DNA of 64,000 nt from Hemiscyllium ocellatum (lineage: Eukaryota), in assembly GCF_020745735.1 (NCBI RefSeq), contig NC_083450.1, forward strand, positions 4,605,479-4,669,478, read 5' to 3'. Positions 1-64,000 of this stretch are shown here, piece by piece (positions within the stretch are counted from its first letter, which is position 1; every line of letters begins with the position of its first letter). The notes beneath the pieces are model-generated. The model made no database searches. It saw only the letters and a program-made list of their open reading frames with translations, and was not told where the DNA came from. A program made the position numbers and the translations under genes.

Positions 1-1840
1 AGTAGAGGGGATTGCATAGATATAGGGATGTGAGTGGTCGAGCAGAGATAACACGGGAGGTTATCGGAATCTGATGTGGGTACGGAGATATGATGAGGTA
101 TAGGCACTGGAGACATTCGGGAAAACATGGAGGAAGCTTGGTCCTGCAAGAATTGGCAGAGAAAGGAAAGAGTTTAGGAGCTGGAGGAGGCAATGGAGAA
201 AGGGTGGGAAATGGAGGCTGGAGGAGATGACAAAGATGAAGAGTAGTTCAGGGAATGGGAAGTAGTATAGGGACTGGAGGAGGTTCCACACATAAGGAGA
301 GGTTCTGTCCTTAAAGGAGAATATGGCGAAACTGAGGGTTACCAGAACTGGAGGTAGTCATTTAGATAGGAAGGTGTGTAGCGTCAGGAGGAGGTGGCTG
401 AAATAGGGAGGGGTTGGGCTGGAATTGGTTCTAGAATTAAGGACGGATATAGGGGTTGGAGCAGGTTACAGGAATAGGGAAAGGTATAGGGGCTGGGAAA
501 TGTTACAGATGGAACATACAACATACAGCATTAAAGTGCAGTACATACCCTTTGGCCGTGGATGCTGCACCGACTTGTGGAACCAGTCTGAAGCTCATCT
601 AACCTACCCTATTCCATTCTCATCCATATGCCTATCCAATGAATATTTTAATCCCCTTAAAGTTGGCAAGTCGTGAATTCCACGCCTCTACTGATATAGG
701 GAGGAGTTTAGTAGTTGGTGGATGTTAAAGAGGTAGACGGACGAATTAGGGCTGGAGGAGGTGACAGAGGTTAGGAGGGATGTAGCTGAAGGAAGTCAGA
801 GAGATAGGGATGAGTATCGGGATTAGAGTGGTTAACAGAAAACAGGGACAATGTAGTGACTGAAAGAGGCAACAGAGATAAGGAGATAACAGAGATAACA
901 GCGGTGAGGAGAGGTTGCAGAGATTGGTAGGGGGTTCAAGGGCATTTGGCGATACCTGGGAAATTGGACTGTGACCTGAGGTATTTATAGAGATAGGGGC
1001 ATTGGAGACATTGTCAGAAATCGGGAAGTACCTAGGGTCTGGATGAAGTGGCAGAGATAGAGAAGGGTGTTGGAACTGGAGGAAGGTATGACAATAAATT
1101 AGGGTGGATGTGCTGAAGAAGGCGACGGAGACAGGGCGGTGTTCAGGAGCTGGAGGAATATATGGTAAATAGGTTAACTACAGGGAGTTAAAGAGGTTGC
1201 AAAGTTGGGAAGTGGTGACTTGTCTGGAGGAGTTACAGAGATTGAGAGGGGTTCTGGGGCTGGAGCTGGCTACAAAAATAGGGTCAGGCATAGGGTCTGA
1301 AAGGGAACTGTTGAGTTTTGAGGATCCTGGAATAGGTAACAGAGATAAGAGTTCTATGGGAACTTGAGGAGGTGATAGGGATAAGGAGGGATGCAGTGGG
1401 TGGAGGAGGTTATATAGATAGTGCAGAATGTAATGGCTTTAGGAGATTACAGAAAGATGAACAGGTGTAGGGGATTGTTGATGTGAGTGAGACAGGCAGG
1501 CGTGGAGTAAGTGATAACGTTACAGATTTAGGGAGGTGTATAAGAGCTGGACAGCATTAACAATAGGGATGGGTATGCATAATGGAGGATTTAACTGACA
1601 CATGGAGTCCTGTAGGGGCTAGAGACGTATGCAAGAGATAGAGTTAAAGAAATAAAGAGGGGTATAGGGATTGAAACTATTATACAGTGTTGGAGTGGTG
1701 TAGGGGCTGGAGAATGTTACAGATTGGCAGGGCAATATGAGCTGGATGATGAAAACTGGTGTGAGATTTGGTGTGGGCCTTGAATGCTTGGGAACATGAG
1801 TAAAATGGGGAAATGAGAGAGTCCAGAAGTCAAATAGCAA
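1..1840 (+). repeat. G/A-rich degenerate minisatellite (~36-38 bp unit, approx. GAGGAGGTTACAGAGATAGGGAGGGGTGTAGGGGCTG), copy 1
   Basis: Recurrent words ggttacagagataggga / gtaggggctggagga and strong purine/G skew on +. Overlapping ORFs are low-complexity artefacts. Confidence 0.85.
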
Positions 1841-1844
1841 TAAT

Positions 1845-2510
1845 CCAATTTGGTTGTTTCGAGTGACTCAGTCTATCAAGGTCTGTTTGTGTAAATGTGT
1901 GACGTTTCTGAGAAGGTGAGGGTTTGATGGAACTTCTGCATTTTCTCTCCAGCTCGTGGGTGAAGCCACAGCCGCCCGTGTGATGTTTTGGAGCTGACGA
2001 CTGATGGTGCCACGGGGTGCTGCTGCTGCTGCTACTGCTGCTGCTAATTGCTCAGTGATCAGAGAGATTTCAGTTCCTCTACTGACATGTCCCTGCCAGT
2101 CTACTCCATCGAGCGTGATCGATAACGTTAACTTCAGCCCCTTCACAAACACGCCAAAAACAGTATAACTTCGGCTCTTGGGAGCTGAATGAGTCACTCG
2201 AAACGCCACTAGGTTCCCCAAGACCGAGGGACTGCGTTGCATTCAGCTCATACACAGAGGAAGCCTTTCGACCAAGTGAATCATCATTGGGGTGTGTTTT
2301 AATGGACTGCTAAAGAGTTGTTGTTGTACAGCTACCTCCAAACCAACAAACCTATAATGCAACCGAGGGTTCCATCTCAGATAAAGGAGATCATGCAGAC
2401 TCTCAATCTTGATACACCATTGAGTATAATCAGAGGTCGTTGTTTCACAACTCAATTTTCCTCTCGCAGATCCCTCGACTCACTTAGTGCAAAACGTTCT
2501 ACCCATTACA
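1845..2510. other. Unidentified conserved element X, copy 1 (contains a (CTG)n tract)
   Basis: Aligns by eye with 29635-30262 and 48390-48930 (shared cttcacaaaca, gtttcagttcctc, gtgaatcat, ctacccatta). A minus-strand frame reads ...VFGVFVKGL...GHVSRGTEISL...RNVTHLHKQT. Confidence 0.7.
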
Positions 2511-3331
2511 GGCTTCCATGAGCATAGAGAATGTCATAGAGTCACGAGGATCTGAGCTGAAGAATTCCTCTTCATCTCAGTCTCAATTGGCTGTTCCTGA
2601 AGAATGGAACGTGCACCGTGTTCTCCAACTGGTGTTGTTGGTATATGGGTGTTGTACGTTGCGGTATTGGGATGGAGGGAAGCATTGTCTCTCCATATAA
2701 ACCCTGTAAATCCCTCTCAAATTTTACTACCTTTCAATAGCAGCCCTCTCATTTTTCTAGTTATGAGAGGTTTTACACTCACTCTCCTCAAAGTTAGCCC
2801 CTTCCATTTAAGTCCCAATCCTGGCTGATGTTTTTTGTATCTATTTCTCTAACCAAAGTAGACAATTCCACATTTACGGATATTGATGTCTGTCTACCAC
2901 TTCCTTACCTAACTACTAATTCAGTCTCTATCCTTTGTCAGCCGTTATCTTCCACATCAAAATCTTCTGTCACACAAAGATTTGGATCTTTATCTCCTTC
3001 TTCTGCCGTGTTCTCTTCGCTGATGGTTGCATGATTGCTGATTTAAAATCATTTCAAGGCAGTGGCCAGCAGTGTATTTCCCGTGCCACCATTTCTGATT
3101 CAAAACTCAAATGTTTTCAGAAAGGCATATGATTAATGTTTTGAAAATGCTTGAAGAAATCAATCAAAATTTGAAGCCATCGAATTATAAAGATCTCCAT
3201 CACAGAAAAATACCCTACTGCTCACCATGTCAGACCGGGTCAAAGACGATCCTGTAACTGTTCTAATCTCTTTTTCCAGTACTTTTGATTGACCTGGACA
3301 ATTGGCTGTTTCTGTACATTCTCCAGTGGAC

Positions 3332-3380
3332 ACGTTTCCGAAACTGCATCTTCTATGGGCTTTGCTGCTCCGTGCAAAAG
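3332..3380 (+). pseudogene. IgL cluster 1 leader exon, start codon mutated ATG>ACG
   Basis: 49-nt exon (T)FPKLHLLWALLLRAK|gtcaga, homologous to the leaders at 31991 and 55395. Confidence 0.85.
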
Positions 3381-3443
3381 GTCAGAAATTGCTCTGGATC
3401 ACTATCTAGAAGAAAGTGAGGATTTCTGATGCTGTATAGTCAA

Positions 3444-3640
3444 AGTTGAAAAGTATAGCGCTGGAAAAGCACAGCAGATCAGGCAGCATCCAAGGAACAG
3501 GAGTGTCAATGTTTGGAGCATAAGTTCTATATCAGAAATGACATTCCTCACGAAGGGCTTATGCCTGAAACGTCGATTCCCTGCTGCTCAGATGCTGCCT
3601 AATGAACTCTGCTTTTTCAGCACCATACGTTTCCACTTTG
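3444..3640. mobile_element. Penelope-derived inverted-repeat (hairpin) element in the cluster 1 leader-V intron
   Basis: ctggaaaagcacagcagatcaggcagcatcc ... gatgctgcc...ctttttcagc arms; same family at 19264, 20724, 44320, 51300, 57172. Confidence 0.7.
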
Positions 3641-3731
3641 GATTTACGTTTGTCAGTGAAACAAGACTTGCTTTTTTTTCACAACTGATCCCAAAGATAC
3701 TCAACGTGTCTGTGTGTTTCTTTTATTTTCG

Positions 3732-4053
3732 GTGCCCTACCTGTGCGTGTCCTCAATCAGAGATCAATAGCCGACCCAGTGTCCGCCAGTCAGAGAGCCC
3801 AGTTGTAGTGTATGATGCAGAATGATCGTGTGAGCTACCATGTATTATTGTATTGACAAAGTTTCGAGAAGCCTCAATGTCCGTGCTCACGCATACTACC
3901 GATGATAAAATATACAGGGGCAGCAACATCACTTATCGCTTCCAATATATTCGAAACTCCGCCAGTAATTGTCATATCCACACCATCAGAAATGTGGTCT
4001 CCAGTGCCTCTGTCGTCTATTACCGTGCTATGTTGGCTACCTCAGCTGGTTAT
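3732..4053 (+). pseudogene. IgL type I/sigma-cart V segment pseudogene (cluster 1)
   Basis: Translates VLNQRSIADPVSASQRAQL*CMMQND...LLY*QS[fs]EASMSVLTHTTDDKIYRG...IRNVV...VYYRAMLATSAGY. It has stops, a frameshift, Trp>Leu, 2nd Cys>Arg and a lost AG acceptor. Confidence 0.9.
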
Positions 4054-4081
4054 CACAGTGAGACAGGACAATACAATAACT
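4054..4081 (+). other. V(D)J recombination signal, 12-bp spacer, 3' of V
   Basis: CACAGTG + agacaggacaat (12 nt) + ACAATAACT (consensus ACAAAAACC). Confidence 0.9.
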
Positions 4082-4374
4082 CAGTGTGCTCAAGCTTACA
4101 ACAGCATCACTGACTTGCATGTCATTACCTCCAACAATACCCTTCAGTGCAATTTCCCACAGAGACCAACTGAAATTTGAGGTGATTCTGTCAGATCTCC
4201 ACAGCTGTTCCACCCTGCGCTTTCAGCGCTCTCAGAGATTAGAGGGATTTGGAAATCTCTCTCTCGATTGTGTATCGGTCTGACCCCACACCCTTCTCCA
4301 TCCGAGAAAAGCAGAATGTGAAAAAGTCAGATTTAAAAATTCTTTCCTCCTCCCCTCCCTCCAGCCGTATGACT

Positions 4375-4413
4375 GTTTTTTGATGAGTTGTACCATTGTA
4401 AGATTTCTCTGAG
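4375..4413 (+). other. Degenerate 23-bp-spacer RSS 5' of J
   Basis: GTTTTTTGA + 23 nt + CTCTGAG (consensus GGTTTTTGT ... CACTGTG; heptamer has two mismatches). Confidence 0.75.
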
Positions 4414-4451
4414 AATTACCTTCAGAAGTGGAACTACCCTGAACATTTGGA
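4414..4451 (+). pseudogene. IgL J segment (cluster 1), FGXG motif degraded to FRSG
   Basis: ITFRSGTTLNIW-A|GTAAGT; same donor context as the joined J at 55912. Confidence 0.85.
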
Positions 4452-4619
4452 GTAAGTGATTTTGTTTCTCTTTCTCTATCTCTCTCTTGTATCATTCAGA
4501 GTCGTTCATTTTTTAACCCATTCACGGTCGATCCAGTTCTCTGGACTTCACCAAATAAAGATTTAACAAATTTCTCAACAAATCTAACTCACGTACGCAA
4601 GCCACAATTTTAACATTAA

Positions 4620-7161
4620 TAATTAGTTCATCACTCACGCAATCAATCACTCACTCTCTCTCATACAGGTCAGGTTATGATTTATATTCATAATTCACAC
4701 ACTCGGACAGGTCAGTGTGCTTCATGTATTAATTATTCTCTCGCTGTCTGTCACACACACACTTACACACACACACGCACTCGTCAGATAGATTATATCA
4801 ATATTTCCCTCTCGCAAATAATAATCCTGTTTCTCTCACTGACACACAAAAGTCAGAGGGTTACTTATATCAACCATTCTGCCTCTTCCTCTCCCTCTCT
4901 CTCACACACACAGGTCGACATATTAATGATTCTCTCCCTCTCAGACACACGTCATTTATTTATTTTAATAGTTCTCTCCTACCCACACTCTCACAAAACA
5001 TAGCTCAATGTGTTTTTTCCATTAATAATTTTCGCTCACACACAAACATAGACAGATTTGAGCTCATATGAAAAGTTCACTCACACATCCATGTAAGTAT
5101 TACATTAATGATTTTTTGCTCACACCGACATACACAGGACAGAGTTTTATTTGTATTAATAATTCCCCTTCATCCTCTCCCTCTCCCTCCCCGCACACGC
5201 ACAGGGCATTGTGTTTTTTACATCACTAATTCCCTCCCTCACACAAATACTCATAGGTCGGACATTATACCAATTATTCTCTCTCGTACGCAGTAACAGG
5301 TTAGTAACATATTAATAATTCTACCTCTCACAAAAACACACGTCAGTGTTGATTATATTAATCATTCTCTCTCTCCCTTTTTTCTGGACCATTAAAAAAC
5401 ACATACAAGTCAGGCATTAAATCAATAATTCTCTCTCACATGCAGGTCAGAGCTTTATTTGTATTAATGATTCCTCCTCTCTCCCTCTCTTTCAGACTCT
5501 CACTGATCAGTGTTACATTTCTAATTTTCTCTGGCACATATAGGTCGTTGCTTGTACTTATAATTCGCCCTTTTCACTCTCACTCTCCCTCTCTCATAAG
5601 CACACAGAGATCAGAGATTATATCAATAATTCCCTTTCAAACACAAAGATCAGTGTTACATTCGTAATTCTTCCTCGCACGCAAACACCTTGCAGTCTGA
5701 ATCTTATTTATGTTACTAATCACGCTCTCTTTCTCTAACACAGACACACAGACTCAGACACAACACACACATCATTCAAACACAAACAGTTCGGAGATTA
5801 TATAAATACTTCTCTGTCACACACATTATTACTTCTCTCTCTCAGACATGCACAGATCAGCATGTCATTTACATTATTAAATCTCTGTTTTCCTTTCCCA
5901 TTCTCAAAAACGAGCACACGTCCGAGATTCCATCAATATTTCTTTCTCACGCACTCACAGGTCAATAGCAAATTAATAATTCTCTCCCACACAAAGAAAC
6001 AAGTTATGGTGTTCATTATATTAATAATTCACTCCTCTCCCTCTCGCAAAAAACAAACAGAGGCCAGACTTACATCAATAATTCTCTGTCACACATGCTG
6101 TTCAGAGTGTTAGTTATATTAATAATTCTTTGTCATTCTGCCTCCCTCACTCTCTGACACAAATACATAGGCGCAGAAACACACAGGACAGCCATTGCAT
6201 CAATAATTCTCTCTCACAATAATCTGTCTGTGTTACATTGATAGTTCTCCCTCACAAACACACACAGTTCAGAGATTCTAACAGCAGTTCTCTCTCACAC
6301 ACGCAGCTCGTTCTTGCATTAACAATATTGTCACTCACACAAGCACCCAGATCAGAGATCGCATCAATAATTCTCTCACGGACGTTCACAGGTCAGTGTT
6401 ACATTGCTGTTCTCTGACACAGACACACATAGGTCAGAGGCTTAGTAATATTGATAATTCTCTGTCTTCACTCTGCCCCTCTCACAAACACACAGGTCTG
6501 TGATATATAAATAATTCTCTCACGCACGGACTGAATGTTAATTACATGAATAATTCTCTGTTGCACAAAAACACACAGATCTGAATGTTAATTAGATTAA
6601 TTATTCTCTGATGCTCACATACCCAACGCACACAGGTCAGAGCTTATATCAATGACTCTCTCTTTCGTAGACAGAGATTAGTTTGTTACTTATATTAATA
6701 ATTCTCACTCTCTCACACACACAATCACACGCAAATGCACACACGTCAGAGATTATATCAATAATTCACTCTCAGGTACACTTCAACAATTCCCTCTCAC
6801 CCAGACACACACAGCTATCTCTCTCACACAATCTCTATCACACAAACAGTTAAGAGATTATGTCACTAATTCGCTCTCACATATACTTGTCAGTGTTATA
6901 TTAATAATTCTCTTTTTCTTTATATTGATATGTCTCCATCACAAAAGTATACTGATCAGACCTTACATCAGTAACAATCTCTCACATATGGGGTAATGTG
7001 CTATTAATATTAATGAGCATCTCTCTACGCTCCCCCCTCCACCCCACCGCAGAAAGTCCATTCAGAGATGAAATCGATTATTCTCTCTCATAGATAGTTC
7101 AGAGTTGCAGGGACAATTCTGTCTCACACAGAGAGTAGTCAGGGCATTATTTCTATTAATA

Positions 7162-7208
<47 letters not shown>

Positions 7209-8530
7209 ATTAGTGTAGCTTGATATTGATGATTTTCTCTCTTACAAACAAAACTGGTCAGCGATTGTAACAACATTAAGATTGCTTACAGTGTGGAAAC
7301 AGGCCCTTCAGCCCAACAAGTCCACACCGATCCGCCGAAGCGAAACCCACCCATACCCCTACATTTACCCCTTACCTAACACTACGGGCAATTTAGCATG
7401 GCCAATTCACCTGACCTGCACATCTTTGGACTGTGGGAGGAAACCGGAGCACACGGAGGAAACCCACGCAGACACGGGGAGAACGTGCAAACTCCACACA
7501 GTCAGTCGCCTGAGGCGGGAATTGAACCCGGGTCTCTGGCGCTGTGAGGCAACAGTGCTAACCACTGTGCCACCGCGCCAATAATAATACCCTCACCCAA
7601 TCACCATCTCTCTATCTCTCTCTGTCTCTTCCACACGCACTTATACACACACGCACACTCACATACACACATGTCAGAGGTTATATTAATAAACTGGTCA
7701 GTATTACATCCATATTTATCTTACTTACAAAGATTCATAGGACAGTGATTGTAAGAACAATTTCCTCACACCCACTCACGGTCCAGTGGGATATTAATAA
7801 TTCTCTCTTAAATAGCAAACGAGTTATGGTGTTAATTATATTAATTCTCTCTCCCTGTTTAGATCACGCGCAAAACACACACAAGTCAGAGATTACATCA
7901 ATAATTCTCTCTCACACACACAGGTCAGAGTTACATGAATAATTCTCTCTCAAACATACATAGTCAGGATCCGAGTGCTGCTTATATTAATACTTCTCTA
8001 ATCCCCATCCTCTCTCTCTCCCTCTTCTCAAACACAAATGTCGGTCAATTATTTATATTAACAATTCTCTTTCACATGGAACCATACATAGGTAAAACAA
8101 TTATGTCAATAATTCCCTTCAAATAGAGTTCATAGCAACATTTTTCTCATGCACGCAAGTCGGTTAGTTCATTTTAATTCTTTTCTTACACAGCTCAAAC
8201 TGCTATGTATAAATATATATAAATATTTATCTCCAACAAGCAGGTTCAGAAAGTTATATAATTAAGTCCCGTCTCTGTCTGTCTCACACACACACAAGTT
8301 GGATAGTTACATTAATACTTCATTCACTAATTGACTCTCAGACACGCATAGATTAGACTTTTAGACATACCAATAATTCTCACACACTTATATTTCATAG
8401 ATTAATAATTTCCTGTCTCTATCCCTCAAACACACAACAGTTCAGAATCATATATATGAGTATTTCTCCCTCACATGCGTAAGTCAAAGAATTGTTTTTA
8501 TTCCATGTTATCATCCGCTCTCTCTCTCTC
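4620..8530 (+). repeat. Degenerate ~40-45 bp tandem repeat filling the cluster 1 J-C intron (approx. cacacaggtcagagttatattaataattctctctca)
   Basis: Dozens of recurrences of acaggtcag / attaataattctctc; the same repeat fills 56030-57858. Confidence 0.85.
7285..7579 (-). mobile_element. Shark tRNA-derived SINE (HE1/V-SINE-like)
   Basis: Reverse complement of gtggcacagtggttagcactg...gggttcaattccc...gtttccacactgtaag; near-identical copies elsewhere in the window. Confidence 0.9.
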
Positions 8531-8553
8531 TCTCTCTCTTTGCCCACACACAG

Positions 8554-8876
8554 GTAGTGATGATTGGAAATCTTCTGTCCTTCTGCTCCCTCCTTCGCCG
8601 GAACAAATAGACATGGGGTGAGCCACTCTGTCCTGTCTGGTGAGTCGTTTTACGCCGGGCTATCTGCAGGTGATCTGGAGCGTGGATGAGAAAGAGACAG
8701 ACAACGAGGTGACCTCAAGCGCGGAGTCGCCGGACAGTGATCATAGCTACAGCTTGAGCAGTTACCTGACAGTCCCGGCCACTGACTGGACGAAAGACTT
8801 CACATAGTCCTGCAGTATGAGCACGGGTTCACTGAACTTTACTCTCCTCAACGCCATCAGCTCCAGCGACTGTTAA
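8554..8876 (+). pseudogene. IgL type I/sigma-cart constant exon pseudogene (cluster 1)
   Basis: 323 nt, same length as the intact C at 57859. Reads SDDWKSSVLLLPPSPEQIDMG*ATLSCLVSRF...YSLSSYLTVPATDWTKDFT*SC...SSSDC*, with stops at 8619-8621 and 8805-8807. Confidence 0.95.
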
Positions 8877-9343
8877 CTCTGAGACAAACAATGTCACGGG
8901 TCAGTCACTGTGTGTCATGCGGTGGTTTGCTGTTTGTTTGCGGTTTGCAATGCAACTTCTTCAGCAATGTCAGTATTTGGTGATCAATACTGGGTGAATA
9001 TTGAAAGATGTCAGGAACGGGTGAAATGATTGCTCCAATCAATGAGTGGGGATTTCCTACTGCAATTGTCTCCAGCATTTTGTGTGCAAACTCTCATTCT
9101 GGGTACAATGGGGAGCAATCACACCTCTTCCAACAATAGCCATGCTGTATTTGTCAACTCTATAAACACAGCTCTATCATTGCTGAATATTGAAAAGGGA
9201 CACTCAGTTACTTGGCAGAGAACAGTTTGCCGGTGCAACATAATTACACGGAATTATATCAAATGATGGCATGGGAACATCCATCGATATTATTCGCCTC
9301 ACCTTGGGAGGGAATCAATTTATCTCCCTGCAGGCTCAACTAA

Positions 9344-9640
9344 ATTAGATTAGATTACTTACAGTGTGGAAACAGGCCCTTCGGCCCAACAAGTCCACAC
9401 CGACCCGCCGAAGCGCAACCCACCCACACATTTACCCCTTACCTAACACTACGGGCAATTTAGCATGGCCAATTCACCTGACCTGCACATCTTTGGATTG
9501 TGGGAGGAAACCGGAGCAAACCCACGCAGACACGGGGAGAATGTGCAAACTCCACACAGTCAATCGCCTGAGGCGGGAATTGAACCCGGGTCTCTAGCGC
9601 TGTGAGGCAGCAGTGCTAACCACTGTGCCACCTTGCCACC
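9344..9640 (-). mobile_element. Shark tRNA-derived SINE with (AATCT)n tail
   Basis: Same sequence family as 7285-7579. Confidence 0.9.
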
Positions 9641-10084
9641 CTCTAAAGTTGGGCGATGTTAACCAACTTTTTCATTGTTTGTTGCATAAGCAAAAGACTG
9701 TACTTTATTGAACACTTGGAATTTTAAGAGCCATAATAAAGCAATGTCCCTCAGCTCTCTGTTTTCTTGAAAGAAGTATTCGAGGCTGCTTGCTGTCTCT
9801 GGACGAGTACAAAATCTCAGTTGTGTCGCTGATCTTGTCAATGATAGCCCCTTTCCAAATGTCTTTATACTTTTGATGGAATTGTATGCCCTGGATTCTG
9901 TACCTTTTTGCAGTAAAACTGACAAGAACGCACTGTGTAAACATATGCTGATTCAGGGAACAGCAGAAACTATAAACGGAGTCAAAGGGTGGAAAGCTTA
10001 AATTCAATATATTTATGAATCTAATGATTTAATATATTTTAAAAATGTGTTCCTACTTAAAAGGAACATTCTAACAACATTGGA

Positions 10085-10130
<46 letters not shown>

Positions 10131-20934: not shown

Positions 20935-22639
20935 ATATAATAGAGTTGCTCACGTGAATATTTGGAATTCGAAGTCAGGTGTTGAATGATGGAATCATGT
21001 GCAGGTTACATTTCCCAGAAATTGCACCCGATTGACAGAGAGCAGTGCATCTGAATTTTGTGTCACATCCCTCTGGTGACTGAGACTGGATTCACAACAC
21101 ACCTGTTAAGCAATTTTTCCATTTGATAATTGAAAGGAGAGGTAAATTCCAGGTAAAATACCTCTGTCCGACTAAGAGGGGGATTTCCAGATGTATCCAT
21201 TTACATTTTCAACTGCTAGCTTTTTGATACAATTTTTTTTGCTTATCGTGACAGTGACGCACAGCCGACACAATAGGCCTGGCCACTGTTGCGTGGATTG
21301 AATGAGGACAACAGATTATCGAGTTGGTAAAAAGGGTGAAAGAAGCAAATTCAACAAGACATTTCAATCGATGAATTAAATAAATATTTGTACAAGGGCA
21401 GGGGCTTCTTGTAGAATCGTGGAATCGACCATTCAAGGTGCTGACACAGCCATAGGTGTCCAAATGATACCTTCTATGCTGCATTGGCCTAAGAATGTAT
21501 GAAACGTGCTAGAGGGTGAGGGAGTGGGAAATAAGAGGAAATTTGACTTGTACTTCACTATAAATTTTAACATATTTTCCCAGACTGGGAGCAATTCCCC
21601 AAAAGTCTCCTTGGAGTCAGGATTTCGAGGTAAAGGAAGAAAAAAAGAAAGCAGGTCTCACGTGAAAATCCAGATGGAATTCGATCCAAGAGGATTTATG
21701 GAGGAAACCGGATCTGCAAGAGATCTCACAGCTCTGTTGCAATCAGTTGGAGCCTTGCAAACACTGAGGCTGTGGTTTTAACTTCACTTTTGACTTTGTG
21801 AAGTCATTTTGTTGCATGTAACTGACTGGACTACTGTGGACTTAATTCAAGCTGTAATTTCCAAGTAATTCAGATAAAATAAACTGTGACGTTTATTGGA
21901 TTGATATCTTGCTCCTAAAATACGAAGAGCTGCAGAATGCAAATATAAACTCCAAGAGCGCTTATCTGAAGAGTGGAGAAAAATTGGACTGAACTGACAG
22001 CCTTGAGATGCGTGATTTAGACATGGAGGTCATTTCTGACATGGTGTTCACTGTCTGAACCAGCGGTTTCATTCCATTCACCACCGCTCTTTCCATGTAA
22101 TCTGACCACTCCAAGTACCTGCTTTTGACGTTTACTTCTTATTGTCGTTGTTTAACAAAAAAAATCTCACAAATTTAAAATTAGCAACCAATCCAACGTG
22201 CAATGCCGAGTATGAAAGATTGTTCCCAACCTCCAACACCTTTTATGTGTTGAAGTACTTGGTAAAATCCCACCCGACTGGTATGCCCCTAATTCTCAAA
22301 CTAACACGCCCCCCACCCCACTTCTAGAATCCCTAACCAGTGGAAATAATGTAACTTTATCTACCCCATCCTTTCCTGTTAATATCTTATCCTGGATGAG
22401 GTGGGACAGGACAAAGAACCACCTCACTCCCACCACACCATCCTCAGAAGCTCATTGTCCCTCATCCAGGCGCCAAAGCTGGGGACTCCAAATCTCACTG
22501 GGATTCTGCTGTTGCTGTGAGAGAAGTTGTGAACATTACTGAATGAATGGTGCTCTGTGTGCATGTGGTGCAAATACATGTCTAAGCAGTAAAACTGGGC
22601 CCAGAGAGACTGCTCTCTGCGGTTTCCTGTTTACTACAA

Positions 22640-22692
22640 TCAGTGTGCTGCCCCTGACTCAGCGTGTGCTTTGCACAGTGCACCTGCTATCT
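22640..22692 (-). promoter_or_regulatory. Enhancer-like core (AP-1/ARE TGACTCAGC, E-box GCACCTGC, GATA), inverted copy
   Basis: 49/53 identical to the reverse complement of 59197-59249; flanking homology spans roughly 22440-22830. Confidence 0.6.
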
Positions 22693-23039
22693 CGTCTTCT
22701 CTCTTCAGCAGACACAGCCGTTGGCTTAACGTTGTAAGAAGGTGGCTGAGGCACCTGGAAAGATGAAAGAATTGATAAAATCAACACCAGAAATTAGAGA
22801 AAAACGGAGAGAGTAAGCAGGTTGAAATATTCTTTCGGTAATTATCATGAAACACAGGTCATTCGGCCCCTCCCTTTCCTCTAGTTTCTTTGCTCCTTAG
22901 AAACTCTTGTCAATGACCATGCCCGACTCTTCCTCTCTTCCTCATGCAATTATACAGCGTCCACTATAAAACTATTTTTGCCTATTCACTTTGTTGTCTC
23001 CCCTGCAGAATGATTCTCATTTCCTGCTCGCTCCCTTTG

Positions 23040-23330
23040 CCAACTAGTACCCCATCCCCATGGGAAAGAGTCCCCAGTTCTCCCCAGTCCTCGTGGGAAC
23101 AAGTCCCCCATTCTCTCCACACTGGGGAGTCCCACATTCTAGCCCACTGCCCATCGGAGTTAATCCTCCATTCACCCATTTCGCCCACTCCCTTTGGGAG
23201 CGAGTTACCCACTCACGGTGGCAGTGAGACCCATACCATGCCCACTCTCCATCAGAATGAGTTCCCTACTTCACACAACTGTCAGGGTGAAATTCTCCCA
23301 GTTTTCCCATTGGGATCATTGGCGTCATAG
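23040..23330 (+). repeat. C-rich ~30-bp degenerate tandem repeat (approx. cccactcccgtgggagcgagtcccccattct)
   Basis: Same family and orientation as 58650-58900. Confidence 0.75.
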
Positions 23331-23907
23331 CTCTTGCATCTCCACCCCCCACTTCCGATCTCAACGCACACCAAACCCCACAACTGAAAAATTTTACGCT
23401 AAGGTAAGAGTGGACCGGTTTCTTTGAGTTATATCTGTAACAACCTGAGCAAAAACTAACATAAAAGCAAGCTCCGAGACATGATTTGCAAATGTGATTG
23501 AAACAAAATAGGGCTTTGCAAAAAGTCCCTCAGATCTGAGATCTGGGTTAAGGTGAATTTTGGAAAAAGATGCTGTTGTCACGCCTGGGTACATTTGAGT
23601 AATTTGACTCCATGCATTTTTTAATTCACCACTTTGAGAGCCGAGTTGATTTTATTGTACAAGGTGCCTTGCTAGTGGAATAATTTAGAAGGGAAATCTT
23701 CACACCAGTCAATCGCATCAAAATGCTAGCTTCAATCACATCTAATGGTCACAAAAATAAAATAAAATTATGCATACCCTTTTTAAAACAGAGCAAATTA
23801 TCTCTGTATTGGTAAAATACGATAATCCTCTGGCATTAAAATGTTTGCTCAATTTCTAATACAACTGCAAAAGCTGCTGATTCTACAATGCTTCCTGAAA
23901 GAGTTCT

Positions 23908-23976
23908 ACCAGCCACAGTCTTGTCTGAAAACAGGAAATAGACCAGCCACAGTCTTGTCTAAAAACAGGAAATAGA
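23908..23976 (+). repeat. 34-bp tandem duplication, each unit containing the ETS-like CAGGAAAT
   Basis: accagccacagtcttgtct(g/a)aaaacaggaaatag x2. Confidence 0.85.
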
Positions 23977-24589
23977 ACAGGATAGACATAAACACAGTAA
24001 AAAGCTAAGGGTGGGTGATCATCGGGCTGATCTGTGTTGCAGAAAGATCACCCAATACTCTGAGAAAATGACCAGGACACGCAGAAAACCCTTCACCAAG
24101 TTAAACTTTCATTTGCAAATACAAGCTGCATCAGAAAATCAGAAAACGTCTTTCCTGTCTTTTCTCATTTCCTCTCTTACCTGGTAGCATTAGGATAACC
24201 AATCATACCAGCTTGTTTTGTCTTTCTAAACTAATCACCTTGGGCCACACTGGTCTAACGCTTACAGTTAACCTATCACATTACACCACCATCGTCTTAG
24301 CATTAGTTCATCTATAACGTGATTTAAATAGCCTATCATACCTGAGTCCTGCAATATCATCCTATGCATGCATTATACCAATAAGTTAATGACGTGACTG
24401 CCAAATTAACTTCCATACATTCCGTACCTGTTGCTTGGGAAACCCTACAATCGCTTGGTTCATGTTTTCTCCATTCTCACAGGGAGTATTGTGGATGAAG
24501 TTCCAGACGAGCATGGCACGCCATAAATGCATTTGTTTATTCATTTTAATCTTAGTCGAGGTTATGACTCCGTGACTGGTAGACTCTCG

Positions 24590-24930
24590 AGAAAATCAGC
24601 ACGCTGCAAAGATTAAGCAGAGAGTTTCCTGTTAATGGATTCAGAGGTCAGAATCGACATTTGCTGGATATCTCTGTAGCCTGATATATATTTTCATCCT
24701 GCATCTGGCTGACGCTGTGATTGATACATATCCTTATTCTGCTGCTGGGCGGCGCAGTCACTGGCGTACATCCTGATCCACATCGCTGGGTCTCTCTGCG
24801 ACTGATATATAGCTTTATGCTCACCGCTGGATGTCGCTGTGACTGATATATGTCCTCACCTCTGCCGCGGGTCGGTCCTTTGACTGAAACATGTCTACAT
24901 TCCTGCTGCTGGGCGATTCTGAAACTGATA
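24590..24930 (+). promoter_or_regulatory. Cassette boundary element A: ~40-45 bp units with CTCF-like motifs
   Basis: CTGCTGGGCGGCGC (24742), CCGCTGGATGTCGC (24824), recurring ctgatatat...cctca; homologous to 38800-39145 and 63790-64000. Confidence 0.55.
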
Positions 24931-26024
24931 TACAGGAAATGTGGTCCTGTTAGAGTGATGAATAAGGCTGGTAGGAGGAGGGAACAATAGATCAATAGAT
25001 GTTGGTCAAGAATAAGAAGGAAGCATATGTCAGGTACAGACAACTGGGCTTGTGAACCTCTTGAAGAGAATAAGGGAACAGAAGTATTCTTTCTTGGCAG
25101 ATAAGTTTAAGGAAATCCAAGGAGATTCTATAAAAAATGTTGTCAGCAAAAGGCAGAGGAAACATGGGAACACAACCACCTGCAAGATCCCCTCGAAGCC
25201 ACACATTCTAACTTCAATATATATCCACCATTCCTTCAATGTCACCTTGTCAAAATTCCAGCAAGCACTCCCTAAAAGCACCATGGATGTCGCTCCGTAC
25301 TACACAGGTACTGTGAGGGTTCTAGAAGGTGGCTCATCATCTCTGGCTCAAGGGGAAGCTAGCATTAGGTAATAACCGTTTGCACAGCCAGGAACGCCCA
25401 CTTCCCCTGAAATTGCAAAGTAAAAATAAACATGTGGAAGCTTGCTGAACACAGATTGGTTGCCATGTCGGTGTCACCTTAAAATGACAACACGACTAAA
25501 AAGTGATTCATTGGCTGTAAAGCACGTTGGGGCATGCCAAAGTTCTGAACGGTGCTATCCCAATGCAAGTTCTCCCCCTTGATCTAACTGAGCAGCAATA
25601 CATCAGACATGACATTGTGAAGGACAATAAGTTGAACTGAAAATCGAAGGGAACAAAGGAAGTGCTACTGACAGCCTTTGACCAACACTGATTTTAGAAG
25701 TGCTTCATTTTCTCTAAAGCAAAAATACTATAAAAGTTCAATTAGGATTGATAAATGCAGCCCTTGGCGACGGCGTGGCGGGGAATTTACTAGAAAGGGA
25801 CAAGGGATGAGGGTCTTCAGTTTAAATTTCGCCCTCTTCCTCCTTGCTCATGAAACCCTTCATGAATGTAAATTTGCACATGTCAATCTCCTTCAAGACA
25901 CAGATGTTTGCCCTGTCCTTTAGCAACAGGCCATTAATTCTCAGAAGAAAAAATACATATGATTTCTCCAGACCCTTTCCTGGGTTTTTTAAAGGACTTT
26001 GTATCAATTCAAGAACTTTTCAAA

Positions 26025-29000
26025 ACTGGTGGACGGTACAGAGATGGGGAGGGGTGAAGGGGCTGATGGAGGTGAAAGAGGTAGTGAGGGACGAATGGGC
26101 TAGAGGATGGAACAGATTGGGAAGGTTTGAGAGTTTGGAGGAGGTTGCAGGTACAGGGAGTAGCGTAACCACTAGAAAACGAGATAGGTAGGCATTTATA
26201 TTTGGAAAAGGCTTCAGAGATAGGGAAGGATGTAGGATCTGCAGGAGATTTAAGAGCCAGGGAGTGATATAGGAGCTGGAGCGACTTCAGAGGTATGAAA
26301 GGCTGTAGGTGCTGGTGGAGGCAATTGACATGGGCGGTCTGTGGAGGTTGGACGAATTTACACATAAAGGGAGGTTATATAAAGGGATGTGACAGAGATA
26401 GGGAAAGGTATAGGGCCTAGACGAGGTGATAGAGATAGAGAGGGGTGTTGGAGCTATAGGAGGTAACAAGGAATGGGTGGGCATAGAGGAGCCGATGGAG
26501 TTGACAGATGTAAGGTCTGGAGGAAGTAACAGAAATAAGGAGGCTGGAGGGATGATGGAGTTACAGACGTAAGGAGGCGTGTAGGAGATGGAGGAGATTA
26601 CTGAGACGGGGATGGGTTTGAGGGTTGGTGGAAGTCAGAGTGATAGGTAGATATTTAGGGGCTGGAATGAGTGAAAGATATAGTGAGGGGTATAGGTTCT
26701 TGAGGAGCTCACAGATTTAGTGAGAGATTGCAGAGTTTGGAGTAGATTAAAGTGATAAGCATTTTTCAATGTGATGGCGGAGGCTACGGTATAGGGAGCG
26801 GAGTAGGTTAGAGTTGCTGAAAGAGTTAGGATGCATGTAGGGACTGGAGTTAGTGATAGAGACAGCTCAATAGTGTAGTGGTTGGAGGAGAGCACAGAGA
26901 CTTGGAGTATCTCCATGTAGGGATAGAAGGCGTTACAGTAATAGGGAGTGATATAATGTTGGAAGAGATTGCAAATATTGCCAATGTTGTAGATGCTGGA
27001 AGAGATGACAGAGATTGGCTGGAGTTGGTAATAGCGATTTGGAGGATTGTTGTGGATGAAAAATATTGTTAGAAGTGGAGAGGGTTGCATAGATATGGAG
27101 AGGTGTCAGGTCTGATGGAGATCACAAGGGAAGGATATGGGGACCTCTAGTGGGTACAGAGACATTGAGAGCTGCAGGTGCTGGAGGCATTAAAAGAAAT
27201 AGGGAGGAATATGGGGTCTGCAGGAAATCGCAGAGATAGGGAAGTATAGAGGATCTGGAGATGGGTCTGGAGAAAGGGTGGGATATTGGGACTGGAGGAG
27301 GTGACAGTGGTGAAGATGGGTTTAGGGGCTGAAAATTGTTACAAATATGGGAGAGCATGGTTAGGAGTAGATTGCAGGATATGGAGAATTTTTAAGGTTG
27401 GAGGAGATGACAGAGTTAGGGAGGGGTTTAGTGGCTGAAGAAGTTTACAGTGGCGTAGGGATTGGAGGGGTGACTGAAGATAGAGACGGGTGTACCAACT
27501 GGGGAAGGAGAAAGAGATAGGGAGTGGTGAAGAGGCTGTAGAAGGTTACAGCAATAAGCGGGGAATAAGGGCGATTCGATATTTCTGCAGAATCATATTG
27601 TGACTAGCGGTAGTTATATGATTAGGAGAGGGTGCAGGCACTGGAGATATTTTCAGAAATTACAAGGAACCTAGAGTCTGGCAGAAGTGAAAGAGATAGA
27701 GGAGGATGTGGGAATTGTATTAGGGGATGGAGATTGTTTGGGATAATGGGTTGGAGAAGGTGGCAGAGATAGGCTTGGGATCCAAGGCTAAAGGAGATAG
27801 GGAGGGGCTCAGGAACTGGAGGAGGACCTGTTGATAGGGTGGAGAGTAGGAATTAGAGGAGGCAACAGAGACTTGGAGAAGTTCCAGGTCTGGAGGTGGT
27901 TACAGAGATAGGGATGGACATCAGATCGCAAGAAGCTTGCAGTGAAATTGAGTTGGCTACGGCCTGCAGGGGTTAGCAGAGCTAGGGAGTGGTATAGGGA
28001 CTTAAGGGTTTGATAGGGATGGAAATGGTCTGTAGGGGCTGGAAGATGTAACAGAGATATAGACTCAAGTAGGGGCTGGCGGAAGTGACGGAAATGAGGA
28101 GGGCTATAGTGGTAGATGGGGTTATGGAGTTAAAATGGGGTCTAGGAGATGAAGGAGTTTACAGAGAAAGGGAGGGGTTTGGTAAATGGAGGAAATCAGA
28201 GTGATAAGGAGAGATTCCGGTCTGGAGGGAATACAGAAATAGTGATGGGTATGTATTCCTGAGGAAGTTGCAGAGTTCCGAGAAGCTGTCGGGGCTCAAT
28301 TACATTAAGAGATAGGCACAGTCGTGTGTGCTGGTGGAGCACCGATATTGAGAGTGATATGTGGCTGGAGGTGTTCACAGAGATGGAGATAGGTATGGGG
28401 CAGATGTTGGTGACAGAGACAGGTGAGAAGTGTAGTGGCTGATGAACGTCACAGAGGTAAGGACGGATATAGGGTTGGGTGGGATTAAAGTAATAGGGAG
28501 CGGTGTAAGCATTGGAGGAGGTTACAAAGACTGTGAATGCTTTGGATGCTGTAGGAGGTGACAGAGATTGGGAGGGGTTGTATGGCTGCTGATGCTTAAA
28601 GAGATAGGGCGGATTGTTGTGGATGGAGATGATTGGATAGACATTGAGACATGTAGGGTCTCATGGAGAGTACAAAGAAGCTATATAAGACCTCAGGTGG
28701 TTACAGAGCTACGGAAAGGGTGTAGGTACTGGAGGCAATCACAGAAATAGGGAAGAATCTAAGTTTGGCAGGAAGTAGCAGAGCTAGGGAAGGGTGTAGG
28801 GACTGGCGAAGGATATGGATATTGGATGAGACATAGGGGCTGCACGAGGTGACCATGGTATAGAGGGGATTAGGAGCTGGAAGATTTTACAGCGATTGAA
28901 CGGGGCCTAGGTGCTGGAGGAGGTGATAGGGAGAGTTTCAGGGACTGGAGATTTACACTGTGAAATATTGGGTTCAGCGAATGAAGGAGATTACAGAGAT

Positions 29001-29630
29001 AGGGATTAGTTAAGTGTCTTGAGGATATGTTATAGAGGTGGGTAGGGGTTCAGCAGTGATTGGCGATATCTGGGGAACAATATTGGGACCTGAGGTGGTT
29101 ATAGAGATAGAGTCTGGAAGAGATAACAGAAGTACTGAGTGACCAAGGAGGTGATTGGAATAAGGAATGATGTAGTGGTTGGAGGAGATTGCGAGAATTG
29201 TACATGCTTGAGGTGGTTACTGAAAGACGAACGGGTGTAGGGGCTTGTTGAGGTGACAGAGTTAGGAAGGAGTGTTGGAGCCAGAGCGTGTTAAAGACAT
29301 AGGGAGGTGTTTCGGGAATGGAGGGTGTATCACAGACATTGTGTGCTTTAGGATCTATGGAGTGTTATTGGAAGGGGTGTAAGCGTTGGAGTAGAATATT
29401 ACAGAGATAGGAGGTGTGCTGAAGCTGGATGGAGTAACAGAAATGGAGAGAGAGGGAGGGAATGTAAGGTGTAACACAAATATGGAGCATTAAATGGCTG
29501 TAGAATGTTACAGAGATAGCGAAGGTTGTCAGAATGAATGAGCGAAAGCTGGAGTGAGATCCAATGTGGGGCTTGAGTGATTGGGAACAGGAGTGAAATG
29601 CAGAATAAGAGAGTACAAAGGACAAACATT
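26025..29630 (+). repeat. G/A-rich degenerate minisatellite, copy 2
   Basis: Same unit and strand skew as 1-1840. Confidence 0.85.
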
Positions 29631-29634
29631 AGGA

Positions 29635-30262
29635 GCCCTCTTCGATTATTTTGAGGGACCAATCTATCACGTGTGTGCTTGTGTAAGTGTGTGACATGTC
29701 TGACAAGAGGTTCTGCACTTTCCATCTTGTTCATGGGGAAGCTACAGCCACCTATGTGATGTATTGGACCTGACGACTGATGCCTGTGCTGTTGTTGCTG
29801 CTGCTGTGATAAGAGGTTTCAGTTCCTCCGCCGACATGACCCCCTTCTGCCCTTCCATCTGGAATGAGTAAACGTGCCACCAGCAGCTCCTTCACAAACA
29901 GGGCAAAAACAGCATCGCTTTGGCTCTTGGAAGCGAAACTAAAGCATTCGAAATGCCATCCAAGTCACCAGAGATGAGTGTCTGCGCTGCGTGAAGCTCA
30001 GAAGCAGCCTGGGGGTCAGCTGTTCGACCATGTGAATCATCAGTGGGTGGCCATTAAGGACTGCTAAATGGCTGGTGTTGTGGTACAGTTGCTTTCAACT
30101 CAACAAAGCTTATAATGCAACCGATGATTCCATCTAAGAAAGCGGCGGCCGTGCAGTCTATCAACCTGGCATTCAGTTTAATCATGATTGATTGCATCGC
30201 AACTCCACCTTCCTAGTCCACGTCCCTCGACTCACTGAGTGTGCAAAATTCTACCCATTAGA
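29635..30262. other. Unidentified conserved element X, copy 2
   Basis: Homologous to 1845-2510; minus frame ...AVFALFVKELL...GHVGGGTETS...RHVTHLHKHT with stops/frameshifts. Confidence 0.7.
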
Positions 30263-30999
30263 ATCTTCTATAGACAAAGAGAATACTACAAGTTCACCAG
30301 GCTCTGAAATAAAGAATTTCTTTCATCTCAAACCAAATTGGCTGCTCTCTTATGCTGGAACAGCTTCTCGCTTTTCCAGTCAGTAGTTGGGATATGGTTG
30401 GGTGTTGCTAATTTGGGAGGTGGGGAAGCACAATCTGTTCACATCGACTAAGTTAAACCTCTCAAAGTTTGTTGTCTTTCAATGGGATGTTCTCTCTTTC
30501 CTCTACTAGTGAGAAGTTATAGGCCCACTCTTCTCTTGGGACACCCCTTTCTCCCCAAGTCCCAACCCTTACCGAAATAATCTGTTTTTGTATTCCTCTA
30601 ACTAAAGTGGATAATTCCACATTTACCCATATCCAAGTCCGCCTACGACTTCCTTACGCAATTGGTAATGGAGTCTATATCCTTTTCCAGCCTTGCTGTT
30701 CCACCTTAAAGCCTACTCTCCCCCAGAGATTTGGATCTTTATTTCCTCCTTCCGTCGAGTTCTCTTCACTGATAGTTGCATCATTGCTAATTTAAAATCA
30801 TTGTAATTTAGAGGGCAGCAGTGCATTGTGTACAACAACAGTTCTGACTCAACACACAGCTGTGACCTGTTTTCTGAAAAAGACATGATAAATATTTTGA
30901 AAATAATTAAGAGTTAATCAAAAATTGAAGCCACAAAGTCATAAAGGTCTCCAAGATAGACATTTGCCCTTTGACCAATCAAGTCAGCACCACGCAAGT

Positions 31000-31258
31000 C
31001 AGTGGTTAGCACTGCTGCCTTACAGTGCTAGATACCCGGGTTCAATTCCCGCCTCAGGCGACTGACTGTGTGGAGTTTGCACATTCTCCCCGTGTCTGCG
31101 TGGGTTTCCTCTGGGTGCTCCGGTTTCCTCCCACAGTCCAAAGATGCGCAGGTCAGGTGAATTGGCCATGCTGAATTGCCTGTAGTGTTAGTGGAATGGG
31201 GGAGGACTTGTTGGGCTTGTTGGGCCGAAAGGCCTGTTTCCACACTGAAAATAATCTA
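31000..31258 (+). mobile_element. Shark tRNA-derived SINE
   Basis: agtggttagcactgctgcc...gggttcaattccc...gtttccacactg. Confidence 0.9.
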
Positions 31259-31990
31259 TTCTCGTTCCATTTTATGGTACTGAACAGGACTAGTGCATAA
31301 CTAAATTCTACTTCAATGTGATGAGACTTCTGTCTCTACCATCCTTACAAGCTGTGAGTTCCAGATACCCACCACGCTCAGGCCTCATATGTCCTTGAAA
31401 TCTCCTGCGCCTTACCTCAAATCTACGTCCTCTGGTCAATATGGACGGATTGGGCCGCGTTATGGGCCTATATGACTTCTTGACTCTATGACACCAAGGA
31501 AGCACAGAGAAAGAAAAGATTAGTGCATTTTCTCAAATGCATGTTTTCAAGAGGAGTTGGAAATAGTTCTTAGGTCTAAAGAGTTGGAAGGGCATTGGGA
31601 GACAGAGAACTGGGGATAGAGTTGGAGGATCAGCCATGATCCTATTGCGTGGCAGAGCAGGTGTTGAAAGGTCAAAAAGTTTACATTTGCACCTATTTGC
31701 TATCTTCTTATGATTAGAAAGTCCAATGGCACATTGAACATTTGTAAACCCGAAAGTTCAGATTATGGACAACCATATAAGAAGCCAGTAAGAGATCGAC
31801 GGAAGCCCAAGGTGTTGATTTGCCTGGTTTCTGCCCCTTCAGTTGCATTTTGGTCAATAAATAGAGCTGGGAGAGCCCTCTCCATTTTCCCGACACTAGG
31901 TGAGGAGGGGCTCCCAGGGGTTTACAGCAAACGTTTCCACTGAGGGCAGCACCCGCAAAATTGGCTGTTTCAGTGCATCCTCCAGTGGAA

Positions 31991-32039
31991 ATGTTTCCGA
32001 CGCCGCACCTGCTGTGGGCTCTGCTGCTCCGTGTGACAG
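31991..32039 (+). pseudogene. IgL cluster 2 leader exon MFPTPHLLWALLLRVT(G)
   Basis: 49 nt, donor |gtcagg; upstream octamer mutated to AGTTGCAT at 31841-31848. Confidence 0.9.
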
Positions 32040-32146
32040 GTCAGGAATTGCTCTGGGTTAACGTATATTTGTGAAACACTGGTCGGTTTTGTTTCACACC
32101 AGCTGGCAAAATAATTCAACGCACGCATGCATTTCCTCAATTGTAG

Positions 32147-32364
32147 GTACTTTGGCTGTTCCGGTTCTCAGTCAGAGTCCGGTGTCCGACCCACTCTCCG
32201 CCGGTCAGACGGCCCAATTCAAGTGTGCTATACAGAACGGTGATGTGGGCAGCTGCCAGGTGCATTGGTACAGTCAGACTCCCGGAGAAGCCCCGGTGTG
32301 GGTGATCATGCAAGTGACAATAACATTTTTAGAGGCACCGGTTTCACAGACGATTTCCAACCTT
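32147..32364 (+). pseudogene. IgL cluster 2 truncated V (FR1 to start of FR3), 1-nt frameshift, ends at poly-G
   Basis: GTLAVPVLSQSPVSDPLSAGQTAQFKCAIQNGDVGSCQVHWYSQTPGEAPVWVI[fs]HASDNNIFRGTGFTDDFQP, then a G run; no downstream J or C found. Confidence 0.92.
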
Positions 32365-33045
32365 GGGGGGGGGGGGGCGGGGGGGGGGGGGTGTGGAGTG
32401 GGAGAGGGGAGGGAGGTGTTGGTCAACTTTAGTTTTGTTTGCAACAGGAACAAAACATTCTAATGTATTGAACTTCACAATTTTAAAACTTGAATCAGGT
32501 AATAGCCCACAGCTCGCTATTTTCTTTTAGGAAGTGTCCCACGCAGGTCAATCTCTCCTGATTAGTCTAACCTCCCAATTCTGTCACTGATCTTGTCAAT
32601 GATAGCCCCTTTCAGGGTGCCTCTGTAATTTTGACAGATGTACTCTGGACTCTGTATCTTCATACAGTCTAACTAACAAGAGTTGATTGTGGGTAAAACA
32701 TGCGCCGAGTCAGGAGCTGCAAGCTGAGGGTCATAAACCGGCAACCCACAGAAAGATCTCTATCTCAGTTCTGTTTCCCACACCAGTCCTATTCACACAC
32801 ACGCGCGCGCGCAGATGCAAGCATACAAGCCCAACTTAAGCTCAGCCCCTTGGTGATGGATAATGAGCTCGCCCTAGAAGTGGGGCACTCGTTCCCTCTC
32901 ATCTCATCCAAAGTGAGTTATCCCTAATTCCACAGAGAAACTCGTGCAGGTTTTACTAAAGGCAGTGAGGGAATATTGTTCCCATTGGAGAGAGGGTCGA
33001 TAACAAGGTTTGGGTAGAGGAAGGGAATTCAGAAATGACTGTTTT

Positions 33046-35030
33046 GTTCAGGTTGTAAGTTTGCTCGCTGAGCTGGCAGGTTTGTTTTTAGACGTTTCAT
33101 TACCTGCTGGGTAACATCATTAGTGAGCCTCTGGTGTTCTGTCCTGCTTTCTATTTATATGTCTTGGTCTCTTAAGGTGGGTGATATTATTTCCAATTCT
33201 TTTTCTCAAAGATTGGTAAATGGGATCAATGTGGTTATTGATGGAATTCTGGTTTGAATGCCATGCCTCTAGGAATTACCGAGCTTGTCTCTGTTTAGCC
33301 TGTCCCAGGATGGGTGTTGTCCCAGTCGAGTGGTGTCCTTCATCTTTCTGTATGAAAGGATACTAGGGAAAGTGGCTCATGCCTTTTGGTGGCTACTTGA
33401 TGATCGCGTATCCTGGTGGCTAGATTTTTGCCTGTCTGTCCGATGCAGTTTCTTGCAGTCCTTGCATTCTATTTTGTAAATGACATTCGTTTTGCTGTTT
33501 GTTCGTATATTGTCCTTTAGGTTCATCAGTAGCTGTTTCAGTGTGTAGATTGGTTTGTGGGCTGCCATGATACCAAGGGTTCGTAGTAGTGTGGTAGTCA
33601 TCTCCAAGATGCCTTTGATGCATGGTAGTGCGGCTCGAGTTTCTGAGTGTGTTGTGTCTACTTATTTCAGCTTGTTGTTTAAGAGTTGGCGACTGTGTTT
33701 GTCAGGTACCTGTACTTCTTCAATACATGCATAGGTATTTTTCTTCTGCTGCTCGTATTTCCTGGGTGCTGCAGTGTGTTGTGATTCGTTTAAATAATAT
33801 CTGGATGCAGCTCCATTTGTGGGTGTTGCAATTATTGCATCTGTAGTTAAGTATCTGGTCTGTGTCTGTTGGTTTCCTGTAGACGCTGGTCTGCAATTCT
33901 CCAGTAACTGTCCGTTCCACTGTGACATCTAGGAAGGGGAGTCTATTGTTGTTCTCCTCCTCTTTTGTGAAATTTATACCAGTAAAAATATTGTTGATGA
34001 TTTTATGGGTTTCCTCTGATTTGTTCCGTTTTGTGATGACAAAGGTGTCATCCCAGTAGTGGACCCAAAGTTTGGGTTGGATCGTGGATCGTTTGTTCAA
34101 GTCTCTGCATTACTGCTTCTGCTCAGAAGCCTGATCCCATGGGTGTTCCGTTGATTCGTTTGTAGGTCTTGTCATTAAAGGTGAAGTGGGTAGAAAGCCA
34201 CAGCTTTACGAGCTTGATGATGCTTTTCTTGCTGATGAAGTTGGTGCTGGCTGGTGGTTGTGTCCTTCTAGTAGCGTGGTCAGTGTGTCATTGGCCAGAC
34301 TGATTTTAATTGATATGAATAGGGCTGTTCCATCAAGGAAGAGCATTATTTCGTCCTCTTCTATCTTATGTTTTTGATTAGCTCAGGAATTCTTGGGAAA
34401 AGTGGATGGAGTGACATGAGTCTTCCACTAGGTATTTCAGTTTCTGGTGGCGTTCCTTTGCTAGTCCGTATGCTCAGACCCATACTCTCACTCCCTGGCA
34501 CACCGACAGAGGGATGAGCAAAGGAATTCCACTGAAAACTGAAATATAAAATATCATGCAAAATTTGTAACAAACACTACATCGAACAGACAGGGAGAAA
34601 ACAAGCTACCAGATTACATTAACGCCAACTAGCCACCAAAAGACATGACCCACTATCGCTAGTGTCCTTACATACAGATGAAGAAGAACACCACTTCGAT
34701 TGGTACAACACATCCATCCTTGGATAGGCTAAACAGAGACATGCAAGGGAACTCTTACAGACCTGGCATTCAAACCAGAACTTCATCCATATACACATTG
34801 ATTTCGACCCCATTTACCAACCTCTGAGAAAAAGAACCGGAAATGATATCAAAAACCTGAAGAGCCCAAGACACATAAATAGAAAGTAGGACAGAACACC
34901 GGTACTTCGCGAAAGGCTCACCGATGTTGTTGCCAGGCATATTGGCGAAACGTCTGCAAGTTAACCTGCCAGCTCAGCGAGCAAACTTACAACCTGAACC
35001 TCAACTTGATGTACAAACCTTCTCAAAAAT
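33046..35030 (-). mobile_element. Penelope-like retroelement fragment (RT C-terminus + GIY-YIG) with inverted terminal copy
   Basis: Minus frames LWVHYWDDTFVI...RLPFLDVTVER...VYRKPTDTDQILNY and TNVIYKIECKDCKK; 33046-33130 is an inverted repeat of 34915-34999. Confidence 0.88.
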
Positions 35031-35439
35031 TGCAAGTGTTATGTTTTCTGACCCACTGAGTCATTGTGATTAGGAACTTCGGAAAGTGGAAGCAGATTGA
35101 AAAGAAACTTTCAACAAGTGAGTAGGGTCAATGGCACGGTTTGGGGAGGATGAGTGATAGGGAAGTGTGGAGTGTGGGATAACCGAATCGCTCCTTCATT
35201 CACAGAATAGCAGCATAACAATATGTCTCTTTTCTGTGTTTTCATGTTCAAAACTTTAGATTCCCCCGGGCACCATTTAGCTGAGGCCACCCACTAAGTT
35301 CTGTGAACTGCCAAGGATTAATCGCTGGTTGTTGGCTGACATGGGCCTGAGAAAAGTTCGCTGGCAATAGAGTAACTTGCTAACATATTTAAAAAGATTT
35401 TCCAAATCAAAAGCTACAAGCTTCATTCTAAGCACATGG

Positions 35440-36360
35440 AATCGCATGCACACACTGCACATCGACATATACACACATACGTAGACAGAAACACATTGCC
35501 TTTTTTTACACACTTAACTATTCCTTTCTCTTGCATGCACAATTTCTCTCTTTTACACACACCCTCGCTTATGACGTGGAAAAGCCGGTGTTGGATTGCG
35601 GTGGACTAAGTCAGAAGTGACATGGCACCAGTTTATAGTCCAACCGGTTTACTTGAAATCACAAGCTTTCAGAGCACTACTCCTTTTACATGTCAGGTGC
35701 TCCTTCACCAGACGAAGGAGCAGCGCTCCAAAAGCTTGTGATTCCTAACAAATCTATTAGAATATAACCTGGCTTCCTGTGACTTCTGACACGTTTTCTC
35801 ACCTGCACACACATCCACTCCTTCCCTCTCAAGCACAGATTCACATACACTCGCGTGTTCTCTCTCTCTTACATTCAATCTCTTTAATTCCTTCTTCTCA
35901 TGCACATACACCCTCCTGCTCATACACGCACACTTTCTTACACATACCTGCACTCCTCTCTCACGTGCACACACTTACTTTTTTCACACAGTCGCACATT
36001 TTATCTCTTGCATACTTTCTCTAACTCTCCCTCTGTTTCCCACACACTAACTCTCTCACACTCATACTTTCTCCTTGTCACACCCTCACACTTGGATACC
36101 CATACATTTTCTATATGTTACACATTCCCTCTAACTCACACTGACATGTACAGTCTCTAATTATCTCTCACACATACCCTCTGTCTCTCACACATACTTA
36201 TAATTTTTCACACTCTCCTCTCCTTCACGTGTTCTACACGAAGATGCTTTCTCTCTCTTATACACAGTCTCTCTAACTCACTGTCTCATATACTCAGCCA
36301 CATTTTCTCGCTTTTACACACACGCTTGTAATAACTTCACCACCCTCACATTTTAAGTCA
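35440..36360. repeat. CA/CT-rich low-complexity tract, homologous to 60100-61330
   Basis: Composition; the preceding 35170-35450 aligns with 59760-60100. Confidence 0.8.
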
Positions 36361-36361
36361 C

Positions 36362-37270
36362 AATAGACAATATACAATAGGTGCAGGAGTAGGCCATTCA
36401 ACCCTTCGAGTCTGCACTGCCATTCAATATGGTCATGGCTGATCATTCCTAATCAGTATCCGCTTCCTGCCTTATCTCCATAACCCTTGATTCCACTATC
36501 TTTAAGAGCTCTATCCAACTCTTTCTTAAATGAATCCAGAGACTGGGCCTCCACTGCCCTCTGGGGCAGAGCATTCCACACAGCCACCACTCTCTGGGTG
36601 CAGAAGTTTCTCCTCATCTCTGTCCTAAATGGTCTACCCCGTATTTTTAAGCTGTGTTCTCTGGTTCAGCACTCACCCATCAGCGGAAACATGTTTCCTG
36701 CTGCCAGAGTGTCCAATCCTTTCATAATCTTATATGTCTCAATCAGATCCCCTCTCAGTCTTATAAACTCAAGGGTATACAAGCCCAGTCGCTTCAGTCT
36801 TTCAGTGTAAGGTAATCCCTCCATTCCAGGAATTGACCTCGTGAACCTACGCTGCACTCCCTCAATAGCCAGAATGTCTTTCCTCAAATTTGGCGACCAG
36901 AACTGCACACAGTACTCCAGGTGTGATCTCACCAGGGCCCTGTACAGCTGCAGATGCATCTCTTTGCTTCTATACTCAATCCCTCTTGTTATGAAGGCCA
37001 GCATGCTATTAGCCTTCTTCACGACCTGCTGTACCTGCAAGCTTGCCTTCATTGACTGGTGTACAAGAACACCCAGATCTCTCTGTACTGCCCCTTTACC
37101 TAAATTAATTCCATTGAGGTAGTAATCTGCCTTCCTGTTCTTGCCACCAAAGAGGATAACCATACATTTATCCACATTAAACTGCATCTGCCCACTCACC
37201 TAACTTGTCCAGGTCACCCTGTAATCTCCTAACATCCTCATCACATTTCACCCTGTCACCCAGCTTAGTA
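36362..37270 (-). mobile_element. CR1/L2-type LINE 3' fragment (RT C-terminus + 3' tail)
   Basis: Minus ORF QMQFNVDKC...QRDLGVLVHQS...LYRALVRSHLEYCVQFWSP...RLRGDLIETYKI; tail caatagacaata. Confidence 0.92.
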
Positions 37271-37689
37271 TCATGAGCAAATTTGCTAATGTTATTGCTG
37301 ATACCATCTTCTTTATCACACAAATTATCATGTTCCATCACAGACTTTCACTTTTTCACACACTCTCGCACATACATATTCAGAATCCAGCACAAGAGGG
37401 AAAATCTCTCGGGATACCGCATAGACCATTTGTGACTGAGATGAGGAGAAATTTCTTCACTCGGGGGATGGTGAAAACATGGAATTCTCCACCACAGAAT
37501 GCTGTGGTGGCAAAAGCATTGAATATATCCAAGGAAGTAGTTTTCAGGAGGCGAAAGCTGTTGAAGGATGTGGAGGAGAACTGAATAATGGTATTGAGAT
37601 TCAGCTGAAGACATGATTATATTGAATGGCGGAACAGACTTAATGGGTGAATGAGTCTCATACTATTGCTTTGTTTGTATTTATTGCAG

Positions 37690-37722
<33 letters not shown>

Positions 37723-37734
37723 CACACACACCTT

Positions 37735-38750
37735 CATTACTGATCGAAGGTGGGGACCAAATTTGAACATAGTTAAAGTCGCCACATTACCAAGAGGGTG
37801 TGGACGCTTTGGAGAGGGTGCAGAGAAGGTTTATAATGTATGGAATGTGCTAGCTATGAAGAGAGTTTGAGTAGGTTAAGATTGTTTTCATCAGAAAAAA
37901 GAGATTGTGGGGGAACCTGACTGAGTCTACAAAATCATGAAAGATATAGACGAGATAGATAGAGACAAGCTTTTTCCCAAGGTGATGGATTCAATAACGA
38001 GAGGTCACACTTTCAAACAGAGATGTGAAAAGTCTAAGGTGGATGCATGCAAATGGTGGTAGGGGCCTGAAATACGTTGGCAGCAGAGGTTGTAGAGGCA
38101 GGCAAGGTAGATTCGTTTGAGATGCGTCTGGACAGTTGCATGAGTAGGTGGGGAGCAGAGGGATACAGATGCTTAGAAATTGGGTGACAGGTTTAGACGT
38201 GGATTTGGATCAGTTCAGCCTTGGAGAGCCAAAAGGCCTGTCCTTAGGCTGTAAATTTTCTTTCTTCTTTGTTCTTTGCTCATTCTACAATTACATGAGC
38301 ATAATAATCGTGGGGCTGAATGATTAATAAGAGAACCCCACTGGTAAGGTGCGAGACTTGTTCTATGAGCAGCTAAAACCTGTACTCACTACTATTTAGG
38401 AGAATGAAAGGAGAGCTAATTGAGGGTGCTGAATCAGGTTGATAAAGTAGACGTGACTCATGTGGGGCTATCTAGTCGGAGAGGTCATGATTTTATGGTA
38501 AGAGCTAGTCGATGTACAACAGAGATGGGGAGGACAGATTTCTCTCAATGGATTGTGAATCTGTGGAGTGTGATGGCTGCCAGGCCACTGAGTAACTTTG
38601 AGGTGAAGATAGATTTTAATATAAGAATGGGTTAGCGGGACAATGGGGACTGGGCAAGAAAGTGATGTTGAGGCTGAAATGAGGTCAGCCATGATGGCAT
38701 TGTAAGGTGGAACAGACTGGAAGGGCTGAATTCCTCCACTTCTATACCTT
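37735..38750 (+). mobile_element. Two degenerate CR1-type LINE 3' fragments
   Basis: ggtgtggacgctttggagagggtgcagagaagg...gagaggtcacactttcaaa; aggagaatgaaaggagagctaattgagg... Confidence 0.65.
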
Positions 38751-38799
38751 ACGTTTCTGTCTCCCTGCAGAGACTGGGCACCCTTGAAAAGTCTGGGTG

Positions 38800-39145
38800 T
38801 CCATAAGCAGAACAGAATCAGAGATTCGATTCAGAATGTTTGATCTAATCAGTTCTCCAGCTATTTCCTGGTCCGAGTTTGAAAGAAAGTAGAGTTAATA
38901 CAGAAATGATCTCAATGTTATTATTTTCTCTCGATGGATTTGAAGTCCAGGCTAAGCATTTACTGGAGGTGAGCAGCATCAGCATCCCTGCCACATGGTG
39001 GCATGGTGACTGATGTATATCCATAATACAACCACTAATTGGCTCTGTGACTGAGATCTATTCTCATCCCTGCCGCTGAGTGATGTTATAGCTCATGCAT
39101 CTATTGTACACCCGAACACTCAACCTTGCCACTAGGTGGCGATGA
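38800..39145 (+). promoter_or_regulatory. Cassette boundary element B with CTCF motifs
   Basis: CCACATGGTGGCAT (38991) and near-canonical CCACTAGGTGGCGA (39129); the 5' part aligns with 63790-63940. Confidence 0.65.
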
Positions 39146-39149
39146 ATTG

Positions 39150-39850
39150 TTTGAATGATTTATTGTCACAGTTTTTTAAAAATTTGATTTATTATTGTCA
39201 CATGCAGCTAGGTGCAGTGAAACGTTTCTGTTTTGCGAGCTGGAGAGGCAGATTATATGTTGCAAAATACAGCAAAGGATAACAAAGCAGAGTGAAGAAT
39301 ATAATATTATGGCTGCAGAGAAGGCACACAAAAAAAAACGAGACTAACATGGAAAGTACAAATTGTGAGGTCCAGTCAGAAACCTAATGAAAGCGGAGCA
39401 GAAACCTTTCCTGAAACTATTCGTGTGTGTATTTAAACTTTCGTATCTTCTGCCTGACAGAGGAGGTTGGAAGAGATTACAACAGAGGTGGGAGGAGTTT
39501 TTGATTATATTGGCTGCCTTCCCGAGGCATTGAGAAGTCTGGATGGAGTCGATAGATTAAAGGTTGGTTTGCATGATGGGCAGGGCTGTGTTTGAAATTC
39601 TCTGTAATTACTTCTGGTCCTCAGCAGAACAGTTGCCCTGGTGCATTTGGATAGAATGCATTGCCCGGTGCTTCTGCAAATATTGTGAAGAACGATTATG
39701 GGCATGCCAAATTTTCTTAGCCTCCTGAGGAAGTAGAGGTGTTCTTGGGTTTGCTTGACTGTGACGTCAACATGAGTGGACGAGGGCAGATTGTTGGTGA
39801 CCACCATTCCTCAGAACTTGACGCTCTGAACGATCGCCAAATCAGCATCA
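39150..39850 (-). mobile_element. Rex1/Babar-like LINE RT 3' fragment interrupting the CTCF array
   Basis: Minus frame HVDVTVKQTQEHLYFLRRLRKFGM, similar to the KKAQQRLYFLRRLRKF motif of Rex1/Babar elements. Confidence 0.65.
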
Positions 39851-40389
39851 CTAACGTGGAAGGATAAGTGAAAAGTGTTTCATCACCACATTCTAGCATC
39901 AATCGGAGTTACAAAACGGATAAAAATAAGTTACATGAACAGAGTTCATCCTCTCTACAAAGGGTGTTCAAACACAGCTCCAGAGCTTCTGAAAGGTTTT
40001 CGCAAAATTCTCTGGGCCTCGGGGACACCCCGTTCCAGACACACAGATGATATCATGAAGAGTTCAGCTTAAAACAGACCAAAGCCAATTGTATCCGCAC
40101 TGGGCATTGCCTCCACCACTGTGACCAAGTGTCCCTGCACCAGACACCATCATCACCACAGCTGATGACTGCTGAGCACTGCCTTAATCGATTACCTGCC
40201 TTGTCTAGTGTTTGCAGCTCAGACAGGGATCTAAATCCCAACTCCACAGTCCTTGCATGTCCACAATTTATCCCTGTTAACACAATATGAGCGATACATA
40301 TTCTCGGGACAATGATCTTTGGCACTCTAACTGATATACATCTGATGCAGCATGATGCTGTAAGTAATACTGTATTCCTGTACATTAGA

Positions 40390-40600
40390 GCGACTCAGTC
40401 ATCGCTGCCGTTAGGTGGCGATGTGTGATGTTTTTAAAAATATATAAGCACTGATTCGCGCCGCGTTTTACACAGTAACTTATATTTATCCAGATTACTG
40501 TTGCTGTAGCTATAACCGCTATATACCTCCATCAAAACGCTGGGTGCTCTACTGACTTATATATATCCTCATCCCAACAACTAGGCGGCGCTATGAATGA
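40390..40600 (+). promoter_or_regulatory. CTCF-motif array, continuation of element B
   Basis: CCGTTAGGTGGCGA (40408), CAACTAGGCGGCGC (40578), with unit context tatatcctcatccc. Confidence 0.6.
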
Positions 40601-40606
40601 CGTACA

Positions 40607-41720
40607 TAGAACATTACAGCGCATTAGAGGCCCTCCAGCCCTCAACATTGCACTGACCTGTGAAGCCAATCCGAAGACCATCTAACTATTTTCGTCCAAA
40701 TGTTTATCAAATGACCATTTAAATGCCCTTAAAGTTGACGAGTCTACAACTGTTGCAGGAAGTGCGTTCCACACCCTTACTACTCTCTGAGTAAAGAAAC
40801 TACGTCTGATATCTGTCCTACATCTGTCACCCTCAATTTAAAGCTGTGTCCCCTCATGTCTAACCTCTCTAACCTTCTGATTATCTTATATGGCTCAGTT
40901 AAATCACCTTGCAACCTTCCTCTCTCTAACGGAAATAGCCTCAAGTCCCTCAGCCTTTCCTCAGAAGACCTTCCTTCCATACAGGCAATATCCGAGTAAA
41001 TCTCCTCTGAACCCTTTCCAATGTTTCGCATCCGTCCTATAATGTGGTGACCAGAACTGTATGCGATATTCCAAGTGTGACCGCACCAAAGGTTTATACA
41101 GCTGCAGCATGACTTCATGGTTCTGAAACTCAATCCCTCTACTAATAAAAGGTAACACATAATATGCCTTCATACCAGCCCTATTACCCTGGGTGGTAGC
41201 TTTCAGGTATCTATGTACATGGACACCGAGATCTCTCTGCTCATCTACACTGCCAAGAATCTTACCACTAGCCTAGCACTCTGCATTCCTGTTACTCCTT
41301 CCAAAGTCAATCACCTCAAACTTTTCCGCATTAAATTCCATGTGCCGCCTCTCAGTCCAGCTCTGCAACTTATTAATGTCCCCCTAGAACCTACAACATC
41401 CTTTGGCACTCTCCACAATTCCACTGACCTGTGTCATCCACAAATTTACTAACCCAACCTTTTACGTCCTCATCCAGCTTGTTTATAAAGATGACAAACA
41501 ACAGTGGGCCCAAACAGATCCTTGCGGTACACCACAAGTAACTAAACTCCAGGATGAACATTCCCCATCAACCACCACCCTCTATCTTCTTTCAGCTAGC
41601 CAATTTCTGATCCAAACCATTAAATTGCCCTCAATCCCATGCTTCCTTATTTTGTGCAGTAGCCTACTGTGGGGAACCTTATCAAACGCCTTACTGAAAC
41701 CTATAAACATCACATCAACC
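40607..41720 (-). mobile_element. CR1-type LINE RT 3' fragment
   Basis: Minus frames FISRGIEFQNHEVMLQLYKPLVRSHLEYRIQFWSPHY; plus strand cagtgggcccaaacagatccttgcggtacaccac. Confidence 0.88.
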
Positions 41721-42027
41721 GCTTCATGTTGCTGTGACTGACGATTTCTCCCCCCACACTCATCACTTTCCTTTCACGTTCCCCTAAGTCAGCTCTTCCA
41801 TGCCTGTGTAACCTTAAATTATAATCATTGCAACTTTTCTTCCATATCCAGCTAGTTCAAAAACAATACAAAAGAGTGAATCTGGAATTTTGTCTCTAAG
41901 GCAAAGAGGGATCATCAACTGCAGTTGCACAAATTACGTCAACAATTTTGATAAAGACATCAATTTCTCCTACACTGAGCAATTATTGGTTTGTGTGGTG
42001 GAAAATCTCTGTGCTCCCATGCACTAC

Positions 42028-42140
42028 GGAGGCAAGGTGGCTCGGTGCTTAGCACTGCTGCCTCACAGCACCAGGGACTTGGGTTCAATTTCTGCATTGC
42101 GTGTCTGTGTGGAGTTTGCATACTCTCCCCGTGTCTTTGT

Positions 42141-42171
<31 letters not shown>

Positions 42172-42350
42172 ACAGTCCAAAAATGTACAGGTCAGGTGAA
42201 TTGGCATTGCTAAATTGCCCATGTTGTTAGGTGCATTAGTCAGGTGTGAATGCAGGGTTGGCAGATGGGTATGGCTGGGTTACTATTGGGAGGGTCAGTG
42301 TGGACTTACTGGGTGGATGGGCCTGTTTCCATAATGTAGGGAACCTAACT
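42028..42350 (+). mobile_element. Shark tRNA-derived SINE (diverged)
   Basis: ggtggctcggtgcttagcactgctgcctcacagc...gggttcaatt... Confidence 0.85.
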
Positions 42351-42439
42351 GAAATAATGCACTTCTTTCCCAGATTCATTCCTTTTGAATTACCAAGGAA
42401 ATTGTTTGCATCCTGTCACTCCTTATTGCTGCTCTCTGG

Positions 42440-42540
42440 TACCACTAGGTGGCACTTTGATACGCACTTGCCCACGACCGTTCAGAGCAGCTTGGCTCTG
42501 ACACTTGCAGCTGCGACCGTCTGCCATTAGGTGGAGCTCC
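42440..42540 (+). promoter_or_regulatory. Pair of CTCF motifs
   Basis: CCACTAGGTGGCAC (42442) and CCATTAGGTGGAGC (42524), same orientation as the other sites. Confidence 0.6.
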
Positions 42541-42614
42541 TAGGTCACCAGAACGTGCAGATTACCAGAGTTTTCCAAACTGCAGCTCGGATCTCTGTTC
42601 TGCTGCAACAATAT

Positions 42615-43460
42615 TGGCACTAAACTTCAGTCTGTTTCTCTCCCTCTCGCTATCACTCACGCTACCGCCTCATTATTTTTCTCCCTCTCCTTCTCCAGCT
42701 CTTTCTCTGCCTCTTATCATCCCTCCCGCTGGAACGTCTCTTTCATGGACCTTCTGTCACACCCTTCCCTTGCTCCCTGACGATCTCTCTTTCTCTGTCC
42801 CCCCCCCTTCACTTCAATCCTCCTCTCACTCCTGTGCTCTCTCACTCTCACTCACATCTCGCTCTCTCACTTGCTCTCTCTCTGTCTTCCCTCCCTACTT
42901 TACTGTCTCTTTCCCTCGCCTCTCTCTTCACCCCGTTCCTCTCTTTATCTCTGTCTCACCCCTACCACAATACACACTCTCTTACTGTCCCTCACTCTCT
43001 TCCCTCTCTTCCTCTCCTTCTCCCTCCATCCCTCTGTACCTCTCCTTCAGCCCCCTTTTTCCACACTCCTAGCTCTTCTCACTCACTCACTGTCGCTGTC
43101 TCTCTCTCTCTGACATCCCTCCATCCCAATCTCTTAGAATCTCTTCTTCCTCTCACTCTCTGTCTCTCTTTCTTTCACCTTCTCTCTTACACTGTCTCCC
43201 AAACATATCCTCTCGCTCGTCCTTTCTCTCACCTTCTTTGTTTCTAACTGTGTCAGTCTCACACATGCTCTCCTCACTACCTCTCTCTCCCCATCTCTTG
43301 TTTTCTAGCTGCCTCACTCTCCCCTCTCCTGGCCACTCCTTCCCCACCCCCATTCCCCATAGTGTTATTCTCTCTCACACAGTCTCTCTCTCTCTTCTCT
43401 CTCCCTCAGCCTCCACGACCTTACTGTCGAACCCTCCCTCTCTTCTGCTTGACCACGCCT
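42615..43460. repeat. CT-rich (polypyrimidine) low-complexity tract
   Basis: Composition; ORFs here are Ser/Leu/Pro artefacts. Confidence 0.85.
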
Positions 43461-43899
43461 CCCTGACTGCGCCTCCCTGACATTCCATTGCCCGATGCCG
43501 CCTTCTTAACCTCTTTCTTCGGCACGCATTGAAACTGAGGCATATTGTGCTTAGCCTCGCCATCAGACTCAAGTCGCTGCCCTCATGGTGTGAGTTCTAG
43601 AATTGCAGCTGGCAGGACCATGTGGTACTGGGAAAGTGAAACACTGTCAGGCTGGCCCCGAGAATGAAGTTGAAACCTGGGCACTGTATTATCAATGCGG
43701 CGAGTTGCTGTAGTCTGGGATGCACTGTCTGAAAGGAAGCAGACACAACAGCAAGTTTCAAAAATGTAGGGAGGGGGGCGCACCCACAGACATACTGGAA
43801 GGAGGAACATTTGCAGGAGGCGTGCATGAAAAATTATGGGACTAATTTGAGAGATTGTGGTAAGAGCCTGACGAAGGAGCAGCGCTATGAAAGCTTGTA

Positions 43900-44995
43900 A
43901 TTTTAAACAAACCTGTTAGATTATAGCCTGGTATCATATGACTTCTGAACTCATCTCATCCGTGCCGGTCATGAATGTGTAATTCTCTATAAGGTCACCC
44001 CTCAACCTCCAGCGCTCCAGGATGAATAAAATACCCAGCCTATTTAGCTTCTTCCTAAATCTCAAACCCAACAAATCCCAGCAACATCTTTGTCAATGTT
44101 TTATGAACCTTTCAAGTTGAACAACACCTTTCCTGTGGCAGGGAGCAAAATTGGGCGCAGTATTCGAAAAATGACTCAACCAATGCCCTGGACAGTCGCA
44201 ACATGACCTCACAATTGCTATACTTAGTGCACTGACCAATGAAGGTGTAAGCCAAGCATCTTCTTCAACCTTCCTAAACATGACTCCACTTTTATCTTAG
44301 CCTGCTGGACACACTTTCCTCATTCCTGATGAAGGGCTTGTGCCCGAAGCGTCGAATTTCCTGTTCCTTGGATGCTGCCTGACCTGCTGCGCTTTAGCCA
44401 GCAACACATTTTCAGCTCTGATCTCCAGCATCTGCAGACCTCACTTTTTACTCCACTTTCAGGGAACTCTGCACCTCTAGATTTTTCTGTTCTGGCAACA
44501 CAACCCAGGGCCCGGCCATTAATTCTATAATTTCACGAGGTCAATTCCTGGAATGGTGAGACTATCTTACGCTGAAATATTGGAACGACTGGGCTTGTAT
44601 ACGCTTGAGTTTAGAAGGCTGAGAGGGGATCTGATTGAGATGTATAAGATCATGAAAGGAATGGACACTCTGAAGGCAGGAAGCATGTTTCCACTGATGG
44701 GTGAGTCCCGAACTAGAGGACACAGTTTAAACATAAGGGGTAGGCCACTTAAAACAGAGTTGAGGAGAAACTTCTTCACCCAGAGAGTGGTGGGTGTATG
44801 GAATGCTCTGCCCCAGAAGGCAGTGGAGGCCAAGTCTCTGGATACTTGCAAGAAAGAATTGGATAGAGCTCTTAAGGATAGTGGAATCAAGGGTTATGGG
44901 GATAAGGCAGGAACAGGATACTGATTGAAGATGATCAGCCATAATGAATGGGGTGCTGGTTCGAAGGGCAGAATGGCCTAGTCCTGCACTTCTTG
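43900..44995. mobile_element. LINE cluster: minus CR1 fragment (~43900-44280), Penelope half-hairpin (44320-44452), plus CR1 3' end (44553-44995)
   Basis: Plus ORF LERLGLYTLEFRRLRGDLIEMYKI...FFTQRVVGVWNALP...GIKGYG; Penelope arm cctgatgaagggc...gatctccagcatctgcag. Confidence 0.8.
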
Positions 44996-45029
44996 TATAT
45001 TGTCTATAAGGCCTGTTCTGAGATTCCCT

Positions 45030-48000
45030 CAGCAAAATGTAACATTTTACTGGGGTGGATGGAATGGAGGAGTATACAGAGAGAGAAAGAGGTTACAGTG
45101 GCTGGAGGAGGTGACACAGACTGAGAGGGATGTAAGGGTGGGAAAAGGTAATGGGGTAGGGACAGATACAGGGACTGGAGGGGGAGGTGGAGTGGGGAGG
45201 ATGAGGGCGCTAAAGTAGGTGACAGAGAGAGCAGGCTGTTGGGCTTGAGGCGGTGACAGAGATAAGGAGGCGTGTAGGGCTGAAGGACGTGCCAGAAGTA
45301 GGGAAAGATGTAGCGACTAGAGGAGGCTACAGAGACAGACAGCACTGCAGGGACTGGATGGGACCACACCGACAGGGTGGAGTTCAGGGGCGGACTAGGT
45401 TACAGACTTGGGGAGGGGTGTTGGGGCTGGAGAGGTTACAAAGATGTGTGCAGGGGGATGGAGAGGATTAAAGAGTAAAGAGGGATTGAGAGGTTGGAGG
45501 AGGTTACGGAGATGGCATGGGTGTAGGTGCTGGATGAGAGTCTACTGAAGGTCTGCACCTTAATTGTTCAATAAGGGGTCTGTGAGGCTGAGACGGTGGG
45601 AGCAGAAAAATCGACTTTGGGAGCTGTCAACAACAGCCTGATTCCACTATTTCACAGTCGGGTGAATAGCAGGGGGAGGTTGTGTCCTTGTTCATTCAGC
45701 CGTTGGCAAAAGTTGAGGGAGTTGCTCTGCCAAAGGACTACATTCCCTGTCCCACGCTTGTTCCCCATACACCAACTCAGTGGACTTAGCATCCCCAATA
45801 GGCTGTCCAGGACGGACTCACCATCGATCCTTGGATTTATAACACTTCTGTTAGGGACCAAGGATCCAATGATTCAACCCAAGAACAAAAGCACTCTCAA
45901 ATCCAGGCCAATGAAATCAGCATGTAGAGGATGAATCAGTTGGTCACCCAGCTCTTCAACCCTGACTGTTTCTTAACTGGCAACCTTGTAGCCAGACTGG
46001 AGAGTTCATTTTAGCCAGTCATATATATAGGTAACTTAAATACAATGACATACGTAAATTAATTGTTTTTCCCTTTGAAATTTGGGTTTATTCCATTTGG
46101 ATTGGTAAGTGAAACATGTCTCCTTTTTCCAACCGCACTGAGGTTCTGCACTGCCAAGTGACTCAACTCAATAATTATAAGTTCTACTACATTAAATGGC
46201 CATAATTTGTCCAGGATTTCCTTCAACTTAGCTCGCTGATATGTTACATCATGGAGACAGAAAGTTAAACCTTTGCATCTCTGTATTGCAACCACAGCAA
46301 CATTTAAAACTTCAATGACTCTCAAAATTGACCCTAATGGATTCTAACTAGATATTTTTGAACATCAATCTCAACCATGATGAATACTCAATTCTCGATA
46401 CCAGCTTGCACCTTTAATAAAAGATTTAGTTCTTATTGACAATATATGAACTTTGGCAAAACAGGGTTGAACAACAACGTAATTAGTCTCTGCTAGACAT
46501 CTTTTGTTGTCAGCGACATTTACAGAAAAGACAGGCCTACATTCCAGGGGAAAGAAAACATGGCCTACTTAGGCTCTCCATAAGCCTCAAATCCCAGCAT
46601 CATCCCTGCAATTCTCTTCTGCATCCTTTCAAGTTTAACAACATCTTTCCTATGGAAAGGAGAACAGAACTGAAGAAAGTATTATGAAAGTAGATCAAAC
46701 AATGCCCTGCACAGTCATGACACACCATAGGCCCTTTTCAACACCGTGACTACCTTTAACTCCACTTTCAAGGAACTCTGCACCTCCACCCCTTGGTCAC
46801 TCTGTTCCACAGAGCCATGCAATAAATTTGCAAGTCCTGTCCTGCTTTGGTTTCACAAAATGTGACACTTTATTGAGGTGGAGAGGCTGAAGGAGGTTAT
46901 AGAGAGAGGGAGAGAGTTGCCGCTGCAGGAGGAGACCGAGATCAGAAGTAGTGTTGGTTCTGGAGGAGAATTTGGGAGAAGCGTAGGACTGAGGTAGGTG
47001 ACAGAGATAGCAACGAGATTAGAGGCCAGATGAGGCTCCAGTGATGGTGGGGGGGGGGGGGGGGGGTAACAGAGACAAGAGGGATGTATGGGATGGAGAA
47101 GGTTGCAGAGGTAGGGAGTTGTGTAGGAGTTGGTGGAGATTACAGAGAGAGACGGAGGAGTGCAGGAGCTGGATGGAGTGGCAGAATAAGCAGATGGATA
47201 TGGACTGGTGGTCGTTTCAAAAAGAGGGTGGAGTGCTACACCCGGATTGGTTACAGGTTTAGCAAGGGGTCAAGCGGTTGGAGGAGGTTAAACAGGTAGA
47301 GAGAGGTGTAGGGGCTGGAGTGTTTAACAAGATTGGGAGAGGATGTCGAGGCTGCAGGAGTGCAGGAGTTAGGATGGCATGAGGAGTCTGCAGAATGTTA
47401 CAGTGAGAGGGCGGCTTGTAGAAAGTGGAGGAGGTTACAGAGTTAGTGGAAGATGTAGGAGCTAGAGGCAGTTATAGAAATAGGGAAGGTTGTTGGGGCA
47501 GTAGGAAGTAACAGAAGTAGGGCATGTTGCAGTGTCTGGAGGATGTTGCAATGTTTGGGAAATGTGGAGTGCATGGAGATATGCAATGGTGTAGGCTCTG
47601 GAGGGGTTGACAGAAATGCGGATGAAACAAGGGGCTGGAGGAAGTGGAAGAGGCAGGGAAGCCTGTAAGAATTGTAGGAAGGTATTTGGCAGAGTCATAT
47701 AAAGGTGTGTATAGGGTGTGGAGGATATGACAGAAATAGGGAGCGGTGTAAGAACTGGAGGAGGGTATGATCATAGGATGGGATATAGGAGCTACAGGAC
47801 ATTACTGAGATATGGAGGGTCGCATGCATAGGTGGACTTCAAAGAGATAGAGAATGCATATAGGAGTTGTAGAACTTTACAGAGTCAGGAGGGGTTAAAA
47901 GGCCCGAGGAAGTTACAGGGAGAAGGAATGTAGGGGCTGGAGAAAGAAACAAGTATGAAAGGATGTACAGCCGCAGGAGGTTATAAAAATCGGGAGGTGT

Positions 48001-48365
48001 AGAGGGAATGGAGGACATTTGAAGTAGGGCAGAGTATAGGCGCTGGTGGCAATTGCAGAAATAGGGAAGTATTTAGGGGCTGGATGTGGTTACAGAGATG
48101 GGGGAGGTTGCAGAGATAAATAGGGGCATAAGAGCTGAAGGATGTTTCAGAGGTTGGGAGCTGTATACAGGCTGGTAAAGTTACTGTGCTTGGGAGAGGT
48201 GCAGGATCAGGAGGATATATACAAACGTAGGCAGGGGTGTATGAGATGGAGAAAGTTACAGAGATAGGGAGGGAATGTAGGGGCTGGAAGAGGTGACAGA
48301 GATTGAGAGGGGTGTACGGGATAGAGGTGGTTACAGAGACAAGGAGGCATGAAACAAGGAATAAG
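45030..48365 (+). repeat. G/A-rich degenerate minisatellite, copy 3 (45030-45545 and 46870-48365, interrupted)
   Basis: Same unit and skew as 1-1840. Confidence 0.8.
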
Positions 48366-48389
48366 AGAGCTCAGAGAGTACACAGCAGG

Positions 48390-48930
48390 AATCCAATTAG
48401 GTTATTTCGATGGGTCTGTTTGTGTAAATGTGTGACATGCCTGAGAAGGTAAGGGTTTGATGGAGCCTCTGCATTTTCCCTCCTGCGCATGGGTGAAGCT
48501 ACAACCGCCTGTGTGATGGTTTGGGGCTGAGGACTGATGGTGTCACGGGGTGCTGCCATTTCGAATCGCTCAGTGACCAGAGAGGTTTCAGTTCCTCTGC
48601 CGACGTGACCCTCCCCTTCCCCTCCATCTGGAGCCAGTGACCGCACCACCTGCAGCCCCTTCACAAACAGCCCAAAAATAATATGGCTTGGGCTCTCGGG
48701 AGCTAAAATGAGGCACATGAAACGCACCCTTTCCCCGCACCTACCCTCCCCCCCACCACCCTCCCACCGCCCCAGGTCCTCTGAGGTCGAACAATACCGT
48801 TGCATTGAAAGCAGATGCAAAGGCGGTCTCGGATCCTGCTCTTGGATTGTATGAATCATTATTGAGCTGGGTTCAGTCACACTGTGCAGTCAGACTCTGG
48901 TAAAATGATCATTGTTGTACAGCAGCTTTC
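48390..48930. other. Unidentified conserved element X, copy 3 (with a C-rich insertion)
   Basis: Minus ORF 48371-48880: ...SHIIFGLFVKGL...GHVGRGTETSL...RENAEAPSNPYLLRHVTHLHKQT. Confidence 0.7.
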
Positions 48931-49059
48931 ATTGAATCCCTTTAGCAGGGAAGCAGGCCATTCGGTCCATCTACCCTCTGGAGGGCATTTTACCTAGACC
49001 CACCCAATTCCTGTAACACCTACTCTTTCCCCTGTCTAACTCAGCCAGCCTTCACTTTC

Positions 49060-49880
49060 CTGGATACTGCGGGGAAACTTTTGCATGGCCGACCCACCTA
49101 AACTGCACATTGTTGGACTGTTGGAAGGAAGCCAGTCAACTGGACGAAACCCGCACAGACACAGGGACAATGTGTAAATTCCATGGAACTCGTGGCCCTG
49201 GCGCTGTGAGGCAGCAGTGATAACCACTGAGCCACCGTGTCTCCAGAACAAACCAACAAGCCTACAATATAAGTAAACATACCACCTAAGAAAGAGGACG
49301 CCAGTCAGACCCTCAATCATGAGCAGCCGTTCAGTACCGTGTACTATTGTGGCTGTTTGCACAACTCCATTTTCCTATCACATATCCCTCGAATCACTTT
49401 GGTGGGATATTCTACCCCTCAGAGTCTTCAACATGCTACCATACAAGGAACGGCTGAGGATCCTGGGATTGCATTCATTGGAGTTTAGAAGATTAAGGGG
49501 AGATTTAATAGAAACTTACAAGATAATACATGGCTTGGAAAGGGTGGACGCTAGGAAATTGTTTCCGTTAGGCGGGGAGACTAGGACCCGTGGACACAGC
49601 CTTAGAATTAGAGGGGTCAATTCAGAACAGAAATGCGGAGACATTTCTTCAGCCAGAGGGTGGTGGGCCTGTGGAATTCATTGCCGCAGAGTGCAGTGGA
49701 GGCCGGGACGCTAAATGTCTTCAAGGCAGAGATTGATAGATTCTTGATGTCACGAGGAATTAAGGGCTATGGGGAGAACGCTGGTAAGTGGGATTGAAAT
49801 GCCCATCAGCCATGATTGAATGGTGGAGTGGACTCGATGGGCCCGAATGGCCTTACTTCCATTCCTATGTCTTATGGCCT
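49060..49880. mobile_element. Degenerate minus-strand SINE (~49060-49250) followed by a plus-strand CR1 3' fragment (~49436-49880)
   Basis: ggcgctgtgaggcagcagtgataaccactg; LPYKERLRILGLHSLEFRRLRGDLIETYKI. Confidence 0.8.
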
Positions 49881-51299
49881 TAACATGCATACAGAATGCC
49901 ACAGATTCAGCATTCACGGAGCTAAAGAATTTCCTTTCATCTCAATCCGAATTGGTTGATCCCTTAAGCTAGAATGTGGACTAGACACTCGACTGAGTGC
50001 GGTTGATATGGCGAGGGTGTGGGTTTGTGTGGTTCCTGGAGGGCAGAGGAGTACAGTCTGTCCGCATGGACCTACTAAAACCTCTCAAATTCCGATATCT
50101 TTCAGTGAGATTATCTCTAATTCTTTTAATTGCAAGAGGTTGTAGGCCCACTCTCATCGTAGTACAGCCTTTCCTCTTGGTGAAACTTCACTGTGTTCCC
50201 TCAAGGATAAGCCTATCATTCCATAGATGAGGAGACGCATTACTGCTGGAGCAGGCTCACCAAATCACTGCATAACTGCAGTAAAACCTTTACTGCTTGG
50301 TACTTTAGAACACGTACTCAAGTATGTCATCACATATCTCTGAAGTCAGAGAGACTTGAACCCAAATTCCCTTGCTCAAAGGTAAGGAAATTGCCCCTGC
50401 ACCACAAGGGTCTTTCTTATGTACTCTTGCCCCCTCACAATAAATCCTTACATGCTTTTTCCACAAACACTCACTCCATACAGCATGGACACTCAGTTGT
50501 GGCGGCGTGTGCCATCTACAAGATACATCGTAGAAATTCACCAAAGATCCTTAGCACTTTCCAAACCCATGGCCAATTCCATCCAGAAGGGCAAGGGCAG
50601 CAGATGCATGGGAACAGTATCCCCGCAAGCTCTCCTTCAAGCCACTCATCGTCCTGACCTGGAAATGCATCAGCTGTTCCTTCAGTGTTGCTAGGTCAAT
50701 CTTTTCTCTCTCATGGTATTGTGGGTGCTCCTAAGAGACTACAGCAATTCAAGAAGGCATCTCATTGACACCTTCTCAAGGGGAAACGAGGAACCCCATA
50801 CCTCACAGGTGAATCAAAAAATATCACTTGTTGTCCTAATCTGTGTGTGGTTTTATTTGTTAACTTTCTCACTTCCCTGTATCTGCAATTCTTCTGAAAA
50901 CCAAAACATTTCAGTCCTTTCAGAAATACCCTGCTTTTTCCTTTCCTCTGACAAAAGCCCTCCGAACAATTCCTCATTTTCCCACATCAATGTCCATCTA
51001 CCACTGGCTTGTCCAATTACTAATATAGTTTCTTTTCCTTTTCAGCCTTGATATCCAATTTAAAGCCGACTCTTCCTCTTCATCTCCTCCTTCGGCCATG
51101 TTCTTTGCACTGATGGACTCACCATTGCTGGTTTAAAGTCATGACAAGACCGAAGCCAGCAGGTCATCCCATATGTCAATGGTTCTGACTCAAGGAAGTG
51201 CTGTGAATAGGCTTTAGAACGGAGCATGTTTAATATTGGGGATGTCAATCAAAAAGAAAAGTCATATAAGATCTCCAGTATAGGCTCTGGAGGCTCCCT

Positions 51300-51437
51300 G
51301 CCTCTATTCCTGATGAAGGGTTTTTGCCCGAAACGTCAATTTTCCTGCTCCTCGGATTCTGCCTGACCTGCTGTGCTTTTCCAGCACCACTCTGATCTAA
51401 ACCCAGTTTTCCAGCATCTGTGGTCCTCACGTTTGCC
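51300..51437 (+). mobile_element. Penelope-derived fragment with an intact hammerhead-like core
   Basis: CTGATGA-AGGGT-TTTT-GCCC-GAAACGTC at 51310-51337. Confidence 0.7.
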
Positions 51438-52713
51438 CAGGCAAATTGGTCATCAACCCATCACATCAGCTTGTCAAAAATGATCCCCTAAATGTTCTAA
51501 TCTTACTTTCCAGCACTTGGCCCATAGCCTTATCATCACAAATGCACATCCAAATACCTATTCAAATTTCTCCCTCTACCATCTTCCCAAGCAGTGTGTT
51601 CCAGATTTCCACCTCCCTCTGGGTGACAGCAATTTTTGTGATATGTTCTCTAAACCTCCTGCCACTTAATTTAAATCTATGCCTCCGGTCATTCATCCTT
51701 CTTGCAACGGGAGAGGATCCTTGCTGCCTACCCTATTTATGCCCCTCGTAATGTTATGGATTCCACAACACTTCTGCCAACGAACAGTCATCTCAGTCAG
51801 AATGGCCTACAAGCCTGGAGAAGCTGCCAGGTCGCGACTGATCCAGGATACAATCTGAAATGCCCCCAAGCGTTAAACCTGATCTCATCGAAGATGGTAG
51901 AATCAGATACAATAGCAATGTTTAAGAGGCATTCAGACATACAGATGTACAAGCAAAGAATAGAGGTATACAACCATGTGCAGACAGATAGAATTAGTTT
52001 ATAACGGCACCATGGTCAGCTCTGATAGAGTAGACCAAATAGCCTATTCCTGTACTGTACTGCTCCATAGCGTATGGTCTTTCACAATTTTCTCTGCTCC
52101 AAGGCAAAAAAATATATTTATCCAATCTAACTTTATAGCTTCGACTCTACAGCCCAGGCAACATCCTGGTAAACCTCCTTCACATCCTCTACAGTGCTGT
52201 CACAATCCTCCTATCATGTGGTTTCTGGAATGCTACACACAATCCTATAGATGCAGCCTAACACACATTTTGTACAGTTCAAGCAGTACCTCCCTGCTCT
52301 TAATCTATGGACCCTCGGGATCATTCTGTAATCTGGTTTGTCCAGCCATACCATCAGTCGGGATCATATATAAAAAATATGAGGGATTGTCCGGTATATA
52401 TGAGCATAAGATGAATTGGTATATTTTCTGAAAATAAATTGTCTACCTGAATATTATAGACTGCAAGAGGCGGTTCATGCCAAGGTTTCCTGACTGGTTT
52501 GAATGATTTTGGATGCTTTGGGGAGGAAAAGGCTTTTTCTTTAGATTATTTGAAATCTTTAACGAAGGCTGAACTGAGAAGGTTGTCAGATAAGTTGAAA
52601 GTGCAAACAAAACCTGTCTCCTGTGAAAGTGAAATGCTCGAAGTGACTGTTAAAGATTCCAGGATCTGAAGAAGGGAAATTGTGACTTGAGATGGGAAAT
52701 TTCAGACTAATTT

Positions 52714-53007
52714 TAGATTAGATTAGATTACTTACAGTGTGGAAACAGGCCCTTCGGTCCAACAAGTCCACACCGACCCGCTGAAGCGCAACCCGCCCAT
52801 ACCCCTACTATTACTCCTTGCCTAACACTACGGGCAATTTAGCATGGCCAATTCACCTGACCCACACATTCTTTGGGACTGTGGGAGGAAACCGGAGCAC
52901 TTGGAGGAGAACGTGCAAACTCCACAATCAGTCGCCTGAGTCGGGAATTGAACCTGGGTCTCAGGCGCTGTGAGACAGCAGTGCTAACCACTGTGCCACC
53001 GAGCCGC
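52714..53007 (-). mobile_element. Shark tRNA-derived SINE
   Basis: Same family as 9344-9640, with an (AGATT)n tail on +. Confidence 0.9.
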
Positions 53008-53379
53008 CCATAACTATGATTAGTATAACTAACTATGATTCGATTGAAAATGAACAAGCTTGATTTAGGGAACAAAAAGGAAAGGGAAATTAAAGGGTTT
53101 CAAATGAATGTAGAGGAAAAGATTTTAAAAAGGGATAAAGATAACACACTCACAAACTTAGATGGTTGCTCCCTCATTACAGAGGCAACTGGTAACACTT
53201 TAACCTGAGGGTCACCACATCTCAGATGAGGGAAGACATTGGTAAGGGGAGTCCTTCATTGTAACCGCAACTGATGCAGGAATCGAACCCACGCTGCTGG
53301 TGTCAGTTGATATCACAACCATACCAACTGAGCTGACAAACTGTAGGACATAAGCAGTTAATATTAGGGCCATGGGGAG

Positions 53380-54780
53380 TGTTGTAGAACAGAGAGACGG
53401 GGCCGTCGTCCCTTGAATGTGATGTCTCAGGTAGACAGGATGGTCAATAAAGGGTTTGACACAGTTTTCTTCATTGGCCAGATCACTGAGCAGAGGGGTT
53501 TGGATTTCATGTTACAGCTGTAAAAGACATTGGTAATGCTGCATTTGGAGAACAATTCAAGTCGCACTGCAACAAAAAGAATGTTGTTAAACTAGAAAGG
53601 ATAAATAAAAGGCATGTTATCAAGACTGAAATCATTTGACTTATAGAGAAAAGTTGGATAGGCTGGGACCTTATTTACCTGGAGCATAGCATGCTAAGTG
53701 TTGATCTTATAGAGATTTATAAAATGATAAGGCGCATAGTTAACCCAAGATCTATCTCCCAAAGTGAGGAGTCAAAAAGTAAAAGACATAGGTTTAAAGT
53801 GAGAGGAAAAAGATTTAAGGGGCAATTGACATAAGGGACAACTTGTTCACACAGACGATAGTGTGTGTAGGGAACTAAATGCCAGAGGAAGTGGGAGAGG
53901 AGGATGTAATTACAATATTTAAAAGGCAACTGATCAGGCACATGCATAAGAAATGTCTCAAGGGATCTGGGACAAATGCAGGTAAATGGGACAATTCAGT
54001 TTAGGAGGTCTTGCATTTTGGAAAGTCAAATAAAGGTCTGAGTTTCATGGTGAATTGTAGGGACTTTAGGAGTCTGTGGGACAGAAGGCTCTTGGAGTTC
54101 AGGTTTGCAGTTCTCTGAAAATGGAGTCGCAGGTAGACTGGGCAGGTAAGAATGCTTTTGGCACACTAGCCTTCATCAGTAAGGGCATTGAGGATAGAAG
54201 TTGGGAAGTTATGTCGCAATTATACAGGACATTAGAGAGACAGCACTTGGAGTATTGTGTTCAGTTTTAGTCACCTTGTTAAAAGAAAGATATCATTAAA
54301 CTGGAAAGAGTGAAGAAGAAATTTACTAGAATGTTGCCTGGAATCCATGGTCTCAGTTATAGGGAGAGGTTGGACAAGCTAGGACTTCTTTCTTTCGAGT
54401 GTAAGAGACTGAGGGGAAAGCTTATGATTATGAGAGGCACGGAGAGGGTGAATGCACTCAGTCTTTTTTCCAGGGATGTGGAATCGAGGACTAGAAGACA
54501 TCAGTTTAAGGTTAGAAGAGAAAGAATAAACGCAAACTGAGGGGCAACTTTTTTACATACAGGATAGCACGCATATGGAATGAGCTGCTAGCAGAGGCGT
54601 TTGAGACGGGTAAATTAACAACATTTAAAAGGCATTCGGGCAAATTTGTGGTGAGAAAAAAGTTAGAAAGTTCTGGCCAAGTACAGGGAAATGGGATTAT
54701 CGTGGACAGACATTTTGGCCGGCTTGGACCAGTTTAAGCCAAAGGGCCTGTCACCGTGCTGTAGGACTCTATGACTGTAA
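53380..54780 (+). mobile_element. Two tandem CR1-type LINE RT 3' fragments
   Basis: AFGTLAFISKGIEDRSWEVMSQLYRTLERQHLEYCVQF; KFTRMLPGIHGLSYRERLDKLGL. Confidence 0.85.
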
Positions 54781-54950
54781 ATCTGGCTAGCATGGACGCA
54801 TTGGGCCTGTTTCCTTGCTATATATGCCTCTAGAACTCTGTATCTCTATGACTCAAGGGGAGCAGAGAGAGAGAAAAGAGGCTTTTTTTCTTAACTGTAT
54901 GTTTTGAAGAAGACATTGTTTACATTTCTTGGGACTAAAGTGGGATCGAG

Positions 54951-55052
54951 GATTGAGTTGAATGATCAACTAGGATCTAATCGAATTGATTGAGTTGAAT
55001 GATCAACTAGGATCTAATCGATTTGATTGAGTTGAATGATCAACTGTGATCC
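54951..55052 (+). repeat. 37-bp tandem repeat, ~2.7 copies, upstream of the cluster 3 promoter
   Basis: gattgagttgaatgatcaactaggatctaatcga(a/t)tt at 54951, 54988, 55025. Confidence 0.9.
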
Positions 55053-55247
55053 TATTGGAAGGCAGATTCGTATCGAAGGGCTGAATGGCCTATGTCTGAC
55101 CTTATTTGCTATGTTCCAATGAACACAGCCCATTCAAACATTAAACATTCGTAAATGCAAAGGTTCATAAGATGGACAAGGATATGAGAAGCCAGAAATA
55201 GATCGGGTAAAACCCAAAGGTTCGATTTGCCTGGTCTCTGCCTTTTC

Positions 55248-55255
55248 ATTTGCAT
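55248..55255 (+). promoter_or_regulatory. Ig promoter octamer ATTTGCAT
   Basis: Exact match ~140 nt upstream of the leader ATG, in light-chain orientation; the homologous position in cluster 2 is mutated. Confidence 0.85.
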
Positions 55256-55394
55256 TCTGGTGAATAAATAAAGCTGGGAAACCCTCCCAGTTTACCGATA
55301 CTGGTTGCAGAGTGGCTCCCACGGGTTTACACAAACACTTAGACTGAAAGCTACACCCGGGTGGCTGGCTGTTTCCACACATTCTCCAGTGGAA

Positions 55395-58181
55395 ATGTTT
55401 CCGATACTGCATCTGCTGTGTGTTCTGCTGCTCCACGTGACAGGTCAGAAATTGCTCGAGTTAAACATCCGTCCATTAAATATGTTTGTGTCAGCCCCAG
55501 TTCCTTTATTGTTCCCAAAGTCACTGGATGTGTGCATGTCTGTGTTTCTTTATGGTAGGTACCTTGGCTGATGCTGAGCCTGTCCTCAAACAGAGTCTAT
55601 TTTCCGACCCAGTCTCTGTTGGCCAGACCGCCCAGTTGAAGTGTGTGCTGCAGGATGATAATGTGGATACCTACGATGTGAGGTGGTACCGACAGAGTCT
55701 CGGAGAAACCCCAGTGTTTGTTATCCAGCATAAGATCAATGGTGAAATACACAGAGGCACCGGCTTCACTGACCGTTTCCAACCTTCACGAGACTCTCCT
55801 AACAACAGTTACATTCTAACCATCGGAAACGTGGTCTCTGGTGACTCTGCCGTCTATTACTGTGAAGTGTGGGGTTACATCTTTGGAGGTGGAACTGCCC
55901 TGATCGTCCGGAGTAAGTGGTTCTGTTTTCTCTCTATAAACTTTTTTTCAGATAAGTTGAATATGTATCGTTTCAGAGTCGATGCTGTTCTCTGTATGTC
56001 GAAAACATCACGATGTAATACATTTTGCAACATTTCTCACTCGTCCTCACAAGGCAAAGTATTGCGTCAATAATTTTCTCACAGATGCACACAGGGCAGA
56101 GAGTTGTTTATATTAATAATGTTGTCTCTTTCACATAAACATGTATCCACAGTCACATAGTCACTCTCTGCAAAAACGAANNNNNNNNNNNNNNNNNNNN
56201 NNNNNNNNNNNNNNNNNNNNNNNNNNNNNNNNNNNNNNNNNNNNNNNNNNNNNNNNNNNNNNNNNNNNNNNNNNNNNNNNNNNNNNNNNNNNNNNNNNNN
56301 NNNNNNNNNNNNNNNNNNNNNNNNNNNNNNNCAATTATTTTCCCACACAGGTTAATGTTTTATTAACAATTCTCTCTATTTTACGGAAACACACAGGACA
56401 GAGTGTTAATTGTCTCAAGAGTTCTCTCTATCCCTTTCCCTCTCCCTTTGTCACATGCACAGGTCAGAGATTAGAACATAGAACAAGACAGCACAAAACA
56501 GGCCTTTCGGCGCTCGATGTTGCACCGACCTGTGAACTAATCTAAGCCATTACCCTACATTATCCCATCATAATCCATATGCTTATCCAAAGACTGTTTA
56601 AATGACCCCAATGTGGCTGAGTTAACTAAATTGGCAGGAAGGGTATTCCATGCCCTTACCACTCTCTAACATCTGTCTTAAATCTATCACCCCTCAATTT
56701 GCAGCTATTCCCCCCTCGTACAAGCAGATGTCATCATCCGAGGAAAAGGTCTGTCACTCTCCGCCCTACTTAATCCGCTGATCATCTTGTCTGTCTCTAT
56801 TAAATCGTTTCTTAGCATTCCTCTCTCCAATGAGAACAGACCCAAGTCCCCCAGCCTTTCCTCATAAGTCCCCGCTCACTTCAGACCAGGCAACATCCTA
56901 GCAAATCTCCTCTGCATCTTTTCCAATGCTTCCACATCCTTCCTGTAATGGAACGATCAGAACTGCACACAGTATTCCAAGTGAGGCCGCACTAGCGTTT
57001 TGTACAGTTGCAGCATGACATCACAGCTCTAAAACTCAATCCCTCTCCCAATAAAACCAAACACACCGTCTGCCTTCTTAACAGCACCATCAATCTGAGT
57101 GGCAACTTTTGCGGATCTATGTACATGGGCAACAAGATCCCTCTGCACGTCCACACTCCCAAGCTTATTTCCATTGAGTTGAAAATGTGTTGCTGGAAAA
57201 GCGCAGCAGGTCAGGCAGCATGCAAGGAACAGGAGATTCGACATATCGGGCATAAGCCCTTCTTTGTTCCATTGACCCAGTTTTCTGCCTTCCTGCTATT
57301 CTTCCCAAAATGAATCGCCTCACATTTAACTGCATTGAACTCCATTTAGATCGAGTATCTCTCACATGCACAACTCAGTATTATGTTAATATTTCTCTCA
57401 CACACACGCACAGCGGTTACCATCTTGTATGAACCAATTATTCGCTGTTACACACAGGTCAAATGGTTATGTTAATAACTCTATCGTTCACACACACACA
57501 CACACACACTTCACAGTGTTATTCATGCATTAATCAATCACTCACTCTCGATCCCTTTCTGTCACACACCTGTACATGCACAGGTAGTTGTTATGTATTA
57601 ATATTTCTCTCTCTTTCACTAGCACATTAAAAAGTTAGAGTATTATAAATTTTTTTTTCTGTCTCTGTCCTACACACAAACACATAACATATCCGCACAT
57701 TTACATACACACGTCAAAGTGTTATCTGCAAAGATATTAATGATGCTCTGTCTCTTGCACAATTCAAAGTTTTATACAAATAAATAACTCTCCCTTGCAC
57801 ACATGGTCAGCGATTTTTATTCATATATATAACCCTCTCTCTCGCTTCCCTCACACAGGTAGTGATGATCAGAAACCATCTGTCCTGCTGCTCCCTCCTT
57901 CGCCAGAACAAATAGACACAGGATCAGCCACCATTTCCTGTCTGGTGAATCGCTTTAAGCCAGGTTTTGTGCAGGTCCTCTGGAGCGTGGATGGAAAAGA
58001 GACAGACAGTGGGGTGGCCACGAGCCCTGTGTCCCGGGACAGTGATCAAAGCTACAGTCTGAGCAGTTACCTGACAGTCCCGGCCACTGAATGGAAGAAA
58101 GGCTCCAGATATTCCTGCAGTGTGAGGCACGGTTCACTGAACTCACCTCTCCTCAACACCATCAGCTCCAACGAATGTTAG
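55395..58181 (+). CDS. IgL: Intact pre-joined Ig light chain (type I / sigma-cart, NS5-like): L-VJ-C
   Basis: Exons 55395-55443 (MFPILHLLCVLLLHVT), 55559-55912 (VJ) and 57859-58181 (C); phase-1 junctions, both Cys and Trp intact, FGGG, terminal Cys. Confidence 0.93.
55559..55912 (+). CDS. Joined VJ exon, CDR3 = EVWGYI
   Basis: ...QLKCVLQDDNVDTYDVRWYRQ...RGTGFTDRFQPSRD...DSAVYYCEVWGYIFGGGTALIVR|GTAAGT; no RSS between V and J. Confidence 0.95.
56030..57858 (+). repeat. J-C intron degenerate tandem repeat of cluster 3, with an assembly gap (56181-56331) and a nested minus-strand CR1/Penelope insertion (~56470-57350)
   Basis: Same cacacaggt.../attaataa..ctctc units as 4620-8530; run of N; LINE tail tagaacatagaac. 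Confidence 0.8.
57859..58181 (+). CDS. IgL constant (C1) exon
   Basis: SSDDQKPSVLLLPPSPEQIDTGSATISCLVNRFKPGFVQVLWSVDGKETDSGV...YSLSSYLTVPATEWKKGSRYSCSVRHGSLNSPLLNTISSNEC*. Confidence 0.97.
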
Positions 58182-58476
58182 CTCTAAGGTATACAATGTC
58201 ATGGGTCAGTCCCATCGTGCAATGTGGCGTTTTGTTGTTTGTTTCTGTTTTGCAATGCAATTTCTCAGCAATATCAGTATTTGGTGAACAATCTGAATGT
58301 CGAAGAATGTCAGAAATCAGTGAAATGATTGTTCCATTTGGTGAGTAGGGATTTCCTGCTACAATTGCCTCCAACATTTTGCGTGTAACCTTTGACTTTG
58401 GGTAGAACAGCGAGCAATCTCCCCTTCTAGACAATGGCCATGTTGTATTTGTGAAGTTTGCATGAAAGAAGATATG

Positions 58477-58482
58477 AATAAA
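58477..58482 (+). terminator. Candidate IgL polyadenylation signal
   Basis: AATAAA ~295 nt after the stop. Confidence 0.5.
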
Positions 58483-58649
58483 TATGAAATGGTATCACGA
58501 AATGACTGTCTATCGTTATTGGACACTGAAAGGAGCACTGAGGGCCTTGGCTGTGGATAGTATGCACCTGTGACAACGTTACACAAAACTGCATCAAATG
58601 ATGCATGGCATCGCACATTAATAACATTCACTCAATCACTCCCAGCAGC

Positions 58650-58900
58650 AATAAATCCTCCAATCTCCCCCACTTCCCGAAGAAGCGACTCTCCCATTCT
58701 CTCCCCACTCCCCGTGGGAGTGAGTTCACCATTCTTCCACACTTCCCGTGGTAGCGAGTCCTCCATTCTCCCTTACTTCCCATGGGCAAGTTTGCTGCAT
58801 CCTCCCCCATTCTCCACCCGGTGTCCTGGCACCATGGCCCCCATTCTACCCCACCTCCCATGGGAACGAGTGCCCCATCATTCCCCACTTCCCAGTTTCA
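58650..58900 (+). repeat. C-rich ~30-bp degenerate tandem repeat
   Basis: Same family as 23040-23330. Confidence 0.75.
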
Positions 58901-59196
58901 AAATATCCCTTCCTGAGGATTGAGTGATGTCGAACAACTTCCGTTTTGTTTGCTACAGAAATGGAATATCCCACCATCGAAATCTCAGACCTTTAAAAGC
59001 ATCGATCAAACCTCATGCCTTGAGCTCTCTATTCTTCAAAGAGATGTGTCTCAGGCTGTTCACTCTACTGGTTGTCTCACCTCCCACTTCTGTCATCGAT
59101 CTTGTTAATCATAACCCTTGTCTGGGTGCCTCTGTAATTCTGATGGAATTTGGTGCCCTGCACTGTATACTTTAGTATGGTCTAAATGGCAAGAGT

Positions 59197-59249
59197 AGAT
59201 AGCAGGTGCACTGTGTGAAACACACGCTGAGTCAGGGCCAGCACACTGA
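59197..59249 (+). promoter_or_regulatory. Candidate IgL 3' enhancer core (GATA, E-box GCAGGTGC, AP-1/ARE GCTGAGTCA)
   Basis: ~1 kb 3' of the intact C; an intact inverted copy at 22640, decayed copies at ~9923 and ~32680. Confidence 0.6.
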
Positions 59250-60099
59250 GGGTCAGAATCAGAAAACCCACAGAGAGGTCTCTATCTCGGTCCCATTTCC
59301 CAGTCCAACACACACAATTACAGGCACCCAGACACACACACGCCCACATTCGCACACGTGCCATTTCTCCAACGCCACTGACCATCATCTTCACACCAAC
59401 AACAATTTGGCAGCTACATCACCCCCACCCCCTAATCTCAGCTTCTGGATGATGGTCAATGGGCTTTTTCTGAGGGGGGGGCATGCAGCTTTGTCCTTGT
59501 CCTATCTCATCCAGAATGTGCTCTCCGTAGTTTCTCGTGGAGGCTGGTGGAGGATAAAGGCAGAGGCAGTCAGGGGAGATTGCTCCTGCTTGAGGGAGGG
59601 TCGCTAGCCAGATTTAAGAGGGGAGTTTACACAGAAATAAGAGTTATTTTGATGCAGTGATACGTTGTGATCTAGGATGTAGGAAGGTAGAAGCAGATTC
59701 AACAGGAAATTTCGAAATGTGGGTAGGAATTTGGTGGAGAGGGTTTCAAGCAATGGGGAGGTGTTAGTTGTGGGATAGCCAGATCGCTCCTTCAATGACA
59801 GTCCCAGCCAACAACAACAACCCTCTGTGTTTTCATGTGCAAATTCCTGGATTCCTTCGTGCACCATCAGTGTTCACGTGGAACTGGGGACCACGGTTAA
59901 TGCTCCCCTCCACCACGTCGAACCCTCCACTGCTGCCCCATACCTGCGAGGTCTGTCAAATGTCAGGGATTAATTGCTGTTTGTTTGCAAACATGGGACT
60001 GAGAAAATCTCTCTGGCAATGGGATCTCTTATTAATATATACCTAAAAGGCTTTCTCCATCAAAATTTACATGCTTCATTCTTAGCACATGGCATCACA

Positions 60100-61330
60100 T
60101 ATATACCCTATAACTATATATGTACACATACATAGATACACGCTCATCGTCTCTTACACACACTTAACTCCATTCCTCTCACGCACACACACTTAAATCA
60201 ATTTCTCTCCCATACACACACTTCCTCTTTTTTTAAACACACACTCCCTCACACACACACATCGATAAAAACTCCCTTTCTCACACACACATTCACGCCC
60301 ACCCACATTTTCCCTTTCTGTTACACACACTTTCCCCTCACACACATTCACCCTCTTGCTCACGCCCACATACTTTTTCTCTCTTACATACATCCTGTCT
60401 AAGTCTCCCTCCCGCATACACACAGTTTCTCGTTTTTACACACTCTCACACGCACGTTCACAATTTTAATCTCATGCACACTCTTTCGAACTCCGCCACT
60501 CTCTCTTACATATACTCTTAAGTTTCTCTGACACCGTCCTTCTTTTACTCACGTATATATTCACATATACTCACATGTTCTCTCTCTCACACATTCTCTC
60601 TAACTCTCCCAAACACGCACATTCGCACACACACACTCACTCACCAAGCACATTTTATCTTTCTGACTCTCTAACACTGCCTCTCACAGACACACACTTT
60701 CTCTTTTCATACGCTATCACTTACATTTTCTAACGCTGACTACCTCTCAATCTAACACATGTTCTCTTTAATTCTTTAATACTCAATATCTCTCACACAC
60801 ACGCACTCACGTTCCTATTTTCACCCTCTCACTCTCATTCTCACTCTTACATTCACATTTTTGATTTTTTTTACATGTTCTCTCTGACCTCCCCCTCTGT
60901 TTCTTATACATATCCTGTCTAAATCTCTCACTCACTCTCACACACACTTCCACTTTTGCACACACTCACAGGCCTTCACATACTGTCACATACACAAAAT
61001 CACACACATATGCTTTCTCTCTCTTACATACTCCTCAATTCCCCCTCTCTCTACCTTACACAGATCTTCTCTAAGTCTCTCTCATGAATACACTCTTATG
61101 CTATCGTATATACTTTCACATTTTCACACATTCACACCCTCACACACACAAATTCACGCAGACACACACTTCCTCTGACATGCACACTCCCTTTGTTTCT
61201 TGCACACACACTCACACTTTCGAAATTTTATGCACTGTCAATGCAATGTCCCCTCCCTGACATATACATTTATACAACCATTTCCTTGCTGTCACAGACT
61301 GTCTTATTTTCACACACTCACTTTCGAACA
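60100..61330. repeat. CA/CT-rich low-complexity tract
   Basis: Composition; paralogous to 35440-36360. Confidence 0.85.
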
Positions 61331-62008
61331 CACATATCCAGAATCAAGTACCATGGGACACCATCTTAGGGTACAGAGCAAGCCATTCTTGATTGAGATG
61401 AGGAGAAAACCCTTCAGAGGGTGGTGAATCTGTGCAATTCTCCACCACAGAAGGCTGTGGAGGCCAAGTAGTTGAATATAATGTAGAAAGAAATAGTTTG
61501 CTGAAGGCTAAATCTGTTGAGAGGTATGGGGGAAAGCGGCAGAATAGAATTAAGATAGAGATTTGCCAACATTGTATTGAATAAAAAAGCAGATCTGATT
61601 GGCCAAATGGTCAAATATTGTTTCTATGTTTTCTGTGCTTGACACAGACACATCTGCATGCACATGTATACACACACACACACGCACACACACACACTGA
61701 CACCCAGCCCCAGCTCTCTCCCTCCTGGCTCTCTCACCCATCGCCAGGTCCCAGAAGCTCCGGGACAGCCACATCGGAGACGGGAGACAAAAGGATGTGC
61801 ACATCCCTCCATGGAGCAGCTCCGCGCCCCAGCGATTGATAAACAGGATCGGAGGGGACCGGTCAAAAGGGGGAGGGTGATCAGCGAGGCAAGGCAGCAG
61901 GGCAAATGGGATCAGCAACACTCAACAGGCTACACTGCTCCCAGATGGGAACAGAGACTGCGGGGAACATGGACAGCATGTTATATATGTCAATAAGTAT
62001 CTCTTTCA

Positions 62009-62045
<37 letters not shown>

Positions 62046-62839
62046 CCCTGTGAAATTGTGGAGTGCGATGAATGCTAGGGCACTGTGTAACTTTGGTGAG
62101 GACATATATTTTAGCTAAGATTTAATTAATGGGAGTATGCAGAGCGGGCAGGTAAATGGAGTTGGGACCAAGATGAAATCAACCATGACGGTATGATATG
62201 GTGGAACATGCTGGAGCATCTGAATGGTCTCCTCTTGCTTCTAGACCTTATGATCTTATGAGGTTCCCTCCAGACACCAGACAACCTTGCAAAACTTGCA
62301 CAACCCCAACAGAAATTGCTGGGTTTGGACGGTGGGCAACCATGCGTTCCCAAAGCACGAGCCCCCTAAACTTTATTTAGACCTTTCTGAGCGCAGATGA
62401 CAGTGCAGCATCGGAACGGCCCGTCCTTCCTTTCAGAGAGAATAAAATGAGTATTGCAAACTCCAACTCCCCATCCCCGTTAACGAGACAAGGAAGGTGT
62501 AGTTGAGGATGGGTCAGATCAGCCATTAGCTAGTTGAATGGTCGAGCAGACTGGATCCAGCAGTACAAAGACCTACTCGACTGCTATTGGGATAATTGTT
62601 CGATCAACTCAGAATCAATGCTGAGACAGCATGAATGATAGATTGGTGGAAAAAGGAAATGATGAAATGAAGCGTTGAGGTCAGTCTTGGAGCAGAACAA
62701 TTGAGTTTTACCCTGTGTCAAGAAGCTGCAGAGAAAACGGGAAGCAATCTCTGGACAGTGAAACCCTGCACTGACTGTGACCTATGTCTTCTTTCTGCAT
62801 GGGGATTGTGAAATGGTAGAACTCGCTGGCCGACATTCT

Positions 62840-63636
62840 AGAACATAGAACATAGAACAATACAGCACAGAACAGGCCCTTCGGCCCACGATGTTGTGCC
62901 GAACATCTATCCTAGATTAAGCACCCATCCATGTATCTATCCAATTGCCGCTTAAAGGTCGTCAATGATTCTGACTCTACCACTGCCACGGGCAGCGCAT
63001 TCCATGCCCCCACCACTCTCTGGGTAAAGAACCCACCCCTGACATCTCCCCAATACCTTCCACCCTTCACCTTAAATTTATGTCCCCTTGTAATACTCTG
63101 TTGTACCCAGGGAAAAAGTTTCTGATTGTCTACTCTATCTATTCCCCTGATCATCTTATAAACCTCTATCAAGTCACCCCTCATCCTTCACCGTTCCAAC
63201 GAGAAAAGGCCGAGAACTCTCAACCTGTCCTCGTACGACCTATTCTCCATTCCAGGCAACATCCTGGTAAATCTTCTCTGCACCTTCTCCAAAGCTTCCA
63301 CATCTTTCCTAAAGTGAGGCGACCAGAACTGCACACAGTACTCCAAATGTGACCTAACCAAAGTCCTGTACAGCTGCAACATCACTTCACGACTCTTGAA
63401 TTCAATCCCTCTGCTAATGAACGCTAATACACCATAGGCCTTCTTACAAGCTCTATCCACCTGAGTGGCAACTTTCAAAGATCTATGTACATAGACCCCA
63501 AGATCCCTCTGTTCCTCCACCTGACTAAGAACTCTACCGTTAACCCTGTATTCCGCATTCTTATTTGTTCTTCCAAAATGGACAACCTCACACTTGGCAG
63601 GGTTGAACTCCATCTGCCACTCCTCAGCCCAGCTCT
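62840..63636 (-). mobile_element. Young CR1-type LINE 3' fragment with (TAGAACA)n tail
   Basis: Minus ORFs MEFNPAKCEVVHFGRTN...LYRTLVRSHLEYCVQFWSP and MRGDLIEVYKMIRG...FFTQRVVGAWNALP. Confidence 0.93.
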
Positions 63637-63789
63637 GACCAACTTAAGCCAGGGCTAGGGGCTTCAGAGCATCTGCACCTCTCTGCTGTCGCTGACAGGG
63701 CTATCTGTGTATGTCCAACACTGAAACCAAGTGCAACAAGATAGTTTGTCACTCATGGTGAGGTGGAGGGGGTGTGCCCAGTGTGAGGT

Positions 63790-64000
63790 GAGGGATTCGA
63801 TTCAGAATTCTTGCTCTATTCGTTTTGGTGAATATTGCCTGCACGAATTTTAAAGAAAGTAGACTGAGTGGAAAAATCACAGGAGTGCAGAGAGTTTCCT
63901 GTTGATAGATTCGGAGCCTCGGATCGGCATTCGCTGCAGGACAGATAGATACTCAACCCTTCCGCTGGCAGATGCTAAGACCGATATATATTATATAAAA
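63790..64000 (+). promoter_or_regulatory. Start of cassette boundary element C (runs off the window)
   Basis: gattcgattcagaat/aaagaaagtaga match 38822-38895; gcagagagtttcctgtt matches 24619-24635; then ccgctgg...gatatatatt units. Confidence 0.6.

What the first reader, a model, noticed from the sequence alone, without database searches (positions are those of the whole stretch)
38800..42540. Array of same-orientation CTCF motifs between IgL clusters 2 and 3
Seen: at least six CTCF-core matches, all on +: 38991, 39129 (CCACTAGGTGGCGA), 40408, 40578, 42442 (CCACTAGGTGGCAC), 42524. Several sit in a shared ~45-bp unit (tgatatatatcctcatccc...). Established: oriented CTCF sites block cohesin loop extrusion and limit RAG scanning in mammalian Igh/Igk, and shark V(D)J recombination is largely confined within clusters. 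Inference: tandem-amplified CTCF arrays may insulate individual shark Ig clusters.
Basis: partly seen in the sequence, partly recalled or inferred. Interest (0 to 1): 0.75.

Follow-up and report, generated by a model that had tools for sequence, protein, structure and literature searches.

The report
CTCF-like repeat array between shark antibody clusters
Between two shark antibody light-chain gene clusters lies an old, single-copy 41-base tandem repeat, broken up by mobile-element insertions, whose units here resemble the binding site of the genome-folding protein CTCF; it could be a one-sided boundary facing the next cluster, but binding is untested and the sister copy in the same window has no such sites.

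Summary
All six motifs are at the stated coordinates. Two are strong CTCF-core matches (39126, 21.4 bits; 42439, 17.8 bits), three are moderate (42521, 40405, 40575), and one (38988) is weak and scores equally on both strands. Six '+' hits of at least 10 bits in 3.7 kb compare with 0.15 expected (0 of 2000 shuffles).

The hits are not independent. Sites a–f belong to a decayed 41-bp (not ~45-bp) minisatellite, split by an unclassified multi-copy insert and followed by LINE and SINE insertions. Sites g and h share only the 12-base core with it.

The repeat is single-copy, not a genome-wide family. It is part of the duplicated IgL cluster unit, with positional homologues at 24680–24935 and from 63937, each behind a C-exon flank. 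The scan had already reported the same array just upstream of this window (s1-191605).

The sister array at 24.7 kb has no CTCF-grade core: its consensus scores 6.8 bits against 20 here. Two of the three consensus differences are CpG decays. The flanking clusters are dead or germline-joined, and no convergent partner site is in the window.

Best reading: a fossil minisatellite that acquired CTCF-grade cores in this copy. It is a plausible forward-facing barrier towards cluster 3, but neither binding nor selection is shown.

The parts
38905..38968 (+). Conserved flank that precedes every copy of the array. It is homologous to 24617-24666 and 63887-63936.
   Evidence: Three-way alignment A1; blastn 24617-24666 vs 63887-63936 at 80% identity.
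38969..39147 (+). Array C block 1: four 41-bp units.
- a: core at 38991, weak, palindrome-like.
- b: core at 39032, decayed.
- c: core at 39073, decayed.
- d: core at 39129, 21.4 bits, the strongest CTCF match in the window.
   Evidence: nhmmer unit hits E 1e-6 to 6e-5; top autocorrelation lags 82 and 41; single-copy depth 31-61; PWM scores.
39148..40038 (.). Multi-copy interspersed element inserted into the array, also present in two related species. Its class was not determined.
   Evidence: Depth 6e2-3e4 against about 40 in the flanks; contigs of organisms B and C bridge the left junction. No other copy in the window.
40039..40383 (.). Single-copy spacer with no detectable 41-bp periodicity. 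Its origin is unclear.
   Evidence: Depth 34-65; no significant lag; no homology to array B.
40384..40600 (+). Array C block 2: unit e (core 40408, 12.1 bits), three decayed units, and unit f (core 40578, 11.7 bits). CpG observed/expected is 1.27.
   Evidence: nhmmer E 6e-7 and 1.4e-6; local alignment to block 1 z about 9.5 and to array B z about 12; phased print; CpG count.
40601..41781 (-). LINE 3' fragment. It is related to copies at 56879-57154 and 63245-63520, and is shared with related species.
   Evidence: Repeat family D3; depth 1e5-1e6; blastn 40857-41372 vs 63127-63646.
42032..42355 (+). SINE insertion. Family copies lie at 15422-15597 and 31000-31175.
   Evidence: Repeat family D6; depth up to 1e7 and loose ends at 42031-42036.
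42439..42457 (+). Site g: strong CTCF-core match CCACTAGGTGGCAC (17.8 bits, p 5e-7) in single-copy DNA about 85 bp beyond the SINE.
   Evidence: Only the core matches the repeat unit.
42521..42539 (+). Site h: moderate CTCF-core match CCATTAGGTGGAGC (14.5 bits, p 4e-6). It lies 82 bp (2 x 41) after g.
   Evidence: Flank homology to the repeat is not significant.
24680..24935 (+). Array B: paralogous array of six units phased at exactly 41 bp. The core consensus is CCGCTGGGCGGC and the best CTCF score is 10.9 bits.
   Evidence: Phased print; lag-41 identity 0.48 against a null 95th percentile of 0.36; consensus scores.
63937..64000 (+). Array D: first 1.5 units of the next array, 5.76 kb behind C3, cut off by the window end.
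   Evidence: nhmmer hit 63942-63976; alignment A1.

Best explanation
This is an old, single-copy 41-bp minisatellite that belongs to the duplicated IgL cluster unit, which runs: 37-bp satellite field, V, J, C, 3' flank, 41-bp array.

In the copy at 38.97-40.6 kb the unit core reads CCACTAGGTGGCG. It probably derives from a CpG-rich CCGCT(G/A)GGCGGCG core through two CpG decays and one further transition. That turned several units into good CTCF motifs. An unclassified multi-copy element later inserted into the array, and a LINE and a SINE inserted just after it. Together with the g/h pair, this spreads the motifs over 3.6 kb.

The two strongest sites (39126 and 42439) could probably bind CTCF. 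If bound, their '+' orientation would stall cohesin arriving from the downstream side, that is from cluster 3. They would then act as a one-sided upstream barrier for that cluster, not as a 3' anchor for the cluster they follow.

Nothing found here shows that this property has been selected for. The most likely status is a neutral fossil repeat with incidental CTCF competence. What is shown: the anatomy, the paralogy, the single-copy status and the motif strength. What is inferred: the ancestral core, CTCF binding and the barrier direction.
For: - Repeat nature and 41-bp phase.
- Positional homology of arrays B, C and D behind the C-exon flank.
- Single-copy depth of the array bins in two individuals, against 1e3-1e7 in the inserted elements. 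The same junctions occur in two related species at about 94-96% identity, so the interrupted state is old.
- Motif strength and enrichment.
- Lineage-specific CTCF-likeness. Array B consensus scores 6.8-9.2 bits and array C consensus 20 bits. Two of the three consensus differences are CpG to TpG/CpA changes. Units c, e and f still keep one or other CpG, and D's first unit reads CCGCTGG.
- Decay of units b and c and of the three units between e and f.
- Listed differences in organism B are 6 substitutions plus 1 deletion in the 179-bp block 1, against 12 plus a 6-bp deletion in the 268 bp of unique flank. That gives no excess conservation.
- The CTCF motif and orientation code hold in skate (PMC10115646), and the motif is the same from lamprey to human (PMC5504073).
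Against: - The only two motif matches above 17 bits in 64 kb both lie here. They are co-oriented with each other and with the Ig genes.
- Sites g and h share no detectable flank homology with the repeat. They could therefore be independently kept sites, and clustering of separate CTCF sites is typical of real boundaries.
- The array with the good motifs is the one upstream of the only intact gene in the window.
- Block 2 has a CpG observed/expected of 1.27, which could mean germline hypomethylation (small numbers).
- The direction of the core change (B-like to C-like) is inferred from CpG chemistry only.
Confidence: 0.55

Rival explanations
1. The array is a functional, selected CTCF boundary. 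It acts as a forward-facing, IGCR1-like upstream barrier for the next IgL cluster. It keeps cohesin-driven RAG scanning, or enhancer action, from running into the preceding cluster. Arrays next to dead clusters, such as array B, have simply decayed.
For: - Two strong and three moderate co-oriented motifs, 0 of 2000 shuffles.
- '+' orientation is the one that would block upstream scanning from a J-based recombination centre, by analogy with IGCR1 in mouse Igh (PMC10293834).
- The strong array precedes the only intact gene, and the decayed array B precedes a deleted cluster.
- The CTCF code is conserved in skate.
Against: - Cluster 3 is germline-joined (continuous ORF through YYC...FGGGT), so it has no RAG scanning to confine.
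- Most units have decayed, and mobile elements have inserted into and beside the array.
- There is no excess conservation of block 1 between species.
- The CpG-decay route implies the cores were methylated in the germline.
- There is no '-' partner above 12.4 bits in the window.
- The comparison of arrays rests on only 2-3 copies.
Confidence: 0.3
2. The repeat is a binding array for another factor, or part of a 3' regulatory element of the upstream cluster. One example is the GC-box-like GGGCGG core seen in array B, or the TGACTGA spacer motif. On this reading the CTCF resemblance is a side effect.
For: - The inferred ancestral core CCGCTGGGCGGCG contains GGGCGG, and the spacer TGACTGATATAT is the best-kept part of array B.
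- Without later insertions the array lies only about 1.6 kb behind the C exon. That is a typical place for a 3' element.
Against: No matrix for another factor was tested. The spacer is poorly kept in array C. Units decay freely.
Confidence: 0.1
3. The motifs are a chance cluster or are carried by a transposable element, with no link to the Ig clusters.
For: Three multi-copy inserts (one unclassified, a LINE and a SINE) lie among the motifs.
Against: - 0 of 2000 shuffles reach the observed count.
- All motif-bearing bins are at single-copy depth, and the motifs lie outside the multi-copy stretches.
- Other SINE copies in the window lack the core.
- The arrays are positional homologues within the cluster unit.
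Confidence: 0.05

Closest known systems
Mouse Igh 3' CBEs ('super-anchor': ten consecutive CTCF-binding elements downstream of the locus)
   Same: A run of co-oriented CTCF-type sites lying behind an immunoglobulin constant region (PMC10293834).
   Different: The mouse sites point back into their own locus, convergent with the VH sites. Here the motifs are on the gene strand and point away from the cluster they follow. The mouse sites are separate bound elements spread over kilobases, not a 41-bp minisatellite. Binding is proven in mouse and untested here.
IGCR1 (CBE1/CBE2) in mouse Igh and Cer/Sis in Igk
   Same: They sit between gene-segment domains. The downstream-facing CBE acts as the upstream stop for RAG scanning from the recombination centre. 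Array C has that orientation relative to cluster 3 (the orientation logic is inference).
   Different: IGCR1 is a divergent pair, whereas this is a same-direction array. Here the downstream cluster is already joined in the germline. No functional data exist.
CTCF-binding tandem repeats (DXZ4, Firre, D4Z4 macrosatellites) and closely spaced '2xCTS' double sites
   Same: The CTCF motif is reiterated by tandem duplication (PMC3491370 and PMC10832218, listed; the details are from my own knowledge).
   Different: Those have kilobase units, or are pairs of sites with shown occupancy. This has a 41-bp unit, about 9 recognisable units, most of them decayed.
Transposon-borne CTCF site expansions (mouse B2 SINE; lamprey hAT-Tip100, PMC5504073)
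   Same: CTCF motifs are multiplied by a repeat mechanism.
   Different: Here the motif is in single-copy DNA and was multiplied in place, not by transposition.
The same 41-bp array reported by this scan 2.7 kb before the window start (s1-191605) and 46 kb before it (s1-191667)
   Same: Same period, same strand, and the same place behind an IgL cluster. The array at 24.7 kb here is its paralogue at the 27.7-kb duplication distance.
   Different: Those copies could not be read here. This copy is the one with the strongest motifs in this window and is stretched by three insertions.

Membership tests
CTCF-binding element / insulator cluster | Sequence match to the vertebrate CTCF core motif at a stringent threshold | tested here: met
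   d 21.4 bits (p 3e-8), g 17.8 (5e-7), h 14.5 (4e-6); e and f about 12 bits (1.5e-5); a is weak and its strand ambiguous. The matrix was recalled from memory; the IUPAC scan agrees.
CTCF-binding element / insulator cluster | CTCF occupancy in vivo (ChIP-seq, CUT&RUN or footprint) | not testable with these tools
   Only whole-genome contigs were available, and no shark Ig plus CTCF paper was found.
CTCF-binding element / insulator cluster | Insulation or loop anchoring in contact maps, or enhancer-blocking activity | not testable with these tools
   No Hi-C or Micro-C data were accessible.
CTCF-binding element / insulator cluster | Motif kept in paralogous or orthologous copies beyond neutral expectation | tested here: not met
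   Array B: best 10.9 bits, consensus 6.8. Orthologues: cores a, c and d have no listed change, b is changed in organism B, and the block-1 rate is about equal to the flank rate. The difference list was truncated, so e-h are unknown.
CTCF-binding element / insulator cluster | Convergent partner site bounding the domain | tested here: not met
   No '-' hit above 12.4 bits anywhere in the window, and none above 10 bits between 58.2 and 64 kb. A partner beyond the window is possible.
Minisatellite | Head-to-tail units of constant period (10-100 bp) | tested here: met
   41-bp phase. Array B lag-41 identity is 0.48 against a null 95th percentile of 0.36. Blocks 1 and 2 have top lags 82/41 and 81/40. 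Block-to-block alignments give z of 9.5-12. TRF did not call it because it is too decayed.
Minisatellite | Unit-number polymorphism between individuals | tested here: not met
   Contigs of two samples of the source species match the array with 0 differences. This is a fossil repeat, not an active one.
Transposon-borne CTCF sites | Motif lies inside a dispersed multi-copy element | tested here: not met
   Motif-bearing bins are at single-copy depth. The multi-copy stretches are 39.15-40.04, 40.6-41.78 and 42.03-42.35 kb only.
Igh-type 3' CBE super-anchor | Tandem sites behind C that point back into their own locus | tested here: not met
   All motifs are on '+', the same strand as V to C. They therefore point away from the preceding cluster.

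The most novel reading that the evidence does not exclude
Each shark IgL mini-locus carries its own forward-facing CTCF barrier, built from a minisatellite. The barrier stops cohesin-driven scanning or enhancer reach from entering the preceding cluster. It would be a compact counterpart of IGCR1 in a cluster-type Ig organisation. Its CTCF sites would have been born in place, when CpG decay of a GC-rich repeat created the motif.
Probability: 0.2. Interest if true: 0.75.

Novelty: new variant of a known kind. Interest (0 to 1): 0.45.

Why it matters
How shark antibody clusters stay independent of each other is an open question, both for recombination within a cluster and for expression of one or a few clusters per cell. 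In mice, oriented CTCF sites do this job in the Igh and Igk loci.

A per-cluster CTCF array would make the question testable in cartilaginous fish. It would also show how a boundary can arise from a tandem repeat.

As it stands, the sequence gives a well-defined candidate: two strong sites with a known orientation. It also gives a caution. The sister array lacks the motif and no selection is seen, so the element may be a neutral relic.

Tried and rejected
- Tandem Repeats Finder did not report any of the three arrays because they are too decayed. A unit profile with nhmmer found them instead.
- I tried to fetch orthologous or paralogous contigs through ORFs that cross the arrays. None of four ORFs is in the protein collection, so I dropped that route and made no large protein search.
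- Per-base conservation of e, f, g and h in the related species could not be read. The difference table of read laying was truncated ('516 more are not shown') and the single call was used.
- I tested whether g and h are repeat units. Only the 12-base core aligns (score 24 against a null of 18.5 ± 2.6). The 82-bp spacing (2 x 41) remains suggestive only.
- I tested whether the 345-bp and 290-bp single-copy stretches (40039-40383 and 41740-42030) are decayed units. They show no periodicity and no homology.
- I looked for another copy of the first insert in the window and for tRNA-like parts. There were none.
- A literature search for CTCF in shark Ig loci found nothing relevant.
- The chance and transposon-borne readings were rejected.
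Full report
**Context.** The window is a tandem series of light-chain (IgL) cluster units on the + strand. Earlier notes of this scan call the genome epaulette shark; I did not verify the species.
- tblastn and Pfam place a frameshifted V at 3656-4023 and a C1-set exon at 8544-8876 (cluster 1).
- A separate V-set plus C1-set gene lies at 13.5-14.4 kb.
- A broken V lies at 32071-32363 with no C (cluster 2).
- A V-set ORF at 55486-55935 reads straight through YYC...FGGGT, so V and J are joined in the germline. A C1-set exon follows at 57795-58181 (cluster 3).
- An assembly gap at 56181-56331 was left alone.

**The observation.** The exact 12-mer CCACTAGGTGGC occurs twice in 64 kb, at 39129 and 42442. 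An independent IUPAC scan agrees with it. The '+' scores are:

| Matrix hit start | Site | Bits | p |
|---|---|---|---|
| 39126 | d | 21.4 | 3e-8 |
| 42439 | g | 17.8 | 5e-7 |
| 42521 | h | 14.5 | 4e-6 |
| 40405 | e | 12.1 | 1.4e-5 |
| 40575 | f | 11.7 | 1.8e-5 |
| 38988 | a | 10.0 | 4e-5 |

Site a scores 11.0 on the other strand, so its orientation is undefined. The region 38900-42600 has six '+' hits of at least 10 bits, against 0.15 expected, and none of 2000 dinucleotide-preserving shuffles reached that count. It holds five of the nine hits of at least 11.5 bits in the window and both hits above 17 bits. The cluster is therefore real.

**What the motifs sit in.** The hits are not independent.
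- Printing the sequence in lines of 41 shows a decayed head-to-tail repeat. Its consensus is roughly TGACTGA-TATATCCTCATCCC-TGCCACTAGGTGGCG-(A/T)TG.
- A profile of six units finds block 1 (38969-39147, units a-d) and block 2 (40384-40600, unit e, three dead units, unit f).
- The two blocks align to each other with z of about 9.5, and their top autocorrelation lags are 82/41 and 81/40.
- The unit is 41 bp, not about 45 bp.
- Sites g and h are 82 bp apart (2 x 41) and share the core with d. Their flanks do not align to the repeat (score 24 against a null of 18.5 ± 2.6). I treat them as a nearby pair of CTCF-type sites whose descent from the repeat is likely but not shown.

**Insertions and copy number.** Contigs from four public runs were laid at 80% or more likeness.
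- The motif-bearing bins sit at single-copy depth (about 20-65). These are 38700-39101, 40040-40575 and 42452-42700.
- By contrast, 39.10-40.04 kb, 40.58-41.78 kb and 41.92-42.45 kb reach 1e3 to 1e7. They correspond to an unclassified interspersed element, a LINE 3' fragment on the minus strand and a SINE (families D3 and D6).
- Two samples of the source species match the array without any difference, so it is no longer an unstable minisatellite.
- Two related species (coded B and C) have contigs that bridge the array/insert junctions at about 94-96% identity. The interrupted layout therefore predates their split.
- In block 1 the listed differences for organism B are six substitutions and one 1-bp deletion in 179 bp. 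The 268 bp of unique flank has twelve substitutions and a 6-bp deletion. Cores a, c and d show no listed change and b has one. That is what neutrality predicts at about 5% divergence.
- The difference list was truncated, so e-h could not be judged.

**The array is part of the cluster unit.** The unit profile also hits 24680-24935, which holds six units in perfect 41-bp phase (lag-41 identity 0.48 against a null 95th percentile of 0.36). It also hits 63942-63976 at the window end.
- All three arrays start after the same flank (alignment A1; 24617-24666 against 63887-63936 at 80%).
- 35.0-38.9 kb is colinear with 59.6-63.9 kb, the sequence behind C3.
- The sequence behind C1 (8895-10433) is colinear with 58200-63729 and then jumps to 24617. 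Cluster 1 therefore carries a 14.2-kb insertion, which holds the V-C1 gene, between its C flank and its array.
- Cluster 2 lost J and C: 32411-32681 matches 9651-9927.
- Upstream of each V lies a 37-bp satellite field (families D1 and D2).
- The ancestral unit was thus: satellite field, V, J, C, about 1.6 kb of flank, 41-bp array. Every pair of successive clusters in the window is separated by one array.
That position is exactly one 27.7-kb duplication period from array B. I could not read that DNA.

**Is CTCF-likeness a property of the family?** In this window it is not.
- Array B's best score is 10.9 bits. Its consensus core CCGCTGGGCGGC scores 6.8-9.2 bits, against 20 bits for the array C consensus CCACTAGGTGGC.
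- The three consensus differences are CCGC to CCAC and GCGG to GTGG, which are both CpG decays, and TGG to TAG.
- Other units of array B read CTGC, the decay product of CCGC on the other strand.
- Units c, e and f of array C each keep one of the CpGs, and D's first unit reads CCGCTGG.
- CpG loss is strongly directional, so the CpG-rich, poorly CTCF-like core is probably ancestral. The founder unit of array C (about CCGCTAGGCGGCG, 13.6 bits) then gained strength by parallel CpG decay (+3.2 and +4.4 bits).
- This implies the cores were methylated in the germline for a long time, which does not fit constant CTCF protection there. It says nothing about B cells. This paragraph is inference.

**How it would work if bound.** The CTCF core and upstream motifs are the same from lamprey to human (PMC5504073). 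Skate TAD boundaries show MA0139.1 motifs oriented towards the domain interior (PMC10115646). Using the mammalian matrix and orientation rule in a shark is therefore reasonable.
- A motif on the + strand faces downstream. Array C would stall cohesin coming from cluster 3.
- Relative to cluster 3 it is placed like the downstream-facing IGCR1 site that ends upstream RAG scanning in mouse Igh. It is not placed like the ten 3' Igh CBEs, which point back into their own locus (PMC10293834).
- With all arrays in one direction each cluster would have a guarded 5' side only. No '-' site above 12.4 bits exists in the window.

Several points count against a role in recombination at this particular spot.
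- Cluster 3 is already joined and cluster 2 is a remnant.
- Motif prediction alone is a poor predictor of occupancy, a caveat PMC5504073 states itself.

**Verdict.** However, it reflects one amplified unit plus a nearby pair of sites.
- Most likely (about 0.55): a fossil, single-copy minisatellite inherited with each IgL cluster. In this copy it drifted into CTCF-grade cores. The two strong sites may well bind CTCF, but no selection for that is visible.
- A selected per-cluster boundary remains a live rival (about 0.3). The strong array precedes the only intact gene and g/h may be independent sites.
- A different-factor element (about 0.1) and chance or transposon origin (about 0.05) are less likely.

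I found no paper on CTCF in shark Ig clusters, so the idea is new to the searched literature. The scan has, however, already raised it for the neighbouring copy of this same array.

Noticed in passing
window 10433-24617: A 14.2-kb stretch has no counterpart behind C3 and sits between the C1 3' flank and its 41-bp array. It carries the separate V-set plus C1-set gene at 13.5-17.8 kb, so that gene appears to have been inserted into an IgL cluster unit.
   Followed up: partly
window 32071-32681: Cluster 2 is a deletion remnant. The broken V, followed by a 27-base G run at 32365-32391, joins directly onto sequence homologous to the C1 3' flank (32411-32681 matches 9651-9927). J and C are gone.
   Followed up: partly
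window 157-1426, 26025-29323, 45101-48347: A field of degenerate 37-bp repeats (CAGAGATAGGGAAGG...GGAGCTGGAGGAGGTTA) of 1.3-3.3 kb lies upstream of each V and is colinear between cluster units. Its function is unknown.
   Followed up: no
window 40384-40600: Block 2 of the array has 12 CpGs in 217 bp (observed/expected 1.27, against 0.41 for the window). This includes a cgcgccgcg run. It may indicate local germline hypomethylation.
   Followed up: no
window 54951-55045: A nearly perfect 37-bp tandem repeat (2.6 copies, 98% identity) lies about 440 bp upstream of the ORF that holds the germline-joined V3.
   Followed up: no
window 18070-18425: A 31-bp AT-rich tandem array (about 9-11 copies, TTTATAAATGCCAGCAGTAACATTGTATTTT) lies just behind the V-C1 gene.
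   Followed up: no
window 40340: Organism B carries an 8-bp insertion here in two allelic forms (TCCGAAAT and TCCGAAAC), 44 bp before block 2 of the array.
   Followed up: no
same genome, other pieces (earlier notes s1-147971, s1-170741, s1-148707, s1-148600): The scan lists several other minisatellites read as co-oriented CTCF-like arrays near promoters (POLR1E, UBE2J2, SON). If real, CTCF-like cores in tandem repeats are common in this genome. That would lower the specificity of the Ig association. I did not check this.
   Followed up: no
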